The notes beneath the pieces are model-generated. The model was given only the letters and a program-made list of their open reading frames with translations, ran no database searches and had not been told where the DNA came from. The position numbers and the translations under genes are program-made. Positions 1 through 64,000 of a DNA stretch of 64,000 bases are shown here, piece after piece. How positions within the stretch are numbered: position 1 is the stretch's first letter; each line of letters begins with the position of its first letter. Origin of the DNA: Candidatus Nanoarchaeia archaeon (lineage in GTDB: Archaea > Nanobdellota > Nanobdellia > SCGC-AAA011-G17 > JACPNG01); the NCBI GenBank assembly GCA_028714375.1, contig JAQTMK010000001.1:136988-200987 (forward strand). Direction: 5' to 3'.

Positions 1-9
1 ATAATCCAA

Positions 10-627
10 ATGGCCGAAGTTATTATTACCTATGAAACTTTATATGAAATTCTTAGAAGGGAAAAGTTCAGAGAAGAACTCCAAAAACTGAATGAAACCT
101 TTTTCCAGGATATAATAAATTATCTTAAGGATAAGAAAACAATTTTGGAATCTCAGCAGACTAAAGTTTCCATTTTTACAAGTGTTGAATCAAGCAAAAC
201 AAAGAAACAGATTGAAAACACGCTTAAGATTCTGAAAGAATTATATGAAAGAAGAGAGGCAAAAATAATCAGAATGGCTACTTTCTCCTCAAGATCAGAA
301 GAGAACAGTGAAGTTGATTCTTTGTTGCCAGAAGAAAAACAATTATACTTAGAATTGAAAACAACTTTGGATTCATACAGACAAGGCATATTATTCAACC
401 TTTTGTCTGAAAAAATGCCTGAAATCTCTAAAAGAGAAGTTTCAAAAGATTTAAAAACCCCCGAAAATCCGAAAGATACTATACTGATTAAGTTTATACA
501 GGCAGTTCCCAAATTTTTAGGGGAAGACTTAAATGTCTATGGTCCTTTTGAACCAGAAGACATAGCAAACTTGCCAGCAAAAACGGCAAATTTATTAATA
601 CAAAAAAGCAGAGCAGAATCAATATGA
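10..627 (+). CDS. GINS Gins51/Gins15-like DNA replication protein (tentative)
   Basis: N-terminal helical region (LYEILRREKFREEL, REAKIIRMA) and C-terminal B-domain-like motif VPKFLGEDLNVYGPFEPEDIANLPAKTANLLI resemble archaeal Gins51. Recognised from memory, not searched. Confidence 0.5.
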   Translation: MAEVIITYETLYEILRREKFREELQKLNETFFQDIINYLKDKKTILESQQTKVSIFTSVESSKTKKQIENTLKILKELYERREAKIIRMATFSSRSEENSEVDSLLPEEKQLYLELKTTLDSYRQGILFNLLSEKMPEISKREVSKDLKTPENPKDTILIKFIQAVPKFLGEDLNVYGPFEPEDIANLPAKTANLLIQKSRAESI

Positions 628-929
628 AAACACCAAAAACAATAAGAAAATATTGTAAGCATTGTAATAAACCTACAGAGCAGGCTATCAGCGCTGCTAA
701 AAAAAGAGACAGAGGTACATTAAAGAGAGGTTCTATTGCTAGAGGTAAAGGAAGAGGACGTGGAACTGGTTTAGGAAACAAAGGAAGATGGGGATCTAAG
801 CCAACAAAACCTAAAATGTTAGGTAAGAAAACCTCTAAGAAAAGAGACTTAAGATATAAATGTAAAGAGTGTGGAAAAACTTCAATTCAAAGATCAGGAG
901 TAAGAACTAAGAAATTAGTTTTTGAATAA
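624..929 (+). CDS. rpl44e: 50S ribosomal protein L44e
   Basis: Start KTPKTIRKYCKHCNKPT... and a C4 zinc ribbon (CKHC...CKEC); basic, 101 aa. ATGA overlap with the upstream gene. Confidence 0.9.
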   Translation: MKTPKTIRKYCKHCNKPTEQAISAAKKRDRGTLKRGSIARGKGRGRGTGLGNKGRWGSKPTKPKMLGKKTSKKRDLRYKCKECGKTSIQRSGVRTKKLVFE

Positions 930-933
930 TTAA

Positions 934-1122
934 ATGAGAACAGCTACAAAAGAACCAAATAGTAAATTTTTGAAAGTAAGATGTTCTAAGTGTAAAAACG
1001 AACAATTTGTATTTGGAAAACCAGCCTCCCAAGTTAACTGTCTAGTTTGCAACACCTCTCTAGTCGAACCTAGCGGAGGAAAAGGAAAAATTAAGGGCAG
1101 AGTCTTGGAGGTATTGGAGTAA
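934..1122 (+). CDS. rps27e: 30S ribosomal protein S27e
   Basis: 62 aa; [32 protein letters not shown] is the S27e C4 zinc-finger signature. Confidence 0.9.
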
Positions 1123-1907
1123 TGTTTTATAAGAAAAAAGGATGGCCAGAAGAATCTGACTTAATATTGTGTACTGTTAAAAAAATATTGCCTCATTCTG
1201 TTTTTGTTGACCTTGATGAATATGAAAATTTAGAAGGAATGCTTCACATTTCAGAAGTTGCTCCTGGAAGAATAAGAAATTTAAGGGAATATGTTGTTGA
1301 AGGAAAAAAATTAGTCTGCAAGGTATTAAAAGTAGATTCAAGCCAGAGACATATTGATGTTTCATTGAGAAGAGTTTCAATTGCTTTGATGAGAAAAAAG
1401 AACGAAGAATTTAAACAGGAACAAAAGGCAGAAAAACTTTTGGAATTTTTGGCAAAGAAAAATAAAGTTGAGATTAAGGAAATTTATTTCAAGATTGGAA
1501 ATGCATTGGTTGAGGAATTTGGAAGTTTGTATTATGCTTTTGAGGATATTGTAAGAAATAATAATAGTCTTGTAAGGTTAAAAGTTGATGAAAGATTAAG
1601 AAAAGAACTTGTTGAAATAGTAAGGGAGAAAATAAGCTTACCAGAATTTAAGGTAAAAGGTTTCTTGAAGTTATCTTCTTCAGCCCCAACCGGATTAAGG
1701 GACATCAAAGAAGTAATAAACAAGGGAATTGAATTTGCAAGCAGGAATAAATACAAAGTAAGTTTTGCATACATAAGTGCACCAAAATATGCAGTGGAGG
1801 TTATTTCAAATGATTACAAAACTGCTGAAAAAGCACTAAAGGAAGTTTCAGAATTTATTATCAAAGATCTAATTTCTAAAGGGGGTGTTGGAGAATTCCA
1901 AAAGTAG
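1122..1907 (+). CDS. eif2a: translation initiation factor 2 alpha subunit (aIF2-alpha)
   Basis: N-terminal S1 domain (GWPEESDLILCTVKKI...GMLHISEVAPGRIRNLREYVVEGKKLVCKVLKVD); 261 aa; sits between rps27e and nop10. Confidence 0.9.
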   Translation: MFYKKKGWPEESDLILCTVKKILPHSVFVDLDEYENLEGMLHISEVAPGRIRNLREYVVEGKKLVCKVLKVDSSQRHIDVSLRRVSIALMRKKNEEFKQEQKAEKLLEFLAKKNKVEIKEIYFKIGNALVEEFGSLYYAFEDIVRNNNSLVRLKVDERLRKELVEIVREKISLPEFKVKGFLKLSSSAPTGLRDIKEVINKGIEFASRNKYKVSFAYISAPKYAVEVISNDYKTAEKALKEVSEFIIKDLISKGGVGEFQK

Positions 1908-1912
1908 AAATT

Positions 1913-2062
1913 TTGTATTGTAAAAAGTGTGATATCTACACTCTGAAAGAAAATTGCCCTAAATGTAAACAAAAAACAATGTCCAACAAACCAGCTAAGT
2001 TTTCTATCGAAGATAAGTATGGAAAATATAGAAGAATAGCTAAAAAAGTATATAAAGAGTAA
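1913..2062 (+). CDS. nop10: H/ACA RNP protein Nop10 (49 aa, non-ATG TTG start inferred)
   Basis: Hand translation gives (M)YCKKCDIYTLKENCPKCKQKTMSNKPAKFSIEDKYGKYRRIAKKVYKE*. It has the Zn ribbon and the KFS.EDKY.KYRR motif of archaeal Nop10. Absent from the ORF track; sits between eif2a and PAC2 as expected. Confidence 0.7.
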   Translation: MYCKKCDIYTLKENCPKCKQKTMSNKPAKFSIEDKYGKYRRIAKKVYKE

Positions 2063-2078
2063 ATTTTGTCAATATAAA

Positions 2079-2828
2079 ATGTCATTTGAATTTAAGGTTT
2101 TGAAAAAAGTAAAATTAAACAAACCAATATTGATAGAAGGTCTTCCTGGAATAGGAAATGTAGGAAAGATTACTGCTGATTTTATTATAGAATCTCTTAA
2201 GGCAGAAAAAATAATTGATATCAGGACCTACAATCTGCCAAATGCAGTTTTTGTTGGAGAAGATAATCTGATCGAATTACCTTCATTGGCAATATATTAT
2301 AAAAGATGGAAAAATAATGATATCCTGATCCTTGGAGGAGATGTTCAACCTCTGGATGAAAAATCCTGTTATGAATTTTGTGATTTATTATTACAATTAC
2401 TAAAATCCTATAATACTCAGGAAATTATTACCATTGGAGGTATTGGCCTTGGCACAGCCCCTATGGATCCAAAAGTGTTTGCAACTGCAAATAATAAAAA
2501 AATGCTTGCAAAATACAAGCACAATAAAGTATCAAGCAGTTTATATGGGATTGTTGGTCCAATTGTAGGAGTGACTGGAATTCTTCCAGCCTTGTCTTCA
2601 AGATATGATATTCCTTCAATAATTTTATTGGCAGAAACCTTGGGTCATCCAGGTTATCTTGGCATAAAAGGATCAAGGGCAGTACTGCAGGTTTTAGAAT
2701 CTAAGTTTAGTTTTAAGATGGATCTGAAATCATTGGATGCTGAAATAAATGAACTTGAAACCGAATTAAAAGCCAAAGATTTAAGTTTAATATTAAAAAA
2801 ACAGTCGAGTATAGATTATATTGGTTAA
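2079..2828 (+). CDS. proteasome assembly chaperone PAC2-family protein
   Basis: LIEGLPGIGNVGKITADFII motif typical of archaeal PAC2/ATP-grasp-like proteins; in its usual place after nop10. Confidence 0.8.
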   Translation: MSFEFKVLKKVKLNKPILIEGLPGIGNVGKITADFIIESLKAEKIIDIRTYNLPNAVFVGEDNLIELPSLAIYYKRWKNNDILILGGDVQPLDEKSCYEFCDLLLQLLKSYNTQEIITIGGIGLGTAPMDPKVFATANNKKMLAKYKHNKVSSSLYGIVGPIVGVTGILPALSSRYDIPSIILLAETLGHPGYLGIKGSRAVLQVLESKFSFKMDLKSLDAEINELETELKAKDLSLILKKQSSIDYIG

Positions 2829-4039
2829 AACAATTTTTTTTGTTCTTCTTTGCTTGCTTTAATCTCACCATAAACTCCGTCATACCCAGGATTTATTTTT
2901 AATTTTCCTTCTCTGCTCATTAAAATCAAATCAGCAAGTTTCCTATCGCTTATTTTTAAAATATCTTCATGTTTTTTATGAATTAAGATATCATACTCAT
3001 TTCCAAGATGTTTTGTCATTCTTTCATAAACTTCTAGAACTTTCTTAGATTCAACATTTTTACTGCCTACAGAAGCAGCAATCAATTCTGCAAGAGGAAT
3101 TAGTTTGTAAAATGGTTTATAATTTTTTGATTTATACCCAAATTTTCTAGTTGCCAATTCCTCAACTCTGTAATCAACTCCGATAGTTAAAGGTTTTTTA
3201 CAAACAGGACATATACCATTAAGTTTTTTGCTTTCAGTAGGAGTTAGCTGAACATTACAGGCTCTGTGACCATCCCAATGATATTTTCCGTATTCAGGAT
3301 AAACCTCAATTGTTCCTGCTAAATTTTTTCCGGTTCTTATAGCATTTAATATATTTTTATAACTCATCTCTCCATCGAACATTGTTGCCTCTCTTCCAAT
3401 CCTCCATGGATGATGGCTGTGCATGTCAGAAAAACTAACAATATTAAAATTGTCTAAACTTTCAACTCTCATATTCATTTCAACATCAGAACTCATACCA
3501 GTTTCAAAAGCATGAATTTTATTTACTTTGTCTCCAAAACAAGCTTGTAAGGAATCAAATCCAGACTTACTCCCTAAAGCACCAAACCAAGAAGTCCAAA
3601 TATGTGCGGGAATTACTTCAATCTTATCACTTATGTTATTTAATTTTTCAACAAACTCAATGCTTGACATTCCAAAAATTGGCCTTCCATCATAATCAAC
3701 TCTTCCTTTTTTCAATAATTCATCAGTAATCTGTTTTACAACTTCACCATTTGGAGCCAAAACAAGATGATGGACCCTTCTTCCTTTTCCATCTTGGGTA
3801 TATGCTAAAGAAATCTCAGTCTGCCATAAAAAAGGAAATTTATTTTTAGTCCATAATATCCCATTTTCGTCCTCAGTTAGTTTTTCTTTGATTTCTTTTA
3901 TCCATAAAGGATGTGTAAAATCTCCGACTCCCAATATATTGATCCCTTTTGTTCTTGCACCGTTTTCAAGATTTTCAATTGTGATATTTTTACTGCAGGC
4001 AGCAGAATATCTGCTATGTATATGTAAATCAGCAATCAT
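2825..4039 (-). CDS. PHP-domain nuclease, endonuclease Q (EndoQ)-like
   Basis: N-terminal MIADLHIHSRYS PHP metal-binding start, further His/Asp motifs, and a C-terminal Zn finger (CPVCKKP). The EndoQ assignment is from memory of the family architecture. Confidence 0.5.
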   Translation of the reverse strand: MIADLHIHSRYSAACSKNITIENLENGARTKGINILGVGDFTHPLWIKEIKEKLTEDENGILWTKNKFPFLWQTEISLAYTQDGKGRRVHHLVLAPNGEVVKQITDELLKKGRVDYDGRPIFGMSSIEFVEKLNNISDKIEVIPAHIWTSWFGALGSKSGFDSLQACFGDKVNKIHAFETGMSSDVEMNMRVESLDNFNIVSFSDMHSHHPWRIGREATMFDGEMSYKNILNAIRTGKNLAGTIEVYPEYGKYHWDGHRACNVQLTPTESKKLNGICPVCKKPLTIGVDYRVEELATRKFGYKSKNYKPFYKLIPLAELIAASVGSKNVESKKVLEVYERMTKHLGNEYDILIHKKHEDILKISDRKLADLILMSREGKLKINPGYDGVYGEIKASKEEQKKLF

Positions 4040-4069
4040 AAAAATAAAAAAAGAAAGAAGTATTTAAGG

Positions 4070-4999
4070 TTAATTAAAGTCAGTATTTTCTACTGTAAAG
4101 GAAGTAGCAATTGAATCTTTGTACATGTAACTTAATTCAATGTTGATTGGTTTGCTAAATGCAGTTTCCTGTAATCCAGATGTTTCAATATCACAACTGA
4201 CTGTTCTTCCTCCAGATATCAAATCCACAATGCCTTCACTCCCATCATTTAATCTTGAACATTTAATTGGAATATTTCCAGTAGTGCTCACTTTAACTCT
4301 TACTTGTTCATCCATATCAGGAGTTTCAACACATTCAGATCCAAATACACCAGGAGCATAAACCATCCCTGTTCCCTGAGTCATTATATCGAAAGTTAAT
4401 TTGATTGATGAACTTCTTGGAATCTGACTCATGCTTACTACATGAACTGGAGCTCCAGAGTTTTCTAGTCCCATATTTTCATTGTTTACAGTGCATAAAT
4501 CCTCAGTAGTGTCGTCATTTGGTTTTTTCTTTAAACATATATCTGCAACAGCTTTTGTATTATACTCATAACAGACATCTGCTCTTAAATCAACTGGGAA
4601 ATCAGAATCTAGATTGTACTTATAATTCATTCTCTTAAATCTTATTTCTAGTTGGTCTGACTCAGTAACTGTGTCTCTTATCTTGGTTTTCTTTTCCAGT
4701 TTGGTAGGAGATGATTGTGATAAAGAACTCATTGAAAATGCATCTCTTTCAACTCCCTGTAATGTAACAATTAACCTTCCAGAATCAATATCAGCCTCAC
4801 CATCGTTTATAGCTAATATGCTTACATCAAATTCATCTTCTGCATTGTCTCCAACTACAGATGGAGGTTCTCCATCAACAAAACTTAAAGTTAGTCCTGT
4901 AGTCCCACCAATAAATCGGTTAGATGTACTACTGTCTTCAGTACTTGTGCACCCAAACAAAAATAAAACAACAAATAGAGCCATTAAATATTTTTTCAT
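4070..4999 (-). CDS. secreted lipoprotein, unknown function
   Basis: Signal peptide ending in the lipobox LFGC; Ser/Thr-rich linker. Confidence 0.5.
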   Translation of the reverse strand: MKKYLMALFVVLFLFGCTSTEDSSTSNRFIGGTTGLTLSFVDGEPPSVVGDNAEDEFDVSILAINDGEADIDSGRLIVTLQGVERDAFSMSSLSQSSPTKLEKKTKIRDTVTESDQLEIRFKRMNYKYNLDSDFPVDLRADVCYEYNTKAVADICLKKKPNDDTTEDLCTVNNENMGLENSGAPVHVVSMSQIPRSSSIKLTFDIMTQGTGMVYAPGVFGSECVETPDMDEQVRVKVSTTGNIPIKCSRLNDGSEGIVDLISGGRTVSCDIETSGLQETAFSKPINIELSYMYKDSIATSFTVENTDFN

Positions 5000-5000
5000 T

Positions 5001-6284
5001 TTAGTTTTCCTCCAGATAAATATTCAAACTTTCAATATCAAAATCATTCTTAGGTATTATTTTGATGTAGTTTGCACCTCTTTGGATATACTCAGAGATG
5101 TCTTTTACAAATGTTTCCTTGGTAACATCCATGTTGAATTTAATATCATTTACTGCAATCTGTGACTGTTTTCTGTCAACAGCGTTCTTGAATTTAAATC
5201 TTAAGATAACATCATATTTTGTATAATCTGATTTACAGTCATCTATACACTCATTGTAGTCCGTTGTTCCTTTTGTATAATCATCCTTACATTCATCTTC
5301 ACAGGTAGTGTAATCAATATTGTCAACATAGTCATAATCATCGTCTTCAATGAAGAATGTATATTCTGCTTCTAATTTTTCAGAAACATCAAGATTAATC
5401 TGAACATCCTCCAACTTATAATTTCCCTTATCAATACTGAATTCTATTGAGTTGCTTCCTTCTTCAAGATCCTCTTCAGATATGTCTATTTTTGTTTCTT
5501 TAGCATCACAAAGCACCCTTTCTTTATTGATTGATCTGCCGTTCATCTTAATTTCCAATAATCCCTCTTCAATATTAATGCAGTTCAAGTAATAAGTTAA
5601 TTCTGCGGTTTTAATTCCTTTTTTCTCAGAAGCAGTCAATACAAAGTTTCTTCTTACGTTTTTGTTTTCTAATTTACTTACATATTTTAACTGAATTGTT
5701 TTTAATTCAAATTCGTTCTTGAAAATAAATGAGTTAGTGCTAATCTTTAATGTATTATCTTTTTGCAAATAACTTGTTGGAAGATTAATCGGTATGTCCT
5801 GGCTGTTGATTTCATCATCAAATATCTTAACTCCGTTTAATTCTACTTTAAGATTTCCTGATCCATCGTTTATGAAGAAATATAAATCAAGACTTTGGGC
5901 CATGTCTACATCATCAAGTCTGAAATACATTGTCTGAGAACCATCCTTAAACAAACTATCGCTTACATAAAGTCTGTCAGCAAGTTTGATTATTTCCTCA
6001 CTGTTTTTTGAATATAATGCAATGTCTCCAAATTCTTTCTCCACTGTATCTTCATCTAACTTGTAAACTCTTCCTGGAGAAACTGCCAGCAAACTGATTT
6101 TATCCAATTCGCTCTGACTTACATTAGAACCTGGAATCACTCCAGTATCATATTTTAATAATTCCTCTCTTTCATCAGCAGGTAATAAAATAACATAAAC
6201 AATAATGAATAAAGCCAAAAGAAGTACAAAAGTAGCTATTGCTACACCACCCTCAAGTTCCCCTCTCTTAGATTTCATATTCAA
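5001..6284 (-). CDS. large secreted protein with class III (pilin-like) signal peptide
   Basis: N-terminus MNMKSKRGELEGGVAIATFVLLLALFIIVYVILL: KRG followed by a hydrophobic helix, the archaeal prepilin-like pattern. 427 aa extracellular domain. Confidence 0.5.
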   Translation of the reverse strand: MNMKSKRGELEGGVAIATFVLLLALFIIVYVILLPADEREELLKYDTGVIPGSNVSQSELDKISLLAVSPGRVYKLDEDTVEKEFGDIALYSKNSEEIIKLADRLYVSDSLFKDGSQTMYFRLDDVDMAQSLDLYFFINDGSGNLKVELNGVKIFDDEINSQDIPINLPTSYLQKDNTLKISTNSFIFKNEFELKTIQLKYVSKLENKNVRRNFVLTASEKKGIKTAELTYYLNCINIEEGLLEIKMNGRSINKERVLCDAKETKIDISEEDLEEGSNSIEFSIDKGNYKLEDVQINLDVSEKLEAEYTFFIEDDDYDYVDNIDYTTCEDECKDDYTKGTTDYNECIDDCKSDYTKYDVILRFKFKNAVDRKQSQIAVNDIKFNMDVTKETFVKDISEYIQRGANYIKIIPKNDFDIESLNIYLEEN

Positions 6285-6325
6285 ATGAATAAGTTTATTA
6301 ATATATAAAGTTTATTATTAAAAAA

Positions 6326-7387
6326 ATGAAGATTATTAGTTCTGATTTTAAAAAAGGAAATGTAAAATTAAAAGTAGAAAGTTCTGAAGACTTATGGTAC
6401 CTGTCCCAAATACTTGATAAATCAGACCTTATTACAGGAAAAGCAACAAGAAAAATAAAATTGGGAAGCTCAGATTCCAAGTCTTCTTCTGTAAAAAAGA
6501 CTTTTACTTTAAAAATAGAACTTGAAAAGCCAGAATATGACCCATCTACAAACTCCTTAAGGTTATTGGGGTTGGTTAAGAGTGAAATTGAGGATATACC
6601 AAAAGATTCTCACCATTCAATCGTTGTTGAACCAGATTCTATAATTACAATAGAGAAACAATGGCTAAAGTATCAGATTCAGAGATTAAAAGAGGCTTCA
6701 GAAACAAAAAAAGCTGAAGTATTGATTTTAGTATTAGACAGAAGTGATGCATCCTTTGCTTTGTTGACATCTCATGGCTACGATTATCTTACAGAAATTG
6801 AAGGCGAAGTTGAAAACAAAAGAGTAAAACAAAAACTTGACAAGAATTTTTATCTGGAAATAATAACCAAACTTGAAGAATATGTTAAAAGATTTAATAT
6901 CAAAACTGTTATTTTAGCATCACCTTCTTTTTGGAAAGAGGATTTCCTTAAAGAAGTGGAAATTAAAAACATTGAACTGGCAAATAAAATAAAACTTGCT
7001 TCATGTAATACTACTGGAAAAGCCGGTGTTGAAGAGGTATTGAACAGGACCGAAGTAAAACAAATCCTAAAGCAGGACAGGATTATTTTAGAGATGGATA
7101 TAATTGATGAATTTTTAAGAAATGTTGCAAAAGAAACCCTATCTGCTTATGGCTTTACTCATGTTGAAAGGGCTGCAAATGCAGGAGCAGTCTCTAAATT
7201 ACTTTTAACAGATAAATTTCTCTTGGAAGCTAAAGAAAAATCTAATTTTGAAAGAATAGAGTCAGTAATGAAAACTGTGGAGTCTGCAGGAGGAGAAATA
7301 ACAATAATATCAACAGAGCACGATGGTGGAAAAAAACTCCAGGGCTTAAGTGGGATTGCAGCAATTTTAAGGTACGAATTTAAATAA
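6326..7387 (+). CDS. pelA: mRNA surveillance protein Pelota (Dom34 homologue)
   Basis: MKIISSDFKKGNVKLKVESSEDLWYLSQILDKSDLITGKATRKIK is the typical Pelota N-terminus; eRF1-like length (353 aa). Confidence 0.85.
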   Translation: MKIISSDFKKGNVKLKVESSEDLWYLSQILDKSDLITGKATRKIKLGSSDSKSSSVKKTFTLKIELEKPEYDPSTNSLRLLGLVKSEIEDIPKDSHHSIVVEPDSIITIEKQWLKYQIQRLKEASETKKAEVLILVLDRSDASFALLTSHGYDYLTEIEGEVENKRVKQKLDKNFYLEIITKLEEYVKRFNIKTVILASPSFWKEDFLKEVEIKNIELANKIKLASCNTTGKAGVEEVLNRTEVKQILKQDRIILEMDIIDEFLRNVAKETLSAYGFTHVERAANAGAVSKLLLTDKFLLEAKEKSNFERIESVMKTVESAGGEITIISTEHDGGKKLQGLSGIAAILRYEFK

Positions 7388-8404
7388 TCTTGGTTCTCTT
7401 ACCAACAATTTTAAAACAAACTTAGAAGGGAAATCCCTGTCATAGTCTCCTATTATAGTTCTTAATTTTTCCTGACTAAATAATTCAACAAGTTCGTTGT
7501 ATTTTTTATCATTGAATCTGTCCAGTTTTTTTCTCATTACAAGATTTAACATTAATTCTTTCTTAAGTTTTTGATTAACTCTAAACTCATAATTTTTAAA
7601 ACCCTTGGAAAATTCTTTTGCAGCAATCAGTCCAGGGATAATCCCCCCGAAAGTTGTTGCTTTAACCTGGGTTGCTGCATCCCCAACCAAAAAAATATTG
7701 TTTTTGGATATTTTTATTAAAGGATCATAAAAGGGGATAATCCCCCCCTGATTGTCAAGAACTTTTCCGTTCTCCAATATCAAAAGTTTCTTGAACTCAA
7801 TATTTAGATCTTTATTTGAAGCGACACCAATCCTGGCAATTTTTTTGTTTTCAGGAACAACCCATGAAAAACTTCCAATACCAAGATAAAACTTAACCAA
7901 ATCTTCATTAAAATTACCTTTAAGTCTTGCCTGTTTTGCAGCAATAAATTTTCTTTTGTTAAATAATCCGGAATCTCTTGCAACTCTTGAATAAGGTCCA
8001 TCAGCGCCAATAATAAAATCATCTTTTATCCTTAAATCTTTAAAGATTAATTCATTGCCTCTTAATCTCAATAATTTTTTATTTAAGATAATCTTAGCTC
8101 CTCTTTCTCTTGCTTTGTCAGCAAAAAAATTATCAAACCTTACCCGATCTAAAACAAGATTCTTATTTCTTAATTTAATAAAAATGCTTTTTCCGTTGGG
8201 AGCGATTATTTCTGCTTCAGGAATTTTATTAAGCACATAATCCTCACAGTAAATGTCCTTAGGTAAATTATTTGTGATAATTCCAGTGCATTGAACAGGT
8301 TCTCCAATCTTTTTATCCTCTTCATATATCTTGACATCATACTGCTTGGCCAGATTATAACCAGAATATGTTCCTGCAGGTCCTGCTCCAATAATTGATA
8401 CCAT
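7367..8404 (-). CDS. geranylgeranyl reductase family FAD-dependent oxidoreductase
   Basis: N-terminal IIGAGPAGTYSGYNLA dinucleotide-binding motif and overall GGR-like pattern. Confidence 0.75.
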   Translation of the reverse strand: MVSIIGAGPAGTYSGYNLAKQYDVKIYEEDKKIGEPVQCTGIITNNLPKDIYCEDYVLNKIPEAEIIAPNGKSIFIKLRNKNLVLDRVRFDNFFADKARERGAKIILNKKLLRLRGNELIFKDLRIKDDFIIGADGPYSRVARDSGLFNKRKFIAAKQARLKGNFNEDLVKFYLGIGSFSWVVPENKKIARIGVASNKDLNIEFKKLLILENGKVLDNQGGIIPFYDPLIKISKNNIFLVGDAATQVKATTFGGIIPGLIAAKEFSKGFKNYEFRVNQKLKKELMLNLVMRKKLDRFNDKKYNELVELFSQEKLRTIIGDYDRDFPSKFVLKLLVREPRLFKFVP

Positions 8405-8444
8405 CTTAGTAAATTATTTAAACTCTTTAAAGTTCTTAAATCCT

Positions 8445-10130
8445 ATGGGTTTAATTAAGACAATTAGAGATGTTAAAAGACTTAAAAATATTGCGAATGT
8501 ATTATTCTCATATGAATTAGGTAATTTAGTGCATAATCTGGGACTAAGTTCTCATATCCCATTCACAAAAAGGCTCAGTAAAGAACAATTTATCGATAAA
8601 TCTGATTTTGTTGCCTACAGATTAAGGCAGTCTATGGAAGAACTTTCTGGAGCTTTTGTTAAGCTTGGACAGTTATTGAGTTTGCGTCCAGATCTGATTC
8701 CAAAAGAATACTGCGAGGAATTTTCAAAACTACAGGATCATGTTGCTCCATTTAGTTTTGTATCTGTTAAAAAAATAGTTGAAGAAGAATTAAAAAAACC
8801 CTTGGAGATGGCATTTTCTTCATTTGATAAAGACCCAATTGCATCTGCTTCAATAGGTCAAGTTCACAAAGCAAAATTAATTTCAGGGGAAACAGTTGCT
8901 GTCAAGGTTCAGAGACCATTCATCGATGAGATTTTCGAGACAGACATGGATCTGCTTTTCCACATTGCACATCTTGCTGAAAAGAATATGCCTGAATTAA
9001 GACAGTATGACCTGAATGCAATTGTAAAAGAATTTGAGGATTATACAAAAAAAGAACTGAATTATATTGTTGAAGCAAAAAACATAGAGGAATTTTATAA
9101 TAATTTCAAGAAAGATAATAATGTAAAGATCCCAAAAATATTCTGGAATTTTACAACCAAGAAGGTTTTGGTAATGGAATTTATTGAAGGAGAAAAAATA
9201 AAGGAAATTAAAAAACTAACTCCTACAAAAAAGAAAAAAATAGTGGATTTGATAACAAAATCAGTTATCAAACAAATTCTGGAGTATCATTTATTCCATG
9301 CAGATCCACACCCAGGAAATCTATTGATGTTGAAAGATGATAAGATTGCTTTCCTTGATTTTGGAATCGTAGGAAGATTAAGTGACGACTTGATAGAAAA
9401 AATAGAAGGAGTCATGATTGGATTAATTCTTCCAGATAAGGAATTATTATCAAGATCTTTGATTGAATTGGGATTTGTTAAAGAAGAGATTTATATTGAT
9501 GAATTTAAGGAAGATCTTTCCCATTATCTTGGTCAGTACTATGGTGTAAATGAAACTAAGATTGATTTGACTTCAGCAATGTATGATTTGATTTCATTGT
9601 CCAGAAAGTATAAGATGAAACTTCCAACCAACTTTGTTTTGCTGGTTAAGTCTTTGGCAACTTTGGAGGGACTGGTCAGGGAACTTGATCCAGAATACAA
9701 TCTTGTTGAATCCTTTAAGCCCTATGTGCAGAAGTTAGCAAAAAAAAGAAAGTCAGCAAAATATGGTTTGAAAAAATTAAAAAGTACAGCAGAGGATTTC
9801 ACATATACAATAAAAGAACTTCCAAAAGATATGAGGGATGCATTGAAAAATATAAAACAAGGAAATTTAAAATTAAATATTGATAACAAAGACATAAGAA
9901 GGTTTACCCTTGAAATAGATCGTTCAAGCAACAGGATTACCTATGGTTTGATTATTGCAGCATTGCTGGTTTCAGGCGCCTTGGTTATAATGGCAGACCT
10001 TCCACCATTCTATGAAGATATCCCAATGCTCGGAATTGTTTTCTTTTTATTGGCAGTTGTGTTCATATTCATATTTGTCATATCTATAATTATAGAAAAA
10101 ATAAGAGGGAGGAAAAATGAAGAAGATTAG
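8445..10130 (+). CDS. ABC1/UbiB-family atypical protein kinase
   Basis: AFVKLGQLLSLRPDLIP and IASASIGQVHKAKL motifs characteristic of ABC1/ADCK kinases; C-terminal TM helices. Confidence 0.8.
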   Translation: MGLIKTIRDVKRLKNIANVLFSYELGNLVHNLGLSSHIPFTKRLSKEQFIDKSDFVAYRLRQSMEELSGAFVKLGQLLSLRPDLIPKEYCEEFSKLQDHVAPFSFVSVKKIVEEELKKPLEMAFSSFDKDPIASASIGQVHKAKLISGETVAVKVQRPFIDEIFETDMDLLFHIAHLAEKNMPELRQYDLNAIVKEFEDYTKKELNYIVEAKNIEEFYNNFKKDNNVKIPKIFWNFTTKKVLVMEFIEGEKIKEIKKLTPTKKKKIVDLITKSVIKQILEYHLFHADPHPGNLLMLKDDKIAFLDFGIVGRLSDDLIEKIEGVMIGLILPDKELLSRSLIELGFVKEEIYIDEFKEDLSHYLGQYYGVNETKIDLTSAMYDLISLSRKYKMKLPTNFVLLVKSLATLEGLVRELDPEYNLVESFKPYVQKLAKKRKSAKYGLKKLKSTAEDFTYTIKELPKDMRDALKNIKQGNLKLNIDNKDIRRFTLEIDRSSNRITYGLIIAALLVSGALVIMADLPPFYEDIPMLGIVFFLLAVVFIFIFVISIIIEKIRGRKNEED

Positions 10131-10329
10131 AAAAGTAGCAAAAAAAGTTTTAAGCAAAAGAAACAGAGAATTAGCAAAAAGAGCTGCAAAAATAACTGTA
10201 AGGGAAGTTAGAAGAGTTGCACCAAAAGCAAGAAGAGAAGTTGAAAAAATATATCACTTTGGCAAGAGTGAAGCAAAAAAGATAATAATAGAGATTAAGA
10301 GATCTCCAAAAAAGAAGAAAAAGAAATGA
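10117..10329 (+). CDS. small Lys/Arg-rich basic protein (hypothetical)
   Basis: 70 aa, highly basic, poly-K tail. Overlaps the upstream stop and shares ATGA with the downstream peptidase gene, suggesting translational coupling. Confidence 0.35.
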   Translation: MKKIRKVAKKVLSKRNRELAKRAAKITVREVRRVAPKARREVEKIYHFGKSEAKKIIIEIKRSPKKKKKK

Positions 10330-11174
10330 TTTTTATAATTTTAGCTTTGATTGGAGTAGTCGGTCTAATTTTAGCTTCTTATTTTGATATTAAAACTAGG
10401 GAAATACCAAACATAATCAGTTTTACTATGATTGCTTTGGGATTAGGATTGAGATTAATCTATTCAGTCATAAACAAAGAGATTATGTTTTTTGTTTACG
10501 GATTGTTGGCATTCGGTATATTTTTCCTGTTTGGAGTTTTGATGTATTACACAAAACAATGGGGGGGAGGAGACACAAAATTATTAATGGCTCTTGGAGC
10601 ACTATTTGGAACTTGGTCAACAGATTATTTTTTATTATCTCTGATAATAACCTTAATTTTCGTAGCCGCTGTTTATGGATTAGTCTGGGCAGTTTATCTT
10701 ACAATCAAGAATTACAGGAAGTTTAGCAAGATTTTCAAGCAAATATATTATAATAAAAAAATCCAAACAATTATTATTTCTGTCTTCGCAGTTTTATTGA
10801 TATTGGTTTCTTTGATTATCGAAGACAAAACTCTCGGATTTGTGCTTACAATCATGGCCTTTTTGGTTTTGATTTATTATTATCTTCTGATTTATCTCAA
10901 GGTTGTTGAAAAAGCATGCATGGAAAAAACAATCCCGGTATCAAAACTGACAGAAGGCGATTGGGTAATCCATGATGTTAAAAAAGGAAATAAACTGATT
11001 TATTCTAAAAAATATAATATAACAAAAAAACATATTGAAATTTTAAATAAATATAAAATCAAAGAAGTTACAATCAAAGAAGGATTTCCTTTTGTTCCAG
11101 CTTTTCTTCTGGCTTTAATAATTAATTTTTTAATAAGTAAAATTTTGGTTAGATTTTTGCTTAGTTTTATGTAA
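10326..11174 (+). CDS. A24-family prepilin/preflagellin peptidase (PibD/FlaK-like)
   Basis: Polytopic membrane protein with the catalytic Asp in DIKTREIPN and the second catalytic motif WGGGDTKLLMALG. Confidence 0.75.
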   Translation: MIFIILALIGVVGLILASYFDIKTREIPNIISFTMIALGLGLRLIYSVINKEIMFFVYGLLAFGIFFLFGVLMYYTKQWGGGDTKLLMALGALFGTWSTDYFLLSLIITLIFVAAVYGLVWAVYLTIKNYRKFSKIFKQIYYNKKIQTIIISVFAVLLILVSLIIEDKTLGFVLTIMAFLVLIYYYLLIYLKVVEKACMEKTIPVSKLTEGDWVIHDVKKGNKLIYSKKYNITKKHIEILNKYKIKEVTIKEGFPFVPAFLLALIINFLISKILVRFLLSFM

Positions 11175-11176
11175 TT

Positions 11177-11791
11177 TTATCCTGGAAAATCATCATCGAA
11201 ATCAAAATCAATAATCTCTTCTTCTTTATTGATTATTTTTTCTTTCTTTTCTTCTTTTGGTAATTTTGAGATTATCATTTTTGCCAATTCTTCTCCTTTG
11301 TGGAGTTCTTTTGGATCCCAGCTGAACACAATGCCATCGTTTTCATATCTTGGGATTATGTGAACAAGTAAATGGGGAGCATTTTGTCCAGCAGCTTTTC
11401 CATTTGCAACAAATATGTTTGTACCTTCAGCATTTAATCCTTCAAACACCCCTTTTGCAATCCTGTTTGCAATGCTGAACATTTCCCTTACAGAATGATC
11501 ATCCATCTGGCTTAAAACCATATAATGTCTTTTTGGAAATAAGATAACATGCCCAGGATTAGCAGGATTAATGTCTAAAACTCCCATAAAATCAGAATTT
11601 TCAAAAACTTTTATAGATTCAATTTTTCCATGGGCAATCATGCAGAAAGGACATCTTCCTTCGTTAATCTGATTTACCTCATCATCATCCATCGTAGAAA
11701 TAATTTCTTGTAGCTTCTTCTCTTTTTCTTCATCGCTTAATCCAGCGAGTTGAGATTGAATTTTCCTTATCTTATCTTCGCTTAAAACCAT
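11177..11791 (-). CDS. HIT (histidine triad)-family hydrolase with N- and C-terminal extensions
   Basis: Zn-binding CPFC, HIT-like core ending in APHLLVHIIPR (a variant of the HxHxHxx motif). Confidence 0.65.
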   Translation of the reverse strand: MVLSEDKIRKIQSQLAGLSDEEKEKKLQEIISTMDDDEVNQINEGRCPFCMIAHGKIESIKVFENSDFMGVLDINPANPGHVILFPKRHYMVLSQMDDHSVREMFSIANRIAKGVFEGLNAEGTNIFVANGKAAGQNAPHLLVHIIPRYENDGIVFSWDPKELHKGEELAKMIISKLPKEEKKEKIINKEEEIIDFDFDDDFPG

Positions 11792-11793
11792 CT

Positions 11794-12069
11794 TTAACCC
11801 ATTGCTCTGGAGACTTGGATAGTTTCAATGCTGCTTACTTCATCCAGGTCTCTGATAGCATCTTCTAAAGCATCATAATTTCCTAAATTTTCATCCATGG
11901 CAAATCTTGGAAGTATTGCTTTTATTCCAAATGCAACTTCTTCAGTTGTTATCCCTAAAATTCTTGCTCCAAAATTCTCCACTTCTTTCCTTATTTTTTC
12001 AGTAGATTCTTTAACATTTATATCTGGAGAAGCTAGAACACATTTTAAGGTTACAATCACATCTGCCAT
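11794..12069 (-). CDS. ef1b: translation elongation factor 1 beta (aEF-1beta)
   Basis: MADVIVTLKCVLASPD...EEVAFGIKAIL...IETIQVSRAMG is the typical aEF-1beta. Start placed at the internal Met (12069), directly after the stop of the Zn-ribbon gene. Confidence 0.8.
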   Translation of the reverse strand: MADVIVTLKCVLASPDINVKESTEKIRKEVENFGARILGITTEEVAFGIKAILPRFAMDENLGNYDALEDAIRDLDEVSSIETIQVSRAMG

Positions 12070-12070
12070 C

Positions 12071-12244
12071 TTAATTAGGACCTTCAAAACCACAGCTTTT
12101 GCATTTATATTTTGCTGCAATTTTTCTACAGTTTAAGCATCTAACTATTTCAACTTCACCACAATTAGGACACATAAAACTTGTTGATCCAACATCATTG
12201 GTTATTTCCCTTTTGCATGAAATGCATGTTTTTATATGTTTCAT
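12071..12244 (-). CDS. Zn-ribbon protein (COG2888-like, commonly upstream of aEF-1beta)
   Basis: Hand translation of the minus strand: MKHIKTCISCKREITNDVGSTSFMCPNCGEVEIVRCLNCRKIAAKYKCKSCGFEGPN*. Four CxxC pairs. Too short for the ORF track. Confidence 0.6.
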   Translation of the reverse strand: MKHIKTCISCKREITNDVGSTSFMCPNCGEVEIVRCLNCRKIAAKYKCKSCGFEGPN

Positions 12245-12297
12245 GGTTGTTTTTGTAGATATAGCATTTATAAAGTTTTTGATACTTTAAAATAAAG

Positions 12298-12369
12298 GGG
12301 CGAATAGTATAAAGGATAGTACACGGCTTTGCGGAAGCTGGAATCGGGGTTCAATTCCTCGTTCGCCCG
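12298..12369 (+). tRNA. tRNA-Arg (anticodon GCG)
   Basis: Cloverleaf folded by hand: acceptor GGGCGAA/TTCGCCC, D-arm GTAT...GTAC with GG in the loop, anticodon stem CGGCT/AGCTG with loop TTGCGGA, T-arm CGGGG-TTCAATT-CCTCG, discriminator G, no encoded CCA. Confidence 0.75.
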
Positions 12370-12535
12370 TAAATTAGTAAAGAAAGAATTACAACAATTT
12401 ATAAATAAATTATAACCCTCATTCTTTAAATTTTTTAAGAATCAATAAAATGAAAAAACAAAAATGTCAAAAAAGAAAATGGTTTAGAGAATTAAAAGAA
12501 AATGTGAAAAAATTAGAGACATAGATAATTATAAA

Positions 12536-13291
12536 ATGGGAAATAAATATTTAGAATGGATTGGAACTGGTTCAGGATTAAATTTTACATTAGGAAACAC
12601 TTCTTTTTTAATCAAAGGAGGAGAGAGAATCCTTTTAGTTGATTGTGGATATACAGTTCCATTAGAATTAATGAAATCTGGACAATTAAAAGATATAACA
12701 GATGTTATTCTGACTCATACCCATGCTGACCATATTGGAGGGATTGAAGGGTTTGCTTATATGAATTACTTTGCTTTTAAAAAAAGAGAAGACCAAAGGC
12801 CAAATCTTTACATTGCGACAGAAAAATTTGCACAGAGATTATGGAATAATTCTCTTAAGGGAGGATTAGAAAAGATACAAGATGAGGAGAATATCCCTCA
12901 AAATGTAACTCTTGATACTTACTTCAAGATCCATATTGGGAAACAGATAGATATTTTAGGATTACCAACTGCAACATTATTTCCAGCATCCCATGTCCAG
13001 GGAATGGAGAATTATGGAGTAAGTTTTGACAACGGAGTTTGGTATTCTGGGGATTCTTTAGACTTACCCAAAAACAATTCAAAACTAATTTTTCAAGATT
13101 GCCAATTCTACGAAACTATAGCCGATGTTCATGTATCTTATAACAGATTAAAACAAGAATTGTCTCCAGACGTTAAAGCCAAAACATATCTTGTTCATCT
13201 TGGTGGTGGTTGGGAACAAAAAAATCCAAAGGCAGATGGTTTTGCAGGATTTGTTATGCCTAAACAAAGATTTGATCTTGAATCCCTATAA
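12536..13291 (+). CDS. metallo-beta-lactamase-fold hydrolase
   Basis: LTHTHADHIGG (HxHxDH) motif with downstream His/Asp ligands. Confidence 0.75.
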   Translation: MGNKYLEWIGTGSGLNFTLGNTSFLIKGGERILLVDCGYTVPLELMKSGQLKDITDVILTHTHADHIGGIEGFAYMNYFAFKKREDQRPNLYIATEKFAQRLWNNSLKGGLEKIQDEENIPQNVTLDTYFKIHIGKQIDILGLPTATLFPASHVQGMENYGVSFDNGVWYSGDSLDLPKNNSKLIFQDCQFYETIADVHVSYNRLKQELSPDVKAKTYLVHLGGGWEQKNPKADGFAGFVMPKQRFDLESL

Positions 13292-13368
13292 AACTAATTT
13301 TATTAGCAAGATCGTAGAGGCGTAATCTTTATTAAATAATTTAAACCTTAAATATTGGAGGTGTTTAA

Positions 13369-13608
13369 ATGGAACTAAGCTTAATTGGTCTGATTGTTCT
13401 TGTATTAGGTTGGATAATCCAGTTAATTCATTCCTGGAAAAACAACCACGAAATAAGACAATGGTTTTTAATCTTTTACATGGTTGGTGTTGGATTATTA
13501 GTTATAGATGGCTTCCAAAATAATTTAAAAGAATTAGCAATCCTAAACCTAGTCAGTTTGATTGTTGCTGGATTAATCCTGTTAAGATTAAAATTCAGGA
13601 AGAAATAA
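13369..13608 (+). CDS. small two-TM membrane protein (hypothetical)
   Basis: 79 aa, two hydrophobic helices; GGAGG-like ribosome-binding site (TTGGAGGTG) 7 nt upstream. Confidence 0.4.
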   Translation: MELSLIGLIVLVLGWIIQLIHSWKNNHEIRQWFLIFYMVGVGLLVIDGFQNNLKELAILNLVSLIVAGLILLRLKFRKK

Positions 13609-14665
13609 TTCTGTTTTTTATTGTTATTTTTGTTTTGCTTAATTTGATTCTTTTTTCCGCTTCACTTAATATCAACTTTAGCATTTCAGGATAGGAAAAA
13701 TTTTCAAGTGAAAACATCGTTGACAGATGACTGTCCCAGCACCATCCAGGATTTGGGTTTACTTCAAGTAATTTTGGTTCTCCGTTTTCATTTAATCTCC
13801 AGTCAAATCTTGCATAGTCTTTGCACTTCATGTATTGGAACATTTTTAATGAACCATCTTCAACTAGTTTTTTAGTGGATTTATCCAAGATTACAGGAAC
13901 AGATTTGATACATTTCCAGTAAGCAGATTCTGGTTCCCACTTTGCTTCACTTCCGCATATTTTTGGTAAATCTTCTGGCAGCGTGCCGTAATCTTCCTTA
14001 ATCATTGGCAAAACCTTGTAAGAATAAGGTGGATTTCCTAATATTCCAACCATAACATCATCACCGCTTAAGAATTCCTCAATCAAGATTTTTCCATTGT
14101 ATTTGAATTTGGTTCTTAATGTTAAAATTGCTTTATTTAATTCTTTATTATTTTTTACAACACTGTCTTTATTTATTCCAAAACTTCCATCACCCTGTGC
14201 AGGTTTTACAATTACAGGAAAACTAATTTCTTCATCGATTTCATTCTCATTTTCTTTAAGTAAATAAAATTTAGCAGTTGGAACTCCAAGTTTTTCTGCA
14301 TAAACTTTGACTAGATGTTTGTCATAACAGGTAACCAATCCCTCTCTGCTTGCACCAGTGTAAGGAATTTCTAATCTGGTTAATAAATCAGGAATGTCTG
14401 CTTCATGTTTTGGGTCATTGTTAAATCCTTCATCGCATAAATTAAAAACAAAATCAGTATTGTCTTTGAGTTTAATCAAATCTTCTTCAAGAGTATCATG
14501 ATTGTCTAGAAAAGTAAAATTAATGTTTTCAATTTTATTTAGAGCTTCTTTTAATTTACGGATGGTCTCAAAATCATCCTCATCAAAAATTCCGCCAGGT
14601 TTTACTGGATCAGATTTTCTTGGGTCTCCGAGTATCACGACAATATTTTTTATCAATGTTAACAC
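13595..14665 (-). CDS. ATP-grasp enzyme, D-alanine--D-alanine ligase-like
   Basis: N-terminal Rossmann-like ILGDPRKSD, central ATP-grasp region, C-terminal LLEVNPNPGW motif typical of the Ddl family. Confidence 0.55.
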   Translation of the reverse strand: MLTLIKNIVVILGDPRKSDPVKPGGIFDEDDFETIRKLKEALNKIENINFTFLDNHDTLEEDLIKLKDNTDFVFNLCDEGFNNDPKHEADIPDLLTRLEIPYTGASREGLVTCYDKHLVKVYAEKLGVPTAKFYLLKENENEIDEEISFPVIVKPAQGDGSFGINKDSVVKNNKELNKAILTLRTKFKYNGKILIEEFLSGDDVMVGILGNPPYSYKVLPMIKEDYGTLPEDLPKICGSEAKWEPESAYWKCIKSVPVILDKSTKKLVEDGSLKMFQYMKCKDYARFDWRLNENGEPKLLEVNPNPGWCWDSHLSTMFSLENFSYPEMLKLILSEAEKRIKLSKTKITIKNRIISS

Positions 14666-14727
14666 TGAGTTTAACTGACTTATTTTAATGTTTATAAATT
14701 TTTCTAATTTAAAAAAAAGAAAAAGAT

Positions 14728-15681
14728 TTAGACGTCCTGAATTCCATCATCAGTAACGCTAAATATACATTCTGCGTCGGGCATAGCAGGAGCATCAACC
14801 AGCTTGGCAACTCTTGTTCCTTTCTTGCCTCTTCTCACATAAACCCTGTAAGTACTTGCGTGAGCTAAGACATGTCCACCAATAGCTTCTGTTGGATCTC
14901 CAAAGAAAACATCTGGTTTAGACATAACCTGGTTTGTGATATAAACAGCAATGTTATAGGTATGTGCCAGTTTAAGCAGAGCATGTAAATGTTTGTTTAA
15001 TTTCTGCTGTCTGTCTGCAAGCTGCCCTCTTCCTGAAAAATCACTTCTAAAATGACCCATCAAAGAATCGACAACAACGAGTTTGACAGGTAAGCCTTCT
15101 TTAATCAAGTCTTCAACGTTTTCAGCCAGTAACATCTGATGGTCTGAATTAAATGCCCTTACACCTCTGAAGTTTTTTAATGCTTCATTTGGCTCTAATC
15201 CTTTTACCTTTGCAAGTTTTGCAAGATACTCAGGTCTTATAGTTCCTTCTGTATCAATCCAGACAGCCATTCCCTCTGCTCCGCCTTTGTCTTTTGGTAA
15301 CTGAACATTGACAGATAACTGATGTGCCAAAGAAGTTTTTCCAGAACCATAAGCACCATAAACTTCAGTTATTGCTCCAGTTTCTACTCCTCCACCCAAA
15401 ATTTTGTCAAACTCTTTGCTACCAGTACTGATCTTGATAACAGCTTCTCTTTTTCTCAGTAAATCCTCTCCAGACTCAAAACCCATGCTAAGTCCTTCTC
15501 TTGCAGCCTTGATTATTTTTCTTGCTGTAGCTTCAGTCACCCCAGCAACATTAACCAATTCTCCAGGACTTGAAACTGCTAAACTCATTAGATTATCAAA
15601 ACCTGCTTCAGATAGTTTTTCTGCTGTTGCAGCACCAACTCCTGGCAAGTCTTTAATTGTGATCTCTTTTTTTTCTGCCAT
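14728..15681 (-). CDS. radA: DNA repair and recombination protein RadA
   Basis: N-terminal HhH ([17 protein letters not shown]), Walker [22 protein letters not shown], RecA-fold length 317 aa. Confidence 0.9.
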
Positions 15682-15683
15682 TT

Positions 15684-15935
15684 TTATTCCTCCTCATCAC
15701 TATTAAGATAAAGTTCTTCTTGAGCTTTTTGTAAAAGCAAAATAGCTTTTGGAATATCTGCTCTCCTCAAGTTAACAACATCAGATCTCCATACATCTGT
15801 ATCTCTTTTCTTCCACTTTCTTGAAAGACTTATTGTCTTGAATTCTACTTTGGTTCCATTACTTTCTTTTTCATTTAACCAAACCGCAACATCAAAGTTG
15901 CCAGAACTCCATTTTTTTATAGGTTTATTTGCCAT
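15684..15935 (-). CDS. hypothetical small protein co-transcribed upstream of radA
   Basis: 83 aa ORF ending 3 nt before radA; acidic tail. No recognisable family. Confidence 0.4.
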
Positions 15936-16048
15936 TTTACCTCCGATTGCTTTCGCGTTTTATTTCAGTGGAGGTTTTCCACCAATAGAATTAGAAAACA
16001 GACCTTTGTTTATAAATCTTATTTGAGGTTGTCGTGAATCTATCTACT

Positions 16049-16930
16049 TTAGCATATACTTTTCAAATACTCATCCTTACTTTTAAATCCGTGTTTGTTT
16101 GCTAATTTTTTAATAGCTTTGTCAAATTTGCTTCCATACTGTGCAGCAAGTTTCTTTCTCTCACTTAATTCTTTATCATATTTTAAGTCTTTAGCTACCT
16201 CTCTTAACACAACTTTGCTCTGATTTTTAACAATCTTGTATTTTTCAGGAATTCTTAATGAATAATTAACCAAATCTTTATCTAGAAAAGGACATCTAAG
16301 ATTTACCTTGAAATATTCTGCTAATTTAGAATCCCTTATTAAATCTCTATTATAAATTTTCAATAAACCTCTTTGACATTCTTTGTTTATGTTTGAAGAT
16401 AGTCTATGTCTTTCATAACCAGCAAATATTTCCTCGCTTCCCAGGCCGGTAAAAACAGTTTTTATTTTGTCTTTTTTAGCTTGTTCTAAACAAAAATAGA
16501 CTGGAAGCCCAACCCCAACTGTAACAACATCATTTTTCCCGGTTATTTTGATTATTTTTGGAATTATTTTTTCAGCTTTATTTAATTTAATTTTAATAAT
16601 TTTTAATTTTAAATTATATTTCTTTGCAGCTTTTTTTGCATATATCAAGTCCTTTGCTGTATCCATACTTTTTTCATCTAAGACCGCAGTATAGCAGATA
16701 AAGTTTTTCTTATGTTTCTTAGACAGATACGCAATAAATCCAGAATCAATTCCGCCTGAAAATAATATCACAAATCTTTCTCTTGGCCATCTTTTCTCTA
16801 AAGCTTTGATAAATAGTTCTTTGACATTTGTTTTGATTATTTTTAGGGAATCTTTTATTTCAGGTTTTATTTTTAGATCTTTTTCTTTGATTTTTTTCCA
16901 GTAATTTACTTCTACCATAAAATAAATCAA
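16049..16930 (-). CDS. PP-loop ATP pyrophosphatase, asparagine synthase (AsnB) C-terminal-domain-like
   Basis: PP-loop VILFSGGIDSG and the AsnB-type GSEEIFAGYERH motif; no N-terminal glutaminase domain. Confidence 0.6.
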   Translation of the reverse strand: MIYFMVEVNYWKKIKEKDLKIKPEIKDSLKIIKTNVKELFIKALEKRWPRERFVILFSGGIDSGFIAYLSKKHKKNFICYTAVLDEKSMDTAKDLIYAKKAAKKYNLKLKIIKIKLNKAEKIIPKIIKITGKNDVVTVGVGLPVYFCLEQAKKDKIKTVFTGLGSEEIFAGYERHRLSSNINKECQRGLLKIYNRDLIRDSKLAEYFKVNLRCPFLDKDLVNYSLRIPEKYKIVKNQSKVVLREVAKDLKYDKELSERKKLAAQYGSKFDKAIKKLANKHGFKSKDEYLKSIC

Positions 16931-16980
16931 TAAACTAATTTAATAAAACTTGTCAATATATATGTATATATAATTAGAAT

Positions 16981-17009
16981 AAAAAAACCAGCTAAAAAAC
17001 GCTAGCTGG
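16981..17009 (-). terminator. hairpin plus T-tract terminator after the 17031-17456 gene (minus strand)
   Basis: CCAGCTA...TAGCTGG 7-bp stem followed on the minus strand by TTTTTTT. Confidence 0.4.
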
Positions 17010-17030
17010 TAAAAAATGATTCTAAGATTA

Positions 17031-17456
17031 TCACTTAACCCTCTTGCCAACTACTTTTAAATGCCAACTCCCCAACGAACCCTTGAGAAGAAGTGAACCT
17101 TCTCTAAAATCATCAAGAAGTTTTGTTCCAACTTTAGTCTGATTATAGAAGGATTTACTAACTGGAAGTTCAAAAACAATTTCATTTAATCCATCTGCAA
17201 TTTGTTCTTCCAAGTCTAAGGAGTAATGTATTTGTCTTAATTCTATTTTCAGAAGATATTCTTTTCCGATTTCTCCTTGTACACTTTGTTTTTTTGCAAT
17301 TAGTTTTTCGATATCCTTCTCTAGTTGGGTTTTTTGTATAAGAAGTTTTTCGATGTCTGATTTAATAGCCTCCTCAGGTGTCTGACCAAACAGGACAACT
17401 ACAAGGGTTAAGATCAACGATAGCGTAATTAATGTTTTCTTCATCGCCTTCTCCAA
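17031..17456 (-). CDS. secreted coiled-coil protein (hypothetical)
   Basis: N-terminal signal peptide, then KLLIQKTQLEKDIEKLIAKKQ coiled-coil region. Confidence 0.45.
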   Translation of the reverse strand: MEKAMKKTLITLSLILTLVVVLFGQTPEEAIKSDIEKLLIQKTQLEKDIEKLIAKKQSVQGEIGKEYLLKIELRQIHYSLDLEEQIADGLNEIVFELPVSKSFYNQTKVGTKLLDDFREGSLLLKGSLGSWHLKVVGKRVK

Positions 17457-17590
17457 TCAGTTAAATTGTTAATCTTCCAAGGTTTTCCCTTAATTTCAGA
17501 AATCAGGACAGAGTTTAATCTAAGGGATCACCTCGTTAAATTCATTAAAACAACAAAGAAAACCAGAATATGTTTAATATTTAAAACTTC

Positions 17591-18583
17591 CTATAAAGAA
17601 TTAACAACTTCACTCAAAACTTTTTTGACATCAACTTTTTCAACATAATTCCCAGTAAACTCAACTCTCTGGAACATTTCGTTTTTATTTGTTCTTCCAG
17701 AAACTTTAATTAATTCACCCAAAATATTGTCTTTTACAGAATTAAACAAATCAGGATTTTTCCTTATCTCTAAGATTGTCTCATCATCCAATTTTAAAAT
17801 TTTCTTTGCATTATCTCTAAAAAGAACAGTTCTTATTGCTTCAGATCCGTCATCAAGATAAAAATTTAAGATAGGAACAGGAACTTCTTTCACAATCCCA
17901 TGCTCATTGCATTTAAATGCTCCATCCTCAAAAATAACTTTTTTGTTGCATTCAGGACATGAATCATAAAATCTTAAGTCAAAAACCTGAACAATAGTCC
18001 CTTGTATTGTTGTGTTTTGATTTTCACCCAAATCTTTAATCTTAACTACACTCCCTCTATCAATTTCTTTGTTAACATCAGCGATTACAACACCGGCAGG
18101 ATTGATTTCAATCTTTGAATCATTAGTAAGGTGAATTTCTTTTCCAAAATTATTCTCTTTGATATAAAAATTATCAACCCTTAGTATATCATTAGGATTT
18201 ACAGTTTCAATAGTGTTTATTTGGTTAGAATCCCAGATAACCAGCCTGCAGGTTCCAGAATCATCTCCAATAAGCAAATTCTGTACCTTGCCAATCCTTC
18301 CGTTTTTGTTAAACTCCCTGACATCATACTTTGCTATGACTTTGGAATTTAGAGTAACTCCTCTAACCCCAGAAAATAAATTTTTGATCTTAAAATCCTT
18401 CTTGGTGTTTTCAAATATTTTAACACCCAATTCATTTGCAACAATATGTGCAGCACCAGTATTGCTTATTAATCCAGAAAGTTTAGTTAACTTATCATTA
18501 ACTCTGAAATTGACGTCTTCTTTGCTAAGACCTTTCTCACTCATAATTCTTTCTATGATCTCTTCATAGGTTGTACCAAACAT
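17591..18583 (-). CDS. replication protein A (RPA)-like ssDNA-binding protein
   Basis: OB-fold-like segments with a C4 Zn finger (CPECNKK...CNEHG) between them; archaeal RPA architecture. Confidence 0.65.
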   Translation of the reverse strand: MFGTTYEEIIERIMSEKGLSKEDVNFRVNDKLTKLSGLISNTGAAHIVANELGVKIFENTKKDFKIKNLFSGVRGVTLNSKVIAKYDVREFNKNGRIGKVQNLLIGDDSGTCRLVIWDSNQINTIETVNPNDILRVDNFYIKENNFGKEIHLTNDSKIEINPAGVVIADVNKEIDRGSVVKIKDLGENQNTTIQGTIVQVFDLRFYDSCPECNKKVIFEDGAFKCNEHGIVKEVPVPILNFYLDDGSEAIRTVLFRDNAKKILKLDDETILEIRKNPDLFNSVKDNILGELIKVSGRTNKNEMFQRVEFTGNYVEKVDVKKVLSEVVNSL

Positions 18584-18601
18584 TAAAATTCTCCCCCTTT
18601 T

Positions 18602-19420
18602 CTAAACATTAAATTGCTTAGAATTTTCAGTTTTTAAGTTTATTGGAAATCTAGAAGTAGTTTTATAAAAATAATTAAAAGTTATGGTTAATGGAACTGT
18701 TACATAATCTCCCTCAAATTTATATGGAATCTTGCATGGAGCACCAGTAAAACCTTTTTCTTCAAGATCTACCATGCTCTTGCAAATTGTATTTTCATTC
18801 CCTATTTTTACATTTAGATCAGAAACATAATAAACTTCATTCTTTTCTTCTAAAGAATTAATTAATTTTCCGCCACCCTTATTGGCGATGTCAATTTTAA
18901 GGGCTATTATCCCTGCGTCAGTATATTCTGCAATAACACTGATTATAGTTACAGGATATCTTGCTGCAAAATTGTTTCTTGGAGCTAGATTGATATTGTA
19001 AACACCCTTGGTTATTTTTGCTGTATAATCCTGTTCAAATTCAACACCATAATAAACATCTGCGGTAACTTGCAATTTTTCTGGATTTTTATAATTTTCA
19101 TTAAACAAAACAGAAATGTCCTTTGGTTCGATTAATTTATTATTCTCATAACTTATTCCTTCAAGACTAAACCCTTCATACCTTTCAGCATTTTCATTAT
19201 CCCAAAGTTCAATCATTCCCTGAGTCGCTATTGGCATATTGTTTTTTAATATTATCTTAAATTCAACATCATAATTTTTATCTGAAGCAGGGTATATATC
19301 TATTACTGAAGGATTTGTACTGATATCAATTCCCCTGTTTGGAGTGGACTCAGTTTTTTCTCCAGACTTACATCCAACTAACAAAACCAGTACAAACATT
19401 AAAAATATTATTTTTTTCAT
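18602..19420 (-). CDS. lipoprotein (hypothetical), last gene of the pilin-like operon
   Basis: Signal peptide with lipobox LLVGCKSG; start overlaps (ATGA) the stop of the upstream 488-aa gene. Confidence 0.5.
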   Translation of the reverse strand: MKKIIFLMFVLVLLVGCKSGEKTESTPNRGIDISTNPSVIDIYPASDKNYDVEFKIILKNNMPIATQGMIELWDNENAERYEGFSLEGISYENNKLIEPKDISVLFNENYKNPEKLQVTADVYYGVEFEQDYTAKITKGVYNINLAPRNNFAARYPVTIISVIAEYTDAGIIALKIDIANKGGGKLINSLEEKNEVYYVSDLNVKIGNENTICKSMVDLEEKGFTGAPCKIPYKFEGDYVTVPLTITFNYFYKTTSRFPINLKTENSKQFNV

Positions 19421-20883
19421 ACTCTATCTTCTTCTATTTTTTTAATCATGACTCCAACTGATTTCTGATAATTAAATGTGTAGTCCGCAGTTACAGTCAT
19501 TTTAGTTGAAGTATAAGGTCTTATATTTAAGTTGGGTTCCTCGCTTAATTTTAATTTACATGGAATCTCAAATGTGTTTATATTATCCCCAAGAACCATG
19601 CATGTGTTTCCATCATATTTTTTATTGAATGGGGGTGCACTCCTTTTGTTTATTTCATCCAAAACCTCTTTCTTTAATGTGCCATCGTTTTCAAAACATC
19701 CGCAGTTCTGGTTTTCCATTTCCAAACCTCTTGGTATGTTCATTTTAAGACTTTTTATCTTTTCTATTGCTCCAATCCCTTCTTTTTCTACTTTAATCAT
19801 AATTAGTGGATTATTCTGAATTGTAAATGGCTGATAAGAACCAGCACCTATTGAAATTTTAACAGGCCCAGAATCAAGTTTCACTGATTTAACTAAATCA
19901 TTTTCTAGTAAGCCAGTTGTTTTTGGATCATTTTTAATCTCATAAAATACATCTTCGATGTTTTCATTTTCAGCGGTGGTTAAGAATAATAATTGTTCTG
20001 TTTCTGCATGGCTGTCATAACTTATGTTTAAACTGGCAGCTTTTGTTTCAACATTGTTTTTTATTTCTTTGATCCCATCTGGAAAATTACATATAACAGT
20101 ATTTGTTCTTGAATTTATTGTTCTAGCTTCATTTGGAATAATATTATTGATCACATACTTACCGTCTTCTGAAACCTTAGAAGTGCCACCAACTGTATAT
20201 TCTGGTTTGCCATCATAATCCTCTAATTCACAAACAATTTTTAAATCTAAACTTATTTGGCCTTCATTTAATGTTACCCCATTTATAGTATATTTTCCAT
20301 TTATGCTGACTGGGTAATTTTCATAAAAAGGACCATTGGATTCTAATTGAGTAATTTCAACTCCTTTTAGTGGTCCAGTTGTTTTAGCACTAGGATCTGT
20401 CCACGATCCAAATGATTCTTCTGGATGTAAAATCAAACCAACAGTATTTGTGATTAATTTACCTATTTGTTGAATCCCTTCGTTAGATTTAGCCCATATA
20501 CTGATTCCTTCTGTTCCTGCTGAAAAAAATCCAGAACTCATCCATACAACTAGGACAATTATACCAATTATTATCAGCCATTTCCCCCAGTGTTTTGGTT
20601 GTTTAAGTATGGTTGTACTTGGTCCAGAAGATTGTTGGGCAGGAACTTGTTGAGGTGCAGAACGTCTACCACCAGCTCCAATAATCCCTTTTAATGCATT
20701 CCATCTAGCATTCCTTGTTTTCCATGTATTTGCATTAAAAGATGCTTTTCTAGATCTCCTTTCCATTCTTTTATCAGATCTTTCAGCACTTCTTCCAATT
20801 ACACTGAATATTTTTTTAAAAAATCCTCTTTTTTCTTTTGGAGCAGAACTGTCTCCCCCTCCAGTAGATTCTATAGATCCCAT
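19417..20883 (-). CDS. single-pass membrane protein with basic cytoplasmic N-terminus and large extracellular domain
   Basis: About 100 aa R/K-rich N-terminal region, one TM (WLIIIGIIVLVVWM), then a roughly 380-aa extracellular domain. Confidence 0.5.
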   Translation of the reverse strand: MGSIESTGGGDSSAPKEKRGFFKKIFSVIGRSAERSDKRMERRSRKASFNANTWKTRNARWNALKGIIGAGGRRSAPQQVPAQQSSGPSTTILKQPKHWGKWLIIIGIIVLVVWMSSGFFSAGTEGISIWAKSNEGIQQIGKLITNTVGLILHPEESFGSWTDPSAKTTGPLKGVEITQLESNGPFYENYPVSINGKYTINGVTLNEGQISLDLKIVCELEDYDGKPEYTVGGTSKVSEDGKYVINNIIPNEARTINSRTNTVICNFPDGIKEIKNNVETKAASLNISYDSHAETEQLLFLTTAENENIEDVFYEIKNDPKTTGLLENDLVKSVKLDSGPVKISIGAGSYQPFTIQNNPLIMIKVEKEGIGAIEKIKSLKMNIPRGLEMENQNCGCFENDGTLKKEVLDEINKRSAPPFNKKYDGNTCMVLGDNINTFEIPCKLKLSEEPNLNIRPYTSTKMTVTADYTFNYQKSVGVMIKKIEEDRV

Positions 20884-20907
20884 TTTTTCCTCTTTTTAAT
20901 ATTTTAT

Positions 20908-21570
20908 TTACTTTAAATTATTTAAATCTATCTCAGCTTTGATAACCTGATTCTCATAATTAATCTCAACAATAACTTTTGTTTTTTCCTTGTTTAAAAC
21001 TTTAAAATCATAACTTTTGTCAAAACATGCTTCTAATTCTTTTTTCTCTTCATCATCCTTTAGATTTTCCTTTACACTAATTAAACAGTCTCTTCTGTAA
21101 GATTTATTAAATTCCTTGAAATCAAACAAAACAAAATCATATGAAAAATCTAAATTTTTACTGTAGGTTATCTTTCCTTCTTTTTCCTGATATGAAATAA
21201 TCCCGTCAGTCCAGTAAATCCTGTCTTTGGTTTTCCCAATTATTTTTCCATTTATGATTGAAATCTCATAGTTTGTAGGCATGTTATTTAATTTAAGCAA
21301 TTTATAAAATTCATTTGTAAATTGGTTCTTGAAATCATACTCTTCATTATAGTTTTTTGAAGCCTTTTCAGCACTAATTCTTACAGAAGAATCAAGATAA
21401 AACAATTCTGCTTCAACATCATTATACGCATCTATCAAGCTTAAGGAATTATCTCCAACTTCTTTTAATCCAGTTCTTTTAATATCAAACAAAAACATTG
21501 CAGATAAAAGTATTAGGATTATTCCGATTGTTGCCAAAGGCAATGTCATGTCAGTTCCTTTCTTATTCAT
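20908..21570 (-). CDS. pilin-like protein with class III signal peptide
   Basis: Internal start MNKKGTDMTLPLATIGIILILLSAMFLF (KG then hydrophobic helix). The ORF-track start is 8 codons further upstream. Confidence 0.5.
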   Translation of the reverse strand: MNKKGTDMTLPLATIGIILILLSAMFLFDIKRTGLKEVGDNSLSLIDAYNDVEAELFYLDSSVRISAEKASKNYNEEYDFKNQFTNEFYKLLKLNNMPTNYEISIINGKIIGKTKDRIYWTDGIISYQEKEGKITYSKNLDFSYDFVLFDFKEFNKSYRRDCLISVKENLKDDEEKKELEACFDKSYDFKVLNKEKTKVIVEINYENQVIKAEIDLNNLK

Positions 21571-22069
21571 CTTTTTCAGTTCTTGCAATTGCAAGTTTAA
21601 TTTTTACAAGTTTATCCTGATAAGGATATTTTACTTCAGCTTCGCTTTTTATTGGGAATTGGTTTAGCATTTTATCTTCCCACATATCTTCATTATAACC
21701 TGCTCCGAGTGGAACAATATACTCATCATAAATCTCTCTTTCATCAATAAACATCTTCCATAAACATTCTTCATTAATTTTGCAATAACCATTAATCAAA
21801 GGTTTCATAACAGCTATGATTTTGCTTTCATCCTCTTCGTTTTCAATAACAAAATCAGATAAGTATTGATCCTCAACTTTTGTTTTTAATAAATTAATAA
21901 GAAGCAGATTAACATCCTCGTCTACTCCTTTAGTGATAATTTTTTCTTCAATATCAGAGCCTTTCTTAAAACTTGAACTTAAACTAAAAAAGAAAAGAGC
22001 TAAGATTAACACAAATGCAAATATGGAAAGAATATCTTTTAATGGAAATACCTCACCTCTCTTATTCAT
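21563..22069 (-). CDS. pilin-like protein with class III signal peptide
   Basis: MNKRGEVFPLKDILSIFAFVLILALFFFSL. Confidence 0.55.
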   Translation of the reverse strand: MNKRGEVFPLKDILSIFAFVLILALFFFSLSSSFKKGSDIEEKIITKGVDEDVNLLLINLLKTKVEDQYLSDFVIENEEDESKIIAVMKPLINGYCKINEECLWKMFIDEREIYDEYIVPLGAGYNEDMWEDKMLNQFPIKSEAEVKYPYQDKLVKIKLAIARTEKDE

Positions 22070-22496
22070 CTAATATTACCCCCATTTCTAAAAGTTTAAG
22101 TTTGTTTTCAACAAGAACATATTTTTTTTCAGAATAACAATTCTTTTCTAATTTACATAAATTTAATTGGTCTTTATAACTTTTAATATCGTTGGAAATT
22201 TCCTTATCACCAATTTTTGCATAAATTAAATTATCAGTACTGATGCAGTTTTTTAATCTCTCTTCTGTAAATTTATTCATATCGATTGTTCCAGGATAAA
22301 CTCTTAGGTCTTCCAAAGCAAAGCAATCACTGCTGTAAAACAATCTCTTCATCATTAAGTCAGATTCAAAATTACCAACCTTAATCTCTTGATTCACAGC
22401 TAAGTGTAATACAGCCACAACTGCAGCAACCATAATACCCAAAACAACCAAAATCAATACCTGATAAGGTAATTTTTCTCCCAAATCAGAACTCAT
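22062..22496 (-). CDS. small secreted/membrane-anchored protein, possible atypical prepilin
   Basis: MSSDLGEKLPYQVLILVVLGIMVAAVVAV: Gly then charged residues then a hydrophobic helix, but no K/R before the G. Confidence 0.4.
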   Translation of the reverse strand: MSSDLGEKLPYQVLILVVLGIMVAAVVAVLHLAVNQEIKVGNFESDLMMKRLFYSSDCFALEDLRVYPGTIDMNKFTEERLKNCISTDNLIYAKIGDKEISNDIKSYKDQLNLCKLEKNCYSEKKYVLVENKLKLLEMGVILDE

Positions 22497-22822
22497 GAAC
22501 TCACCTCAAACTTTCTTTCTTCCTGTTTCCAGTTTAATTTAGTAACATTACTTGGATAATAATTAAAATTAAACAACCCCTGTTTAACTAAATTTATTGT
22601 TATTTCCAAATCATCATCCTTATTTATATCATAAGATATCTTTGAATTCTTGCTAAGATAAAGTGTATCCAAAGTTAAACCAATATCAATTGTATTTGCT
22701 CTTCTCTCAAGAGCTCTTGAATTTTTAAAACTAGCAACATAATATCCCAATGAAGCAACCACAATTACAGCAACCAGTATTGAAAAAAGCATAAATAACT
22801 GCATCTCCCCTCTTTTTTTCAT
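22493..22822 (-). CDS. pilin-like protein with class III signal peptide
   Basis: Internal start MKKRGEMQLFMLFSILVAVIVVASLGYY. The ORF-track start 16 codons upstream is probably spurious. Confidence 0.5.
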   Translation of the reverse strand: MKKRGEMQLFMLFSILVAVIVVASLGYYVASFKNSRALERRANTIDIGLTLDTLYLSKNSKISYDINKDDDLEITINLVKQGLFNFNYYPSNVTKLNWKQEERKFEVSS

Positions 22823-22859
22823 GTTAAGAATTAGATTTATAGTATTTATATTAGTTTTG

Positions 22860-23339
22860 TTAAGCAACACTATACTTTCCAGATTCGAGTTTTACGTTTA
22901 CCGGTCTCAAGTCATCAAGATTGGATAAGACTACCCCAGAACTAATAAAATCATAACTCAAAACTTTACAAACCATAAATTTTTGTTCTTCAGTATTATA
23001 AACACAAATGCAGGATAATTCTTTGCACTGGATGTTTTTTTCTATCACCTTATCATCAAAAGCTTTCAAAGAACCTTCAGCTGAAAATTTATTCTTTGCA
23101 TATATTGTGTATTCATCGCTTATCTGCATCGGAATACTTGTTCCTTTGCCTTCTTCAAGTCCTTTTAATGTAGTATATAGATCGTTAAAACTGTTATCAG
23201 TTGCAGAATCCATTTCAACTTCATCAGGAATTAATGTTTTGTATAAATCTGTTAAAAATGTAGCTACAACCAAAGTTACAATAATACCTAAGATTAATAA
23301 GATAAGAAACTTTAAAGTCATTAAACCTCTTTTATTCAT
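22860..23339 (-). CDS. pilin-like protein with class III signal peptide
   Basis: MNKRGLMTLKFLILLILGIIVTLVVATFL; preceded by the duplicated promoter element. Confidence 0.55.
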   Translation of the reverse strand: MNKRGLMTLKFLILLILGIIVTLVVATFLTDLYKTLIPDEVEMDSATDNSFNDLYTTLKGLEEGKGTSIPMQISDEYTIYAKNKFSAEGSLKAFDDKVIEKNIQCKELSCICVYNTEEQKFMVCKVLSYDFISSGVVLSNLDDLRPVNVKLESGKYSVA

Positions 23340-23368
23340 TAAATTAAAATAAAAAAGAAATATATAAA
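23337..23368 (-). promoter_or_regulatory. duplicated promoter/start element, copy 1 (includes ATG of gene 22860-23339)
   Basis: Identical 32 nt CATTAAATTAAAATAAAAAAGAAATATATAAA. On the coding strand this is TTTATATA (TATA-box-like) about 22-29 nt upstream of the ATG. Confidence 0.6.
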
Positions 23369-23386
23369 CTTAATTAAAAATGAACT

Positions 23387-23722
23387 TTAGTAATTTACTG
23401 CCTTTTTATATTTATTTGATTTTAGTGGGGGATGAATTAAGTCGGGAAGGACATTATAATAGAACTTTGCCCAATAATCTTGGATAATCCTGTGTGAGTG
23501 GCCATTAAAGAAGCCAAGTTTTCTTACTTCCTCTTGTAATTTTATTTCAAGATCCCTGAGATACCCATCTACGATTGGTATTGATGGGATTTCTTCCCCC
23601 CCAGAAGAATAAGATATGTCCCTTTTAAATTCTGCTAAGATTTTATTTCTATTCTGATCAATAAACTTACAAAACTCCTCATAACAACTTTTCTCTAAAC
23701 TTTTAAGATTTGAATTATCCAT
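23387..23722 (-). CDS. hypothetical cytoplasmic protein inside the pilin-like operon
   Basis: 111 aa, no signal peptide; preceded by copy 2 of the duplicated promoter. Confidence 0.45.
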   Translation of the reverse strand: MDNSNLKSLEKSCYEEFCKFIDQNRNKILAEFKRDISYSSGGEEIPSIPIVDGYLRDLEIKLQEEVRKLGFFNGHSHRIIQDYWAKFYYNVLPDLIHPPLKSNKYKKAVNY

Positions 23723-23751
23723 TAAATTAAAATAAAAAAGAAATATATAAA
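23720..23751 (-). promoter_or_regulatory. duplicated promoter/start element, copy 2 (includes ATG of gene 23387-23722)
   Basis: Exact 32-nt match to 23337-23368. Confidence 0.6.
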
Positions 23752-23760
23752 ATTATGTTT

Positions 23761-24120
23761 TTATGCACAAGAAACCGTACAACTGATTAACTCATTGCAA
23801 TGAACTCCACTCTTAACCACACTTGTTGTAGGATCTAAAATATCAAACTCTTTTTTGCAATAAGCAGAATCCGATGCAATGAATTTTTGACTATTTGTTC
23901 TTTGCTCTTCTTTAGCTGCATCACAATACTGATTGCAGAACTGAATTGCTAATGATCTGTCAGTTCCAGCTGTTCCCTGGAAAAATATTCCTTTTATCTT
24001 ATCAGTTGTTCCTTTAAATCCGTATAGGAAGAAAAATACAACTGCAACTAAAACAATAATTACGATAATCGCTATAATAATTGTATTAAGAGAAATTTCC
24101 GCTCCTTTTTTATTAAACAT
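23761..24120 (-). CDS. archaeal type IV pilin-like protein (canonical class III signal peptide)
   Basis: MFNKKG|AEISLNTIIIAIIVIIVLVAVVFFFLYGF: KG-A cleavage-site pattern and a long hydrophobic helix. The track start (24129) appears to be GTG; the ATG at 24120 is preferred. Confidence 0.65.
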   Translation of the reverse strand: MFNKKGAEISLNTIIIAIIVIIVLVAVVFFFLYGFKGTTDKIKGIFFQGTAGTDRSLAIQFCNQYCDAAKEEQRTNSQKFIASDSAYCKKEFDILDPTTSVVKSGVHCNELISCTVSCA

Positions 24121-24218
24121 ACATTTCACCTCTAATTCAATTAAAACTTCTTGTTTTATTTAAATGTTTTGGTATACTATTTATAAAGAATTTTAAAGCC
24201 TTATAAAAAGAAAATAGT

Positions 24219-24680
24219 TTACTTGAGTTTATCAGGTCCTCTTTCTAAGATTTTGTAAAATTGAACAGCCATAAATTGTGTGTTATTTAAGTTTATACTT
24301 GAAACCCCAAAGTTCCCCCCTCCCAATGTTCCATAATCACCAATCACTACTGCATCTGGTTGATCCCTATACGAAGAAAGTATCCCTTTTTCAAGAAGTT
24401 TTTCTAAATCAGACTTTAATCCATCTAAATTAGATTGATCTAATCCATCAGTTTCAATAAATTCATTATCCATGTACCCCCCAAGATAAGGGAATCTTTT
24501 TAGATCTTCTTTTGTGGATTTTGTGATTTCAGGAGTAGTCCGGTTGTAAACTTCCATGATTTGGGGGGCTCCAATTGGTTGGACTTTAAGACAATTTAAT
24601 CTTATATCTATAAACTGTTCATACTTCTCTCCATCCCGATCATCACAACAAAATATAATTTCTAAATCAAGTTTCTTCAT
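24219..24680 (-). CDS. hypothetical protein
   Basis: 153 aa, no recognisable motif; local GC looks higher than surroundings. Confidence 0.45.
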   Translation of the reverse strand: MKKLDLEIIFCCDDRDGEKYEQFIDIRLNCLKVQPIGAPQIMEVYNRTTPEITKSTKEDLKRFPYLGGYMDNEFIETDGLDQSNLDGLKSDLEKLLEKGILSSYRDQPDAVVIGDYGTLGGGNFGVSSINLNNTQFMAVQFYKILERGPDKLK

Positions 24681-24755
24681 AAAAATATAGTGATTTCTTA
24701 ATTTAAAAACAATTTGTAAATTTAAAATAGATAATTGAAGTATTTATTAAGGAGA

Positions 24756-25358
24756 TCACACACTAAATTGTTTAATTCTTTTTCTCCTTCTCCAGTACCA
24801 GTAAGCAACAGCGATTACAACAATACCAACAAGTAAACTGATAGTCTCAAAGTATTTATCAATAAAAGCGATGATAGGATTTCCAAAGAACATAATCAAG
24901 CCACCAACTAAGAAGAATCTCAATCCTCTTCCGATTATAGAATATATTATTAAAGTTCTTAATTTAATATAAAAGACACCAGAAGCAATTGTAAATACTT
25001 TATATGGAATTGGGGTAAAACCAGCAATGAAGATTGCCAAACCCCCATGTTTTTCAAATAATCTATGGACTTTGTCTATTTTTTCCTGTTTGAATAACTT
25101 ATTTAATATTGGTCTCCCACCAACATAACCAATCCCATATCCAAATATAGCCCCCAAAACACTACCAACTGTGCAGACTAAAGAAAACCATAAAGCGTTT
25201 TTAGGATCAGCTAAACATAATATAATCAGGAGAATGTCTGGTGGAACAGGAAAAAAACTTGATTCAATAAATGCTAAAACAAATAACCCCAAACTTCCTA
25301 AAGGCTGAAAAGTTAATTTTGTCCAGTCTACCAAACTAGTTATTAAACCCATAAACAA
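24756..25358 (-). CDS. DedA/YqaA (SNARE-associated, TVP38) family membrane protein
   Basis: FIESSFFPVPPDILLI and following TM pattern typical of DedA/YqaA proteins. Confidence 0.7.
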   Translation of the reverse strand: MFMGLITSLVDWTKLTFQPLGSLGLFVLAFIESSFFPVPPDILLIILCLADPKNALWFSLVCTVGSVLGAIFGYGIGYVGGRPILNKLFKQEKIDKVHRLFEKHGGLAIFIAGFTPIPYKVFTIASGVFYIKLRTLIIYSIIGRGLRFFLVGGLIMFFGNPIIAFIDKYFETISLLVGIVVIAVAYWYWRRRKRIKQFSV

Positions 25359-25389
25359 AGAAATAAAAATGCCTTTAAATTACTTTCGT

Positions 25390-26304
25390 TTAAATCTTAT
25401 CGCCCTGTAAAATCCATAAATCTTCAGTTGTTAATTTTTTCTTATTCTTAATTTTTTGTTCTATTTCTCTTTTTCTTCCTTCAATAAACTCATTAGGTTC
25501 TTCCCTTTTCTCAAAAACTCTTTTTGGTCTTTTAATTATCTGAGGTCTAGGTATTTCTGCCTGTGAAACTTTTAACTGCAATAATTTTTCTTTTAGATCA
25601 TTGTTTAATATTGAAAATTCTTTTTTGAATTTGATAAAGTTGTCAAAAGCATCTTCCTGTTCTTTTTTGATTCTGTTTATCTCCTTGCTTATTTTTAAGA
25701 ATTCAGAATAACTTTCATTGTTTCTTAATTCCTCAAGTTTGCTGTGAAAATCATTGGCTATCTTTCTTTTATCTTTGAAATCCTTTCTTAGGTTAATATA
25801 TTTTTCATTTAGGTTTGTTTGAGTATTAGATTTTTTTAGTTTGTCTTTTAATTCTTTTAATTTAACCATTGTGGCTTTTTCTTTTGAAAAACTTAGAACA
25901 TCTGTTTGTATACTTAATTCTAATCTTTCAATGGTTTCTTTGATGTTTTTGTCTTCCTTGTCAAATCTTACCTTTCTTTTCTCTTCGCTGACTTTTTTAA
26001 GTTCTTCAGCAATGATTTTGACTTCAGCATTGAATTTATCTCTTTCTTTCTTTATATTTTTAAGTTCTTTGTCTATTTCCTTCTTTTTATCCTGTATTGC
26101 CTTTGCCTTTGTTATGTTTTCAGCAAGAACTTTCTTTAATTCTTCTTTCTTCGCAAACCAGGTTTCTTTTTCAGCATTAATAGAATTTAGTTTATCTTTT
26201 AGCTCTTTTATTTCGTTTTTCAATGAATCTAGTTTTTCCTTATCCATTTTTTGTGTCCCAATCAAAACAGTTGTCTTAAGATATAATTTCTGTAAAATCA
26301 CCAC
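25390..26304 (-). CDS. Lys/Glu-rich coiled-coil protein (hypothetical)
   Basis: 304 aa, almost entirely heptad-like K/E repeats. Confidence 0.45.
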   Translation of the reverse strand: MVILQKLYLKTTVLIGTQKMDKEKLDSLKNEIKELKDKLNSINAEKETWFAKKEELKKVLAENITKAKAIQDKKKEIDKELKNIKKERDKFNAEVKIIAEELKKVSEEKRKVRFDKEDKNIKETIERLELSIQTDVLSFSKEKATMVKLKELKDKLKKSNTQTNLNEKYINLRKDFKDKRKIANDFHSKLEELRNNESYSEFLKISKEINRIKKEQEDAFDNFIKFKKEFSILNNDLKEKLLQLKVSQAEIPRPQIIKRPKRVFEKREEPNEFIEGRKREIEQKIKNKKKLTTEDLWILQGDKI

Positions 26305-26314
26305 TTTAAAAAGG

Positions 26315-26938
26315 TTATGCTTTTATCTTATTTATCAGATATTTGATATCATCTATTAAAGGAATTGATTTTACCTTAAATCTGTAAACCAGAAATACCC
26401 AGACCAGGAAAACATAGACTGTAGAGAGAACATTCCAGATTAAAAAATGTAAATTCTCAAACATGTTGATATTGTTATTCAAAAAATAATATAATAAAAC
26501 AGTAATCCTTATTATATTGCCAATAAATATAAATAAACAACCTGAAATAAATATTTTTAGTCGTTTAACCCACTTCATTCTTGTTAACATCACCAAAATA
26601 AATAACAAAAAGTAAGCAGAGGTTGCGATACAGGCAGGAATAAAACTTAATATAGTATTATTATATACTAAATAATCAGAACCAATCACAATTCCTTTTG
26701 AAATCCAGAAAACTCCGCTTAATAACAGTGTAGGTTTTAAAAAAATAAAATAAAACAAATTAAAAGGGATCAATAAAATAACCAATACTAAACAAATTCT
26801 TAATATTAAGTCTTTATAATATCTCACAAGACCAAACAATAACCTAAATATAAAAACCTTTTTAAGAAAACAAAACCTGATAATTACAATGAAAAAATAT
26901 TTTATTCCTATAATTTCGCTTTTTGTTTTGACAATCAT
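26315..26938 (-). CDS. exosortase/archaeosortase-family-like polytopic membrane protein (tentative, small ArtE-like size)
   Basis: Multi-TM protein with a conserved-looking Cys in a TM (IPACIATSAYF) and an N-x-x-R motif (FIGNIIRITVL), as in the exosortase/archaeosortase family. The 5' end overlaps the divergent PAP2 gene, so the true start is likely internal or non-ATG. Confidence 0.4.
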   Translation of the reverse strand: MIVKTKSEIIGIKYFFIVIIRFCFLKKVFIFRLLFGLVRYYKDLILRICLVLVILLIPFNLFYFIFLKPTLLLSGVFWISKGIVIGSDYLVYNNTILSFIPACIATSAYFLLFILVMLTRMKWVKRLKIFISGCLFIFIGNIIRITVLLYYFLNNNINMFENLHFLIWNVLSTVYVFLVWVFLVYRFKVKSIPLIDDIKYLINKIKA

Positions 26939-27470
26939 CGGTTCTTTTTTTATAGATCAGGAAGTTGCTATAGGAATCTTTAAGTTACAGGACCCAATTT
27001 TAACAACTATTTTTGTGTATTTTAGTTATATTTTCACAAATCTGACAATATTCTTGTTTGGTGCTTTATTCTTAATAAGAAACAAGACAATGATCCCCTA
27101 TATGACATTAGGGTATCTGGTTCATGGATTTTTTCATATTATAATTAAATTTTTTATAAACAGACCAAGACCATTTATAGAGATTTCACTAAAACAAATA
27201 GAGGGGTTTTCATATGATTTTGCTTCTTGGAATACAACTTTTCCTAGTTTTCATGTTGCAGCGATGTTCTTTATGATACCTTTTATATTCAAACTAAAGA
27301 GCAAGTTAAGATATGTTTGGGTAGGTCTGGCAGTTTTAATGGGCATTGTAAGGATTTATTCGGGGGTTCATTATTTAAGTGATATCTTGGCTGGTGCACT
27401 TGTTGGTTTAGCATTTGGTTATTTGACACTTTATATCTACGAAAAAAAAGCCCGAAACCTTTTTAAATAA
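26889..27470 (+). CDS. PAP2-family (type 2 phosphatidic acid phosphatase-like) membrane phosphatase
   Basis: Three PAP2 motifs: KFFINRPRP, PSFH, SGVHYLSDI. Confidence 0.75.
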   Translation: MKKYFIPIISLFVLTIIGSFFIDQEVAIGIFKLQDPILTTIFVYFSYIFTNLTIFLFGALFLIRNKTMIPYMTLGYLVHGFFHIIIKFFINRPRPFIEISLKQIEGFSYDFASWNTTFPSFHVAAMFFMIPFIFKLKSKLRYVWVGLAVLMGIVRIYSGVHYLSDILAGALVGLAFGYLTLYIYEKKARNLFK

Positions 27471-27599
27471 TGCATTTATGGCAGTATTTACAACCACAGG
27501 TCTTTTTGACCACACAAGTATTATACATCTAGTTTGATTTCTACATCATTATTAAATCTTCACGGAAGACCTGTAAAACCCATTAAATAAGGAGATTTT

Positions 27600-27767
27600 A
27601 TGGGATCAGAAATTAGTGGAAATGAAAGCCTCAAAAACGGGATTAATGGAGGGGAAGAAAACGATAAAGAAAATACCTCCACAAAATCGCCAAAACCAAA
27701 ATTTCGTCGTCCAAGTCGCAGAAGCAAAAGAAAAAGAATTCCGCCTCCAAAAACTTTTCATCGTTAA
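27600..27767 (+). CDS. small basic protein, 55 aa (speculative)
   Basis: Strong ribosome-binding site TAAGGAGATTTTATG. Translation MGSEISGNESLKNGINGGEENDKENTSTKSPKPKFRRPSRRSKRKRIPPPKTFHR*. Uses CGT/CCG/TCG codons atypical for this genome. Confidence 0.25.
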   Translation: MGSEISGNESLKNGINGGEENDKENTSTKSPKPKFRRPSRRSKRKRIPPPKTFHR

Positions 27768-27826
27768 ATTTTCCACTATTTTTAACACTTAATTGAATTA
27801 GGAGGTGCCTAAGAAAAGAGGATTTT

Positions 27827-28333
27827 ATGAAAAAAATAATATTCATAATCATAATATTTCTGCTTTTAACAACCACAATCTTTGGCAAAGGATTTGGATT
27901 TGATATGTCCTTCGGATATTTTTTTGGAGAATTCAACGAAATAGACTCAGATTTTGTATGGGGGGCGGGCGGTTCTTACTCTATTGATGATACCCTTACA
28001 TTAAATATTAGTATTATAAGATCTGCCAATGAGATAAGAGAACCTGAAAATAAAGAAATTAAAATAGATTATTTCTTGTTCGGAGCCACAATCCAACTAT
28101 CCAAAATAATATTTATTGGTGGAGGCATATCATATACTTCTCTCCGTGAAAAAACAGAATCCGGAACTCTGGATGATATGGGATTTGGAGGATTTATTGA
28201 AACTGGTGCCAGATATCTAATCGATGAGGATATCAACAACATAACAGTCGGCGGGAGAGTTATGTACAGTTACAATAAGGTAGAAGATGAAAACATCGGA
28301 GGAATCTTTCTGATATTTACTATTGGATTTTAA
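27827..28333 (+). CDS. secreted protein with outer-membrane beta-barrel-like sequence pattern
   Basis: Signal peptide, then alternating hydrophobic/polar beta-strand-like segments (GARYLI, GGRVMYSY, IGGIFLIFTIGF) and a C-terminal Phe. GGAGG ribosome-binding site upstream. Confidence 0.45.
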   Translation: MKKIIFIIIIFLLLTTTIFGKGFGFDMSFGYFFGEFNEIDSDFVWGAGGSYSIDDTLTLNISIIRSANEIREPENKEIKIDYFLFGATIQLSKIIFIGGGISYTSLREKTESGTLDDMGFGGFIETGARYLIDEDINNITVGGRVMYSYNKVEDENIGGIFLIFTIGF

Positions 28334-28347
28334 CTTCCTTCCCGGAA

Positions 28348-28417
28348 GCCCGAGACAATAAAGCCTGCCTCTTTCCCCCCCTTACACCCAAAGCCCAAGT
28401 CTCGGGCTCTTTTTTTA
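28348..28417 (+). terminator. GC/C-rich hairpin plus T-tract, putative terminator or structured RNA
   Basis: GCCCGAGAC...GTCTCGGGC 9-bp stem enclosing a 42-nt C-rich loop, followed by TCTTTTTTT. Unusually GC-rich for this genome. Confidence 0.4.
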
Positions 28418-28471
28418 TCTATCCTATATATACATATATAACAAATAAATTTATAAATAAGGAGTATATAC

Positions 28472-28642
28472 ATGTTCCTTATGAAAGTTAAAATTGAAGA
28501 AAACAAAATTGAAATTGGAACAAAAGTAGAAGCTGAAGGAATTTATTCAAGAAAAGTAACCCCTTTCGGTAATGGTGCAAAGATAGACTTTGTGAAAAGA
28601 TATATCGGAAGAGACGTTATTGTAGTTGTCTTGAAAAAATAA
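28472..28642 (+). CDS. DUF2080-like small protein (putative transposon/virus-associated family)
   Basis: Hand translation MFLMKVKIEENKIEIGTKVEAEGIYSRKVTPFGNGAKIDFVKRYIGRDVIVVVLKK*. The V.PFGNGAKI...GR.V.VV pattern recalls DUF2080. GGAG ribosome-binding site upstream. Confidence 0.4.
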   Translation: MFLMKVKIEENKIEIGTKVEAEGIYSRKVTPFGNGAKIDFVKRYIGRDVIVVVLKK

Positions 28643-29173
28643 CTAATACTTGAATTGAAAATAATCTCCTTGATTTTCTCCATCAGGGATTATGATAGAA
28701 TTAATCCTAAAAATTGAACATTTTTTTTCTAATCTTCCAAAAAAATAAGCAGGTTCTCTAAACTCGGCCATATCTTTCAACAAATCCGATAAATTGGAAT
28801 AATCTGATTCTCCATCGCAGAGCCAATCATTCTCTTGGAGAGGATAACATGGAAAACTAATCTGGTAAATTGTATCTGGATCTTTCTCACCTATAAAAAT
28901 CCCATCAGAATCCTTAAGATATTCAAAGGAATTGCTATCTTCACAATCGTCTTCATCTTCATCTATAAATAATTCTGGCATAGTAAGGCAGATGTCAAAA
29001 ATATTTTTATTTTGTCTCAAAAGTATTGAAGCGATAGTCCCAATCTTGGAGGAAGGATAATTTCCATTTAATTTTTCGCTTTCTGATCTGAAAAAGACAA
29101 GATCCCTTACACTACATAAAGGATATTCCTCCCATCTTTTTTTAACCTTTCTCTTTAATCTTGTTATAAACAT
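28643..29173 (-). CDS. hypothetical acidic protein
   Basis: 176 aa ORF, Asp/Glu-rich, several Cys; no recognisable family. Confidence 0.4.
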   Translation of the reverse strand: MFITRLKRKVKKRWEEYPLCSVRDLVFFRSESEKLNGNYPSSKIGTIASILLRQNKNIFDICLTMPELFIDEDEDDCEDSNSFEYLKDSDGIFIGEKDPDTIYQISFPCYPLQENDWLCDGESDYSNLSDLLKDMAEFREPAYFFGRLEKKCSIFRINSIIIPDGENQGDYFQFKY

Positions 29174-29234
29174 TGAATTGAAAAATTCAGAGAATTTAAA
29201 ACTACAATTATACTTCCTAATATATTTTACTTAA

Positions 29235-29348
29235 TCACTTTTTTACAAATTTAGAAAGATCTGTTTGTTTTTGGTTCTTGCAGTAAGGACATTGTTCCTG
29301 CATCTCATGCCATGCACCGCAATGTTTGCACTTAATTCTAGTCACCAT
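29235..29348 (-). CDS. mini Zn-ribbon protein, 37 aa (speculative)
   Basis: Hand translation MVTRIKCKHCGAWHEMQEQCPYCKNQKQTDLSKFVKK*; CxxC...CxxC. Confidence 0.25.
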   Translation of the reverse strand: MVTRIKCKHCGAWHEMQEQCPYCKNQKQTDLSKFVKK

Positions 29349-29543
29349 CTTTTCAGAAAAAACATTAATTTAAACTGCTTTATATATATTTATAATCTAG
29401 AATATATTTTATAAGATATATTTTTTAGTTTACATAAATCTTTTTAAATGTCTCATTTGCGAAGTTACAATATTTTTTTATAAATAAATTCAAAAAATTC
29501 TCACCAAAAGTATTATAAACTAGCCAAAAAAGAGAAAACTCCC

Positions 29544-30170
29544 ATGCTAAACTTAGAATCAGAGATATCAAAAAGTATAGAGAAAGTAGTTAAGGGAAAA
29601 AAAGCTCACAAACTATCTGATCTATTAGAATCCCTAAAAAATCATGATTTAGATACTTATAATCATTCTATAAGAGTTGGAGAACTTAGCAAAAAGGCCT
29701 TAGAAGCCTATACCTCAAAACAGTTTTATTTAGATTATATCTTCTGTGCCGGTATTTCCCATGACATTGGCAAATTGGGGATATCCAAAGAGATAATTAA
29801 TGCAGTCCCATTTGATGACAGGTGCAGGGAGATTATGGATAACCATCCAGAAATAGGTTACCAACTGTTAAAGGATATTGATAAAGAAGTAGCTTTGATA
29901 TGTGAAGGGCACCATACCTTCCAGAATAGAATTTATCCAGCTAAGCTACCAGGGTTAAATAATTTACCTACACGTAAAAAATATGTTATTTCTTTCTTTA
30001 CAATGATCATTACAATCGTAGATGCTTATGATAGAATTAAGTATAAATCCAACAACCATAACCATATAGAAGGTCAGTTAATAGATACTCATCCACAATG
30101 TAAAGAGATGATCCAATATTTATTCAAAAAAGAAATTCTAAAAGAAAATAAAATAAGTCCTTATATCTGA
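29544..30170 (+). CDS. HD-domain phosphohydrolase
   Basis: HSIRV...AGISHDIGK HD motif with downstream His/Asp ligands. Confidence 0.7.
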   Translation: MLNLESEISKSIEKVVKGKKAHKLSDLLESLKNHDLDTYNHSIRVGELSKKALEAYTSKQFYLDYIFCAGISHDIGKLGISKEIINAVPFDDRCREIMDNHPEIGYQLLKDIDKEVALICEGHHTFQNRIYPAKLPGLNNLPTRKKYVISFFTMIITIVDAYDRIKYKSNNHNHIEGQLIDTHPQCKEMIQYLFKKEILKENKISPYI

Positions 30171-30592
30171 TCATTAAGGACTGTGAAGTAAGCTTTTTCC
30201 CATCTTTCATTCGTGTAGTCAAATATTTTTATATAATATATCCCATCCCAGGATGAACTGGTTTTGTATTCTACAGAATGGATCTGTTTACATTTATATT
30301 CTCCGCACTTAAATGAATATCTTACTCTACACATATCATTCTCAGCTTCGCAGATTCTATAAATTCTATTTATACCGTCTGTTCCGGGTTTTATAGAAAT
30401 TTTAATTAAATCGCCTGCAGTTACAACTTTTGGATTTACTTCTAGCATAGTTTGCTCATTCACATTTGCTCCCGTTATATTGCCAAAAGTATAAGCAAGT
30501 ATTATTATTATAGTAATAATCAAGAACCCGATTACCAAGGTTTTAGGATCTTTTTTCTGCACCCCTGGCATAGATGTTTCCTTCTTTTTCAT
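30161..30592 (-). CDS. membrane-anchored small Cys-containing protein (hypothetical)
   Basis: N-terminal basic segment, one TM (LVIGFLIITIIIILAY), extracellular Cys-rich domain. Confidence 0.4.
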   Translation of the reverse strand: MKKKETSMPGVQKKDPKTLVIGFLIITIIIILAYTFGNITGANVNEQTMLEVNPKVVTAGDLIKISIKPGTDGINRIYRICEAENDMCRVRYSFKCGEYKCKQIHSVEYKTSSSWDGIYYIKIFDYTNERWEKAYFTVLNDQI

Positions 30593-30776
30593 CCAAAATA
30601 CACCTCCGTATGCCTTTTCTTAGGCAGAAATGCTATTTAAACCTTGTTATAGAACATATTAATTCCATAGTAGTTACAAAATAGAAAGCTTTATAAAGGA
30701 GATATTATTGCATAGTAATTACAAAATGCATCAAACAATTTGTATTTTGTGATACTCATTTACGAGGAGGGAAAAG

Positions 30777-32042
30777 ATGAATAAAACAATGAAAATTTTG
30801 AGTGCAGTATTTTTGGCAGTTGTTGCTTTAATAGCTACACCTATTGTAAGTGCTGCTCAAATAGACATCAACTCTGTTGAAGCATGTGGTATTGAATACG
30901 ACACTACAGTATCAACCATTTATGCTGAAAGAGGAGAAACATGCGACGTAATCGTTAAATTTACTGCTAACGCAGATATTGACGACCTTAAACTTAAAGC
31001 TTGGATTGGTGGTTACGAATACGATGATATTGAAGATGTAACATCAATGTTTGACGTTGAGTCAGGCGTTACATACAAGAAATCATTGAGTTTGGAATTA
31101 CCAGACGATATGGATGCTTCTGAAGACTATACAATTAATGTAGAAGTTTACAACAAGGATACAGAACTTGTTGATAAAGAATATACATTAAGAGTTAAAG
31201 AAGGCAGACATAACCTTCAGATACAGGATGTTATCTTAAGACCTGATTCAACCATTGAAGCAGGAAGATCCTTATTTGCAACTATTAGAGTTGAAAATAT
31301 GGGAGACAGAAAAGAAGAAGATATCCAAGTTAACATTGAAATTCCAGACTTAGGCGTTTCAGCAAGAGACTACATTGACGAATTATCAGCAGATGAAGAT
31401 TCTGATGCTAATGAAGACAATGAAGATGAAGAGGACTCTGCTTCAAGTGATGAAATTTACTTGAAAATACCAGAAAACGCAATGACTGGAGCTTACGATG
31501 TAATTGTTAAAGTTGTTTACTCAAGAGGACATGAAGAAGTAACAAAAACCGAAACAATTTACGTTGTTGGTAATACCCCAATAGTTGAAGAAGGAAAAGC
31601 ATTGGTAAATGTTGATGCAGCTTCAAAGTCAGCTGATGCTGGTGAAGAAGTTAGCTACAAAGTAATGATTGCTAACCTAAACGGAGCAAAACATGTTTAC
31701 ACAGTAGAAGCTACTGGTGCAGATTTGTTTGCAGACGTTGCAGTTGAACCAGGATTTGTAACAATTGAAAAAGGAAATGTTGGAGAATCCTACGTTAAAC
31801 TAAACGTTAAAGAAGGAGCTTCAGATGGTGTTCATCAATTTACCATTAAGGTAAAAGCTGATGATGTAATCGTTGCTGAAAAAACAGTTACCGTAGACGT
31901 AAATGCAGCTAGTGCTTCAAACGCAAAGAAAACATTGGCAATTGCATTCGGAATATTAGTAGTGTTGCTTATCATTATAGCACTTATCTTGGCTTTCAAT
32001 AAAATGAGAAGCTCAGATAGTGATAATGAGAGTTACTACTAA
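30777..32042 (+). CDS. cell-surface protein with CARDB-like domains and C-terminal TM anchor
   Basis: Signal peptide; beta-sandwich-like repeats (DVIVKFTANADIDD, RVENMGDRKEEDIQVNIEIPDLG); acidic linker; C-terminal TM helix followed by basic/Ser-rich tail. Confidence 0.55.
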   Translation: MNKTMKILSAVFLAVVALIATPIVSAAQIDINSVEACGIEYDTTVSTIYAERGETCDVIVKFTANADIDDLKLKAWIGGYEYDDIEDVTSMFDVESGVTYKKSLSLELPDDMDASEDYTINVEVYNKDTELVDKEYTLRVKEGRHNLQIQDVILRPDSTIEAGRSLFATIRVENMGDRKEEDIQVNIEIPDLGVSARDYIDELSADEDSDANEDNEDEEDSASSDEIYLKIPENAMTGAYDVIVKVVYSRGHEEVTKTETIYVVGNTPIVEEGKALVNVDAASKSADAGEEVSYKVMIANLNGAKHVYTVEATGADLFADVAVEPGFVTIEKGNVGESYVKLNVKEGASDGVHQFTIKVKADDVIVAEKTVTVDVNAASASNAKKTLAIAFGILVVLLIIIALILAFNKMRSSDSDNESYY

Positions 32043-32119
32043 GATAACAGGGAAATCATTTCCCTCCTTTTTCTTTTTTCACAAAAATTAAAGAAAAAGG
32101 CAAAATTTTTTCTACATCC

Positions 32120-32521
32120 ATGAAAACTTTAAATATACTTTTTGTTGAGGATGAGGCAGGATTTAATCAAACTATCACAAGAAAACTTTTAGATTATGAT
32201 TTTAAGGTGACTTCTGTTTATACATATAAAGATGCAATAAAAGAAACAAAACATTTGCAGGAAGCTAACAAGAAGAATAATGTATTAATCACAGATTTTG
32301 ATTTAGGGGAGAAAACAACTGGGATGGATATTATAAAAGAAACAAACAATTTATTCGGAAAAATTATTTTACAGACCGGTACTTCAGAATCAGCTATCCA
32401 ATATCGTTATGAAGATTATGAAGAACTTGTATCTAAATTGGGTATAAATTACATATTTAAAGCTGACTTAAGTAAAAAGATATTAGGAGTATTGGATGAG
32501 TATCTAAAATCCCAAAAATAA
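32120..32521 (+). CDS. stand-alone response-regulator receiver (CheY-like) domain protein
   Basis: ILFVEDE acidic pocket, candidate phospho-acceptor Asp in LITDFDLG, conserved Thr (ILQTGT) and Lys (YIFKADL). Confidence 0.5.
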   Translation: MKTLNILFVEDEAGFNQTITRKLLDYDFKVTSVYTYKDAIKETKHLQEANKKNNVLITDFDLGEKTTGMDIIKETNNLFGKIILQTGTSESAIQYRYEDYEELVSKLGINYIFKADLSKKILGVLDEYLKSQK

Positions 32522-32630
32522 TTCTTTATTAAGATCATACTTTAATTAATATCTATTCTAAAACCATCTTTTTAATTAAATTATATATATAAACCACCTC
32601 TGTTTATAAATTTAAAAGAGAGGTGATACG

Positions 32631-34664
32631 ATGAGGTTTGATAAATCTATAATTTTCATAACCCTATTAATTCTATTTTCGTTTTCAGTTTCAGCAGAAA
32701 TTGGAACAAGCCCTGACAATTGTAAGGGAAAAGACTTAACCGACCATATTTTTAATGATAATTTAATTACAAATGGTTGGAATAATTTATACCAGCAGAT
32801 GCAGGTTAATGATGTTCATACAATCAGCTTCAAAGGTATAAGCAATGACAATCCAGATCCAATAACAGTAACCTATTCTTTGTTTTACTGTAAAAGAGCA
32901 TGTGATTTGAACGGAGATGGAAAAGTCACTGCAGCAGATGCATGTTCAGATCATTTAGTTCTTCAACAAAAAACAGTCATAGAAGCAAATTCTAAAAAAG
33001 ATATTACTATAAATTTCAAGCCAGCTCAGGAAGGTTGTTATCAGTTAGATTGGGCTGTTGAAAAAATTGAAAACTCTCAGTGTTCTTATTTAGATAAAAC
33101 CTACTGTGAGGATTGTACATTTTTGGCTTATCTTGTAGATACTTCATGTAAGGCAGGTTCAACCCAAACAAGAAAATGTGGTTACTCTGATGTTGGAGAA
33201 TGTAGTTATGGAACTAAAACTTTAACCTGTACAGCCCAGTCACAGTTAATTGGTCCAACAAGTTATTGGAAATATGGAATTTGCATTGGAGCAACCTATC
33301 CAACAACAGAAATCTGTGACCAGAAAGACAATGACTGTGATGGTTTAATCGATGAAGACAATGTTTGTGAAGTTCCAGAATGTGAAGATGGAGAAACACA
33401 AACACAGCAATGTGGAATAACTGATGTTGGAATTTGCGAATACGGACATAAAGAAAAAATCTGTGAGAATGGCTCATGGGGAAATTGGGGTGATTGTATT
33501 GGTGCCATTAATCCTTCAACAGAAATATGTAATCAGTTAGATGATGATTGTGATGGGTTGATAGATGAAGGCGATGTTTGCCCTCCAGAAGAATGTTACA
33601 CTAATGATGACTGTGATAATGGTTTGTATTGTGATGGTGAGGAAATCTGCATAGATAACGAGTGTTATTCAGGAACAGAAATTAATTGTAATTTATACAA
33701 TATTCCAGGAATAAATACTTGCTACAATAGTCCAGACAGCAATCCATACACATTAGATTATAGAAATGCATTTACTTCAACCTGTAACGAAGATTTAGAT
33801 ATGTGTACAATTGGAAGTAGCATAATATCTCATATTTGTTATTATGGTTGTGGAGCAGAATGTATTGATTCTTGTGAAAAAACAGAATGTGATTACTTAG
33901 ATGGTTGCTATGGAAATGATTACTATGATTACAGTGATGTTTCAAACCTATGTAATTCCTGTTTATGTAGTCATAATGAATGTGGTCTTCCAGTAATTTC
34001 TGAAAATGATCCAAGATGTGAACAACCAGAATGTACAGAAGGAGATATTGATATTGTTTCCTGTGGTATGACCGATGTTGGAGAATGCTCTTATGGTCAG
34101 AAACAAAGAATATGTATTGATGAAGAATGGACAGACTGGAGCGAATGCGTTGGAAGTGTAAATCCAACAACAGAAATCTGTGACCAAAAAGACAATGACT
34201 GTGATGGTTTAATCGATGAAGACAAAGTCTGTGAAATATGTGTTCTGAATAAAACCAGACTTGATGGGGAAAATGGATTTATTGATCACATAAATGAATT
34301 TACAAATGAAGACTTTACAAAAAATAAGATTGATTTCAAGGCTTGGGTTTCAAAATCAGACAAGTACACAGGATATGTTATAGTTTCTGTGACAGGAACA
34401 ACCACAGATGGTGGAAGACTTTCTTTGAAATTAAAAGGTAAAGTAAGAAACGTCTATGAAAATACCTGTGAAGCATTTAACGTTGAAAATTCCTGGTGGA
34501 GTTTAGCTACCTACAGAGCACCAAATTCCAAGAAAACAGAAAAAATCCATCTGGATAGCATCTGGTATGAATGGAACAGGGAAACTAATTTGTTAAATGT
34601 CTACGGAATTGGTCCTGACATTGACTTTGAAATAAACAACATTGAAATTGAATCAAAGTACTGA
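32631..34664 (+). CDS. secreted Cys-rich protein with MopE-like 'putative metal-binding' repeats
   Basis: Signal peptide; three ~60-aa repeats each ending C(D/N)QKDNDCDGLIDED; many paired Cys. Confidence 0.6.
   Translation: MRFDKSIIFITLLILFSFSVSAEIGTSPDNCKGKDLTDHIFNDNLITNGWNNLYQQMQVNDVHTISFKGISNDNPDPITVTYSLFYCKRACDLNGDGKVTAADACSDHLVLQQKTVIEANSKKDITINFKPAQEGCYQLDWAVEKIENSQCSYLDKTYCEDCTFLAYLVDTSCKAGSTQTRKCGYSDVGECSYGTKTLTCTAQSQLIGPTSYWKYGICIGATYPTTEICDQKDNDCDGLIDEDNVCEVPECEDGETQTQQCGITDVGICEYGHKEKICENGSWGNWGDCIGAINPSTEICNQLDDDCDGLIDEGDVCPPEECYTNDDCDNGLYCDGEEICIDNECYSGTEINCNLYNIPGINTCYNSPDSNPYTLDYRNAFTSTCNEDLDMCTIGSSIISHICYYGCGAECIDSCEKTECDYLDGCYGNDYYDYSDVSNLCNSCLCSHNECGLPVISENDPRCEQPECTEGDIDIVSCGMTDVGECSYGQKQRICIDEEWTDWSECVGSVNPTTEICDQKDNDCDGLIDEDKVCEICVLNKTRLDGENGFIDHINEFTNEDFTKNKIDFKAWVSKSDKYTGYVIVSVTGTTTDGGRLSLKLKGKVRNVYENTCEAFNVENSWWSLATYRAPNSKKTEKIHLDSIWYEWNRETNLLNVYGIGPDIDFEINNIEIESKY
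33300..33361 (+). repeat. 62-nt intragenic direct repeat, copy 1
   Basis: CCAACAACAGAAATCTGTGACCAGAAAGACAATGACTGTGATGGTTTAATCGATGAAGACAA; one mismatch to the copy at 34164-34225. Confidence 0.8.
34164..34225 (+). repeat. 62-nt intragenic direct repeat, copy 2
   Basis: Near-identical to 33300-33361. Confidence 0.8.
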
Positions 34665-34718
34665 TTCTTTTTTCTTTTTTTTTATAATACACATATACAC
34701 TTAGTAAATCAAAAAAAG

Positions 34719-34734
34719 GCCCGATTAAACGGGC
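34719..34734. terminator. short GC hairpin between convergent genes
   Basis: GCCCG-ATTAAA-CGGGC flanked by A/T runs. Confidence 0.3.
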
Positions 34735-34755
34735 TCTAATTTAAACAGGAATGAA

Positions 34756-35112
34756 TCATTTCATCTTGAGAACTTTCTTAGCTTCTTTAAGAAAGTTTTC
34801 AATACTGTCTTCTACCTGTATCCCGTGGAGTCCGTTTCCAGAATTGTTTTTGCAGGGTCCGAAAGTTTCTATTTCATCTCCCCCAATTGAAATTTGAAGA
34901 TAAAGATCCTCGAATGGCTTTTCGGTTCCAATATCTCCCAAAGGAAAATAAATTTCAATTAGGGAATCCTCTGGAATTATCCGAGGTTCTAATACTCCAG
35001 TGATGTATTTGAGAAAATTGTTAATCTTCTCCTGAGGCGAGCTGAGATTTTTTAAGAATATCATAACATCTTCTGGATAACAAACATTCTCCCGATAGAT
35101 TTTATATCCCAT
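34756..35112 (-). CDS. hypothetical protein (compositionally atypical)
   Basis: 118 aa; GC and codon usage (CCG, TCC, GGG) higher than genome background. Confidence 0.45.
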   Translation of the reverse strand: MGYKIYRENVCYPEDVMIFLKNLSSPQEKINNFLKYITGVLEPRIIPEDSLIEIYFPLGDIGTEKPFEDLYLQISIGGDEIETFGPCKNNSGNGLHGIQVEDSIENFLKEAKKVLKMK

Positions 35113-35127
35113 ATTTCCTCCTTGTAA

Positions 35128-35592
35128 TTATTTTAGAAATGCTTCCATCTCTTCTTTTGCGTTATCGGTAATTTCCAATTGGATAGAATGATCAGTTAAA
35201 AGCTGGGGAAGATCATCTTTTTTGAGGATAAAGATCCACAATTTTGGATATGCTCGCCAAGATCGAGGATATCCATTTCCATTTGCTTTCATCCATATGA
35301 CGTGTTGATTATTGGTAAGGAAGGTTTGTATCGAAAAAGATATCAAATTCATATCTTCCACCTCTTCACTTAGGATATGTTTAATCATATTTTTGAATTT
35401 GATGCCTTCCTCCCCTTCCTCTGAAACCTTAAATGAGATAACCGAGAATCGTCTTAAATTTTCGATCGGATTATCTAAAAGCCTTGATTGTTGGTCAGTT
35501 TCTACAACTTTCAAATTCAGCAAGCAGTCAACGACAGCCTTACTAAGACGGATTACCTCAGTTGTTTGAGAAACTTTTAAATTTACACTCAT
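35128..35592 (-). CDS. hypothetical protein (compositionally atypical)
   Basis: 154 aa; co-oriented with and 15 nt upstream of 34756-35112. Confidence 0.45.
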   Translation of the reverse strand: MSVNLKVSQTTEVIRLSKAVVDCLLNLKVVETDQQSRLLDNPIENLRRFSVISFKVSEEGEEGIKFKNMIKHILSEEVEDMNLISFSIQTFLTNNQHVIWMKANGNGYPRSWRAYPKLWIFILKKDDLPQLLTDHSIQLEITDNAKEEMEAFLK

Positions 35593-35727
35593 AAAATTCT
35601 CCTTTCTTCCACGTTTTCCGTGGATTTTAAAATTTAGAAGATGGTTCTAACTACAACCTCTTTTACCAACCAGAACTCCGTTTTGTTAAGGTTTTAGCAA
35701 ACTATTTTAAGTTTATAAATCTTATTA

Positions 35728-36093
35728 TTGGTTAAAATGGAAGACATCGAAGAAAGATTAGAAGGATTAATCGAGGAAATAAACACAAAACAAATCCTTG
35801 TTATAGTTGAAGGCAAGAAAGATCTTAAAGCCCTGGAAGAACTGGGAATAGAAAAAATATACCCAATAAACAGAAAACCAATATACAAAGTTATAGATGA
35901 AATCAACGAAAAAGAAGTTTTAATCTTAACAGATTTGGATCAAACAGGAAAAGAACTTTATTCAGTTTTAAAGTCCGGATTACAGAATAAAGGCATAAAA
36001 ATTAACAATAATCTGAGGAATTTTTTATTCAAAACAGAGATAAGACAGATAGAAGGAATAACCCATTATATCCTCAAAAAGCAAGGTTTATAA
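35728..36093 (+). CDS. small Toprim-domain protein (COG1658-like)
   Basis: ILVIVEGKKDLKAL ... VLILTDLDQTGKEL: Toprim Glu plus DxD motif in a roughly 120-aa protein. Confidence 0.55.
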   Translation: MVKMEDIEERLEGLIEEINTKQILVIVEGKKDLKALEELGIEKIYPINRKPIYKVIDEINEKEVLILTDLDQTGKELYSVLKSGLQNKGIKINNNLRNFLFKTEIRQIEGITHYILKKQGL

Positions 36094-36247
36094 AGCATTA
36101 CTCCAGTAAAAGGCTCTGATTGAATTAAATTTGTATTTTTGTCTTGATAGAGGGTATTCTATTTGTTTTTCTGAAACTCATGGAAAACCCGGAAGAAGAC
36201 AAAAATAGTTTTTCTATCGAAGAAATCTAAAAGAAGGAGATTAAAAA

Positions 36248-36541
36248 ATGGAAAAAAGTGGAGACCCCCTCAGTTCAAACAATGGATTTAACATTAGTGT
36301 GATACATGGTTTTAAAAACCAAATCGTTACCATTGAAGATACTCAAACCAGACAGAAGGTTTCTGGTACAATCAAGGAATTTAAAAGACTTATCTTGGGA
36401 AAAAGTTCTAAAATAAGGGTTGAGCAGAACAACGGTTATAAGAGAATCATTGGAGTTGGTGAATCTAACTATCTTGAAGTTGAATCACCTAGAATGGATA
36501 TTATGTTAAAAAAACTTAAAGGAACATTAAACCTACCTTGA
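36248..36541 (+). CDS. hypothetical protein
   Basis: 97 aa; AAGGAG ribosome-binding site; first of three tightly linked small genes. Confidence 0.4.
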   Translation: MEKSGDPLSSNNGFNISVIHGFKNQIVTIEDTQTRQKVSGTIKEFKRLILGKSSKIRVEQNNGYKRIIGVGESNYLEVESPRMDIMLKKLKGTLNLP

Positions 36542-36972
36542 AAGGAGAAACTATGAGAAGAATACGTTCTCTATTAAACTCAGAGGTTAAGGAAAATGTG
36601 AAAAACATAATCAAAATCTTGGAAGAGGATCCAACAAAATTTAAGACTCTCAAGGAACTAATCTCTATAAAGTTTTTCCTTTTCTTTCGATATGTGAGAT
36701 ATGTTAAAATCTCTATCACCGAAATATCTAGGAAAAAGAAAGAGAAACAAGTTCCAGAAAAAATGATCAAAGTTGTTTTAGTAAATTCTTTTTTTCACAA
36801 GAAATATTCTCCAGTTTTGTTGTTCCCAACTTATGGAAATTATATCAAGATTGAAAAGGAGATTCGAATTGATGCCAATCAGTTAATATGTTACCTTCAG
36901 CATAAGAAGATTCTCTCAAGATTAAGGGGATTGTTTAATTTTAAAAAACGGAGGAAGAATGGTAAAACCTAA
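36538..36972 (+). CDS. hypothetical basic protein
   Basis: 144 aa; ATGA-type overlap with the upstream gene; Lys/Arg-rich. Confidence 0.4.
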   Translation: MKGETMRRIRSLLNSEVKENVKNIIKILEEDPTKFKTLKELISIKFFLFFRYVRYVKISITEISRKKKEKQVPEKMIKVVLVNSFFHKKYSPVLLFPTYGNYIKIEKEIRIDANQLICYLQHKKILSRLRGLFNFKKRRKNGKT

Positions 36973-37002
36973 AACTTTAAACTCAAAGAAAGGAGAGGGA
37001 GA

Positions 37003-37377
37003 ATGATAATTACTGAATCAGGAAGAAAAATACCTATGGATGAAGCCCTACAAAAAACAATTATTAGAGGAGGAGCTTTATGGGACCTTATTGCAGCATT
37101 CATTGAATACAAGAAAGATCTCCGCATCGAGGTGAGAGATGACAAAAGAAATGAAGTCCCACAAGATAAAGAAGACATATGTTTTATTCTTACAAACAGA
37201 AAAACAGATGAGGGTATAATTGTAAGGGCTAAGAATGCTTTAACATATTTAAATGTTAAGTCTTCAATACCTCAACAGGAAATAAACCCCCAAGAAGTGC
37301 TGGGATTTATCAGAGACTACATTAAAAAGACTGATGATCATCTTATTGAAGTGGAAAAATTATTCAATCTGATATGA
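37003..37377 (+). CDS. hypothetical protein
   Basis: 124 aa; AGGAGAGGGAGA ribosome-binding site; followed by a strong terminator. Confidence 0.4.
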   Translation: MIITESGRKIPMDEALQKTIIRGGALWDLIAAFIEYKKDLRIEVRDDKRNEVPQDKEDICFILTNRKTDEGIIVRAKNALTYLNVKSSIPQQEINPQEVLGFIRDYIKKTDDHLIEVEKLFNLI

Positions 37378-37395
37378 TTCCAGGGTAATCCTCCA

Positions 37396-37427
37396 AAGGT
37401 TAGATTAATTTCTAACCTTGTTTTTTA
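37396..37427 (+). terminator. intrinsic-type terminator (perfect 9-bp hairpin plus T-tract)
   Basis: AAGGTTAGA-TTAATT-TCTAACCTT followed by GTTTTTTATT. Confidence 0.6.
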
Positions 37428-37924
37428 TTATTAGAGTATATACATCTATTATTAACAACCAGGATATTATTGCAGAGTTTTCTAATCACTTCAAAGTAAG
37501 TTGTTGATGTTACTTGAATTTAATTACCACTTTGTGTGCGTAATAGTTCTTTTAAAAGCATACTACTTTTTTTGAATATATAATCTTATTCTGATATTAA
37601 TTGGAGTTTTGCGCCCTTAAGCCTTGAATTGTTATTTCCCGAGGAGTTTTTTTATTTTACGCACCATTTCATAGTAAACTTTTTTTCACTCCTTTTCGTT
37701 CTTCTAAAATATATTTGATTTCTGAATAATGTTTAAATAAAAACTTTGGAGATTATGAGCTATTAATTTCAGAGTGACAACTTAGAATTGACTACAGAGA
37801 CAGAAAATACAACTTGGCAAATTCGCAAGTTGGATTTGCGCAAACCCAACATCAAACGTGTTGGCGTTAATGAAAAAGAAAAAGAAAAAGAGGGCTGATA
37901 AAAAACAATGGAGGAATATAGAAA

Positions 37925-39007
37925 ATGAAAAAGCTATTAGCAATATTGGCTGTTTTAGTTTTAGCTGTTAGCCCAATCCTAGCAAATAGTATAGGAACTG
38001 GTATTGGCGTTGACATTGAAACTGAAGACTTTGTTCCAGAAATCTGGATGTGTGATGGTAGAGCTGTTTACGATGATAACATCGAACCAGGAAGAAACGG
38101 AGCTCCATCATTGAGTGAAAGATTAAACAACTATGCTTTCGAAGGAGAGCAACTTGAATATGACGTATTAGTCTTGGATAAAAACGGAATCAACAAAATT
38201 GAAGACGTTTACATGACAATTGGAACCTCACAAGGTACAGGAAACGACATTGAAGTTAACTGTGTATTAAATGAACTTGGACCAGAAGTTGATTCAAGTT
38301 GTAATGCATACATTGGAGAAGAAAAAGTAGAAGCTAAAAACTTTGATAACTGGAATCAGATTGCAGCAATGTACACATGTACTTTGACCGTTGAAACTCC
38401 AGAATCAATGTACGGTGAATACTGGGTAACAGCAGAAGTTACTGACCTAGATGGTTTGCAAAACTCAGTTGATGAAAACGAATACTGGTTCTTCAACCCA
38501 GTCATTGCATTGACTGTTGAAGGAGAATTAGCATTTGAAAACGTAAGACCAGGAACAAACTCCTACTCTGAAACACTTTTAGTAGGAAACGATGCTGATG
38601 AAGGATCTGGTGTTACATTAGATATGTACATCTCAGGAACCAACTTCTACGATTCAAGTAGCTCAGGTGCAATGTGCCCAACAAGTAACGTTTTAGAATT
38701 GGATAACTTCGCTTACTACGCAGTAAACGGAGCTTACACAACTGCAACCGTATCTGGAGTAAACCCAGCATGGGATCCAGATGATGAAGGTTACGTAGGA
38801 ATACCAGAAGGTAATACAATCAACCAGGCTAAAGAAATTGTCGGAACCGAGTTCTTCGGAGATGCAGGTTCATCCTACAATAACTGGAGAGGAAACACAT
38901 TAACTCCAGGTGCTGAAATGGCATTGACTTTCAGATTGGCATTACCAGAACCATGTAATGGTGACTTCGATACAGGTACCATTTACTTCTGGGGAGAAGC
39001 TATCTAA
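37925..39007 (+). CDS. secreted protein (hypothetical)
   Basis: Signal peptide MKKLLAILAVLVLAVSPILA; GGAGG ribosome-binding site. Confidence 0.55.
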   Translation: MKKLLAILAVLVLAVSPILANSIGTGIGVDIETEDFVPEIWMCDGRAVYDDNIEPGRNGAPSLSERLNNYAFEGEQLEYDVLVLDKNGINKIEDVYMTIGTSQGTGNDIEVNCVLNELGPEVDSSCNAYIGEEKVEAKNFDNWNQIAAMYTCTLTVETPESMYGEYWVTAEVTDLDGLQNSVDENEYWFFNPVIALTVEGELAFENVRPGTNSYSETLLVGNDADEGSGVTLDMYISGTNFYDSSSSGAMCPTSNVLELDNFAYYAVNGAYTTATVSGVNPAWDPDDEGYVGIPEGNTINQAKEIVGTEFFGDAGSSYNNWRGNTLTPGAEMALTFRLALPEPCNGDFDTGTIYFWGEAI

Positions 39008-39089
39008 GTAAAGGAAAATTTTTTTCCTTTTTTTATTTTATTTTTAAAAACTTAAAGTGGTGATGAAAGAAAGGGAGAACTATCAAAAA

Positions 39090-40190
39090 ATGAAATACAA
39101 AATCATCATATTCACTTTGATTGCTTTAACAGCAATATCATTTGTTATCTCATATGACCCAAGTTACACATATACATTATTATGTTTATCAAAAGGAGAA
39201 AGTGCAAACTTGACTGCACCTCAAAGTTATGTTTGTCAGACTACATCCTGTCCAAATTTTTGTGTTTATGATACACCAAGCGGAAAAAGATACAGCACAG
39301 ATTCAAGTATCTGTTTTGCTTTAGGTTTAAGTTGTGAACCTGGTGGTACAGGATCTATGGATGTAACTCCACCAACTCTAACATTAATTGATCCAATCCC
39401 AAACGCAGTTTATAATTCAAGATCAGTTTTATTTAATCTTACCTTAGATGAAAAAGGAGAAGTATCCTATTATGATAATATAAATGGGCAGGGAAGATGG
39501 TCTACATTATTTAGTGAAAGAAATTCTTACTCAAAAAAATTAAGCATGAAAGAAGGATTAAATGATCTAACCTTAAGTGCAAGAGATGAAGATGGAAACG
39601 AAGCAAATAAAACAATCAAATTTTACGTAGATTCAAAAGCACCAAAAATAAAGAAAACCTACCCTAAGAAAGGAACTTATGCAACAGGCGAGTTTACAGT
39701 TGAATACACAGAAGAAAACCTGCAGTCAGTTACTTTGGTAATAAACGGAGTAAATGTACAGAAAAAAATAGATTGTCCTTCAAGTTCAAAAAAAGCTTCA
39801 TGCATATTTAATGTTGATTTGACTCAGTATGATGGACAGGAAATTAATTATACATTCGTATTGGAAGATTTGTTAACTACATCTACACTAAAAACACCAG
39901 TAGCTGTAAAAGTTGATATAACTAATCCAAACCTGGCTGTGTTTGATCCTGATGATGGAGCTGTTTACAATAAATATGTTCCATTCAATATGCAGAGCAG
40001 TGAAACAGTAAAATTGCAATACAGGGATAACTCTGCACTAAGACCAACCTGGAAAACTTTATGTAGTAAATGTACTGTTTATAATAAAGTAATAAGTTTT
40101 GGCAGAGGTACACACAATGTTGATATCCAGGCAACTGACTTGGCTGGAAATCCAACCGGATATAATTATGATTTCACAGTAAGCTATTAG
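39090..40190 (+). CDS. secreted protein with Ig-like C-terminal modules shared with the downstream gene
   Basis: Start at MKYKIIIFTLIALTAISF (AGGGAG ribosome-binding site 12 nt upstream). C-terminal modules paralogous to 40234-43191. Confidence 0.5.
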   Translation: MKYKIIIFTLIALTAISFVISYDPSYTYTLLCLSKGESANLTAPQSYVCQTTSCPNFCVYDTPSGKRYSTDSSICFALGLSCEPGGTGSMDVTPPTLTLIDPIPNAVYNSRSVLFNLTLDEKGEVSYYDNINGQGRWSTLFSERNSYSKKLSMKEGLNDLTLSARDEDGNEANKTIKFYVDSKAPKIKKTYPKKGTYATGEFTVEYTEENLQSVTLVINGVNVQKKIDCPSSSKKASCIFNVDLTQYDGQEINYTFVLEDLLTTSTLKTPVAVKVDITNPNLAVFDPDDGAVYNKYVPFNMQSSETVKLQYRDNSALRPTWKTLCSKCTVYNKVISFGRGTHNVDIQATDLAGNPTGYNYDFTVSY

Positions 40191-40233
40191 TTTGCTGTGA
40201 TTTAATTTCAAAACCATGGAGGCCCCAATAAAA

Positions 40234-43191
40234 ATGAAAAAAAATATTTTTTTAATGTCTTTACTCTTTGCTCTGTCTTTGAGTTTAGTCTCAGCCGCAA
40301 CAACCTATCAGGTAGATAATAGAAATCTTGGTGGGAATGTTTGTAGTGATTTAGGAAATGAAACCTATTTTTGTACAATCCAGGCAGCTGTGAACTATTC
40401 AAGCAATGGTGATACTATTAATGTTTTAGGCGGAACATATTCAGAACAGATTATAATAAATAAAAATCTTAAACTAAAAAATACTGGAGATGCAAAAATT
40501 AATGCACCAGATTCAAGAAAAACATTTACATTTACAGAATCAACTAGCACATGGGACCCAATCATAATCGCTTATGGTGGATCTGAAATAAGTGGGGCAA
40601 TTTCAGGAAATGATGTTGTTAATGTTGATATTGAAGGTTTTGAAATTGATGGTTTAGATAAAACTCCATCCGGAAGATATGTTGGAATTTTATACAGAAA
40701 TGTTAAAGGAAACGTTAAAGAAAATACGATTGGACATATGAAATTAGATGGATATGAAACTTTTGGAGTTTCTGTTTACGGTAAATCGGATGTAGTAGTA
40801 GAAGGGAATGATATAAGTGGTTATTCTAGAGGTGGAATTGGAATAAATGGGGACTTAGGAACAAATCCAGATCCAAAAGCAATGGTTAAAAATAATAAAG
40901 TTTCAGGTCCAGGACTAGGAGTTCCAGTAACCTGGGCAGCAAACGGTATCCAATTTGGATATGGTACTACCGGAACAATCGAAAGTAACGAAGTAATTGG
41001 AAGCGGATGGTTGGGAGACGAATGGAGTGGAACCGGAATTTTAGTTGTTGATTGTGATGGAGTAAATATAATCTCTAATAAAGTATATAGCAATGAGCAA
41101 GCAATAGGTGTTGGTGAATTTTATGTTTCAGCTTCAAACATCGAAATAACCGGTAACGAGATTTATGATAATGAATGGGGGATTTCAATATTTAATGATA
41201 TAGAAGATGTAATCGTAACAGATAATAAAATTTTAAATTCAGTTTATGATGGTATTGATGTTTATAGTTATGGTTTAACAAGTTGGAGGGATTATACCGG
41301 CCATTATCCTTCAAAAGTTAAAATAAACTTTAATGAAATTATTGGGAATGGACCTGATGCACTTTGGGTTGAAGTTCCAGCTAATGAAACAATCGATGCA
41401 AAAAATAATTACTGGGGAGTTTGCGATGGTCCTTCTGGAATTGGTCCAGGAACCGGAGATAATATTAATGTAGTTTCTGGTAATGTAGACTATACCCCAT
41501 GGTTGGGAGTTTGTATTGATCATCAATCAATAGAAGACAATTGTGTTTTAGAAGTAGAAGATGTTGAATTCAAAACAAATCTTTCAAGTGTTGATTCATG
41601 TTCAACACCTTCAGTATGGTTACAGACAGATTCAAAAAATTATACTGCATCTAAACAATCAGGATTTTATGTTGCAACAATACCTGGTTCTGATTTAGTT
41701 GGTGGTTCCACAGTATCATGGAAGTTTGTTGTTGAAGATTGTGAAGATCATTTAGATGAAGGAGCAATTCAATCATTTTATGTAAACCAACTCACCGTTT
41801 TAACAGTAAATCCAGAAGATGCAGATGGACAAAATGGATGGTATGTAACAGAACCATTATTTACATTAAACAATCCAAGCAATTCAACAGCAGTTATAAG
41901 TTATAGATGGGATGGTCTAGGACCATTTGTATATAATGGAACTGAATTTGGGGTAGCAGATGCACCAAATGATGGAGATGGTTATTTAGAATTAACTTAC
42001 TGGTCAAATATTTGTGGGGGAGAACCAGAGCAGGTAAAAGAATTAAATGTGGATAGATTAGTCCCAACCATATCTGATGTTTATCCAGAAGAATCAAGCA
42101 TGATATCTACAATAAATCCAAAAATATCAGCATTTATTGATAAACAACAGCATCAGACAAATTCACAGATAAATGTTTCATCAATAATATTAACTGTAGA
42201 TGGAACAGTAATTAATGAATTTGAATATAGCAGCAACATAAGAAAAATAAATTATAATTCAAATTTAACTGAAGGATTCCACGAAGTGAAACTGGAAGTT
42301 TCAGATCTAGCAGGAAATAAAGGAGAAAAAATCTGGAACTTTACAATAAACACAAATCCAGTTGAATTAAGAATACTTAATCCACCTGAAGGAATCTTGA
42401 ACAGTAAAAGACAATTATTGAACATATCGCTGGGAGAAAAAGTAAAAAGTTTAGGATACACAGACTCAATTGATTCAACTCCAACTTACAAAAACTTATG
42501 CAGAAATTGTGATCATTATGATAAAATGAAGGCATTTAGCGAAGGTCAGCATAATCTGACAGTAACTGCAGTAAGTTATTCAGGAGCTGAATTTAATCAG
42601 AGTGTATCCTTCTTTATAGATTCAATCGCACCAAAGATACCATACACAACTCCAAAAGGAGGAACATTTGGTAACGGAAACTTTACAGTAAGATACACTG
42701 AAGAAAATCCTGTTGAAGTAAATCTATATTATGATTACAATCAGACAGGAGTTTTCCAGAAAGTAACAAAAACAGATTGTCCAGCTGGAAAAAATAAGGA
42801 CTGTACCTTTGTTGTAGAAGGAGTAATGAATGAAAAATTAGATTATTACTTTGAAATCATCGATATTTCAGGATTTAACACAACATCAAAAGTAATAACC
42901 ACAACAATGGATACCATACCACCAGTGATGACTAAGTTAGGTTCACCTTTGAAGGAAACAAACTATACAAAGAAGGTGCCATTTGATATTGAAGTTAGTG
43001 AACCCGTAGATATTTATTACAAAGATAACAAAGGAAAAAATCCAGACAGATGGACAAGGTTAGCTTCAAAAGTAACAGAGTATAAAAAGTCAGTAAGTTT
43101 CAGCAAAGGCCCTCATGAAGTTGAAATAAAAATAATTGACAAGGCAGGAAATACTGAAATTACCGACCCAATAAACTTTGAGGTTATCTAA
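40234..43191 (+). CDS. large surface protein with parallel beta-helix (pectate-lyase-like) repeats and Ig-like modules
   Basis: Signal peptide; repeated beta-helix-like NxxSG/GxGI segments (NDISGYSRGGIGINGDLG, NKVSGPG, ITGNEIYDNEWGISIFN); C-terminal modules homologous to 39090-40190. Confidence 0.6.
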   Translation: MKKNIFLMSLLFALSLSLVSAATTYQVDNRNLGGNVCSDLGNETYFCTIQAAVNYSSNGDTINVLGGTYSEQIIINKNLKLKNTGDAKINAPDSRKTFTFTESTSTWDPIIIAYGGSEISGAISGNDVVNVDIEGFEIDGLDKTPSGRYVGILYRNVKGNVKENTIGHMKLDGYETFGVSVYGKSDVVVEGNDISGYSRGGIGINGDLGTNPDPKAMVKNNKVSGPGLGVPVTWAANGIQFGYGTTGTIESNEVIGSGWLGDEWSGTGILVVDCDGVNIISNKVYSNEQAIGVGEFYVSASNIEITGNEIYDNEWGISIFNDIEDVIVTDNKILNSVYDGIDVYSYGLTSWRDYTGHYPSKVKINFNEIIGNGPDALWVEVPANETIDAKNNYWGVCDGPSGIGPGTGDNINVVSGNVDYTPWLGVCIDHQSIEDNCVLEVEDVEFKTNLSSVDSCSTPSVWLQTDSKNYTASKQSGFYVATIPGSDLVGGSTVSWKFVVEDCEDHLDEGAIQSFYVNQLTVLTVNPEDADGQNGWYVTEPLFTLNNPSNSTAVISYRWDGLGPFVYNGTEFGVADAPNDGDGYLELTYWSNICGGEPEQVKELNVDRLVPTISDVYPEESSMISTINPKISAFIDKQQHQTNSQINVSSIILTVDGTVINEFEYSSNIRKINYNSNLTEGFHEVKLEVSDLAGNKGEKIWNFTINTNPVELRILNPPEGILNSKRQLLNISLGEKVKSLGYTDSIDSTPTYKNLCRNCDHYDKMKAFSEGQHNLTVTAVSYSGAEFNQSVSFFIDSIAPKIPYTTPKGGTFGNGNFTVRYTEENPVEVNLYYDYNQTGVFQKVTKTDCPAGKNKDCTFVVEGVMNEKLDYYFEIIDISGFNTTSKVITTTMDTIPPVMTKLGSPLKETNYTKKVPFDIEVSEPVDIYYKDNKGKNPDRWTRLASKVTEYKKSVSFSKGPHEVEIKIIDKAGNTEITDPINFEVI

Positions 43192-43341
43192 ACCTCTTCT
43201 TTTTTTATCTATTTTTAATTAATACTATCAAATAATAGAATTTACGATAATATCTATTTCTTTCCATAAATGTTTATATATAATCTTGGAGTGGTATTAA
43301 CTTAAAAGTGGTGTTATAAATTAAATACAGGGAGTGGTAAA

Positions 43342-43998
43342 ATGAGGAAAATAACAGTATTCATATTGGTTTTAGCATTGCTTTTGATATTTCCAGTAAG
43401 CGCAAAACTTACGGGACAAGCTAGAGGACAGGCTGTAATCAACGTTGACGTTGATGAAGGTAGCACAGAAGTAATCTCAAGAACTGTTTGGGTTAAGAAT
43501 GTAAATGATATTCCGGTTAATGTCGCAATTATTGCAATAGATGATATTGAAGACAGAACAGAAATAGAAGAACCTTCTTTTATACTTCAGCCAGGCCAGG
43601 AAAAAACAGTTAAATATTTATTGAAAATTTCCCAGCCAGGAAATTATTATGGAAAATTAAATATTGGTTTTTCTCCAGCAGATGGTTCTAAAGAAAATGG
43701 AGTAGGAATCTCATTAGCTATAACCGTTATTGCAGATGGTGAGGGTGAAGAATTTGTAAGTCCAGAACCTAATACTGAAGAAATCCCAGAAGATACAGAA
43801 GAAACTCCAGAAGACACAACCGATATCCCTCAGGAAGAAGACACAACTGATGGAGAAGGAGTAGATGTATTCGGAGGAGGACAAAATCCTGTAACACCTA
43901 AAACAAACATAAATTGGCCACTCATAATTTTCATAGGTTTACTTTTAATCGTAATCGCAGCAGGGGTGTTTGCTTTTTTAAGGGGAGGAAAAAAATGA
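43342..43998 (+). CDS. secreted protein with C-terminal TM anchor and basic tail
   Basis: Signal peptide; acidic PEDTEETPEDT linker; C-terminus WPLIIFIGLLLIVIAAGVFAFLRGGKK. Confidence 0.5.
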   Translation: MRKITVFILVLALLLIFPVSAKLTGQARGQAVINVDVDEGSTEVISRTVWVKNVNDIPVNVAIIAIDDIEDRTEIEEPSFILQPGQEKTVKYLLKISQPGNYYGKLNIGFSPADGSKENGVGISLAITVIADGEGEEFVSPEPNTEEIPEDTEETPEDTTDIPQEEDTTDGEGVDVFGGGQNPVTPKTNINWPLIIFIGLLLIVIAAGVFAFLRGGKK

Positions 43999-46900
43999 AG
44001 AAAGTAGTTTTTTTATTTGCTTTGTTATTAACAGTTTCATGTGTAAGTGCTTGGGATGTAGCTTATGTGGTTACTAACCCATCAACTGCAGCACAGGAAC
44101 CAATAACAGTGTTGGAAAACGAGGGATATAATGTAGAAGTTATTGATGATTCTGCATTACTAACAACAAATTTCAGTAATTATGATTTAATTGTTGTTGC
44201 AGATCAGAACTTTCCATATCCAGAAAGAATTCCAGTAACCTCCCACAGTACAGTAATTTTAAGTTCTAATGATGGTGATGTTTTAACTTGGGGTCTAAGT
44301 ACCTCAGTTGCAGATCAGACAAGCAGTCAACCAGAAAAAGTAGTTAATAATGATCCTACCAGTCCAATAACAGAAGGACTGCCCTCTGAAATTCAGGTTT
44401 ATACAACTGGAGGAGTTTCAGCAGGCCTGTCATACTTACCTTCTTCAGATAAAGCTGGAAAAATGAAGGTTATTGCTTCAACTTATTTCAGCAGCAATAT
44501 AAATGATGGAATAATTGCAACAGCATCTCCAGGAGATGTTTTAAAAATCTACAATAGTGGTTGGAAATACACAACCGTAAATTCAAGAATATGTTATTTT
44601 GGTATTAATACTCCAGCATACTGGACAAGCGATGCAGAAACATTATTCATTAATTGTGCAACATGGTCAGCATTAGGAGTAGATAATGATAATGATGGTT
44701 TCTACTCAGATGAAGACTGTGATGATACAAACGCAGATATTAATCCAGATGCAGAAGAAACCTGTAACGGAGTAGATGATAATTGTGATTTAATTATCGA
44801 TGAAGAAAACTCATTAGGATGTACTGATTATTACTATGATTTTGATCAGGATACTTATGGAGTATTCTTATCTAAGTGTTTATGTTCACCAAACGCATTT
44901 TATGATTCAGAAACAAACGATGACTGTAATGATAACAATATAAATATACATCCAGACGCACAGGAATTGTGTAATGGAATAGACGATAGTTGTGATGATA
45001 TCATTGATGAAGACTTAATTGAACCTTTGTCAGACAACCAAAAAGGAATCTGTAAAAATTCTGTAAAAATCTGTGAAGGAACTTCAGGATGGACAAATCC
45101 AGATTACACAGAACTGGAAGATTATGAAAATCCAGAATTAAGTTGTGATGGTTTAGATAATAACTGTGACGGAACAGTTGATGAAGATTTAGCAACAACT
45201 TATTATAAAGATTTAGATGAAGATACCTATGGAAGTAAAACAGTAACAATCCAGTCTTGTGATATTGTGGATGGTTATGTTGAAAACAATGATGATTGTA
45301 ATGATAATAATGCAGATATAAGTCCAGACGGAATTGAAGAATGTAATGGTATTGATGACAACTGTGACGGAGCCATCGATGAAGATGATATCTGTGAAAT
45401 AACAATTTATTATTGTGATGCAGATGCAGATTTACATTTAAGCTTGACACAATCAGGAACTTGTGATACCTATAACTGTGTTCCAACAGGATGTTCAACA
45501 ACACCCGGAGATGATTGTAATGACCATAATGCAAATATGTATTTAGGAAAAGCAGAAACCTGTGATGGTCTGGACAATGACTGTGATTATGTTATTGATG
45601 ATGGTGTAAAAACAACTTATTATCAGGATAAGGATGGAGATCTTTACGGAAATTCAGGAGTAACCAAACAGGCATGTTCTGCTCCAACAGGATATTTATT
45701 GGATAAGACAGATTGTAATGATAACTTTGCTACAATTCACCCAGGAGCAACAGAAACCTGTAATGGAATTGACGATGATTGTGATGGTTTGATTGATGAG
45801 GGAGGAGTTTGTGCAGTAAAGACTTACTATTGTGATGATGATTCAGACAGTTATCTAAGCTTAGATATCTCAGGAACATGTAACACCTATAATTGTGTTC
45901 CAGAAGACTGTTCAGAAACCAGCGGAACAGATTGTAACGACGATGATTCAGATATGTATCCAGGAAACATAGAAGTTTGTGATAACTTAGACAATGACTG
46001 TGATGGTTTAATTGATGAATCTCTTACACAAATAACAACTTGTGGACTAGGAGAATGTTCAGACAACACAGGAATAGAAACTTGTTCAGCAGGAGAATGG
46101 ATTAATGATACTTGTGATCCTTATGCTGGAGCAGTAGCTGAGACTTGTGATGGTTTAGATAACAACTGTGATGGTGAAACAGATGAAGGAGTAACTACAG
46201 AATATTATGAAGATTCAGATAATGATACCTATGGAGATGCATTAAGCATTTTAGATGCATGTTCTCTTCCAGCAGGTTACTCTGTAAATAATCTAGATTG
46301 TGATGATTCAAATGCAAATATGTATCCAGGAAATCCAGAAGTTTGTGATGGTGATGATAATGATTGTGATGGAACAATTGATGAAGATTTATCTGCACCA
46401 TTAAATACAAACCAAAATGGAGTATGTTTTGAATCAAATCAAACCTGTCAGGGAGAATTAGGATGGATCGATACTTATTCAACAATCTCAACTTATCAAG
46501 AAACAGAAGAAGCCTGTGACAGTTTAGATAATGATTGTGATGGAATAGTTGATGATGGTGTTAAAACAACATTCTATGAAGATTCAGATAATGATACTTA
46601 TGGAAATGCAACAAGCTCACAGGATGTATGTACTAAACCAACAGGTTATGTTTTAGATGATACTGATTGTGATGATAGTCAAAATACAATTTATCCTGGA
46701 GCTACAGAAGTTCCATACGATTCAATTGACCAAGATTGTAGTGGTGCTGATTTAACTGATGTGGATGCAGACGGATATGATTATACTACAGATTGCAATG
46801 ATAATGATCCAGATGTAAATCCTGGAGAAACAGAATCCTGTAACACAATTGATGATGATTGTGACGGAACAATTGATGAAGAAGATTCAACAGGATGTTC

Positions 46901-48476
46901 AGTATATTATTACGATGAAGATGCTGATGCCTATGGTACAAATGATGACAAATGTTTATGTGCAATAACTGGATATTATACAGCCTCAGTAAATGGAGAC
47001 TGTGATGATACAGCAGCTTCAATTAACCCAGGAGTTTCAGAAATCATCTACAATACAATAGATGATGATTGTAATTCACATACATTAGATGATGATTTAG
47101 ACCAGGATGGATATAATCATGATGTAGATTGTGATGAAACTAATAATAAGATTCATCCAGGTGCAACAGAGATTCCATACAATGGAATAGACGAAAATTG
47201 TAATGGATGGGATTTGGTTGATGTTGATAATGATGGTTACAGTGCTCCGCAAGTTGGAGGAACAGATTGTAACGATAATAATCCAGCAATAAATCCAGGA
47301 GTTTTAGAGATTCCATACGATGGAATCGATAATGATTGTAATCCATTAACTTTGGATGAAGATTTAGATCAGGATGGCTACAACCATAATGTAGATTGTG
47401 ATGATTTAGATCCATTAGTGCACCCAGGAGCAACAGAAATTCCAAATAATGGAAAAGATGATGATTGTAATTCACATACATTAGATAATGATGCAGATCA
47501 GGATGGAATTCAGGATCCAGATGATAATTGTGTAATTCTTTACAATCCAAATCAGGAAGATCAGGACCATGACGGAATTGGAGATGTTTGTGATTCAGAC
47601 ATAGATGGCGATGGAATATTAAACGAAGATGATAATTGTATAACAACTCCAAACCCAGACCAATTAGATATTGACTCAGATGGAATTGGAGATGTCTGTG
47701 ATTTGGATAAAGATGGAGATGGAATAAATAATAATAAAGATAATTGTCAGAGCATCTTTAACCCAGAACAGGAAGATGTAGATCATGATGGTTTAGGAGA
47801 TGTCTGTGATGATGATAACGATAATGATGGAATTCCAGACAGCGAAGATAACTGTTCAGATGTTTACAATCCAGATCAGTTAGATACAGATTCAGACGGT
47901 TTGGGAGATAAATGTGATGACGATGATGATAACGATGGTCTTGATGACCACGACGATAACTGTCCAATAAATTACAACCCAGGCCAGGAAGACAGAGACA
48001 GCGATAGGAAAGGAGACGTCTGTGATGTAGATTGGGATAATGATAGTGTTCCAGATGCATCAGATAACTGTCCATATATTAAAAACAGAGACCAAGCCGA
48101 TATAGACAAAGACGGAATTGGAAACGTGTGTGATGATGTAGACGGTAGAATAAAAGAAATAATCAGCCATGAATTTAGCCTAAGCTCAGTTTCATTGGAA
48201 GATGAAAAAATAAATCCTGGTGAAAACCTTGACTTATATGTAAAATTAAAGAACAGAGGAAACCAAGACGAAGACGGTATTAAAGTTCAGGCAACAATAA
48301 TGGAGACTGGCCAAATATCAACTCCAAGTTATGTTGACCTGGAAAAAGGAGAGTCTCAGTCAACATGGATAACCATAAAAACAACCAAAATAAAACCAGG
48401 AACATACACATTAAGAGTAATGGCAGAAAACAGCAAAGAACATGATGTAGCTTACCTAACCTTTAAGGTTATGTAA
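43995..48476 (+). CDS. giant secreted protein (1493 aa): MopE-like Cys-rich metal-binding repeats, thrombospondin type-3 Ca-binding repeats, CARDB-like C-terminal domain
   Basis: Start at MKKVVFLFALLLTVSCVSA (AGGGGAGG ribosome-binding site; ATGA overlap with the upstream gene). At least 15 repeats of the type DCDDTNADINPDAEETCNGVDDNCD(G)LIDE; about 10 TSP3-like repeats (DNCxxxxNPDQxDxDxDGxGDxCD); C-terminal INPGENLDLYVKLKNRGNQDEDGIKV beta-sandwich. Confidence 0.65.
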   Translation: MKKVVFLFALLLTVSCVSAWDVAYVVTNPSTAAQEPITVLENEGYNVEVIDDSALLTTNFSNYDLIVVADQNFPYPERIPVTSHSTVILSSNDGDVLTWGLSTSVADQTSSQPEKVVNNDPTSPITEGLPSEIQVYTTGGVSAGLSYLPSSDKAGKMKVIASTYFSSNINDGIIATASPGDVLKIYNSGWKYTTVNSRICYFGINTPAYWTSDAETLFINCATWSALGVDNDNDGFYSDEDCDDTNADINPDAEETCNGVDDNCDLIIDEENSLGCTDYYYDFDQDTYGVFLSKCLCSPNAFYDSETNDDCNDNNINIHPDAQELCNGIDDSCDDIIDEDLIEPLSDNQKGICKNSVKICEGTSGWTNPDYTELEDYENPELSCDGLDNNCDGTVDEDLATTYYKDLDEDTYGSKTVTIQSCDIVDGYVENNDDCNDNNADISPDGIEECNGIDDNCDGAIDEDDICEITIYYCDADADLHLSLTQSGTCDTYNCVPTGCSTTPGDDCNDHNANMYLGKAETCDGLDNDCDYVIDDGVKTTYYQDKDGDLYGNSGVTKQACSAPTGYLLDKTDCNDNFATIHPGATETCNGIDDDCDGLIDEGGVCAVKTYYCDDDSDSYLSLDISGTCNTYNCVPEDCSETSGTDCNDDDSDMYPGNIEVCDNLDNDCDGLIDESLTQITTCGLGECSDNTGIETCSAGEWINDTCDPYAGAVAETCDGLDNNCDGETDEGVTTEYYEDSDNDTYGDALSILDACSLPAGYSVNNLDCDDSNANMYPGNPEVCDGDDNDCDGTIDEDLSAPLNTNQNGVCFESNQTCQGELGWIDTYSTISTYQETEEACDSLDNDCDGIVDDGVKTTFYEDSDNDTYGNATSSQDVCTKPTGYVLDDTDCDDSQNTIYPGATEVPYDSIDQDCSGADLTDVDADGYDYTTDCNDNDPDVNPGETESCNTIDDDCDGTIDEEDSTGCSVYYYDEDADAYGTNDDKCLCAITGYYTASVNGDCDDTAASINPGVSEIIYNTIDDDCNSHTLDDDLDQDGYNHDVDCDETNNKIHPGATEIPYNGIDENCNGWDLVDVDNDGYSAPQVGGTDCNDNNPAINPGVLEIPYDGIDNDCNPLTLDEDLDQDGYNHNVDCDDLDPLVHPGATEIPNNGKDDDCNSHTLDNDADQDGIQDPDDNCVILYNPNQEDQDHDGIGDVCDSDIDGDGILNEDDNCITTPNPDQLDIDSDGIGDVCDLDKDGDGINNNKDNCQSIFNPEQEDVDHDGLGDVCDDDNDNDGIPDSEDNCSDVYNPDQLDTDSDGLGDKCDDDDDNDGLDDHDDNCPINYNPGQEDRDSDRKGDVCDVDWDNDSVPDASDNCPYIKNRDQADIDKDGIGNVCDDVDGRIKEIISHEFSLSSVSLEDEKINPGENLDLYVKLKNRGNQDEDGIKVQATIMETGQISTPSYVDLEKGESQSTWITIKTTKIKPGTYTLRVMAENSKEHDVAYLTFKVM

Positions 48477-48487
48477 GTTTTATTTTT

Positions 48488-49645
48488 TTATTTAATATTT
48501 TTATTTTCTTTTACAAATACTAACATTATAAATGCTAAAACAGCTAAACCCATTGAAAAATAAAATGGAGCCATAAAATCTATTTTATCCCATAACAATC
48601 CGGCAATCAGCGAAGCTGGTAAGGCAACTATACCCAGTAACATCTGATACCCGCCTAAAACACTTGCTTTGTAATTTTCAGGAGCCAATTCAGAAACAAA
48701 TGTTTTTTGCACTGGATCTAATGCTCCCCTATGTAATCCATATAAAACAAATGCAAGAATAATTCCTACATAACTGTTAAGGAAAATAAAACTCAAACAA
48801 ACCAAAATCCACAAAACAAAAGATAAACCTAAAACATTCTTTCTTCCTATCTTGTCAGCCATTTTACCAAATGGTAATGCAGATACTGAAGCAAATGCTG
48901 CAAAGATTAAATATAAGACAGAAACTAATCCAACACTAAACCCAAAATCTTTTGCAAATACCAATAAGAATGAATAGCTGAAAGCACCCAAAGAAAAAAT
49001 ACTTCCTAAAACTAAGAATAACCTTAGATTATTATTTATATCTTTGAAATGAATTCCTCTATAGATCTTGATATGATTTGATTTTTTTTCCTTTATAATA
49101 AATATTATTAACAAAACAGCAATCAAAGATGGAACTGCAGCAACTAAAAATAATTTTTTATATCCAAGTAAACCAAATAACAAAATGCTTGCTATAACAC
49201 CACATAATCCCCCTAATTTGTCCATTGCTTCTAAAATTCCAAAACTCTTGCCTCTATCCTTATGATTTGAAACATTGGCGATTAAAGCATCTCTTGGAGC
49301 ATCTCTCATTTTTCCAAATCTGTCTAAAATTTTAAAGGGGATTAAGTGTTGCCACATTGTGGAAAAAGCATACCCAACTCTTGAAAAAGAAGCAAATAAA
49401 TATCCTAACCAGACAAATATCTTTCTTTTCTTGATTCTGTCTGAAATATAACCCGATAAAGCCTGAGATATTGAGACTAAAGCATTTCCCAATCCATCTA
49501 TTAATCCCAAAGTAGCCATGCTTGCCCCCAAAAATGTTGTGACAAACAAAGGCCAGATAGGAGTTATCATATCTGAACCTAGATCATTTAAGAAAGAAGC
49601 CAAAGAAAAAGTTCTAATTACCCTCTTTTTGTATTTCTTGTCCAT
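48488..49645 (-). CDS. major facilitator superfamily (MFS) transporter
   Basis: 12-TM pattern; MFS loop motif GYISDRIKKRK between TM2 and TM3. Confidence 0.8.
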   Translation of the reverse strand: MDKKYKKRVIRTFSLASFLNDLGSDMITPIWPLFVTTFLGASMATLGLIDGLGNALVSISQALSGYISDRIKKRKIFVWLGYLFASFSRVGYAFSTMWQHLIPFKILDRFGKMRDAPRDALIANVSNHKDRGKSFGILEAMDKLGGLCGVIASILLFGLLGYKKLFLVAAVPSLIAVLLIIFIIKEKKSNHIKIYRGIHFKDINNNLRLFLVLGSIFSLGAFSYSFLLVFAKDFGFSVGLVSVLYLIFAAFASVSALPFGKMADKIGRKNVLGLSFVLWILVCLSFIFLNSYVGIILAFVLYGLHRGALDPVQKTFVSELAPENYKASVLGGYQMLLGIVALPASLIAGLLWDKIDFMAPFYFSMGLAVLAFIMLVFVKENKNIK

Positions 49646-49801
49646 TAAGGCTTAAAAGTAACATTTCCTATTCAAATAGTTTTTGTATTTTTCACTAAAA
49701 ACTTCAATGAAATCAACCTTTTTTGAACCTATGGAAAACCTTATAAACCCGTTCCAACTCACAGATGGTAACAAAATTACGTAATTTGGAGGATTAAAAA
49801 A

Positions 49802-51385
49802 ATGAGAAAGCTAGCAATAATGTTTTTAGCAGTATTTGTTGTTTTGGCTGGTATAGCTTCAGCAACAATAGTTAACACTGTTGACGCTAACGATGCATAT
49901 GTAGACACAGGCATTGATGGGTGTACAAGTGATAGTTGCTATATATTTTACGAAGACGTAACTGGGAAAATTTCTTTAACCACAGATTTTACAGGAACAA
50001 TCGCATGGGATTTAACTGGTAATCCATCTTGGTTAAGCAAATCATCTGCAATAGGAACCACAATATATCTAACAGGGACTCCTTCAAGTGATGATTATGA
50101 TTTTAAGGGAACCACTATTACAGTTACAGATGGTAATGTAAGTGAGACCTACTCAATCAGAGTTTACCCAGACTTCTGTGATAGAGAAGATGATGACCTT
50201 AAAGTATCAAATAGTTATGTATCAATTGGAAGTTTAGACTTCGATGATGATGACTATACAATTTTTGATAAGGTAGATACTTCAATTGAAGATGTAAATG
50301 CAGAAAAAGAAGATCTTGTTGATGTAAATGCACAGGTATGCTTATATAATGTAAATTCAAATGAAGAGATTGATTGTTGGAGTGCTTCAGAAGAAATTGA
50401 CATTGATGAAGATGAATCAGAAGATTTTGACATCAGCTTTGAGATTCCAAACGTGGAAGAAATTGGGGATAAAAAAGATTACAAACTCTTTGCAGTTATC
50501 CAAGCAGATGCAGACGATTCAGAAATACCAGTTTGTATGTTTGAATCCGAAGATATAAATATTGAAAGGGAAAAGTACGATGTATCAATTACAGATGCAT
50601 TCATAAACCCAACTTCAGTAAAAGCAGGAGAAACATTTGATGTAACTGTTGATTTTGAAAACGTTGGAAGTAAAGACGATGATAGTGTATATGTTGTTGT
50701 TAAGGAAAATACATTAGGACTTAACGAAAAGTCAACAACTTATGACCTAGAAAATTACGATGGTAATGACAACAGCGCTACAGCAAGATTTACTTTAAGT
50801 GTTCCAGAAGATGCAGCTAATAAACAATACTCAATTGAAGTTATCGTTTACTTTGATGATGGAGACGGTACTGATTCAGAGTTTGTTATGTTGGAAGTTA
50901 AAGGACAAAGCACAGCAACACCAGTAGTTCCAAAAGACTCAATTTTATTGAGTGCAGGGGAAGCAGTTGCTGAAGGTAATGCATTTAGCTTGCCAGTTAC
51001 AGTAACAAACAAAGCTGAAAGTCAGGAATTAAGTGTTGAATTAACCAATTTAGATGATTGGGCAACAGCTGGAAGTGCTAAAACTCAGTTACTTGACAAA
51101 GATCAGAGTACAACTTTCTACTTTTACATAACACCTAATGAAGGAATTACTGGAACCAGAACAGCTACAATAAACGTAAGATCTGAATCTGGAAACATTT
51201 TGAAAACACAGTCAGTTTCCTTGAAGTTAGGAGAAGAAGTAGTTGAAGAAGATGTAAACGTGAGCGGAGGCATCAAAGACTTTTTCAGTAACAATAGCAA
51301 AGTCTTATGGATAATTGGAGACATAGTCTTGATTATTCTGGCTGTAGTATTGCTAAAGTTCTTGTTTACTAAGAAGAAGAAATAA
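49802..51385 (+). CDS. cell-surface protein with CARDB-like domains and C-terminal TM anchor plus KKKK tail
   Basis: Signal peptide; acidic regions; CARDB-like INPTSVKAGETFDVTVDFENVGSKDDDSVYVVVKE; C-terminus VLWIIGDIVLIILAVVLLKFLFTKKKK. Confidence 0.55.
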   Translation: MRKLAIMFLAVFVVLAGIASATIVNTVDANDAYVDTGIDGCTSDSCYIFYEDVTGKISLTTDFTGTIAWDLTGNPSWLSKSSAIGTTIYLTGTPSSDDYDFKGTTITVTDGNVSETYSIRVYPDFCDREDDDLKVSNSYVSIGSLDFDDDDYTIFDKVDTSIEDVNAEKEDLVDVNAQVCLYNVNSNEEIDCWSASEEIDIDEDESEDFDISFEIPNVEEIGDKKDYKLFAVIQADADDSEIPVCMFESEDINIEREKYDVSITDAFINPTSVKAGETFDVTVDFENVGSKDDDSVYVVVKENTLGLNEKSTTYDLENYDGNDNSATARFTLSVPEDAANKQYSIEVIVYFDDGDGTDSEFVMLEVKGQSTATPVVPKDSILLSAGEAVAEGNAFSLPVTVTNKAESQELSVELTNLDDWATAGSAKTQLLDKDQSTTFYFYITPNEGITGTRTATINVRSESGNILKTQSVSLKLGEEVVEEDVNVSGGIKDFFSNNSKVLWIIGDIVLIILAVVLLKFLFTKKKK

Positions 51386-51457
51386 ATTTCTTTTTTCTTT
51401 TTTATTATATTTTTTATACCAGAAACCTTTAAATAAATCTCTCTTTTAGAAATAACC

Positions 51458-54055
51458 ATGACAAACTTCCAGAAAATAGAGCAGAAATGGCAAAAAAAGT
51501 GGGAAGATTCTGAAATTTTTAAGGTAAAGGAAGATTCTAAAAAAAAGAAGTATTATGTCTTAGAAATGTTTCCTTATCCAAGTGCTTCTGGATTGCATAT
51601 GGGACATGCACTAAACTATACAATTGGGGATATTTTTGCAAGGTTCAAAAGAATGCAGAACTATAATGTTCTATACCCTATGGGTTATGATGCTTTTGGT
51701 TTGCCTGCTGAAAATGCAGCAATAAAAGCAAAACAGCATCCTAAGGTTTACACAGAAGCTTCAATGAAAAACTTTGAAAAGCAGCAAAAATCTTTGGGTT
51801 TAAGTTATGATTGGTCAAGGATTGTAAAGACCTGTGAGTCAGAATACTACAAATGGAACCAGTATTTTTTCCTTAAGTTCTTTGAAAACGGATTAGTTTA
51901 CAGAAAAAAATCTCCTGTAAACTGGTGTCCCAAATGTGATACTGTTTTAGCTAATGAGCAGGTTCATAATGGAAGATGCTGGCGTCATGAAGATACAGAA
52001 GTGGAAATAAAACACCTAGAACAGTGGTTTATCAAAACAACAAAATATTCAGAAGAACTTTTAAAAGATATTGAAAAACTTGAATGGCCAGAAAGAATCA
52101 AGTTAATGCAGCAGAACTGGATTGGAAAAAGTTATGGAACTGAAATTAATTTTGAAATCAACGGGGAAAACTGGCCAATATTCACAACAAGAGTGGATAC
52201 AATATTTAGTGTGACATTTATGGTAGTATCAGCTCAGCATCCAAAATTAAATAGTTTAATTACTGAAAAACAAAAAAAAGAAGTTAATAATTTCCTTAAA
52301 AAAATAAAATCTGTTTCAGAAAAAGAATTAGAAGCTTTGGAAAAAGAAGGAGTGTTTACAGGAAGTTATGCTATAAATCCATTTACAGGAGAAAAAGTCC
52401 CAGTATGGATAGGAAATTTTGTTCTTGCAGACTATGGTTCTGGAATGGTAATGGCAGATGGCCATGATGTAAGAGATGTAGAATTTGCGAAAAAGTATAA
52501 TATTCCATTAAAAACTGTGATTAAACCAATCGAAAGAAAAACAAATCCTAATGAAGTTTTCACCGAAAAAGGAATCTTATACAATTCAGGAGAATTCTCG
52601 GGTTTGTCAAGTGATGAGGCAATAATAAAAATGCAAAATTGGCTTGAAAACAGAAAATTAGGTAAAAAAACTTTGCAGTATAAATTCAAAGACTGGTTAG
52701 TTTCAAGACAAAGATACTGGGGAACACCAATACCAATTATTTATTGTAATAAATGTGGTTTAGTTCCAGAAAAAAACCTTCCGGTCTTACTCCCAGAAAA
52801 AGTGGAATTTGGAAAAGGAAATCCTTTGGCTACAAATAAGAATTTTGTAAATGTTAAATGTCCAAAATGTAATTCAGATGCAAAAAGAGAAACAGACACT
52901 ATGGATACATTCTTTGATTCATCCTGGTATTACCTGAGATATTGTGATAATAAAAACCTAAAAGAAGCTTTTGAAAAGAAAAAAGCAGATTACTGGCTTC
53001 CAGTAGACCAATACATTGGTGGAGCAGAACATGCATGTATGCATTTAATCTATGCAAGATTTTTTGTAAAAGCACTAAGGGACTTAGGATTGTTGAAAAT
53101 TGATGAACCATTTACAAGATTGTTTAATCAGGGAATGCTTCATGGTGCAGACGGAAACAAAATGTCAAAATCCTTAGGCAATGTTATTGTTCCTGAAGAA
53201 GTTTCAAAAGTTTATGGAATTGATACTGCAAGATTATTCCTAGTTTCAGTTGCATCTCCTGACAAGGATATTGAATGGAGCGAAAATGGAATCCAGGGAA
53301 TGTTTAGATTTACAAACAGATTAGTGGATTATTTTGAAAACGTTAAAATCTCTAAAGCTAAAAATGAAAAATTAGAATCTGCTTCAAACAAAGCAATAAA
53401 AGAGATTACAGAGGACATTGAGAGTTTCAAATACAATATAGCAACAATAAAATTAAGGCAATTGTTTGAAAAAATCTCCAAAGAAGAAGTCAATAAAGAA
53501 ACCCTAGAAAACTTCCTTAAATTGTTAAGTCCATTTGCCCCCCATTTGGCAGAAGAGTTGTGGGAAAAGATTGGAAATAAAGGATTTATTTCTGTTTCAG
53601 AATGGCCAAAGTATGATTCTAAGAAAATCAAAATAGAATTTGAATACGAAGATGAATTTATGGAAAATATTAAGTCAGATATTAATACAGTAATAAAACT
53701 TGTAGGAAAACAGCCAAAAATAATTAAAATGTTTGTTTCAGAGTCATGGAAATATGAGGTTTATAGAAAATTAGCCAAACTAGAATCCAGAAATATAAAA
53801 GAAGTCATTGAAAAGATAATGGTTAAGGGTTATGAAAAAGAAATACCAAAAATAGCCCAATCATTTATCAAAAATCCAAATGCATTTATGAAAATTGTCT
53901 TGGATCAAAAAACAGAGATGAAGATATTGGAAGAAAACAAGAAAGAACTTGAAAGTATGTTTAATTCTAAGATTGAAATTATAAAAGCAGAAAGTTCTAA
54001 AGAAGTTAAAGCTAAACAGGCAGTACCAGGCAAGGTTGCTATTTTGATTGAATAA
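51458..54055 (+). CDS. leuS: leucyl-tRNA synthetase
   Basis: Class I HIGH (PSASGLHMGHALNY) and KMSKS motifs, CP1 editing insertion, 865 aa. Confidence 0.9.
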   Translation: MTNFQKIEQKWQKKWEDSEIFKVKEDSKKKKYYVLEMFPYPSASGLHMGHALNYTIGDIFARFKRMQNYNVLYPMGYDAFGLPAENAAIKAKQHPKVYTEASMKNFEKQQKSLGLSYDWSRIVKTCESEYYKWNQYFFLKFFENGLVYRKKSPVNWCPKCDTVLANEQVHNGRCWRHEDTEVEIKHLEQWFIKTTKYSEELLKDIEKLEWPERIKLMQQNWIGKSYGTEINFEINGENWPIFTTRVDTIFSVTFMVVSAQHPKLNSLITEKQKKEVNNFLKKIKSVSEKELEALEKEGVFTGSYAINPFTGEKVPVWIGNFVLADYGSGMVMADGHDVRDVEFAKKYNIPLKTVIKPIERKTNPNEVFTEKGILYNSGEFSGLSSDEAIIKMQNWLENRKLGKKTLQYKFKDWLVSRQRYWGTPIPIIYCNKCGLVPEKNLPVLLPEKVEFGKGNPLATNKNFVNVKCPKCNSDAKRETDTMDTFFDSSWYYLRYCDNKNLKEAFEKKKADYWLPVDQYIGGAEHACMHLIYARFFVKALRDLGLLKIDEPFTRLFNQGMLHGADGNKMSKSLGNVIVPEEVSKVYGIDTARLFLVSVASPDKDIEWSENGIQGMFRFTNRLVDYFENVKISKAKNEKLESASNKAIKEITEDIESFKYNIATIKLRQLFEKISKEEVNKETLENFLKLLSPFAPHLAEELWEKIGNKGFISVSEWPKYDSKKIKIEFEYEDEFMENIKSDINTVIKLVGKQPKIIKMFVSESWKYEVYRKLAKLESRNIKEVIEKIMVKGYEKEIPKIAQSFIKNPNAFMKIVLDQKTEMKILEENKKELESMFNSKIEIIKAESSKEVKAKQAVPGKVAILIE

Positions 54056-54091
54056 TAATATTTATAAATTATCTATTATTTTATAATTGGT

Positions 54092-54760
54092 ATGAAACGG
54101 TTTCACAAACAAACCAATAAACCTAAATCAACCTGGAAGAGCCATATTAAAAATTTTATAGTTTGGTTTTTAGTTTATTCTATTCTTTTAATTTTGTTAG
54201 AATTAGTTTTTGAGAATACTAAACTATACCAATCTAAATTTGGTTTCTATTTAGCCATCGGATTTATTCTGGTTGTAGTATCCAGGGTTATATATTCTGC
54301 ATATAAAAGAAAACATTTTAATTTAAATGGAATTGTTTTTTGGGGGACAATTTATACACTTGCAATCGCCTTCGTTAACTTTATATTAAATAAATTACCA
54401 AAGATCCAAGTTAATTTAACCTATGACAGGTATCTTAATCTCTTACTGGTCTCTATAATTTTTACGATTTTAATTATATTCCTTAGAAGAATGAAGATGG
54501 GGAGTTTAAGGATTGGTAAAAAAAGAATAAAAGCACCATCCCAAATTATGTCTGGGGTAATTTTGATTTTTTCAGGAATCTTAACTTTTAGATTTAGTTA
54601 TAAAATTTTTGTAGAGTGGTTTAATTGGTCAGAAGGGATGGCATGGAGTTGGCTTATTGGAATTTGCCTCATACTTGGAGGCGCTTTGACGATTGTTGCT
54701 TGGTGGAGAAATAATGTTGCAACGTTAAATACCAAACATATGGTTCGCTTTTTAAAATAA
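54092..54760 (+). CDS. polytopic membrane protein (hypothetical)
   Basis: 222 aa with about 6 hydrophobic helices. Confidence 0.45.
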   Translation: MKRFHKQTNKPKSTWKSHIKNFIVWFLVYSILLILLELVFENTKLYQSKFGFYLAIGFILVVVSRVIYSAYKRKHFNLNGIVFWGTIYTLAIAFVNFILNKLPKIQVNLTYDRYLNLLLVSIIFTILIIFLRRMKMGSLRIGKKRIKAPSQIMSGVILIFSGILTFRFSYKIFVEWFNWSEGMAWSWLIGICLILGGALTIVAWWRNNVATLNTKHMVRFLK

Positions 54761-54832
54761 CCATTCCGAATAACTCCAATTCAACTTGAAACTATAAAAT
54801 CATTTAAATACTAGATAATTTACTTATTTTCC

Positions 54833-55405
54833 ATGACAGATAAATATATTATGGTATCATTGGAAGATAAAAAAGCAGAAGAACTTGCCAATGTTATCTC
54901 TAATAAAACCTCAAGAAAAATTATTGATTTCTTATCAGAAAACAAGGCTTCTGAAGCAGAAATTGCAAAAAAATTAAGCTTACCAGCTTCAACAGTTAAT
55001 TACAACATAAAAGCACTTATGAAATCAAACTTAATAGAAGCAGTAGATTTCACCTGGAGTGAAAAAGGAAACAAGATAAATTTCTACAAAGTTTCAAATA
55101 AAACAATTATAATCTCACCAAAAAATACAGGTATTACTGCATTAAGACAATTCTTGCCAGTGGTTTTAATTTCAGGTTTTGCTTCATTATTAGTTTACAT
55201 TTACACAAAAACCTATCAGATAATACAGCCAGCTGTGATGGAAGAAAAAGCAATGTATGCAGCAGACGCTTCATTGGCAGGAGCAAGAGAAAATTTCATA
55301 CAGCAATCAACTTATTTATTAAATCCAGGTTCATGGTTTTTTATAGGAGCAGTTTTTGCTCTTTTAATATTCTTTTTAATAAAGACATGGAGGTCTGAAA
55401 AATGA
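54833..55405 (+). CDS. ArsR-like winged-HTH transcription regulator with C-terminal TM anchor
   Basis: RKIIDFLSENKASEAEIAKKLSLPASTVNYNIKALMKSNLIE helix-turn-helix; two C-terminal TM helices. Confidence 0.5.
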   Translation: MTDKYIMVSLEDKKAEELANVISNKTSRKIIDFLSENKASEAEIAKKLSLPASTVNYNIKALMKSNLIEAVDFTWSEKGNKINFYKVSNKTIIISPKNTGITALRQFLPVVLISGFASLLVYIYTKTYQIIQPAVMEEKAMYAADASLAGARENFIQQSTYLLNPGSWFFIGAVFALLIFFLIKTWRSEK

Positions 55406-56670
55406 AAAAAATAGTTTTAATTTTATTGGCATTGATAATACTGCCCTCAGTCTTGGCTATCATGCCAGTACCAGATCAAACCAGTTTTGGTCAGGATCAA
55501 TACTACTCTGTAACTTTCGACAAAGAAGGAGAAGCAGCAGTAGCAGCAAAAATAACCTATTACAATTCAGCTACTGAAGACATGAATGAAGTTGTAGTGG
55601 AACTTCCAGGAACAAATCACAGGATTGTTTCTGTTTTGCAGGAATATTATGCAAAAGAAAAAAGATGTTCTTATTGGGAAGACGTTTGCTTTAAATCAGA
55701 TGCAAATGGTTTCTGTGAAGAATTTAAAAAACAATGCAACAACTGGTATGAATATCAGGTTTACCCGCCATATTACTACGCTTTAAAATATGATGAAGAT
55801 AAACTTTCAGATTCAGTTAAATACACAATAAAACTGTCAAAACCAATTAAATCACAGGAAACAGGAAGTGTAATCTTATATTATAAGTCCAGTGATTATG
55901 TTGAAAACTCATTTGGAGTATATAAATTTGAATTTGAAACATTAAAAATACCTTATGACTCAAAATATGTTTCTGTAGCAGTTGATGTTGTAGATGATTT
56001 GAAAATGTCAAACACAAACTCTCAAACACAATACCTAGATGTTTCTTATGACAAGGCAGCAAGTTTTGCAGGTGGAGCTCAGAGTGAAGAATTATACAGA
56101 TATTCAAATTATATAGGTAATAACGGTCAAAGATTAGAACAGACATCTAATTTAGATCCATGGGAATCATTGAAAGTTAAAGGTAAATATTCAAGTTCCT
56201 GGTTTAATCTACATAAAGGATCAATTCTAATCTGGACATTAGTAGGAATCTTAGTCATAGTTGGAGCTGTTTTACTAGTCAAAAAAGGACTAAAGAAACA
56301 AACAAGCCCAGCACTAAGGATAATTGGAACTTCTTTGGTTTCAACAATAGTTTTAGGGGGATTATGGTTCCTTGCTAAAATATTGTATGACTTTGTCAGA
56401 AATAACCTATATTACCAATACAGTTCATTGGTAGGGATATTGATTATAACCCTGACAGTGATTTTAAGTTTGGCAATCTGGATTGCTCCAGCAGTGTTTA
56501 TTGGACTTAAATACGGAGTCAAGGAAGGTATATGGACAGTAATTGCAACCTTGGGGTTCACCCTGATATTGGTTGTAATAGCAATGATAATAATCTTTTC
56601 ATTAAAACAGAATCCTGGCCCCATCTATTATGGGGTTAAGGATATGGCTGCCTCAGTTGCTGCAGAGTGA
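55402..56670 (+). CDS. membrane protein with extracellular N-domain and C-terminal multi-TM region (hypothetical)
   Basis: Signal peptide, about 250-aa ectodomain, then 4 TM helices; ATGA overlap with the regulator gene. Confidence 0.45.
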   Translation: MKKIVLILLALIILPSVLAIMPVPDQTSFGQDQYYSVTFDKEGEAAVAAKITYYNSATEDMNEVVVELPGTNHRIVSVLQEYYAKEKRCSYWEDVCFKSDANGFCEEFKKQCNNWYEYQVYPPYYYALKYDEDKLSDSVKYTIKLSKPIKSQETGSVILYYKSSDYVENSFGVYKFEFETLKIPYDSKYVSVAVDVVDDLKMSNTNSQTQYLDVSYDKAASFAGGAQSEELYRYSNYIGNNGQRLEQTSNLDPWESLKVKGKYSSSWFNLHKGSILIWTLVGILVIVGAVLLVKKGLKKQTSPALRIIGTSLVSTIVLGGLWFLAKILYDFVRNNLYYQYSSLVGILIITLTVILSLAIWIAPAVFIGLKYGVKEGIWTVIATLGFTLILVVIAMIIIFSLKQNPGPIYYGVKDMAASVAAE

Positions 56671-56835
56671 AAAGATTTATTTTTTCTTTTTTAGGTTTAT
56701 AATTTTTTAATCAGAAATATTTATAAAGGGAAAGGACAGTATTTTATTATATCTGTTTGTTTTCTAAGAGGTGAGGACGAGTTAGTTCTATAAACTTTAA
56801 TTTAAATGGGTTGGAAAACCCGAAAGGAGTTAAAA

Positions 56836-57048
56836 ATGAGCGGATTGATTGTTCAATTAGAATGCCCTGATTGTGGAGAGAAAAAAGAGGTTTCATTTAC
56901 AGACCAAGAATGTAGGAAAATATTCCGGCTATATAGCCTAATTAGTCTTGGTACCTATTGTAAAACCTGCAAATCCAAGATGGATATTGTAAATGAAACA
57001 GAAGTAAGGAATCAAATATCTAAATATCGTTCTAAAGGGCCACAATAA
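56836..57048 (+). CDS. small Zn-ribbon protein
   Basis: Start at MSGLIVQLECPDCG (AAAGGAG ribosome-binding site); CPDC...CKTC. Confidence 0.4.
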   Translation: MSGLIVQLECPDCGEKKEVSFTDQECRKIFRLYSLISLGTYCKTCKSKMDIVNETEVRNQISKYRSKGPQ

Positions 57049-57076
57049 GGGATTTATTAAACGTATCTAAGTTCTA

Positions 57077-57094
57077 GGGGGAAACCCCTTTTTT
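57077..57094 (+). terminator. short GC hairpin plus T-tract
   Basis: GGGG-GAAA-CCCC followed by TTTTTT. Confidence 0.35.
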
Positions 57095-57157
57095 CCAAAG
57101 TAAGTATCTACATATATAACCTTAAGATATTTAAACTAATCCAAAATTTAAATAATA

Positions 57158-58936
57158 ATGGAATCAAGGGAAATAGCAACCAAATTTGTAAAATTCTTTG
57201 AAAAGAATAATCATAAGATTATAGAATCATCTTCCTTATTGCCTGCAGATAAAACAGTTTTATTAACAACCGCAGGTATGCAGCAGTTTGCTCCATATTT
57301 CAAAGGAGAAAAAAATCCTGAAAAAGATTTCAAATCAAGAACCTTGACTTCAGTTCAGAAATGTTTCAGGACTTCAGACTTGGAATCTGTTGGAGATGAA
57401 ACCCATCTAACTTTCTTTGAAATGTTGGGTAATTTTTCAATAGGAGATTATTTTAAAAAAGATGCAATAAATTATGCATTAAAATTTCTGATAGAAGACC
57501 TGAAATTAGATAAAAATAGAATTTCAATTACAGTTTTCGGAGGAAATAATTTAATACCTAAGGACTTTGAAGCAATTGAACTATGGAAAAAACAGGGAAT
57601 TGCAGAAGAAAAAATATTTGAGTTCGGAGAAAAGGAAAACTTTTGGGGTCCTCCAGGACCAACAGGTCCATGTGGCCCTTGTTCTGAATTGCATTATGAT
57701 TTAACTAAAAAACCATGTAATAAAGGAAAAAAATGCGGACCAAACTGTGAATGTGGCAGGTTCTTAGAAATATGGAACTTGGTATTTATGGAATATAATT
57801 TTACAGACAAACAAAAATATGAAAATCTCCCACTAAAAAATATTGATACTGGGATGGGATTGGAAAGAATTTCTATGATAGTCCAGAACAAAAAAACCCT
57901 TTTTGAAACAGATATTTTCCAGAAAATCATAAATAATATCCAAAAAATCGGATACAAAAGAACCGAAGAAGCAAAGAGGATGGAGAGAATAATTGCAGAC
58001 CATCTAAGGGGATCTGTATTCTTAATCTCCGACGCTGTTCGTCCATCAAACATAGAACAGGGTTATATTTTAAGAAGAGTCTTAAGAAAATCAATAATTT
58101 ATTTGAACTTGTTAGGAGCAGAACCAAATAAAATATTAGATTTAACAGAACTAATAATAAATGAATACAAAACCGAATACAAGGACTTACAAAAAAATAA
58201 AAAAGAAATCTTAACAATAATTAAAGAAGAAAAAAACAAGTTCCAGAAATCCTTGGATAAAGGTTTTGTGGAAATTAAGAAAATAATTGAAGATACAAAA
58301 AAACAAAAGAAAAAACAATTACCAACAAAAGAAATCTTCCAGCTGTATGATACTTATGGTTTCCCATTTGAAATAACAAAAGAAATTGCAAATAAGGAAA
58401 AATTGGAAGTTAATGAAGAAGAATTCTATGACATGTTCAAATCTCATCAGGAAGTTTCAAGAGCAGGAGTTGAAAAGAAATTTGGTGGTGTTGGGGACTT
58501 TGGAGAACAGGTAGCAAGACAGCACACAGCAACTCATTTATTGCACCAGGCTTTAAGGGAAGTCTTAGGCAAGGATGTCAGGCAGGCAGGTTCTGATTTA
58601 ACTCCAGAAAGAATAAGATTTGATTTTAATTTTAACAGGGCTTTGACAGAAGAAGAAAGAAAAAAGATTGAAGATATTGTAAATAAGAAAATAAAAGAAT
58701 CAATACCAGTAAAATGTGAAACTAAAAAGTTCAAAGATGCACAAAAAGAAGGATTCTTGGCTTTCTTCAGGGATAAATACGGAGAAGAGGTCTCAACATA
58801 TTCTATTGGGGATTTCTCCAAGGAAGTTTGTGCTGGACCTCATGTTCAAAACACAAAAGAAATAGGTAAATTTAGAATACTAAAGGAAAAATCTTCTGCT
58901 TCAGGAATAAGAAGAATTAAAGCTGTTTTGGAATAA
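57158..58936 (+). CDS. alaS: alanyl-tRNA synthetase, bacterial-type, catalytic plus editing domains only (no C-Ala domain)
   Basis: Class II AlaRS signature FFEMLGNFSIGDYFK, TAGMQQF, and editing-domain HTATHLLHQALREVLG ... CAGPHVQNT ... IRRIKAV ending at the stop. 592 aa. Confidence 0.8.
   Translation: MESREIATKFVKFFEKNNHKIIESSSLLPADKTVLLTTAGMQQFAPYFKGEKNPEKDFKSRTLTSVQKCFRTSDLESVGDETHLTFFEMLGNFSIGDYFKKDAINYALKFLIEDLKLDKNRISITVFGGNNLIPKDFEAIELWKKQGIAEEKIFEFGEKENFWGPPGPTGPCGPCSELHYDLTKKPCNKGKKCGPNCECGRFLEIWNLVFMEYNFTDKQKYENLPLKNIDTGMGLERISMIVQNKKTLFETDIFQKIINNIQKIGYKRTEEAKRMERIIADHLRGSVFLISDAVRPSNIEQGYILRRVLRKSIIYLNLLGAEPNKILDLTELIINEYKTEYKDLQKNKKEILTIIKEEKNKFQKSLDKGFVEIKKIIEDTKKQKKKQLPTKEIFQLYDTYGFPFEITKEIANKEKLEVNEEEFYDMFKSHQEVSRAGVEKKFGGVGDFGEQVARQHTATHLLHQALREVLGKDVRQAGSDLTPERIRFDFNFNRALTEEERKKIEDIVNKKIKESIPVKCETKKFKDAQKEGFLAFFRDKYGEEVSTYSIGDFSKEVCAGPHVQNTKEIGKFRILKEKSSASGIRRIKAVLE
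58905..58932 (+). repeat. 28-nt direct repeat, copy A (contains the alaS 3' end)
   Basis: GAATAAGAAGAATTAAAGCTGTTTTGGA; exact match to 60501-60528. Confidence 0.85.
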
Positions 58937-58965
58937 CTAAAAAAGAAGAAGATTGAATTAGTAAA

Positions 58966-60516
58966 ATGATAATTAAGGACATAAACAAGAGAAAAAATAT
59001 AAAGATTGCAATGGTTCAACCAGATGCAGGGCTAAGTGTCACAAATACAGATACCTATGCAGTTCCACTAGGCCTCGGTTCCATAGCGACTTATTGTAAG
59101 CAAAAACATCCAGAAATAGATATCCTGCTTATAGGAGCATATACAGATATGCCTCATGAAGAACAAATGAAAAAAATTTTGGAATATAATCCAGATATAT
59201 TGGCTATTTCATCAACAATCTCCAGTCAGGAAAATGCATATGATATTGCAAAAAAGGCAAAAGAACAAAACAAAAATATAATAATTGTATTTGGTGGAGT
59301 AAATTCTACAAGCCTATATGAACAAATATTAAAAAATCGTGATTTTGTAGATGCTATTATCTTATTTGATGGAGAAGAAGCATTCGCAGAGGTAGTCGAT
59401 AGAGTCAAGAAAAATAAATCTTTTGAGGGAATAAATAATTTAGCCTACAAAGATAAGAAGGGACTTCATATTGATAAAAATAAAATAACAATAAAAATTC
59501 CTTCATTATGTAAGATTCTTGATAAGAATCCACCAATAGATTATTCTGTGTTTGATATGAATACTTTTCTTAAAAAAACAGAGATGAGAGGATTTGGAAG
59601 AGCAATCAGTTATTTTGGGGGAAAGGGTTGTATTAAAAGAAGGGGTTTTTTTAAGGAAAAGATCTATACCCTTAAAGAATATGAAGACTTGGTAAACAAT
59701 ATGGGGGCATGTTCTTTTTGTGGGAGAAACGAATTAGGGTATAGGATATTACCTTGGTCTCTTGAAAAGGAGCTAATTAATTATTTGTACGAGAAATATG
59801 GAGTAAGAGGATTATTTAATGTACAAGATGTTGTAAGCCTGGATGAAGAACAGGGAGATCCAAAATGGAAAAACACTTGGTTTAGATTTTTCATAATGGC
59901 TGGCCAAGTAACTCAAAAAAATATTGATATTCTTAAGAAAAAATATTCTCCAAACTTAGTATTACAAATAGGGGTAGAATCTGTTGATCCAAATATGCTC
60001 AAAGAATTTGGAAAGTCGCCAGAATTTACCAGAGAATATTACTTAAAAAATTTAGACTTAATGGAAAAAAATGGGATTCAGGCCCATTATACCTTTGTTT
60101 TGGGAGGGAGTAATGAAACTAGAGAATCCCTCAAAAAAACTGGAGATTTTATTAAAGAAATTGTAAAGAGAAAAAACGTAACTTGGATAGGCGCAAGCCC
60201 ATTAATTGTGCTTCCAGGATCGCCATATTTCAGAATGCTTAGCGAGAAAGAAAAAAAACTAAAGGATAAAGATTTATTTGATGTCTCTGAATTGCATAGA
60301 TTATTCCTTCGTCATTTTGCACCAAAAATCACAAGAGAAGATGTATTAAACATTATTAAAGATTGTTTTAGTTATGCTAAATTAATAAGAAGCGACTTGA
60401 TATTAGATGGAAAAGGCTTAACCAAAGAAGAAGAGAAATTTGTGGGCTCATATAGGCCATACACACATAAAGAAGGTTCGTGGACATTCAATTTTGTCCA
60501 GAATAAGAAGAATTAA
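58966..60516 (+). CDS. B12-binding-domain / radical-SAM-like protein (tentative)
   Basis: N-terminal IAMVQPD...YAVPLGLGSIATY resembles the cobalamin-binding domain of B12-dependent radical SAM enzymes. Cys cluster GKGC...CSFC is non-canonical, so the assignment is weak. Confidence 0.4.
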   Translation: MIIKDINKRKNIKIAMVQPDAGLSVTNTDTYAVPLGLGSIATYCKQKHPEIDILLIGAYTDMPHEEQMKKILEYNPDILAISSTISSQENAYDIAKKAKEQNKNIIIVFGGVNSTSLYEQILKNRDFVDAIILFDGEEAFAEVVDRVKKNKSFEGINNLAYKDKKGLHIDKNKITIKIPSLCKILDKNPPIDYSVFDMNTFLKKTEMRGFGRAISYFGGKGCIKRRGFFKEKIYTLKEYEDLVNNMGACSFCGRNELGYRILPWSLEKELINYLYEKYGVRGLFNVQDVVSLDEEQGDPKWKNTWFRFFIMAGQVTQKNIDILKKKYSPNLVLQIGVESVDPNMLKEFGKSPEFTREYYLKNLDLMEKNGIQAHYTFVLGGSNETRESLKKTGDFIKEIVKRKNVTWIGASPLIVLPGSPYFRMLSEKEKKLKDKDLFDVSELHRLFLRHFAPKITREDVLNIIKDCFSYAKLIRSDLILDGKGLTKEEEKFVGSYRPYTHKEGSWTFNFVQNKKN

Positions 60517-60528
60517 AGCTGTTTTGGA
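60501..60528 (+). repeat. 28-nt direct repeat, copy B (contains the stop of 58966-60516)
   Basis: Exact match to 58905-58932. In the alaS frame it encodes RIRRIKAVLE*. Confidence 0.85.
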
Positions 60529-60533
60529 GTAGA

Positions 60534-60863
60534 TTAATCTTTAATTACATCATAGAGAATTGTACCAAAACCATATGGACTTAATTCTGGACAATCTTCA
60601 AGTTTAATTCTAAGGTCTTTTAATTTATTAATTTCCCCAGATTGTTTAGTCTCATATTTAATAATCGTATCTACAAGGTCTATTTGCCCGGTGCGACTAA
60701 GACATCTCCCAGACTCTCCTGATTCATGATTTAATAAAATTAATCCACTTATTTTTGCAATAATTTCTTTTGAGCTAAAAAATAAATCTTTATCTTTCAA
60801 TGTTAGATAAATCGGATTAGTTGGGTCAGATATTGAAGCTATGAAAGTAGTATATTGATCCAT
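60534..60863 (-). CDS. hypothetical protein
   Basis: 109 aa, no recognisable motif. Confidence 0.4.
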   Translation of the reverse strand: MDQYTTFIASISDPTNPIYLTLKDKDLFFSSKEIIAKISGLILLNHESGESGRCLSRTGQIDLVDTIIKYETKQSGEINKLKDLRIKLEDCPELSPYGFGTILYDVIKD

Positions 60864-60916
60864 GATTTTATATAAAAAACAATAGTTATAAACATTTATG
60901 AAAGATAAAATATAGA

Positions 60917-61960
60917 TTAATTAGATAGCACTTTGGAAACTAATCTATAGAAATTTTCAAGTCCCTTTATTGAGGCAGTTTCATTATTTGTATGATAATT
61001 GAATGTGGGAATTTGAATCGTAGCCCCATTAATATCTCCTTTTGTTTCCTCTACAATCCTACCCAATTCAGTTGTACCTAATTTTTTGGGTTTTTGACCT
61101 TCTGTTACTAATTTTTTATTTTGTCCCTCAATAAACTCATCTTTCATTTCATAAGGAATTAATAGTTCATCACATTTATTTTTTAAAAATCTAACTAAAT
61201 TAGGATTAAATACCCCATGTTGATCTTTGTTTCTTAACACAACCAATCCATTTTCAATCTTATCCCTTTCAGTATAAGGTGTTGTATCTAGATTAATAAT
61301 TTCTTTAGTACTCAAATTTAATTTTTCCAATGCCTTCAAAACATATTTCCAACTATTTCCTATCTCTTCTTCAGTTGAAAAGATAATATTTCCATCATAC
61401 CCGTCCTTTACTAGTTGATAGATTAAAGCAATGCTGATAGCATTATCAATTTGAGAATCTATGAATGGTCCATTGATTTTCAGATTAGATAGATAAGAAA
61501 CTGGTAAATTTGATTCAAGTTTTTTTATTCCATCAACATCAAATTTTAAAGTTTTAGTTTCTAGATCATAATCAAATGATTTGACAAACCCTTCTTCAAG
61601 ACGATTTCTTATCCAATAAGAATAAACTAAACAATTTAAAAATCGTTTGCCCGCTTCCTGAAACATTTTTTCAGAAGAAGGATTATCTTTTTTATAAAAT
61701 TTATTTGCATTAAATGCTGCATATTCAAAATCAAGATTCGAATTTATTACGATACCATGTCTATCAATATGAGCAGTTAAAACTTTTGGATTTCTTATAT
61801 TTTTTTTAGAGATTATCAAAAATCTTTCATCAAATTTAATATCACAACCAAGATTTGCAAAGTCTTCACTTAGATGATTTCTAAATGAATCTTCATATCT
61901 TACTACAGATGGGATTTGAACATATTCTTCCAATTTGTTGATGATTGGTTGAATTTCCAT
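60917..61960 (-). CDS. M42/M20-like metallopeptidase (tentative)
   Basis: N-terminal pattern LEEYVQIPSV...VLTAHIDRHGIVI resembles M42 aminopeptidase/FrvX (l.aHmDeiG); length 347 aa fits. Confidence 0.4.
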   Translation of the reverse strand: MEIQPIINKLEEYVQIPSVVRYEDSFRNHLSEDFANLGCDIKFDERFLIISKKNIRNPKVLTAHIDRHGIVINSNLDFEYAAFNANKFYKKDNPSSEKMFQEAGKRFLNCLVYSYWIRNRLEEGFVKSFDYDLETKTLKFDVDGIKKLESNLPVSYLSNLKINGPFIDSQIDNAISIALIYQLVKDGYDGNIIFSTEEEIGNSWKYVLKALEKLNLSTKEIINLDTTPYTERDKIENGLVVLRNKDQHGVFNPNLVRFLKNKCDELLIPYEMKDEFIEGQNKKLVTEGQKPKKLGTTELGRIVEETKGDINGATIQIPTFNYHTNNETASIKGLENFYRLVSKVLSN

Positions 61961-62011
61961 AGAATAAAACTTAGTTTTTAGTTTATAAAGAAAATTGAAC
62001 TAGAAAACAGA

Positions 62012-62815
62012 TTAAGAATAATACAAAATATGCCTGTTAACAGCCTGTTTCTCAGCTTTTTTTGAAAATATTTCTTTGATTTTCATGTGAAGTCTGGGAT
62101 CAGAATATTGTTTCCCAGTTATAGCAGAAGCTAATTTTTTATACTCAATTGAAACCGGATTTTTTTCTCTGAAAATAGTCAAAGGAACATTTGAAGCAAC
62201 TGCTTTTAATGCATCATCATGTTCTCTTAAAACAGCAATCACAGGGATACCAACGCTTTTTTCAATTTCTTCAAGTTTTAATTCAAAGTTCTTTCCTCTA
62301 ACTTTATTTAATATCAGTCCAGTAATAGGAACATTTTTCTGTTTGGCAATCTTAATGGTTTTCAATGTACAGTTTAATGTAGGAACATCAGGGGTTGTAA
62401 CAACAAAAATCTCATCAGCAGCGACGAGAGTGGAAACAATCTCTTCGTTAAGTGAAGGGCTTGAGTCAATCAATATATAATCATAATACTTTTTGATCTG
62501 ATTTAATTTTTTCTTTAGTGCAAATGGATCTTTTATTCTTCTGGCAAGTAAAGTAGCTGGGATAACATGTAATCCGGAAGCTTCATGCTCATGAACAACG
62601 TCTTTAATGTCTAATTTATCATTCAAAACATCATGTATTGTCCCTTGAGGATCATTTAAACCTAAATGTGCTCCCAAGTTAGGTGCAGAAAAATTAGCAT
62701 CAACGATTAAAACTCTTTGATTGCAGTCTTTGGCCAAAGCAGCCCCTAAAGAAACAACTGTAGAGGTCTTTCCTACCCCTCCTTTTATTGAAATCACACC
62801 TATTGTTTTTGTCAT
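62012..62815 (-). CDS. ParA/MinD-family P-loop ATPase
   Basis: Deviant Walker A ISIKGGVGKTSTVVSLG, plus Walker A' and B-like motifs. Confidence 0.8.
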   Translation of the reverse strand: MTKTIGVISIKGGVGKTSTVVSLGAALAKDCNQRVLIVDANFSAPNLGAHLGLNDPQGTIHDVLNDKLDIKDVVHEHEASGLHVIPATLLARRIKDPFALKKKLNQIKKYYDYILIDSSPSLNEEIVSTLVAADEIFVVTTPDVPTLNCTLKTIKIAKQKNVPITGLILNKVRGKNFELKLEEIEKSVGIPVIAVLREHDDALKAVASNVPLTIFREKNPVSIEYKKLASAITGKQYSDPRLHMKIKEIFSKKAEKQAVNRHILYYS

Positions 62816-62851
62816 CTTACCTAATCTAGGATTCTGGATTTATAAATCTTT

Positions 62852-63253
62852 TTATAAGCTTGCAAGTTTTGCTTTAAGCAAGTCCATATCAGACTGCAGT
62901 TTATCCACTTTTTTCTGTTTTTTGCCAGGTTCTTTTAATATATCAGCATCATTAAAGCTGGCAGCTTTTTTCTTGAATTTTTTAATATCAATTATCTGAT
63001 CCTTGTCAATATGTTGCTGATGTTTTTCCAATTCACCGATATCAACCTTTGGAAGTTTTAATATTTCATTGAACTCAATCTTTATTTCATTGAAATTCCT
63101 TTTGCACTGATTTAAATAAACTAATTTTTCTTTTCTAACCTTTATTACATTTTCATAGTCTTTTAGAAATTGAATTATGTCAATAGCTCCACCTAATAAT
63201 TCTTTTCTGGAATTTACAGGGCTAGGAATCTGGACATATTTTAACTCGCTCAT
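62852..63253 (-). CDS. coiled-coil protein (hypothetical)
   Basis: 133 aa, heptad-rich; immediately upstream of the MinD-like gene. Confidence 0.4.
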   Translation of the reverse strand: MSELKYVQIPSPVNSRKELLGGAIDIIQFLKDYENVIKVRKEKLVYLNQCKRNFNEIKIEFNEILKLPKVDIGELEKHQQHIDKDQIIDIKKFKKKAASFNDADILKEPGKKQKKVDKLQSDMDLLKAKLASL

Positions 63254-63255
63254 TC

Positions 63256-63717
63256 TTATTCCTCAAACAAAGTAGAGTCTATGGACAATAATCTTTCTTT
63301 TAGTGTTTCTAGATCATCGTGCCATTTTTGTAATTGCATGTCTTCTTCTTTTTTAACATCTTCTAACTTGGCGATTATTTCCTGAGTTTCTTCTATCTTT
63401 CTTTTCATATCGTTGATGGATTTTATAACCATCTTGTACTTGTCTAATTTAATGAAAACCGGTCTTTCTTCTTTCATTGCTCTTTTAACATCTTCGTCCA
63501 TGTCAGGACTGAATTTAGGACCAAATGTCCTGCTATCATCTGTGGATTTTCTTACTGGAATTTCAAAATCATCAAATAATCCAACACCTTTTTTAATATC
63601 ACTCATGTCTTTATCCATGATTGGAGAATCATAATCTTCTTTTGGAATGTCTGGAAAACTAATTTGAGGTTGTTCCTCTCTTGACATCTCTTTTTTCTTT
63701 TTTTTGAAAAGACCCAT
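63256..63717 (-). CDS. coiled-coil protein (hypothetical)
   Basis: 153 aa; 2-nt gap to the next gene; KKKKK near the N-terminus. Confidence 0.4.
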   Translation of the reverse strand: MGLFKKKKKEMSREEQPQISFPDIPKEDYDSPIMDKDMSDIKKGVGLFDDFEIPVRKSTDDSRTFGPKFSPDMDEDVKRAMKEERPVFIKLDKYKMVIKSINDMKRKIEETQEIIAKLEDVKKEEDMQLQKWHDDLETLKERLLSIDSTLFEE

Positions 63718-63932
63718 TCATATCACCTCGATTTATATTTGAAACTTATTTCTCCTTATTAAATGTTTTTATATCATTATCAAATAGTAATATAGTTTAT
63801 ATAGTTTATGTTTTATTGATTATTTTGTATTATAGCCCTTCTATATCAAAAATTTGAAATTTTTTAAAAAAAATAAAACAAAAAGTTTTTAAATGGATTT
63901 TTACATACTAATTGTTGTTTCTATGGAGGAAT

Positions 63933-64000
63933 AATGAGGATAACTCAAGAGCATATCGAAGAATTAATCAGGGAAGTCGCTGGTCCAGATGTTATTCCGT
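63933..64000 (+). CDS. partial ORF at window edge, possibly transcription factor E alpha (TFE)
   Basis: MRITQEHIEELIREVAGPDVIP resembles TFE-alpha N-termini; truncated by the window end. Confidence 0.3.

Follow-up and report, generated by a model that had tools for sequence, protein, structure and literature searches.

The minus-strand gene cluster at 18602-24120 of the window (the whole stretch of DNA that was analysed, 64 kb) is considered, with a probability of about 0.8, to form the pilin module of a type IV filament (T4P/TFF) system of canonical archaeal type, conserved throughout the Woesearchaeota-like Nanoarchaeia. It is an ordinary, if poorly annotated, pilus locus, common to many Woesearchaeota-like DPANN archaea. 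The initial annotation regarded it as the strongest candidate for an undescribed cell-surface system and allowed for a set of processed surface subunits that the canonical machinery does not assemble. Neither view is retained: Woesearchaeota have a conserved locus of which this cluster is the pilin half, and Haloferax, Halobacterium and Methanococcus are established cases of pilin genes lying in trans to the ATPase/TadC module (PMC4858521; PMC4371748).

The co-oriented cluster is real, but consists of nine genes rather than the eight counted previously (Table 1), namely five with a class III signal motif (g1, g3, g4, g6 and g7) together with g2, g5, g8 and g9. Neighbouring frames overlap by 4 nt (g4/g5 and g8/g9) or 8 nt (g5/g6 and g6/g7), and the remaining gaps are of 18-47 nt. 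The proteins have NCBI accessions MDD5331367-375 on a 382,062-bp contig, and the NCBI starts of the five motif genes are the same as those used here.

Table 1. Positions of the cluster genes and of related features in the window (arrows, putative processing sites).
Feature	Position	Strand	Description
g1	23761-24120	-	119 aa; MFNKKG↓AEISLNT, hydrophobic helix and small six-Cys head
g2	23387-23722	-	111 aa; no TM segment; lineage-specific insert
g3	22860-23339	-	159 aa; MNKRG↓LMTLKF...; four Cys; minor-pilin-like
g4	22493-22822	-	109 aa; MKKRG↓EMQLF...; minor-pilin-like
g5	22062-22496	-	144 aa; N-terminal helix and alpha/beta head; no K-G processing motif
g6	21563-22069	-	168 aa; MNKRG↓EVFPLKD...; minor-pilin-like
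g7	20908-21570	-	220 aa; MNKKG↓TDMTLPL...; last pilin-like gene
g8	19417-20883	-	488-aa bitopic membrane protein; basic cytoplasmic tail
g9	18602-19420	-	272 aa; predicted lipoprotein; lipobox LLVG↓C
A24 prepilin peptidase	10326-11174	+	282 aa; PF01478 match
Further class-III-signal protein	5001-6284	-	427 aa; MNMKSKRG↓ELEGGVAIATFVLLL...
Lipoprotein	4070-4999	-	309 aa; lipobox LFGC; paralogue of g9

The N-termini encoded by the five motif genes have the form M-x-[KR][KR]-G and then ~20 residues of hydrophobic sequence, with A, L, E, E and T, respectively, at position +1. Six K/R-G starts had been claimed; the sixth, that of g5, lacks the motif. Five of the six motif genes of the window sit in one seven-gene span (Bonferroni P about 1e-3), and the signals of the remaining exported proteins of the window are of plain Sec or lipobox type, with no G after KK. 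Orthologues keep the motif, with exchange between G and A at position -1, and [KR][GA] is kept at every operon position across relatives. In 30 related loci, the operon zone encodes 297 proteins with an N-terminal TM segment, of which 245 show [KR][GA] immediately ahead of the helix; among the 245, 231 have K or R at position -3, and the most frequent +1 residue is Q. This pattern, with Q at +1 in the relatives, fits the KG↓Q and RA↓x types of archaeal processing sites (PMC4371748, Table 1). The earlier description of the small proteins as pilin-like with class III signals is upheld, and the occurrence of the motif in the window is beyond chance.

The g3 orthologues P0021 and L032 (44% identical) have the same motif, and HMM matches to both g3 and g7 occurred at the equivalent operon positions in relatives. 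The start of g4 is backed by the NCBI model and by a KKRG[ED][LM]QLF sequence conserved in P0017 and L032. The N-terminal module of g4 was found also in L003:1245-2177 and L013:8821-9861, and g4 is the short form of a family, some members of which in relatives bear M23 or Amidase_3 domains. For g6, orthologues are P0024 (MNKRA↓E) and L032 (44%), and nearly all positional orthologues in the 30 loci have a KK[GA] start. The g7 protein is 53% identical to that of L032; its positional orthologues span 159 to 1452 aa, hence the C-terminal portion is of variable, adhesin-like character.

Curated pilin and class III models (PF04021, PF07790, PF01917 and NCBIfam), the HMM search proposed initially, matched none of the operon proteins, g1 included, and none of 140 cluster relatives. 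In site prediction by FlaFind-type rules, proposed likewise, a strict FlaFind-like regex was passed by g3 only and failed by g1, g4, g6 and g7.

The g1 gene has its own RBS (GGTGA) and its own promoter region, and in relatives it heads the pilin genes of the conserved cluster. Small proteins of the g1 family have a common N-terminus, K[KR]G-x-x-L-S-L-N-T-IIIAILVL; nearly every locus encodes one whose helix is extremely conserved, and several loci add headless g1-like genes of 51-68 aa. As judged by size, position and N-terminal conservation, g1 is likely to encode the major pilin. The adjacent g2, whose TM-less product gave no family match, is missing from the operon of the sister genome and from all 30 loci. 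It is bounded by a 41-nt direct repeat, D5 (23332-23372 and 23715-23755, 95% identical), which carries a TATA-like promoter and an ATG, and is judged to be a lineage-specific, recent insert between g1 and g3.

Among the operon proteins, g5 had by far the largest number of detectable relatives (~70 of 94 deep-search hits), and identity to the sister genome is highest for g5, g1 and g4. An atypical site, DLG↓EKLPYQ, had been assigned to g5. In the alignment of the 61-member family, the K-x-G motif aligns ~8 residues upstream and is missing in g5; hence DLG↓E is not a cleavage site. The K-G processing motif is present in most family members, and its lack in g5 is common to the subclade P0014, P0028 and L032. 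The alpha/beta head of g5 has two conserved disulfide pairs. In the AF2 model of g5 (pLDDT 92.9), which gave the sole head structure of high confidence, a long helix at the N-terminus is joined to a compact head. Of the features that structure prediction was initially meant to look for, the model shows the long helix, while the head is predicted to resemble PDC/PAS sensor domains, unlike known pilin folds; the bacterial pilin alpha/beta-roll was not seen in heads.

A Peptidase_A24 gene at 10326-11174, overlooked in the initial annotation, matches PF01478 with E 2.1e-13 (51 bits; cutoff 26.5). Its product has both catalytic Asp motifs, YFDIKTREIP and GGGDTKLL, and is of PibD/FlaK size with ~6-7 hydrophobic segments; it is likely to be the processing enzyme for g1, g3, g4, g6, g7 and the 5001-6284 protein. 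In L009, the orthologue of the peptidase adjoins a homologue of the 5001-6284 protein (E 6e-35). The designation of the latter as an additional class-III-like protein is consistent with its MNMKSKRG↓ start and with the start of the L009 homologue, ...KRA↓QGSVAVLIAL.

The absence of an assembly ATPase and platform from the 64 kb, as reported before, was corroborated by the lack of PF00437 (T2SSE) and PF00482 (T2SSF) matches in ~40 scanned ORFs of the window, including every ORF of at least 200 aa that is not an opposite-strand shadow of a longer gene, and of any remnant in tblastn of the window with the ATPase and platform of relatives. Of the two possibilities raised initially, a motor encoded elsewhere proves to be the right one: an orthologous T2SSE ATPase, P0109 (MDD5331216.1; 79% identical to the L002 ATPase), is encoded on the same contig as the operon, 151 protein accessions (~150 genes) away. 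From six of six relatives, a platform partner would be expected beside P0109 in this MAG.

The order g1-g3-g4-g5-g6-g7-RPA is widely kept, as found by deep search and in the 30 related Woesearchaeota loci. In L002, L004, L005, L009 and L014, the cluster lies directly downstream of genes for a ~750-aa ATPase and then a ~700-aa 9-TM protein. The ~750-aa proteins of these loci are 59-79% identical to P0109, and the three tested (L002, L004 and L005) match PF00437 with E 1e-12 to 1e-17; weak T2SSF matches were found in two of the five 9-TM platform-like proteins. In the sister genome, GCA_028714095.1, the operon is the same, g8 and g9 included, but for the absence of g2. The ATPase and 750-aa platform of this genome are encoded on the same contig at a distance of ~137 kb from the pilin genes, and the accessory genes near them are those of the linked loci. 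M23, Amidase_3 and PKD domains occur in relatives of cluster members.

At the end of the operon, the 488-aa single-TM protein with a basic tail (g8) and the lipoprotein (g9) are both as initially described. The g8 protein has a basic tail of ~100 aa, one TM segment at 103-121 and a beta-rich ectodomain that contains six Cys and is predicted to be Ig-like. Family searches with g9 gave lipoprotein signal-region matches only. It is 26% identical to the g9 of L032 and 24% identical over 303 aa (E 2e-5) to the 4070-4999 lipoprotein, whose gene follows the 5001-6284 gene; as the two lipoproteins are paralogues, the 5001-6284/4070-4999 pair mirrors g8/g9. The g8 and g9 genes evolve ~2x as fast as the pilins and form a separable two-gene module of some lineages only.

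The motif, the gene order, the synteny with motor genes in relatives, the presence of peptidase and ATPase and the predicted folds suggest the following scheme of cleavage, filament assembly and assignment of major, minor and tip subunits. The g1, g3, g4, g6 and g7 proteins would be synthesised as prepilins bearing a class III signal, enter the membrane and be cut after Gly by the A24 peptidase. The T2SSE-family ATPase and polytopic platform, acting in trans from ~150 genes off, would then extract the subunits into a filament. The likely major subunit is g1, in view of its small size, separate promoter and highly conserved N-terminal helix, and g3 to g7 would be fixed-order minor pilins, probably a priming or tip complex, to which g5 would supply the PDC/PAS-like head; g7 is the slot where relatives bear large adhesin-like extensions. 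The fast-evolving accessory pair g8/g9, which proximity links to the pilus, most likely serves in adhesion or host contact, as a module that shares the transcription unit.

Other explanations were weighed. One would have the small proteins as type II membrane proteins of the ordinary kind, held by an uncleaved signal anchor, with K/R-G as a positive-inside feature only; it would agree with the zero curated HMM matches, the failure of four of the five in the strict FlaFind-type regex and the head of g5, which is not a known pilin fold. It is nevertheless barely credible, given that hundreds of orthologues invariably have Gly or Ala at -1 and are enriched in Q at +1, that this feature is missing from Sec-type proteins encoded by the same genome, that an A24 peptidase is present, and that the cluster is physically linked to a T2SSE ATPase and platform in five relatives. 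Decay of pilin genes no longer assembled since parting from the motor module is very improbable as well. The headless g1-like gene of the linked loci is missing, with g2 in its place, as are the pilin genes found between platform and g1 in relatives. However, every reading frame is intact, as is the ATPase, which has 79-80% identity to its orthologues in linked loci, and the sister genome keeps the split and all eight genes with 26-64% identity, the best near RPA level; the loss of the processing motif in g5, which would fit decay, is common to its subclade and so is no one-off lesion.

Unlikely, too, is a bindosome-like system, A24-processed and TFF-using, in which a short membrane-anchored pseudopilus or surface complex shows functional heads and no extended adhesion filament is formed. 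It has a precedent in Sulfolobus sugar-binding proteins (PMC4371748), SPIII proteins have been argued to 'functionalise' TFF machineries (10.64898/2026.04.22.720090, 2026 preprint), and functional heads do occur, PDC/PAS-like in g5 and M23, Amidase_3 and PKD in relatives; the near-universal g1-family protein, joined in several loci by headless g1-like genes, is, however, what major pilins that form filaments typically look like. The 4-5 minor pilins in a fixed set, common to true pili and pseudopili, do not discriminate here. It is possible, though not the favoured explanation, that g8/g9 is an independent surface adhesin/lipoprotein cassette that landed between g7 and RPA, the operon being a composite of unrelated systems. 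Most relatives run from g7 directly to RPA, the pair is 7 kb from the pilin genes in L006, a paralogous lipoprotein pair lies elsewhere in the window (4070-6284), and the faster evolution and generic Ig-like fold point the same way. Yet the pair is within 7 kb of a pilin cluster in four of four contexts and directly after g7 with tight spacing in three of them (24-nt gap with RBS), and the partner of the paralogous lipoprotein is itself of class III and beside the A24 peptidase in L009.

The pilin module, the preferred reading, shares with the bacterial FimU-PilVWX-PilE + PilY1, GspH-K and ComGC-GG sets a major pilin with 4-5 small pilin-like proteins in fixed order and overlapping frames, often a large adhesin-like protein at the end, one member without the usual processing or +5 features, and a presumed role in priming assembly and forming the tip. 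No homology to these sets was detected; the heads are not alpha/beta-rolls and the envelope is single-membrane archaeal, so that the likeness is an analogy only. As among Sulfolobus bindosome (Bas) substrates, class-III-signal proteins bear functional-domain heads (g5; M23 and Amidase_3 in relatives), but substrate-binding-protein domains are absent, the cluster has no linked ABC transporter within the window, and a g1-type small pilin is present.

The Epd pilus of Methanococcus maripaludis (TFF system 1) likewise has several minor pilins (essential in Epd) and a small major pilin, KG↓Q-type processing sites, adhesin-like proteins at the locus, and pilin and accessory genes in one operon with the ATPase (EpdL) and platform (EpdJ/K) elsewhere (PMC4371748, Table 1; PMC4858521; 10.64898/2026.04.22.720090). 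It differs in having two platform genes, as compared with one ~700-aa platform gene in the relatives here, and a large dedicated peptidase, EppA, as compared with one of PibD/FlaK size; at +1 the window has A, L, E, E and T in place of Q, and Pfam/NCBIfam models of Epd proteins showed no sequence similarity in the operon.

Archaeal TFF 'system 2'/Makarova clade-2 euryarchaeal T4P, of which Haloferax volcanii PilA1-6 with PilB3/PilC3 is an example, is similar in the ~750-aa ATPase with a long N-terminal extension, the platform encoded by a single gene, several pilins with some pilin-like proteins lacking the SPIII motif, and extra small membrane proteins and large adhesin-like proteins. In system 2, too, the pilin set may be in trans to the ATPase/TadC module (10.64898/2026.04.22.720090; PMC4858521, Euryarchaea). 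The pilin families, however, match no PilA-type or curated model. The motif is KK[GA]↓x here and D/R-A↓VS in haloarchaea, and the fixed order of g1 and g3-g7 beside RPA is specific to Woesearchaeota.

The operon comprises nine genes, all in one orientation on the minus strand (g1 to g9, Table), in a window of about 31% G+C that also includes the archaeal housekeeping genes for aRF1, RadA, RPA and aIF2-alpha. The same stretch is contained in the Logan assembly of SRR22315509. In NCBI the products are the hypothetical proteins PHE43_00910 to PHE43_00950 (MDD5331367.1 to MDD5331375.1), encoded on a contig of 382,062 bp. In five of the nine genes, M-x-[KR][KR]-G at the start leads into a hydrophobic helix. 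The [KR]-[GA] processing motif preceding an H-domain of ~20 residues is present in g1, g3, g4, g6 and g7, and in one further class III protein of the window (5001-6284), and is absent from g2, g5, g8 and g9. Overlaps of 4-8 nt occur among g4 to g7 and between g8 and g9, and the 24-nt gap between g7 and g8 contains an RBS. The Logan/Prodigal gene caller placed the starts of g4 and g7 at downstream Met codons; the K/R-G starts are preferable, as they are used by NCBI and the sequence preceding the alternative starts is conserved among orthologues. The remaining signal-bearing proteins of the window begin MKKxxxLLL and carry Sec-type or lipobox signals; the K/R-G motif is not general to the exported proteins of the organism. 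One span of seven genes holds five of the six motif genes of the window (P about 1e-3 after correction). When an approximate FlaFind-type pattern, [KRDE][GA][ALIFQMVED][ILMVTAS]x3, was applied, only g3 (RGLMTL) passed.

Table. Features of the window and of hydrolase-bearing relatives; positions are those of the window unless a locus is named, and a slash marks the predicted cleavage point.
Feature	Position	Strand	Length	Characteristics
Pilin-like operon, g1-g9	18602-24120	-
g1, putative major pilin		-		MFNKKG/AEISLNT
g2, insert		-	111 aa	no hydrophobic segment
g3, minor-pilin-like		-		MNKRG/L
g4, minor-pilin-like		-		MKKRG/E
g5, relative without motif		-		MSSDLGEKLPYQ
g6, minor-pilin-like		-		MNKRG/E
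g7, minor-pilin-like		-		MNKKG/T
g8, bitopic protein		-		basic tail of about 100 residues, one TM, 370-aa ectodomain, six Cys
g9, lipoprotein		-		lipobox present
41-nt direct repeat, copy 1	23332-23372
41-nt direct repeat, copy 2	23715-23755
RPA (Rep_fac-A) gene	17591-18583
A24 prepilin peptidase	10326-11174	+	282 aa	PF01478, E 2e-13; both catalytic Asp motifs; PibD/FlaK size
Second small surface module	2825-6284	-		class III protein, lipoprotein, then protein with PHP-like motif
Class III protein of second module	5001-6284	-	427 aa	MNMKSKRG/E
Lipoprotein of second module	4070-4999	-	309 aa	paralogue of g9 (E 2e-5)
Third protein of second module		-	404 aa	starts MIADLHIHS; PHP-like motif, no Pfam match
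Metallo-beta-lactamase fold protein	12536-13291	+		Anti-Pycsar Apyc1, PF23023, above Pfam cutoff (69 vs 50 bits)
ATP-grasp protein	13595-14665	-		D-Ala-D-Ala ligase type; Dala_Dala_lig_C, E 2e-27
Run of large secreted proteins	30777-51385	+		ordinary Sec signals
MinD/ParA-family ATPase	62012-62815	-		stand-alone
g4-position protein	L003:1245-2177			Peptidase_M23, E 1e-23
g4-position protein	L013:8821-9861			Amidase_3, E 3e-13
g4-position protein	L015 ~8970-9893			amidase-like region (Amidase_3), E 6e-30
g4-position protein	L011 ~9505-9984			weak amidase-like match, E 7e-4
Pilin-like protein	L015:3815-4813			PKD domain

None of the nine operon proteins scored above threshold in Pfam, NCBIfam or PHROGs, and a prophage or viral origin was rejected on the lack of PHROG matches. 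HMM comparison with archaeal pilin families, proposed with the initial annotation, drew a blank at every level: the curated pilin and class III models (PF04021, PF07790, PF01917, TIGR02537 and similar) matched no operon protein and no member of the g1 family (one member at 0.015 to Arch_flagellin) or g5 family, and no NCBIfam pilin or class III model matched among 140 cluster relatives. Single-sequence and profile searches of PDB sequences found nothing for the operon proteins, a Foldseek search of the PDB with the g5 model gave no significant match, and in a word-indexed homologue search g8 retrieved nothing but itself. A synteny search with RPA as a single protein found no relative among species-representative contigs; at 8-mer identity, therefore, the species representatives do not include the lineage of this MAG.

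Relatives were sought exhaustively with HMMER among 1.84 billion cluster representatives, the query being the concatenated globular parts of g1 and g3-g8; the search gave 94 hits in total. About 70 of these, proteins of 140-170 aa, belong to g5; no other protein of the cluster has nearly as many detectable relatives. Eight (390-514 aa) correspond to g8 and about a dozen to g1 (nine retrieved and used), and g3, g4, g6 and g7 have one close orthologue each. The motif is kept in the orthologues, among them cases of Gly-to-Ala exchange at position -1 (MNKRA/E in g6, KKA/M in g7). The N-terminus of the g1 family is near-invariant, K[KR]G-x-x-L-S-L-N-T-IIIAILVLIVL, and the heads are small and Cys-rich, as would be expected of a major pilin. 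The g5-family consensus starts with x-K-x-G about eight residues upstream of the start of g5 itself, and the processing motif is missing altogether from g5 and its nearest relatives (P0014, P0028 and the g5 of the sister genome, L032). Since the family motif lies upstream and the g5 group is without it, the DLG/E cleavage site initially proposed for g5 is unsupported. The co-oriented pilin-like operon itself is real, its motif being specific to these genes in the window and conserved in orthologues; it has nine genes rather than the eight first counted, with the K/R-G motif on five and g5 not a sixth.

A 10-sequence g5 alignment was used to design a pattern search of GTDB species representatives, the full 61-sequence alignment being too diverse for this purpose, and 30 loci were recovered, mostly labelled Woesearchaeota or Nanoarchaeota. 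Local HMM mapping revealed the conserved order (g1)-(g3)-(g4)-g5-(g6)-(g7) across the 30 loci, and the proteins at orthologous positions have a KK[GA] start in nearly every case. Among the N-terminal-TM proteins of the operon zone in all loci, 245 of 297 have [KR][GA] directly before the helix; K or R occupies position -3 in 231 of these 245, and the commonest residue at +1 is Q. Archaeal class III processing sites include KG/Q and RA/x (PMC4371748, Table 1), and the predicted N-termini of the operon zone are of this archaeal class III pattern.

The RPA gene, present beyond g9 in the window, follows the pilin cluster in at least 20 of the 30 Woesearchaeota loci, and is co-oriented with the cluster everywhere except in L031, where it lies on the opposite strand. 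Beyond RPA are an SSB-like gene (83-95 aa) and radA. This linkage of a surface-structure operon to replication/repair genes is an unusually stable synteny. A larger version of the cluster, with about 12-15 successive KK[GA]-type genes and very large proteins at the upstream end (>880 aa) and the g7 position (up to 1452 aa), is found in L011, L013, L015-L020 and L026-L029. Several TPA MAG contigs with the pilin/RPA cluster (L008, L015-L017, L019-L021, L027 and L031) are titled 'uncultured Methanosarcinales archaeon', which looks like a taxonomic mislabel of contigs of Woesearchaeota type.

As noted in the initial annotation, the window has no assembly ATPase or platform gene: no ORF among those scanned matched the ATPase family T2SSE (PF00437) or the platform family T2SSF (PF00482), and tblastn with the ATPase and platform proteins of relatives found no remnant within the window. 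In five related loci (L002, L004, L005, L009 and L014), a ~750-aa protein is encoded directly upstream of the pilin cluster, and all three tested (L002, L004 and L005) are PF00437-positive (E 1e-12 to 1e-17). The ATPase gene is followed in these five loci by one for a ~700-aa protein predicted to cross the membrane nine times, and two of the five products are weakly similar to T2SSF over two regions (E 0.026 and 0.24). Across the relatives, ATPases of 747-759 aa and a single 9-TM protein of 701-750 aa accompany 6 to >12 pilin-like genes. In at least L004 and L005, the region upstream of the ATPase further encodes small 5-TM proteins, two or three in number, as well as two soluble proteins that are transcribed divergently.

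A search with the L002 ATPase retrieved a 757-aa 'type II/IV secretion system ATPase subunit' of Candidatus Nanoarchaeia (P0109; MDD5331216.1), which is 79% identical to the query and shares 59-79% identity with the ~750-aa proteins of the five loci. P0109, a T2SSE-family protein, is encoded on the same contig as the window, 151 accessions before g9 and roughly 130 kb away. In the closest available relative, GCA_028714095.1 (contig JAQTMY010000001.1), RPA is 65% identical to that of the window and the order g1-g3-g4-g5-g6-g7-g8-g9-RPA is that of the window minus g2, with identities of 61% (g1), 44% (g3), 60% (g4), 64% (g5), 44% (g6), 53% (g7), 30% (g8) and 26% (g9). About 137 kb from its pilins, this contig also carries the genes for the ATPase (P0108) and a 750-aa 9-TM protein, together with the same set of accessory genes. 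Given that the sister genome shows the same split, the separation of pilins and motor is inherited and neither an assembly artefact nor a recent loss. The early suggestion that the motor is encoded elsewhere in the genome thus proved correct, and we infer that a platform gene lies beside P0109, as beside the ATPase in six of six relatives. From the gene order and the motor linkage across relatives, the operon is therefore the pilin half of a type IV filament locus that is found throughout the lineage.

The A24 prepilin peptidase encoded in the window was absent from the initial annotation. In L009, its orthologue adjoins a homologue of the class III protein of the second surface module, which starts with KRA/Q. 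The class III protein and lipoprotein of this module mirror the g8/g9 pair; paralogy between g8 and this class III protein was considered and rejected, as the two have no similarity. The table also lists a metallo-beta-lactamase fold protein and, in this archaeal genome, an ATP-grasp protein.

The operon is composite. Neither the sister genome nor any of the related loci has g2, and the 383-nt g2 unit is flanked by a 41-nt direct repeat (95% identical). Within the repeat lie a TATA-like element, a T-rich tract and the ATG start codons of g3 and g2, without an RBS (leaderless-type promoters). Hence g2 is a recent insertion. The g8 and g9 genes were found together in four of four contexts. In three of these (the window, L032 and L034) they come directly after g7, and in L006 they are separated from the pilins by 7 kb. 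Most relatives have RPA after g7, without g8 and g9, and these two genes evolve about twice as fast as the pilins. Interpretation of g8/g9 as an alignment subcomplex like PilN/PilO plus PilP of bacterial type IV pili was rejected, as the short cytoplasmic tail and ferredoxin-like periplasmic domain were not found; a fusexin reading was likewise rejected.

The motif, synteny, peptidase and ATPase observed here, together with the predicted folds, are the basis of a mechanism to which we assign a probability of about 0.8. The A24 peptidase would cut the prepilins g1, g3, g4, g6 and g7, and the remote ATPase/platform pair would assemble the processed pilins in trans. In the resulting filament, g1 would be the major subunit and g3 to g7 a fixed minor-pilin complex that g5 joins without processing, and g8 with g9 would serve as an accessory pair for adhesion or host contact.

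That the Woesearchaeal pilin set is a host-attack or host-docking device rather than a plain adhesion pilus appears unlikely. This reading draws on hydrolase domains in g4-family relatives, a predicted PDC/PAS-like head of ligand-binding type in the g5 family, and the fast-evolving g8/g9 pair (Ig-like ectodomain and lipoprotein), which could supply host recognition in this lineage. Among the 140 cluster relatives scanned, with hydrolase domains confirmed using Pfam, the g4-position protein of some genomes combines a g4-type N-terminal module with a C-terminal peptidoglycan hydrolase domain (Table), which suggests pilus-borne murein hydrolases aimed at bacteria. The g4 of the window is the short form. 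Peptidoglycan hydrolases were found to be prominent in Nanoarchaeota in a 2025 study, which recognised a Sec or Tat signal in only one third of archaeal hydrolases and left class III signals aside (PMC12352652). The g4-module/hydrolase fusions tie in with that work on bacteria-killing archaeal hydrolases (PMC12352652), and, if the host-attack reading were true, archaeal murein hydrolases directed against bacteria would be exported by way of class III signals, a route that has gone unrecognised. The pilus assembled in trans is the preferred reading.

The adjacent surface-protein locus, which the initial annotation had grouped with the operon, does encode a run of large secreted proteins, and these have Sec signals and not class III signals. 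It includes a 1520-aa protein with 15 MopE-type and five thrombospondin-type-3 repeats and CARDB, a 991-aa beta-helix/Big_13 protein and several Ig-like proteins.

In earlier surveys of nanoarchaeal ATPases, no cognate pilins could be identified (PMC4858521), and type IV pilus components were stated to be missing from DPANN genomes in a groundwater study (10.1101/2020.05.14.094862). The conserved Woesearchaeota pilin families g1 and g3-g7, missed by Pfam and NCBIfam, should help to annotate DPANN surface structures. What is new comprises these unannotated families, the PDC-like head predicted for g5, the g8/g9 pair and the hydrolase-bearing pilins of relatives.

As the pilin half of a conserved Woesearchaeal type IV filament locus, the operon is not the non-canonical or undescribed surface system first proposed, and the apparent anomaly of pilins without a motor is a routine case of pilins encoded in trans. 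Pilins are likewise encoded apart from the ATPase/TadC module in Haloferax (PilA1-6 with PilB3C3), Halobacterium and M. maripaludis (EpdE and EpdJKL) (PMC4858521; PMC4371748). An archaellum was rejected, as no Arch_flagellin (PF01917) or Fla accessory match was found in the window or operon. The Epd pilus (TFF system 1) has a pair of platform genes and its own large peptidase of EppA type, whereas here one platform-like gene follows the ATPase in six of six loci and the peptidase is of PibD/FlaK size; identity with system 1 was rejected on both counts. The window also carries a stand-alone MinD/ParA-family ATPase, and a stand-alone FleN/MinD ATPase was proposed as a clade-2 pilus partner by Makarova et al. 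With its long ATPase, single platform gene, many pilins, some without an SPIII signal (here g5), extra membrane proteins and adhesin-like proteins (up to 1452 aa at the g7 position), the Woesearchaeal locus resembles TFF system 2 / clade 2 (10.64898/2026.04.22.720090) by features that are descriptive, not diagnostic.

Follow-up and report, generated by a model that had tools for sequence, protein, structure and literature searches.

The insertion of a gene together with a long duplication of its target is known for bacterial restriction-modification genes (Nobusato/Kobayashi 2000; Furuta et al. 2010, PMC2853133); no archaeal restriction-modification system passed the repeat-flank screen of PMC2853133. 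Long target-site duplications are also left by transposons, measuring 19 to 26 bp for IS1630 (PMC2853133) and 55 bp for ISH2 in Halobacterium (PMC7002104). Archaeal genomes that are rich in leaderless transcripts have a dual layout of leaderless and Shine-Dalgarno-led genes (PMC6028130; GeneMarkS-2 'group D'), and the promoter box of their leaderless genes lies ∼26 nt from the start codon (PMC6028130).

We analyzed a 64-kb stretch of archaeal DNA (here called the window) that holds two pairs of exact direct repeats, each of which brackets exactly one gene. The first, of 32 nt, surrounds a gene for a small helical protein of 111 amino acids (aa), and the second, of 28 nt, surrounds a radical-SAM gene next to alaS. 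As in insertion with long target duplication, each gene sits between two copies of a direct repeat, ∼30 bp or longer, that is otherwise unique (here, within the 64-kb window); the repeat runs into the end of a flanking gene, a feature also of the H. influenzae cases, and no integrase or transposase was found in Pfam and NCBIfam scans of ∼58 window ORFs, including all of those beside both inserts. The described cases differ from ours in host and cargo, here an archaeon and a small helical protein or a radical-SAM enzyme, and one of our targets is a predicted leaderless promoter with its ATG, the duplication of which would supply expression signals. Elements bounded by attL and attR are similar in their exact core of 28 to 32 bp and in the regeneration of the end of the target gene (here, alaS), but our inserts are single genes, their two cores are unrelated, and no recombinase was found among the window ORFs. 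Transposon target-site duplications are likewise direct repeats around an inserted segment; in contrast to transposons and MITEs, there is no transposase, and none of the 25 longest of 51 inverted pairs at 22800-24250 forms terminal inverted repeats at the insert ends. The likely cause is a known, poorly understood class of rearrangements rather than a new mechanism or a new kind of element.

An exact repeat within a cluster of pilin-like genes

The window has a GC content of ∼31% and encodes the archaeal markers RadA (14728-15681) and RPA (17591-18583), as well as a pacearchaeosortase (26315-26938). The host genome is Pacearchaeota-like, that of a small DPANN archaeon; the window proteins carry the annotation of a 'Candidatus Nanoarchaeia archaeon' MAG, and the contig measures 382 kb (382,062 bp). 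The repeat lies in a minus-strand string of small genes that spans from 24120 down to 18602:

23337..23368, minus strand: repeat copy R1, predicted core promoter, from TATA box to ATG, of the 159-aa pilin-like gene
23720..23751, minus strand: repeat copy R2, the same predicted core promoter with its ATG, of the 111-aa gene
22860..23339, minus strand: 159-aa gene with a class III (type IV pilin-like) N terminus, MNKRG followed by LMTLKFLILLILGIIV
23387..23722, minus strand: 111-aa gene between the copies, PHE43_00945, hypothetical protein; soluble helical bundle, uncharacterised family
23761..24120, minus strand: 119-aa pilin-like gene, MFNKKG followed by AEISLNTIIIAIIV; upstream of R2, led by a GAGGTGA Shine-Dalgarno sequence of its own, with TATA boxes farther away
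18602..22822, minus strand: packed or overlapping downstream genes, including 22493-22822, 22062-22496, 21563-22069, and 20908-21570, then genes for 488-aa and 272-aa proteins
10326..11174, plus strand: type IV prepilin (class III signal) peptidase, Peptidase_A24, 51.1 bits against a cutoff of 26.5

Five genes of the string have clear class III N termini, with a short basic tip, a K/R-G cleavage motif, and a hydrophobic helix of ∼20 residues; besides those of the 159-aa and 119-aa products, these are MKKRG followed by EMQLFMLFSILVAV, MNKRG followed by EVFPLKDILSIFAFVLIL, and MNKKG followed by TDMTLPLATIGIILIL. A sixth gene (22062-22496) has a looser N terminus, DLG and a hydrophobic helix. No curated pilin or archaellin HMM (Pfam, NCBIfam) matched the pilin-like genes even at E values of ≤0.1 to 1, and the label "pilin-like" therefore refers to the N-terminal motif alone. 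The single-sequence AF2 model of the 159-aa protein (pLDDT, 45.7) is confident solely in the N-terminal helix and was too poor for a fold search for a pilin fold. The 488-aa and 272-aa proteins had no homologues, and genes for a pilus assembly ATPase or membrane platform were absent from the window ORFs scanned.

The 32-mer CATTAAATTAAAATAAAAAAGAAATATATAAA is present in two exact copies in the window, at 23337-23368 and 23720-23751, with a spacing of 383. Allowing 2 mismatches lengthens the match to 41 nt (23332-23372 versus 23715-23755), and the alignment shows no similarity outside these 41 nt. CAT at 23337-23339 is the start ATG of the minus-strand ORF 22860-23339 (159 aa), and CAT at 23720-23722 is that of the minus-strand ORF 23387-23722 (111 aa). 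The initial annotation had reported this exact duplication and the ATG within each copy, and both observations hold. No third copy was found in the 64-kb window, the range over which further copies were sought, even with up to 3 mismatches allowed. The 32-mer did not occur in 100 dinucleotide shuffles, and an exact search for its 27-nt core across 596 Gb of reference genomes (GTDB species), IMG/VR, and JGI metagenomes gave no hits. Since the core has no exact matches in these public collections, the 32-mer is not a common A/T word. In 30 Markov-simulated windows, exact direct repeats within 6 kb reached 18 nt at most, and a chance origin of the R1/R2 identity is excluded.

The repeat is not an assembly artefact. 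In an independent assembly (Logan, k = 31, run SRR22315509), contigs were identical to the window; contig L001 (15941-23366) ends within R1 and contig L002 (23722-27996) begins within R2. Such breaks at both copies are what a genuine 32-nt repeat in the reads would produce in a k = 31 assembly.

A predicted leaderless promoter in each copy

The elements of the repeat, and a related promoter elsewhere in the window, are as follows:

23361..23368, minus strand: TATA box TTTATATA of R1, at −29 to −22 from the ATG
23744..23751, minus strand: TATA box TTTATATA of R2, at −29 to −22 from the ATG
23351..23356, minus strand: T6 tract within R1, putative oligo-T terminator for transcripts entering from the 111-aa gene
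23734..23739, minus strand: T6 tract within R2, putative terminator of the 119-aa gene, 22 nt past its stop codon
4037..4068, minus strand: R3, related predicted leaderless promoter of the gene at 2825-4039; 25/32 positions match the repeat, in register with the ATG

Each copy, taken on the coding strand, consists of TTTATATA-TTTCTTTTTTATTTTAATTTA-ATG, in which the spacer (N21) is T-rich, has no G, and contains no Shine-Dalgarno sequence. The center of the TATA octamer lies 25.5 nt from the ATG in both copies. Among 62 window genes, 12 have a TATA octamer that starts at −33 to −28, versus 2.2 expected from the intergenic density (at least 5-fold; P of ∼2e-6). These 12 genes lack a Shine-Dalgarno sequence, with one borderline case (32631-34664, AGAGG at −12), and TATA-N21-ATG is the modal architecture of the window genes without a Shine-Dalgarno sequence. 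The Shine-Dalgarno-led genes of the window have GGAGG or GAGGT at −15 to −5 and a TATA box farther upstream.

On the basis of position and enrichment, both copies are very probably archaeal core promoters of leaderless mRNAs. They resemble described leaderless promoters in the TATA box centered 25.5 nt from the ATG, the absence of a Shine-Dalgarno sequence, and the A/T-rich melted region; as in 'group D' genomes, first genes appear leaderless and internal genes are Shine-Dalgarno led. They differ in that two neighboring predicted promoters are identical over 32 nt, including a spacer that is not constrained. The feature would be an ordinary archaeal leaderless promoter in two exact copies, in line with the promoter-plus-start-codon module and the TATA-like box ∼25 nt upstream of the ATG that were initially proposed. 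Directly upstream of the TATA box, where a purine-rich BRE would lie, are A-rich heptamers, AATTAAG for R1 and ACATAAT for R2, which are not common to both copies. A scan for bacterial sigma-70 promoters and hairpin terminators gave no enrichment and is irrelevant to an archaeon.

Archaeal U-tracts can end transcription (PMC8716108). In the window, T5 or longer tracts occur within 50 nt after 30 of 64 stop codons, versus 9.6% of windows within coding sequences, and the T6 tract of R1 comes after a T5 behind the 111-aa gene. The T6 tract in each copy may also end the incoming upstream transcript. Each copy would then be a compact terminator-promoter-start module, in which the T6 in the spacer ends the upstream transcript and the new transcript is predicted to start at or adjoining the A of the ATG; with such a leaderless start, a 5′ untranslated region and a ribosome-binding site would not be needed.

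In this arrangement, R2 would drive the 111-aa gene, most likely as a monocistronic inserted gene, and R1 would drive the 159-aa gene. R1 is probably also the main promoter of the downstream pilin-like string, with 18602..22822 cotranscribed from it; the later genes overlap, are Shine-Dalgarno led, and have no T-tracts after them. The initial annotation viewed the copies as promoters internal to a pilin-like operon. This is probably not the case: R2 is predicted to serve a monocistronic gene and R1 the string, and the 119-aa gene has its own Shine-Dalgarno leader. A shared regulator site, offered there as an alternative, is possible, but no palindrome or convincing dyad symmetry or operator-like feature was found around the copies.

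The bracketed gene and a second repeat pair

The 111-aa protein belongs to a conserved family with 15 representatives at an E value of <1e-3, which share the motif EIPxVPLFDxYL…FYYSSLPNL. Its AF2 model is a confident helical bundle (pLDDT, 86.6). It matched no known family and gave no informative fold match, and its family had no PHROG, phage, or plasmid match. The four homologue contexts examined (loci L003, L004, L007, and L011) are varied; none is beside pilin-like genes, and none has a neighbor in common with the window. The repeat-gene-repeat signature is absent around the homologues in other genomes. At locus L003, a palindromic operator is common to several promoters, a different phenomenon.

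The 111-aa protein is not a pilus subunit; it is soluble and helical and belongs to a separate family. Because the homologues in these four loci sit in nonpilin contexts and have no neighbors in common with the window, the gene looks like a stranger within the pilin-like cluster. The GC3 of the gene (0.295, versus a window mean of 0.246 ± 0.038) is not an outlier, and there is thus no compositional sign of foreign origin. With a product that is not a pilus subunit and homologues outside pilin clusters, the suggestion that the duplicated promoters tune pilin subunit stoichiometry finds no support.

The second repeat pair of the window has the following parts:

58905..58932, plus strand: copy A, the last codons of alaS (…GIRRIKAVLE*)
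60501..60528, plus strand: copy B, in which these 28 nt of the alaS 3′ end recur exactly, at the end of the radical-SAM gene
58966-60516: B12-binding radical-SAM gene, bracketed by the 28-mer pair

This pair is exact over 28 nt, extends to 33 nt with 2 mismatches, and has a spacing of 1596. Copy B, in another frame, still reads IRRIKAVLE and then a stop; the differences just past the 28-nt core, GAA TAA versus GAG TAG, are silent in the alaS frame. Both copies are spanned by one Logan contig. Apart from two repeat-domain genes, no direct repeats in the window other than the 32-mer and 28-mer pairs rise above chance within 6 to 8 kb, whether exact (simulated maximum, 18 nt) or at ≥27/32. Older, decayed pairs at ≥27/32 were not found in the window, and no comparable repeat pair was found in a control of 665 kb from 84 other loci, which hold only tandem coding repeats and multicopy palindromic elements.

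No regulatory role is plausible for the duplicated alaS 3′ end, which has the look of a mechanical footprint. By analogy with this pair, for which no regulatory purpose is apparent, the promoter pair has that look as well.

Two other arrangements were considered and rejected. A CRISPR-like array is ruled out, as there are only two copies, with spacings of 383 and 1596, and no cas genes. A tandem duplication of a 383-bp unit is ruled out by the lack of similarity beyond 41 nt.

Origin and meaning of the duplicated promoter

When other leaderless promoters of the window are compared in pairs, 14.2 ± 3.3 of the 32 positions agree (∼44%), with a maximum of 25. This maximum is that of R3 against the repeat, and 9 of 10 flanking positions of R3 also match the flank of R1. 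A consensus of the class therefore cannot account for the match, and from an identity so far above it we infer that one of R1 and R2 was recently copied from the other, in either direction. The recent duplication proposed in the initial annotation is thus supported.

We consider it somewhat better than even, at a probability of roughly 55%, that the copying was a by-product of the placement of the unrelated 111-aa gene between two pilin-like genes, with the copies acting as leaderless promoters. On the best reading, the repeats are the footprint either of a gene that was inserted or relocated with a long duplication of its target or of recombination at short homology; the geometry and the alaS example favor such a footprint over a selected regulatory design. 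The duplicated target being a leaderless promoter with its ATG, both the newcomer 111-aa gene and the resident 159-aa gene would have kept full expression signals. A pure staggered-cut target duplication is improbable, since the insert must begin in frame at codon 2 of the 111-aa ORF. Because a staggered cut needs exactly this start, homology-guided recombination or conversion is favored. The route would be recombination between similar leaderless promoters, with their short homology as the guide, through a single crossover of a looped-out fragment or through conversion that accompanies relocation.

Related loci that might preserve an earlier arrangement were sought in several ways. Close homologues of the 111-aa and 488-aa proteins were not found, as each closely matches only itself. 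An RPA-based search found no related locus, and an AlaRS-based search returned 80 loci (best identity, 47%), none with a neighbor gene in common with the window. Exact-protein look-ups of the 111-aa, radical-SAM, and AlaRS products returned no record.

The main rival is plain gene conversion between two resident leaderless promoters that were already similar, with no insertion and with equal strength or coregulation perhaps keeping the copies identical. The promoter architecture is common in this genome, and R3, at 25/32, shows that a homologous anchor is already at hand; the edges of the repeat coincide with functional edges, from TATA to ATG, and the 111-aa protein, set beside its family, has a native-looking N terminus. 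Conversion leaves unexplained, however, the alaS/radical-SAM pair, which matches in length and geometry without any function in common. Local insertion or duplication predicts both that the partner is the adjacent promoter and that the copies bracket a gene alien to the cluster, and there are no partly converted intermediates in the window. We therefore regard conversion without insertion as possible but doubtful.

It is improbable that the repeats are attL/attR cores of tiny cassettes without an integrase, mobilized by a recombinase acting in trans from elsewhere (compare CIME-type or satellite elements). Lengths of 28 to 32 bp are typical of att cores, and the 3′ end of the essential alaS is restored by the duplicate, as in many integrative elements (PMC2853133). 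Yet no tyrosine or serine recombinase was present among the window ORFs scanned, and one recombinase would not serve both cores, which are unrelated in sequence. Each insert, moreover, amounts to one ordinary gene (0.35 and 1.6 kb), and the absence of PHROG, phage, or plasmid matches to the 111-aa family also speaks against such cassettes.

The last two alternatives have very little probability. In the first, the two sites, which do belong to one promoter class, converged independently on an optimal promoter, or share a transcription-factor operator, without copying; yet all 21 nt of a spacer under no known sequence constraint are identical where the class otherwise agrees at ∼44%, and dyad symmetry is lacking. 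A chimeric join at the shared k-mer, or a binning error, that misplaced the 111-aa gene would fit an assembly graph that is ambiguous at k = 31, with Logan contigs breaking at the repeat, but the published contig crosses both copies, which needs k-mers or reads of >32 nt across each junction, the flanks agree exactly between two assemblies, and the analogous 28-mer pair is spanned by a single Logan contig.

If the copies did arise with the placement of the 111-aa gene, the locus would illustrate how little DNA a newcomer needs. In genomes with leaderless mRNAs, ∼30 bp, from TATA to ATG, would be a complete expression signal, and a duplication of ∼30 bp at insertion would suffice to switch on the newcomer while leaving its neighbor undisturbed. 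A gene between direct repeats such as these, here the 111-aa gene, is also predicted to be easily lost by recombination. For annotation, the locus is of use for its real start codons, its leaderless promoter class, and its insert, probably monocistronic, within a pilin-like cluster.

The presence of two such footprints within 64 kb (a sample of two) is noteworthy. Possibly, although we consider it unlikely, this lineage has an active, uncharacterised process of single-gene insertion or shuffling that leaves exact ∼30-bp direct repeats at gene boundaries, in which a leaderless promoter with its ATG acts as a portable site for both expression and recombination. An ORF behind such a module would then be expressed at once, and a gene flanked by the repeats could loop out and reenter at similar promoters, resembling an integron cassette without an integrase. 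Gene flux in DPANN archaea is hard to trace because close relatives are rarely sequenced; if footprints of this kind are typical, they would provide a readable marker of recent gene gain or relocation in these organisms.

Promoter relatives and a shared dyad

The duplicated 32-nt promoter module has a diverged third relative in the window.

4037-4068, minus strand: diverged third relative of the module, upstream of the gene at 2825-4039

Aligned by the ATG, this relative agrees with the module at 25 of 32 positions, and it has the flank TTTAATTAA in common with R1, the copy preceding the 159-aa pilin-like gene; its TATA box is immediately preceded by the stop codon of the upstream gene. On one Woesearchaeota contig (L003), several promoters share a TGTAGTT-N5-AACTACA-like dyad directly 5' of the TATA box (sites at 43-73, 1675-1705, 4563-4626, and 8327-8390), and one of these promoters serves a homologue of the gene for the 111-aa protein. 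The dyad resembles the operator of a small regulon.

The 111-aa protein and the end of the pilin-like string

The 111-aa protein (23387-23722, minus strand) and its homologues P0003 to P0019 form an unannotated family of small helical bundles with the signature EIPxVPLFDxYL…FYYSSLPNL, for which Pfam, NCBIfam, and PHROG hold no model. The family includes an internally duplicated version (P0004, 206 aa) and fused versions of 359 aa (P0018) and 219 aa (P0019), the latter with a Cys-rich N-terminal extension.

19417-20883, minus strand: gene for a 488-aa protein, where the pilin-like string ends
18602-19420, minus strand: gene for a 272-aa protein, behind the 488-aa gene

Among 5.8 billion proteins searched, the 488-aa protein matched itself and no other detectable homologue; the 272-aa protein has no family match in Pfam or NCBIfam.

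Other repeats and genes of the window

58905-58932 and 60501-60528: direct repeat, 28 nt exact (33 nt when two silent differences are allowed)
58966-60516: B12-binding radical-SAM gene, adjoining alaS
32631-34664 and 43914-48476, plus strand: two large genes built of many diverged Cys/Asp-rich repeats
12536-13291, plus strand: metallo-beta-lactamase-fold protein, adjoining tRNA-Arg(GCG) at 12298-12369
26315-26938, minus strand: pacearchaeosortase (NF033505, 105.8 bits versus a cutoff of 80)

Through the direct repeat, the 3' end of alaS (57158-58936, plus strand), including its stop codon, occurs a second time behind the neighboring radical-SAM gene, whose final four codons and stop fall within this second copy. 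The repeat-gene-repeat anatomy is that of the R1/R2 promoter pair. AlaRS itself (592 aa) terminates directly after the tRNA_SAD domain; its four nearest relatives (L012 to L015, 46 to 47% identity) likewise match over a short length, ∼1.75 kb, and most of the remaining relatives match over ∼2.1 kb.

Apart from these two pairs, nearly all repeats in the window come from the two large repeat-built genes, in which the DNA motif GA(T/C)AATGA(C/T)TGTGATGG…ATTGATGA recurs (peptide D-N-D-C-D-G-x-I-D-E). The metallo-beta-lactamase-fold protein exceeds the Pfam cutoff for Anti-Pycsar Apyc1 (69.3 versus 50 bits); it could be nothing more than an RNase Z-like enzyme. Because of the pacearchaeosortase, we place the host organism with Pacearchaeota-like DPANN archaea.

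Follow-up and report, generated by a model that had tools for sequence, protein, structure and literature searches.

Enzymes of the exosortase/archaeosortase family are membrane-embedded cysteine (trans)peptidases, for which a Cys/Arg/His catalytic triad has been proposed (Haft preprint, 10.1101/2023.06.07.544157; also a review). ArtA of Haloferax volcanii is a polytopic membrane protein of about 300 amino acids (912-bp gene) in which residues C173, R214 and R253 are experimentally critical (review), and it acts mainly on the S-layer glycoprotein, which has a tripartite C-terminal signal. For ArtA-dependent cleavage and lipidation, genes of lipid synthesis are required, and in Methanosarcina these are syntenic with artA (PMC7157517). 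A second enzyme and its partner are already known at the annotation level, through the curated NCBI models NF033505 ("pacearchaeosortase") and NF033506 ("PACE-CTERM-PROT, putative S-layer protein"). A literature search for pacearchaeosortase found neither a paper using the name nor an experimental study, and a solved structure of the exosortase/archaeosortase family, sought for comparison, was not found. To our knowledge the literature has nothing on the construction and anchoring of the surface layer in DPANN archaea.

The window (the whole 64-kb stretch of DNA analysed here, to which the search for substrates in the source genome was confined) contains a gene that by homology encodes a pacearchaeosortase, the DPANN-archaeal branch of this family. 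NF033505 matches its product with 105.8 bits (cutoff 80, E = 2.5e-30) over profile positions 3–166 of 167, a similarity far beyond chance, and the exosortase/archaeosortase signature TIGR04178 matches with 32.3 bits (cutoff 23, E = 9e-8) at residues 100–183 of the long open reading frame (ORF) described below. The initial annotation had therefore recognised the family correctly and had suggested the HMM search that bears it out, but the curated models and the NCBI annotation of the exact sequence, which already carries the name pacearchaeosortase, predate that recognition.

The longest ORF, 26315–26938 on the minus strand (207 aa), includes the two motifs by which the gene was noticed (IPACIATSAYF and FIGNIIRITVL). 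Taking the longest ORF is what produces the overlap of exactly 50 nt with the divergent ORF 26889–27470 (+) that had been reported. The correct start codon is the GTG at 26827, which gives a protein of 170 aa and removes the overlap with the PAP2 gene. Homologues in an alignment begin at this position (MRYYKDL...), NF033505 starts to match at residue 43 of the long ORF, equivalent to profile position 3, and NCBI record MDD5331379.1 is the same protein, 170 aa long (reported as 99% identical to the longer query over the part they share). The uninterrupted frame and the presence of every family-invariant residue rule out a chance ORF or pseudogene. An AT-rich, TATA-like TTTATAT at 26854–26848 (minus strand), 21–27 nt upstream of the GTG, is a candidate promoter element; a sigma-70 scan was uninformative, the DNA being archaeal.

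Cys66, Asn104, Arg107 and His127 are invariant in an alignment of 35 homologues that are 28–69% identical to the window protein. The Cys at the membrane edge and the N-x-x-R motif to which attention had been drawn are thus conserved throughout, as are all three members of the Cys/Arg/Asn triad that had been suggested; the triad proposed for the family is Cys/Arg/His, however, and to judge from the alignment it is His127 that fills it with Cys66 and Arg107, Asn104 being an extra invariant residue. In the AF2 model (pLDDT 86, pTM 0.80) five or so long helices are accompanied by a hairpin. K/R residues are abundant in loop 83–91 (RMKWVKRLK) and in the C-terminal tail but absent from loop 117–125, a distribution that would place C66, R107 and H127 outside. 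From the model, hydropathy and the positive-inside rule, these three are predicted to lie where helices 3, 4 and 5 reach the outer leaflet.

The window enzyme resembles ArtA in belonging to the same superfamily and in its predicted polytopic membrane topology, in the spacing of a conserved Cys and Arg (41 residues in both, by arithmetic on published residue numbers, not by alignment), in having as its likely substrate an S-layer protein with a tripartite C-terminal signal, and in being linked, by genomic position or by function, to genes that handle lipids. It differs in its length of 170 aa and in the identity of the linked lipid genes, which are PssA/PssD in the methanogens and PAP2/DedA here; its system has neither a PGF tripeptide nor a match to the PGF-CTERM model, and ArtA has been tested experimentally whereas the window enzyme is known from sequence alone. 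ArtA/PGF-CTERM membership was rejected on HMM scores. The small size is shared with ArtE (TIGR04124, model length 153 against 167), another member of the superfamily, but the idea that the protein is ArtE-like did not survive: TIGR04124 (cutoff 95) gave no match to it at E ≤ 1 and only 20.3 bits with a related pacearchaeosortase (locus L027), and the pacearchaeosortases are a separately named subfamily. Heimdallarchaeosortase (NF045528) and exosortase H (XrtH, TIGR04177) match weakly over the Cys-Arg-His core; their scores of 18.8 and 20.8 bits are far under the cutoffs of 130 and 86, and each forms a branch of its own that uses its own sorting signal.

Features of the pacearchaeosortase locus and of its candidate partners in the window (scores in bits)
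Feature	Coordinates	Strand	Remarks
Pacearchaeosortase CDS, 170 aa, GTG start	26315..26827	-	About five membrane helices and a short extracytoplasmic beta-hairpin predicted; NF033505, TIGR04178
Conserved sortase codons	Cys66 26630-26632; Asn104 26516-26518; Arg107 26507-26509; His127 26447-26449	-	
Divergent intergenic region, sortase/PAP2, 61 bp	26828..26888	.	Sequence read directly
PAP2-family lipid phosphate phosphatase, 193 aa	26889..27470	+	Divergent from sortase; PF01569 78.2 (cutoff 27.2)
DUF7121 coiled-coil protein	25390..26304	-	Directly downstream of sortase; likely start M at 26247; PF23435 29.4 (cutoff 29)
DedA/VTT-domain membrane protein (lipid-scramblase family)	24756..25358	-	957 bp downstream of sortase; PF09335 61.5 (cutoff 33.9)
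S-layer-like paralogue, 421 aa	30777..32042	+	3.8 kb from sortase; NF033506 sub-threshold; tail ...LAIAFGILVVLLIIIALILAFNKMRSSDSDNESYY
Putative S-layer protein, 527 aa	49802..51385	+	NF033506 and tail profile; signal peptide, acidic Ig-like/CARDB-like ectodomain, C-terminal sorting signal
Sorting signal of 49802-51385	51296-51382	+	SKVLWIIGDIVLIILAVVLLKFLFTKKKK; WIIGD at 51308-51322

Three surface proteins of the window (30777–32042, 43342–43998 and 49802–51385) had been put forward as substrates, each with a hydrophobic helix and a basic tail. A signal peptide at the N-terminus and a hydrophobic helix at the C-terminus are indeed present in all three, and the proposal is supported for 49802–51385, the only one of them with the tail of the NF033506 family (...LWIIGDIVLIILAVVLLKFLFTKKKK). 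This protein, which NCBI names 'putative S-layer protein', matches NF033506 with 144.9 bits (cutoff 110). Its C-terminus consists of the conserved motif, the hydrophobic helix and a KKKK tail, and the tail is kept in homologues; it scores 55.1 bits (E = 4e-16) with our tail profile, against 9.5 for the best non-S-layer tail among 2025, and it is the only tail-profile match in the window. In the family as a whole the NF033506 tail is conserved in more than 76 cluster representatives.

The window pair agrees with the curated NF033505/NF033506 pair in that both proteins score above the cutoffs, the sortase model is covered over its full length, the lineage is DPANN and the NCBI names are the same. 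It differs in that its scores are near the low end (typical members reach 160–220 and 220–760 bits, respectively), in that its tail is a 'GD' variant, FWIIGDIVL...K.LF.KKK, where LIWIIGxxNLIL...VAVRLSRR is common, and in that its genes are 23 kb apart, not adjacent, and the syntenic block that surrounds the others is absent. No PGF or PEF tripeptide precedes the C-terminal helices of the three candidates, and the NCBIfam domains of the ArtA and ArtC systems, PGF-CTERM and PEF-CTERM, match none of them at E ≤ 10. The expectation of a motif other than PGF/PEF was therefore correct, but the signal is not new, since it is already curated as PACE-CTERM-PROT. Its conserved residues sit inside the helix, whereas those of PGF or PEP signals directly precede theirs. 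A 46-residue alignment of the tail alone, run against 5.8 billion proteins, matched nothing at E ≤ 10. Tail signatures vary widely between lineages (GD, WxxGxxN, NWFIY, long tails ending in F/Y) and do not reduce to one recognition motif. The tail classes are tracked by sortase subclades.

Related loci were collected with a 12-sequence subset and the motif PACIA[GT]SAY, a procedure biased towards members with that exact motif. The arrangement seen in most Pacearchaeota is a head-to-tail series of S-layer, sortase and DedA genes, to which a divergent PAP2 gene is sometimes added. Of 55 sortase loci, 45 have an NF033506 gene upstream of the sortase gene, in the same orientation and no more than 2 kb away, and in 27 the distance is at most 300 bp; such pairs have gaps of 14–53 bp in many lineages; these counts are not independent, because all-against-all clustering shows the main clade to share one long syntenic block (Spt5-L11-L37ae-prefoldin-SepF-...-S-layer-sortase-DedA-...). 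Part of the linkage could thus be inherited gene order rather than function, and for this reason we downgraded the counts and relied instead on the rearranged clade to which the window belongs. That clade has lost the block, and its sortase and S-layer genes are unlinked. In one other assembly, GCA_028713535.1, a sortase gene and an S-layer gene with a GD tail are also both present, on different contigs. PAP2 and/or DedA nevertheless still lie beside the sortase gene there, in four arrangements among seven loci.

We consider it probable that 49802–51385 is the cognate substrate of the sortase and is processed in an ArtA-like manner, and this is, as a whole, the best explanation of the observations. 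By analogy with Haloferax ArtA, the S-layer protein would be exported by Sec and lose its signal peptide, and would then be tethered by its C-terminal helix. The sortase would recognise W-I-I-G-D (W-x-x-G-x-x-N elsewhere) at the outer end of the helix, attack by Cys66 would cut off the helix and basic tail, and the new C-terminus would be transferred to a membrane lipid, water being the less likely acceptor. Removal of the helix at the outer face of the membrane, probably with lipid attachment, is thus the most likely outcome on this analogy.

How many proteins the enzyme serves, and whether it cuts the S-layer protein at all, bear directly on this reading. It could in principle process several anchored surface proteins, 30777–32042 and 43342–43998 among them, through a loose signal of helix plus charged tail; nine ArtA substrates are predicted in H. 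volcanii, and the three window proteins share the general layout noted above. We judge this unlikely. The paralogue 30777–32042 is the better case, a distant member of the S-layer superfamily (77.2 bits with NF033506, under the cutoff of 110) whose orthologues are near the sortase gene in L005 (1.7 kb) and L011 (1.4 kb), and some sortase-adjacent NF033506 proteins elsewhere also end in long F or Y tails. Its own tail scores 1.0 bit with the WxxGxxN profile, is absent among the matches listed for the GD profile and, after NKMR, runs into a net acidic extension (...SSDSDNESYY) where a basic tail had been described. This sub-threshold paralogue with a different tail is a possible, though unsupported, second substrate. 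Protein 43342–43998 has no support as a substrate; it matches no family, NF033506 included, has no homologue in any of 77 loci, and its tail scores are −0.8 and −2.8 bits with the two profiles. Moreover, within 10 kb of 71 sortases all tail-profile matches above about 10 bits are S-layer-family proteins or fragments thereof, which suggests a dedicated system with few substrates. The position of the conserved residues within the helix would also suit a permanent anchor with a conserved interaction face, in which W-I-I-G-D/N makes helix-helix contacts as part of an arrangement like that of SlaB in Sulfolobales, and the sortase is a release or quality-control protease or acts on something else. 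A transmembrane-anchored S-layer fraction is discussed for H. volcanii, and the lack of linkage in the window's clade could be taken in the same direction. We regard this combination as quite improbable, as all studied or inferred family members remove such tripartite signals, conserved residues within the helix are expected if the processing enzyme is itself membrane-embedded (Haft preprint, 10.1101/2023.06.07.544157), and the close same-strand pairing and the way in which sortase subclades follow the tail classes fit an enzyme and its substrate.

The lipid-modification context first suggested by the PAP2 and DedA genes is real, and it is conserved beside the sortase in other loci. The divergent gene was rightly called a PAP2 phosphatase, and all three catalytic motifs are intact: K87x6RP (KFFINRPRP), PSFH119 and R155x5Hx3D (RIYSGVHYLSD), where the standard is KX6RP, PSGH and SRX5HX3D. 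Its nearest solved structures are LpxE (6ebu, E = 1e-11) and PgpB/YodM (5jki), and its top NCBIfam matches are undecaprenyl-diphosphate phosphatases, with every equivalog model under cutoff. The downstream gene is assigned by its sequence to the VTT/DedA family in general only; it scores 40.6 bits with the UptA polyprenyl-phosphate transporter equivalog NF052604, whose cutoff is 250. Among related loci, a DedA gene lies less than 200 bp downstream of the sortase gene in 28 of 68, and in 12 loci the sortase stop and the DedA start share a 4-nt overlap; a divergent PAP2 gene is found within 300 bp in 13 of 55, rearranged loci included.

The two proteins most likely would handle a lipid required at the outer face, which could be the acceptor lipid or the polyprenyl-phosphate carrier of the glycan with which the same protein is glycosylated. 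DPANN archaea are generally thought to depend on host-derived lipids. From the pairing with the sortase that persists where the surrounding genes have been scrambled comes a tentative and somewhat doubtful proposal, that the DedA scramblase, often translationally coupled to the sortase, and/or the outward-facing PAP2 protein delivers or generates the lipid acceptor for C-terminal anchoring in the outer leaflet; if true, it would give a genomic handle, in DPANN archaea, on the donation of lipid in archaeosortase-type anchoring. Alternatively the two have nothing to do with the sortase step and, as a polyprenyl-diphosphate phosphatase and a polyprenyl-phosphate flippase, recycle a glycan carrier, their order being inherited in an island of envelope genes. 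This has a substantial chance of being right, if not an even one. The sub-threshold matches to undecaprenyl-diphosphate phosphatases and UptA point that way, as do the long syntenic block of the main clade, the lack of both genes at loci L014 and L027, and the N-glycosylation sequons NVS and NNS directly before the S-layer tail. But when the block breaks up both genes stay with the sortase gene and not the S-layer gene (three S-layer genes away from any sortase have neither PAP2 nor DedA within 6 kb), DedA is translationally coupled to the sortase in 12 loci, and DedA proteins also move phosphatidylethanolamine (PetA, PMC10193950), the acceptor proposed for ArtA being an ethanolamine lipid (PMC7157517). 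The persistent linkage of DedA and PAP2, the tail signatures and the tracking of tail classes are starting points for work on substrate recognition and on the lipid.

We note that an OMP-like neighbour gave only a low-confidence single-sequence AF2 model (pLDDT 47). Homologues of the DUF7121 protein adjoin the sortase gene in L001, L003, L005, L006, L011 and L012, and do so only in the window's clade.

The small polytopic membrane protein of the window is a member of a named and curated subfamily, the pacearchaeosortases, and identical sequences are already so annotated at NCBI. Its ORF has no match in Pfam; the NCBIfam models that it matches are NF033505 "pacearchaeosortase" (105.8 bits, cutoff 80, E = 2.5e-30, profile positions 3-166 of 167) and the exosortase/archaeosortase signature TIGR04178 (32.3 bits, cutoff 23), and exosortase H and heimdallarchaeosortase give weak cross-matches on the same core. 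The initial annotation had called the protein archaeosortase-like and proposed just such an HMM search; its observation as a whole is confirmed and the core of its interpretation was right, but details need correction, among them the suggested likeness to ArtE, to which the NCBIfam search gave no match. Fifty homologues were found, several of which carry the NCBI name pacearchaeosortase, and when 35 of these (28-69% identical to the window protein) are aligned, R10, T33, C66, A68, A71, Y72, L78, N104, R107, I108, H127, W131, W143, P156 and D160 are invariant (numbering of the 170-aa form). The Cys and the N-x-x-R motif singled out earlier are therefore family hallmarks, and His127, the third position of the Cys/Arg/His triad proposed for the family in the Haft preprint, is also invariant. 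In Haloferax volcanii ArtA, Cys173, Arg214 and Arg253 are reported to be critical by experiment (PMC9263693), and subtraction of the published numbers, which is not an alignment, puts the Cys and the Arg 41 residues apart in each protein. The AlphaFold model derived from the homologue alignment is confident (pLDDT 86, pTM 0.80) and has helices at 2-19, 24-44, 64-80, 86-118 and 122-149, a hairpin at 52-61 and a C-terminal amphipathic helix. The loop at 83-91 and the C-terminal tail are Lys/Arg-rich and the loop at 117-125 has none, so the positive-inside rule would put all three of C66, R107 and H127 at the outer face of the membrane. Our literature search found no mention of pacearchaeosortase or PACE-CTERM, and the available portions of papers that name both archaeosortase and DPANN draw no connection between them; with its curated names, the family is therefore catalogued but unstudied.

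The first-described ORF, 26315-26938 (-) with 207 aa in a window of about 31% G+C, is present with its motifs in place, and its 50-nt overlap with the divergent ORF 26889-27470 (+) is as noted. That overlap is a product of picking the longest ORF. The true start is the GTG at 26827, since homologue N-termini (MRYYKDL, MRYYRDL, MGYYRNL and the like) align to it, the family HMM match opens at residue 43 of the long ORF (profile position 3), the NCBI record is 170 aa long, and a TATA-like TTTATAT lies 21-27 nt upstream, a placement that would fit a short-leader archaeal transcript. The gene is thus 26315-26827, and its gap to the PAP2 gene is 61 bp.

Features of the window around the pacearchaeosortase and its candidate substrates
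Feature	Position	Strand	Remarks
DedA/VTT gene	24756-25358	sortase strand	PF09335 61.5 bits
DUF7121 coiled-coil gene	25390-26304	(-), sortase strand	follows sortase
Pacearchaeosortase	26315-26827	(-)	
PAP2 phosphatase	26889-27470	(+)	PF01569 78.2 bits; catalytic motifs KX6RP, PSxH, RX5HX3D intact
Candidate substrate	30777-32042	(+)	
Candidate substrate	43342-43998		
Candidate substrate	49802-51385	(+)	

Five window proteins end with a hydrophobic helix, two of which, a UbiB kinase and an HTH regulator, are non-surface proteins. Three surface proteins had been put forward as substrates; 49802-51385 has 144.9 bits (cutoff 110) to NF033506 "PACE-CTERM-PROT, putative S-layer protein", 30777-32042 is below that cutoff (77.2), and 43342-43998 matches nothing. 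No named CTERM domain, PGF, PEF or other, is matched by any of the three. Among 1.84 billion cluster representatives a profile search recovered 4205 relatives, and the tail common to homologues of 49802-51385, (F/L)W-I-I-G-D-I-V-L-V-I-L-A-I-F-F-I-K-L-L-F-basic (the GD tail), is present in at least 76 of the best 149. When a profile of such tails was scored against the final 45 residues of 2025 ORFs, the score was 55.1 bits (E = 4e-16) for 49802-51385, at most 9.5 for any non-S-layer tail and -0.8 for 43342-43998, and 30777-32042 was not among the matches listed. The last is a member of a distinct subfamily some 420 aa long and has orthologues in the related loci L005 and L011, and it or its orthologue is the nearest S-layer-like gene to the sortase in the window's clade, at 3.8 kb in the window, 1.7 kb in L005 and 1.4 kb in L011. 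Their tails (...AFNKMRSSDSDNESYY, ...AFSRMRNEGEEEGYY and ...AIRAFR) match no tail profile, and 30777-32042 is a possible, unsupported second substrate. Tail classes in other loci, LIWIIGxxNLILIILIIVVAVRLSRR (the commonest), NWFIYLIILVN... and long tails that terminate in EF or AY, are tracked by sortase subclades. Some S-layer-family proteins (30777-32042, L005 5024-6292, and in L013, L014, L019, L021, L040, L042 and L058) have after the helix a longer cytoplasmic tail with an aromatic end (...ESYY, ...EGYY, ...STEF, ...SIAY, ...KEEF), and this recurring F/Y suggests that there is a second signal, one that faces the cytoplasm.

Sixty-six loci came from a motif-guided scan in which each prokaryotic species was represented by one genome; by title, all are DPANN archaea except one labelled Patescibacteria. 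The exception, a 147-kb contig titled "Patescibacteria group bacterium" (L055, JAHYJW010000002.1), carries an archaeal S-layer/pacearchaeosortase pair and is probably of DPANN origin but mis-binned or mislabelled. By our own profiles, an S-layer-family gene lies upstream on the sortase strand within 2 kb in 45/55 loci with enough flank and within 300 bp in 27/55, 13/55 loci have a divergent PAP2 gene no more than 300 bp away, and 28/68 have a DedA gene no more than 200 bp downstream; in 12 loci the sortase stop and the DedA start overlap by exactly 4 nt. NCBIfam spot checks confirmed NF033506/NF033505 pairs in L052 (760 and 220 bits), L024, L014 and L027. These counts are not independent events, because all-against-all clustering reveals a single long syntenic block common to the main clade, Spt5-L11-L37ae-prefoldin-SepF-m127-[S-layer]-(PAP2)-[sortase]-(DedA)-m226-m187-[877-aa S_layer_C protein]-HTH-m169, where m127, m226, m187 and m169 are unannotated ORF clusters labelled by median length in residues. 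In this block (for example L007 8674-12774; L007-L074), SepF and prefoldin lie upstream, two membrane-anchored proteins without annotation (about 226 and 187 aa) occur in 60 and 56 of 71 loci, and the roughly 877-aa S_layer_C protein, which has no C-terminal helix, occurs in 38 loci, a hint of an S-layer built from two components of which one subunit is anchored.

The window's own clade (the window, L001, L003, L005, L006, L011 and L012) is more telling than these counts. The whole block is absent from it, and no family of the block was detected across the 64-kb window; the sortase still adjoins PAP2 and/or DedA, plus DUF7121, in four arrangements. No PAP2 or DedA gene lies within 6 kb of three GD-tail S-layer genes located apart from any sortase, so the lipid genes follow the sortase and not the S-layer gene. 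One of these three S-layer genes (P0052) is on another contig of the assembly that holds a sortase (P0002), which repeats the window's unlinked arrangement. Compared with typical NF033505/NF033506 pairs the window pair is divergent, having scores near the cutoffs, a GD-variant tail, unlinked genes and no syntenic block. Direct adjacency of DUF7121 to the sortase is confined to the window's clade, and on reading, the sequence of the window protein shows neither a signal peptide nor a membrane segment.

The analysis shows family membership, the conserved residues, the partner protein and the gene neighbourhood; the chemistry is all inferred from ArtA, which is reported to remove the PGF-CTERM helix of the S-layer glycoprotein, to be needed for its lipid attachment, and to depend on PssA/PssD, syntenic with artA in Methanosarcina (PMC7157517, PMC6098224). 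By analogy, the S-layer protein would be exported by Sec and tethered by its C-terminal helix, the sortase would read that helix at its outer end, on the W-I-I-G-D/N face, Cys66 would form an acyl-enzyme, and the helix would be released and the new C-terminus transferred to lipid. The Haft preprint expects helix-internal conserved residues in substrates of membrane-embedded processing enzymes.

The nearby PAP2 and DedA genes pointed out in the initial annotation are borne out by Pfam, and the interest of the locus rests mainly on the lead that they may serve the lipid side of archaeosortase-type anchoring. They could supply an outer-leaflet acceptor lipid, given that the DedA protein PetA is reported to redistribute phosphatidylethanolamine (PMC10193950) and that the acceptor put forward for ArtA is an ethanolamine lipid (PMC7157517). 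They could instead recycle a polyprenyl-phosphate glycan carrier, given that the best sub-threshold NCBIfam matches are to undecaprenyl-diphosphate phosphatases (PAP2) and UptA (DedA), that the closest solved relatives of the PAP2 protein are LpxE and PgpB, and that DedA proteins are also reported to flip undecaprenyl phosphate (PMC12893004); the two readings stand level here.

Adjoining the PAP2 gene, 27827-28333 (+) encodes a 168-aa secreted protein with weak, sub-cutoff matches to bacterial outer-membrane beta-barrels (PF13505, E = 3.7e-4; NF049866, E = 7.8e-4) and a C-terminus ...FTIGF, which is surprising in an archaeon that has no outer membrane; a single-sequence AF2 model, unreliable at pLDDT 47, has a signal helix and eight strands, and the protein's sole homologue in the loci examined is L001 6337-6852. 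A series of small ORFs at 20908-24129 (-) and 10326-11174 (+), none with a Pfam match, carries class III signal peptides like those of archaeal type IV pilins (...NKKG/AEISLNTIIIAIIV, MNKRG/LMTLKFLILL, MKKRG/EMQLFMLF, MNKRG/EVFPLKDIL and MNKKG/TDMTLPLATIG), and a prepilin peptidase (PF01478; FlaK-like) is encoded 10 kb from them. Very large secreted proteins at 43914-48476 (+) and 32631-34664 (+) carry MopE-type putative metal-binding repeats (15 in the 1520-aa ORF, 357.7 bits), thrombospondin type 3 repeats and a CARDB domain, and a similar 1636-aa protein adjoins the S-layer gene in L077.
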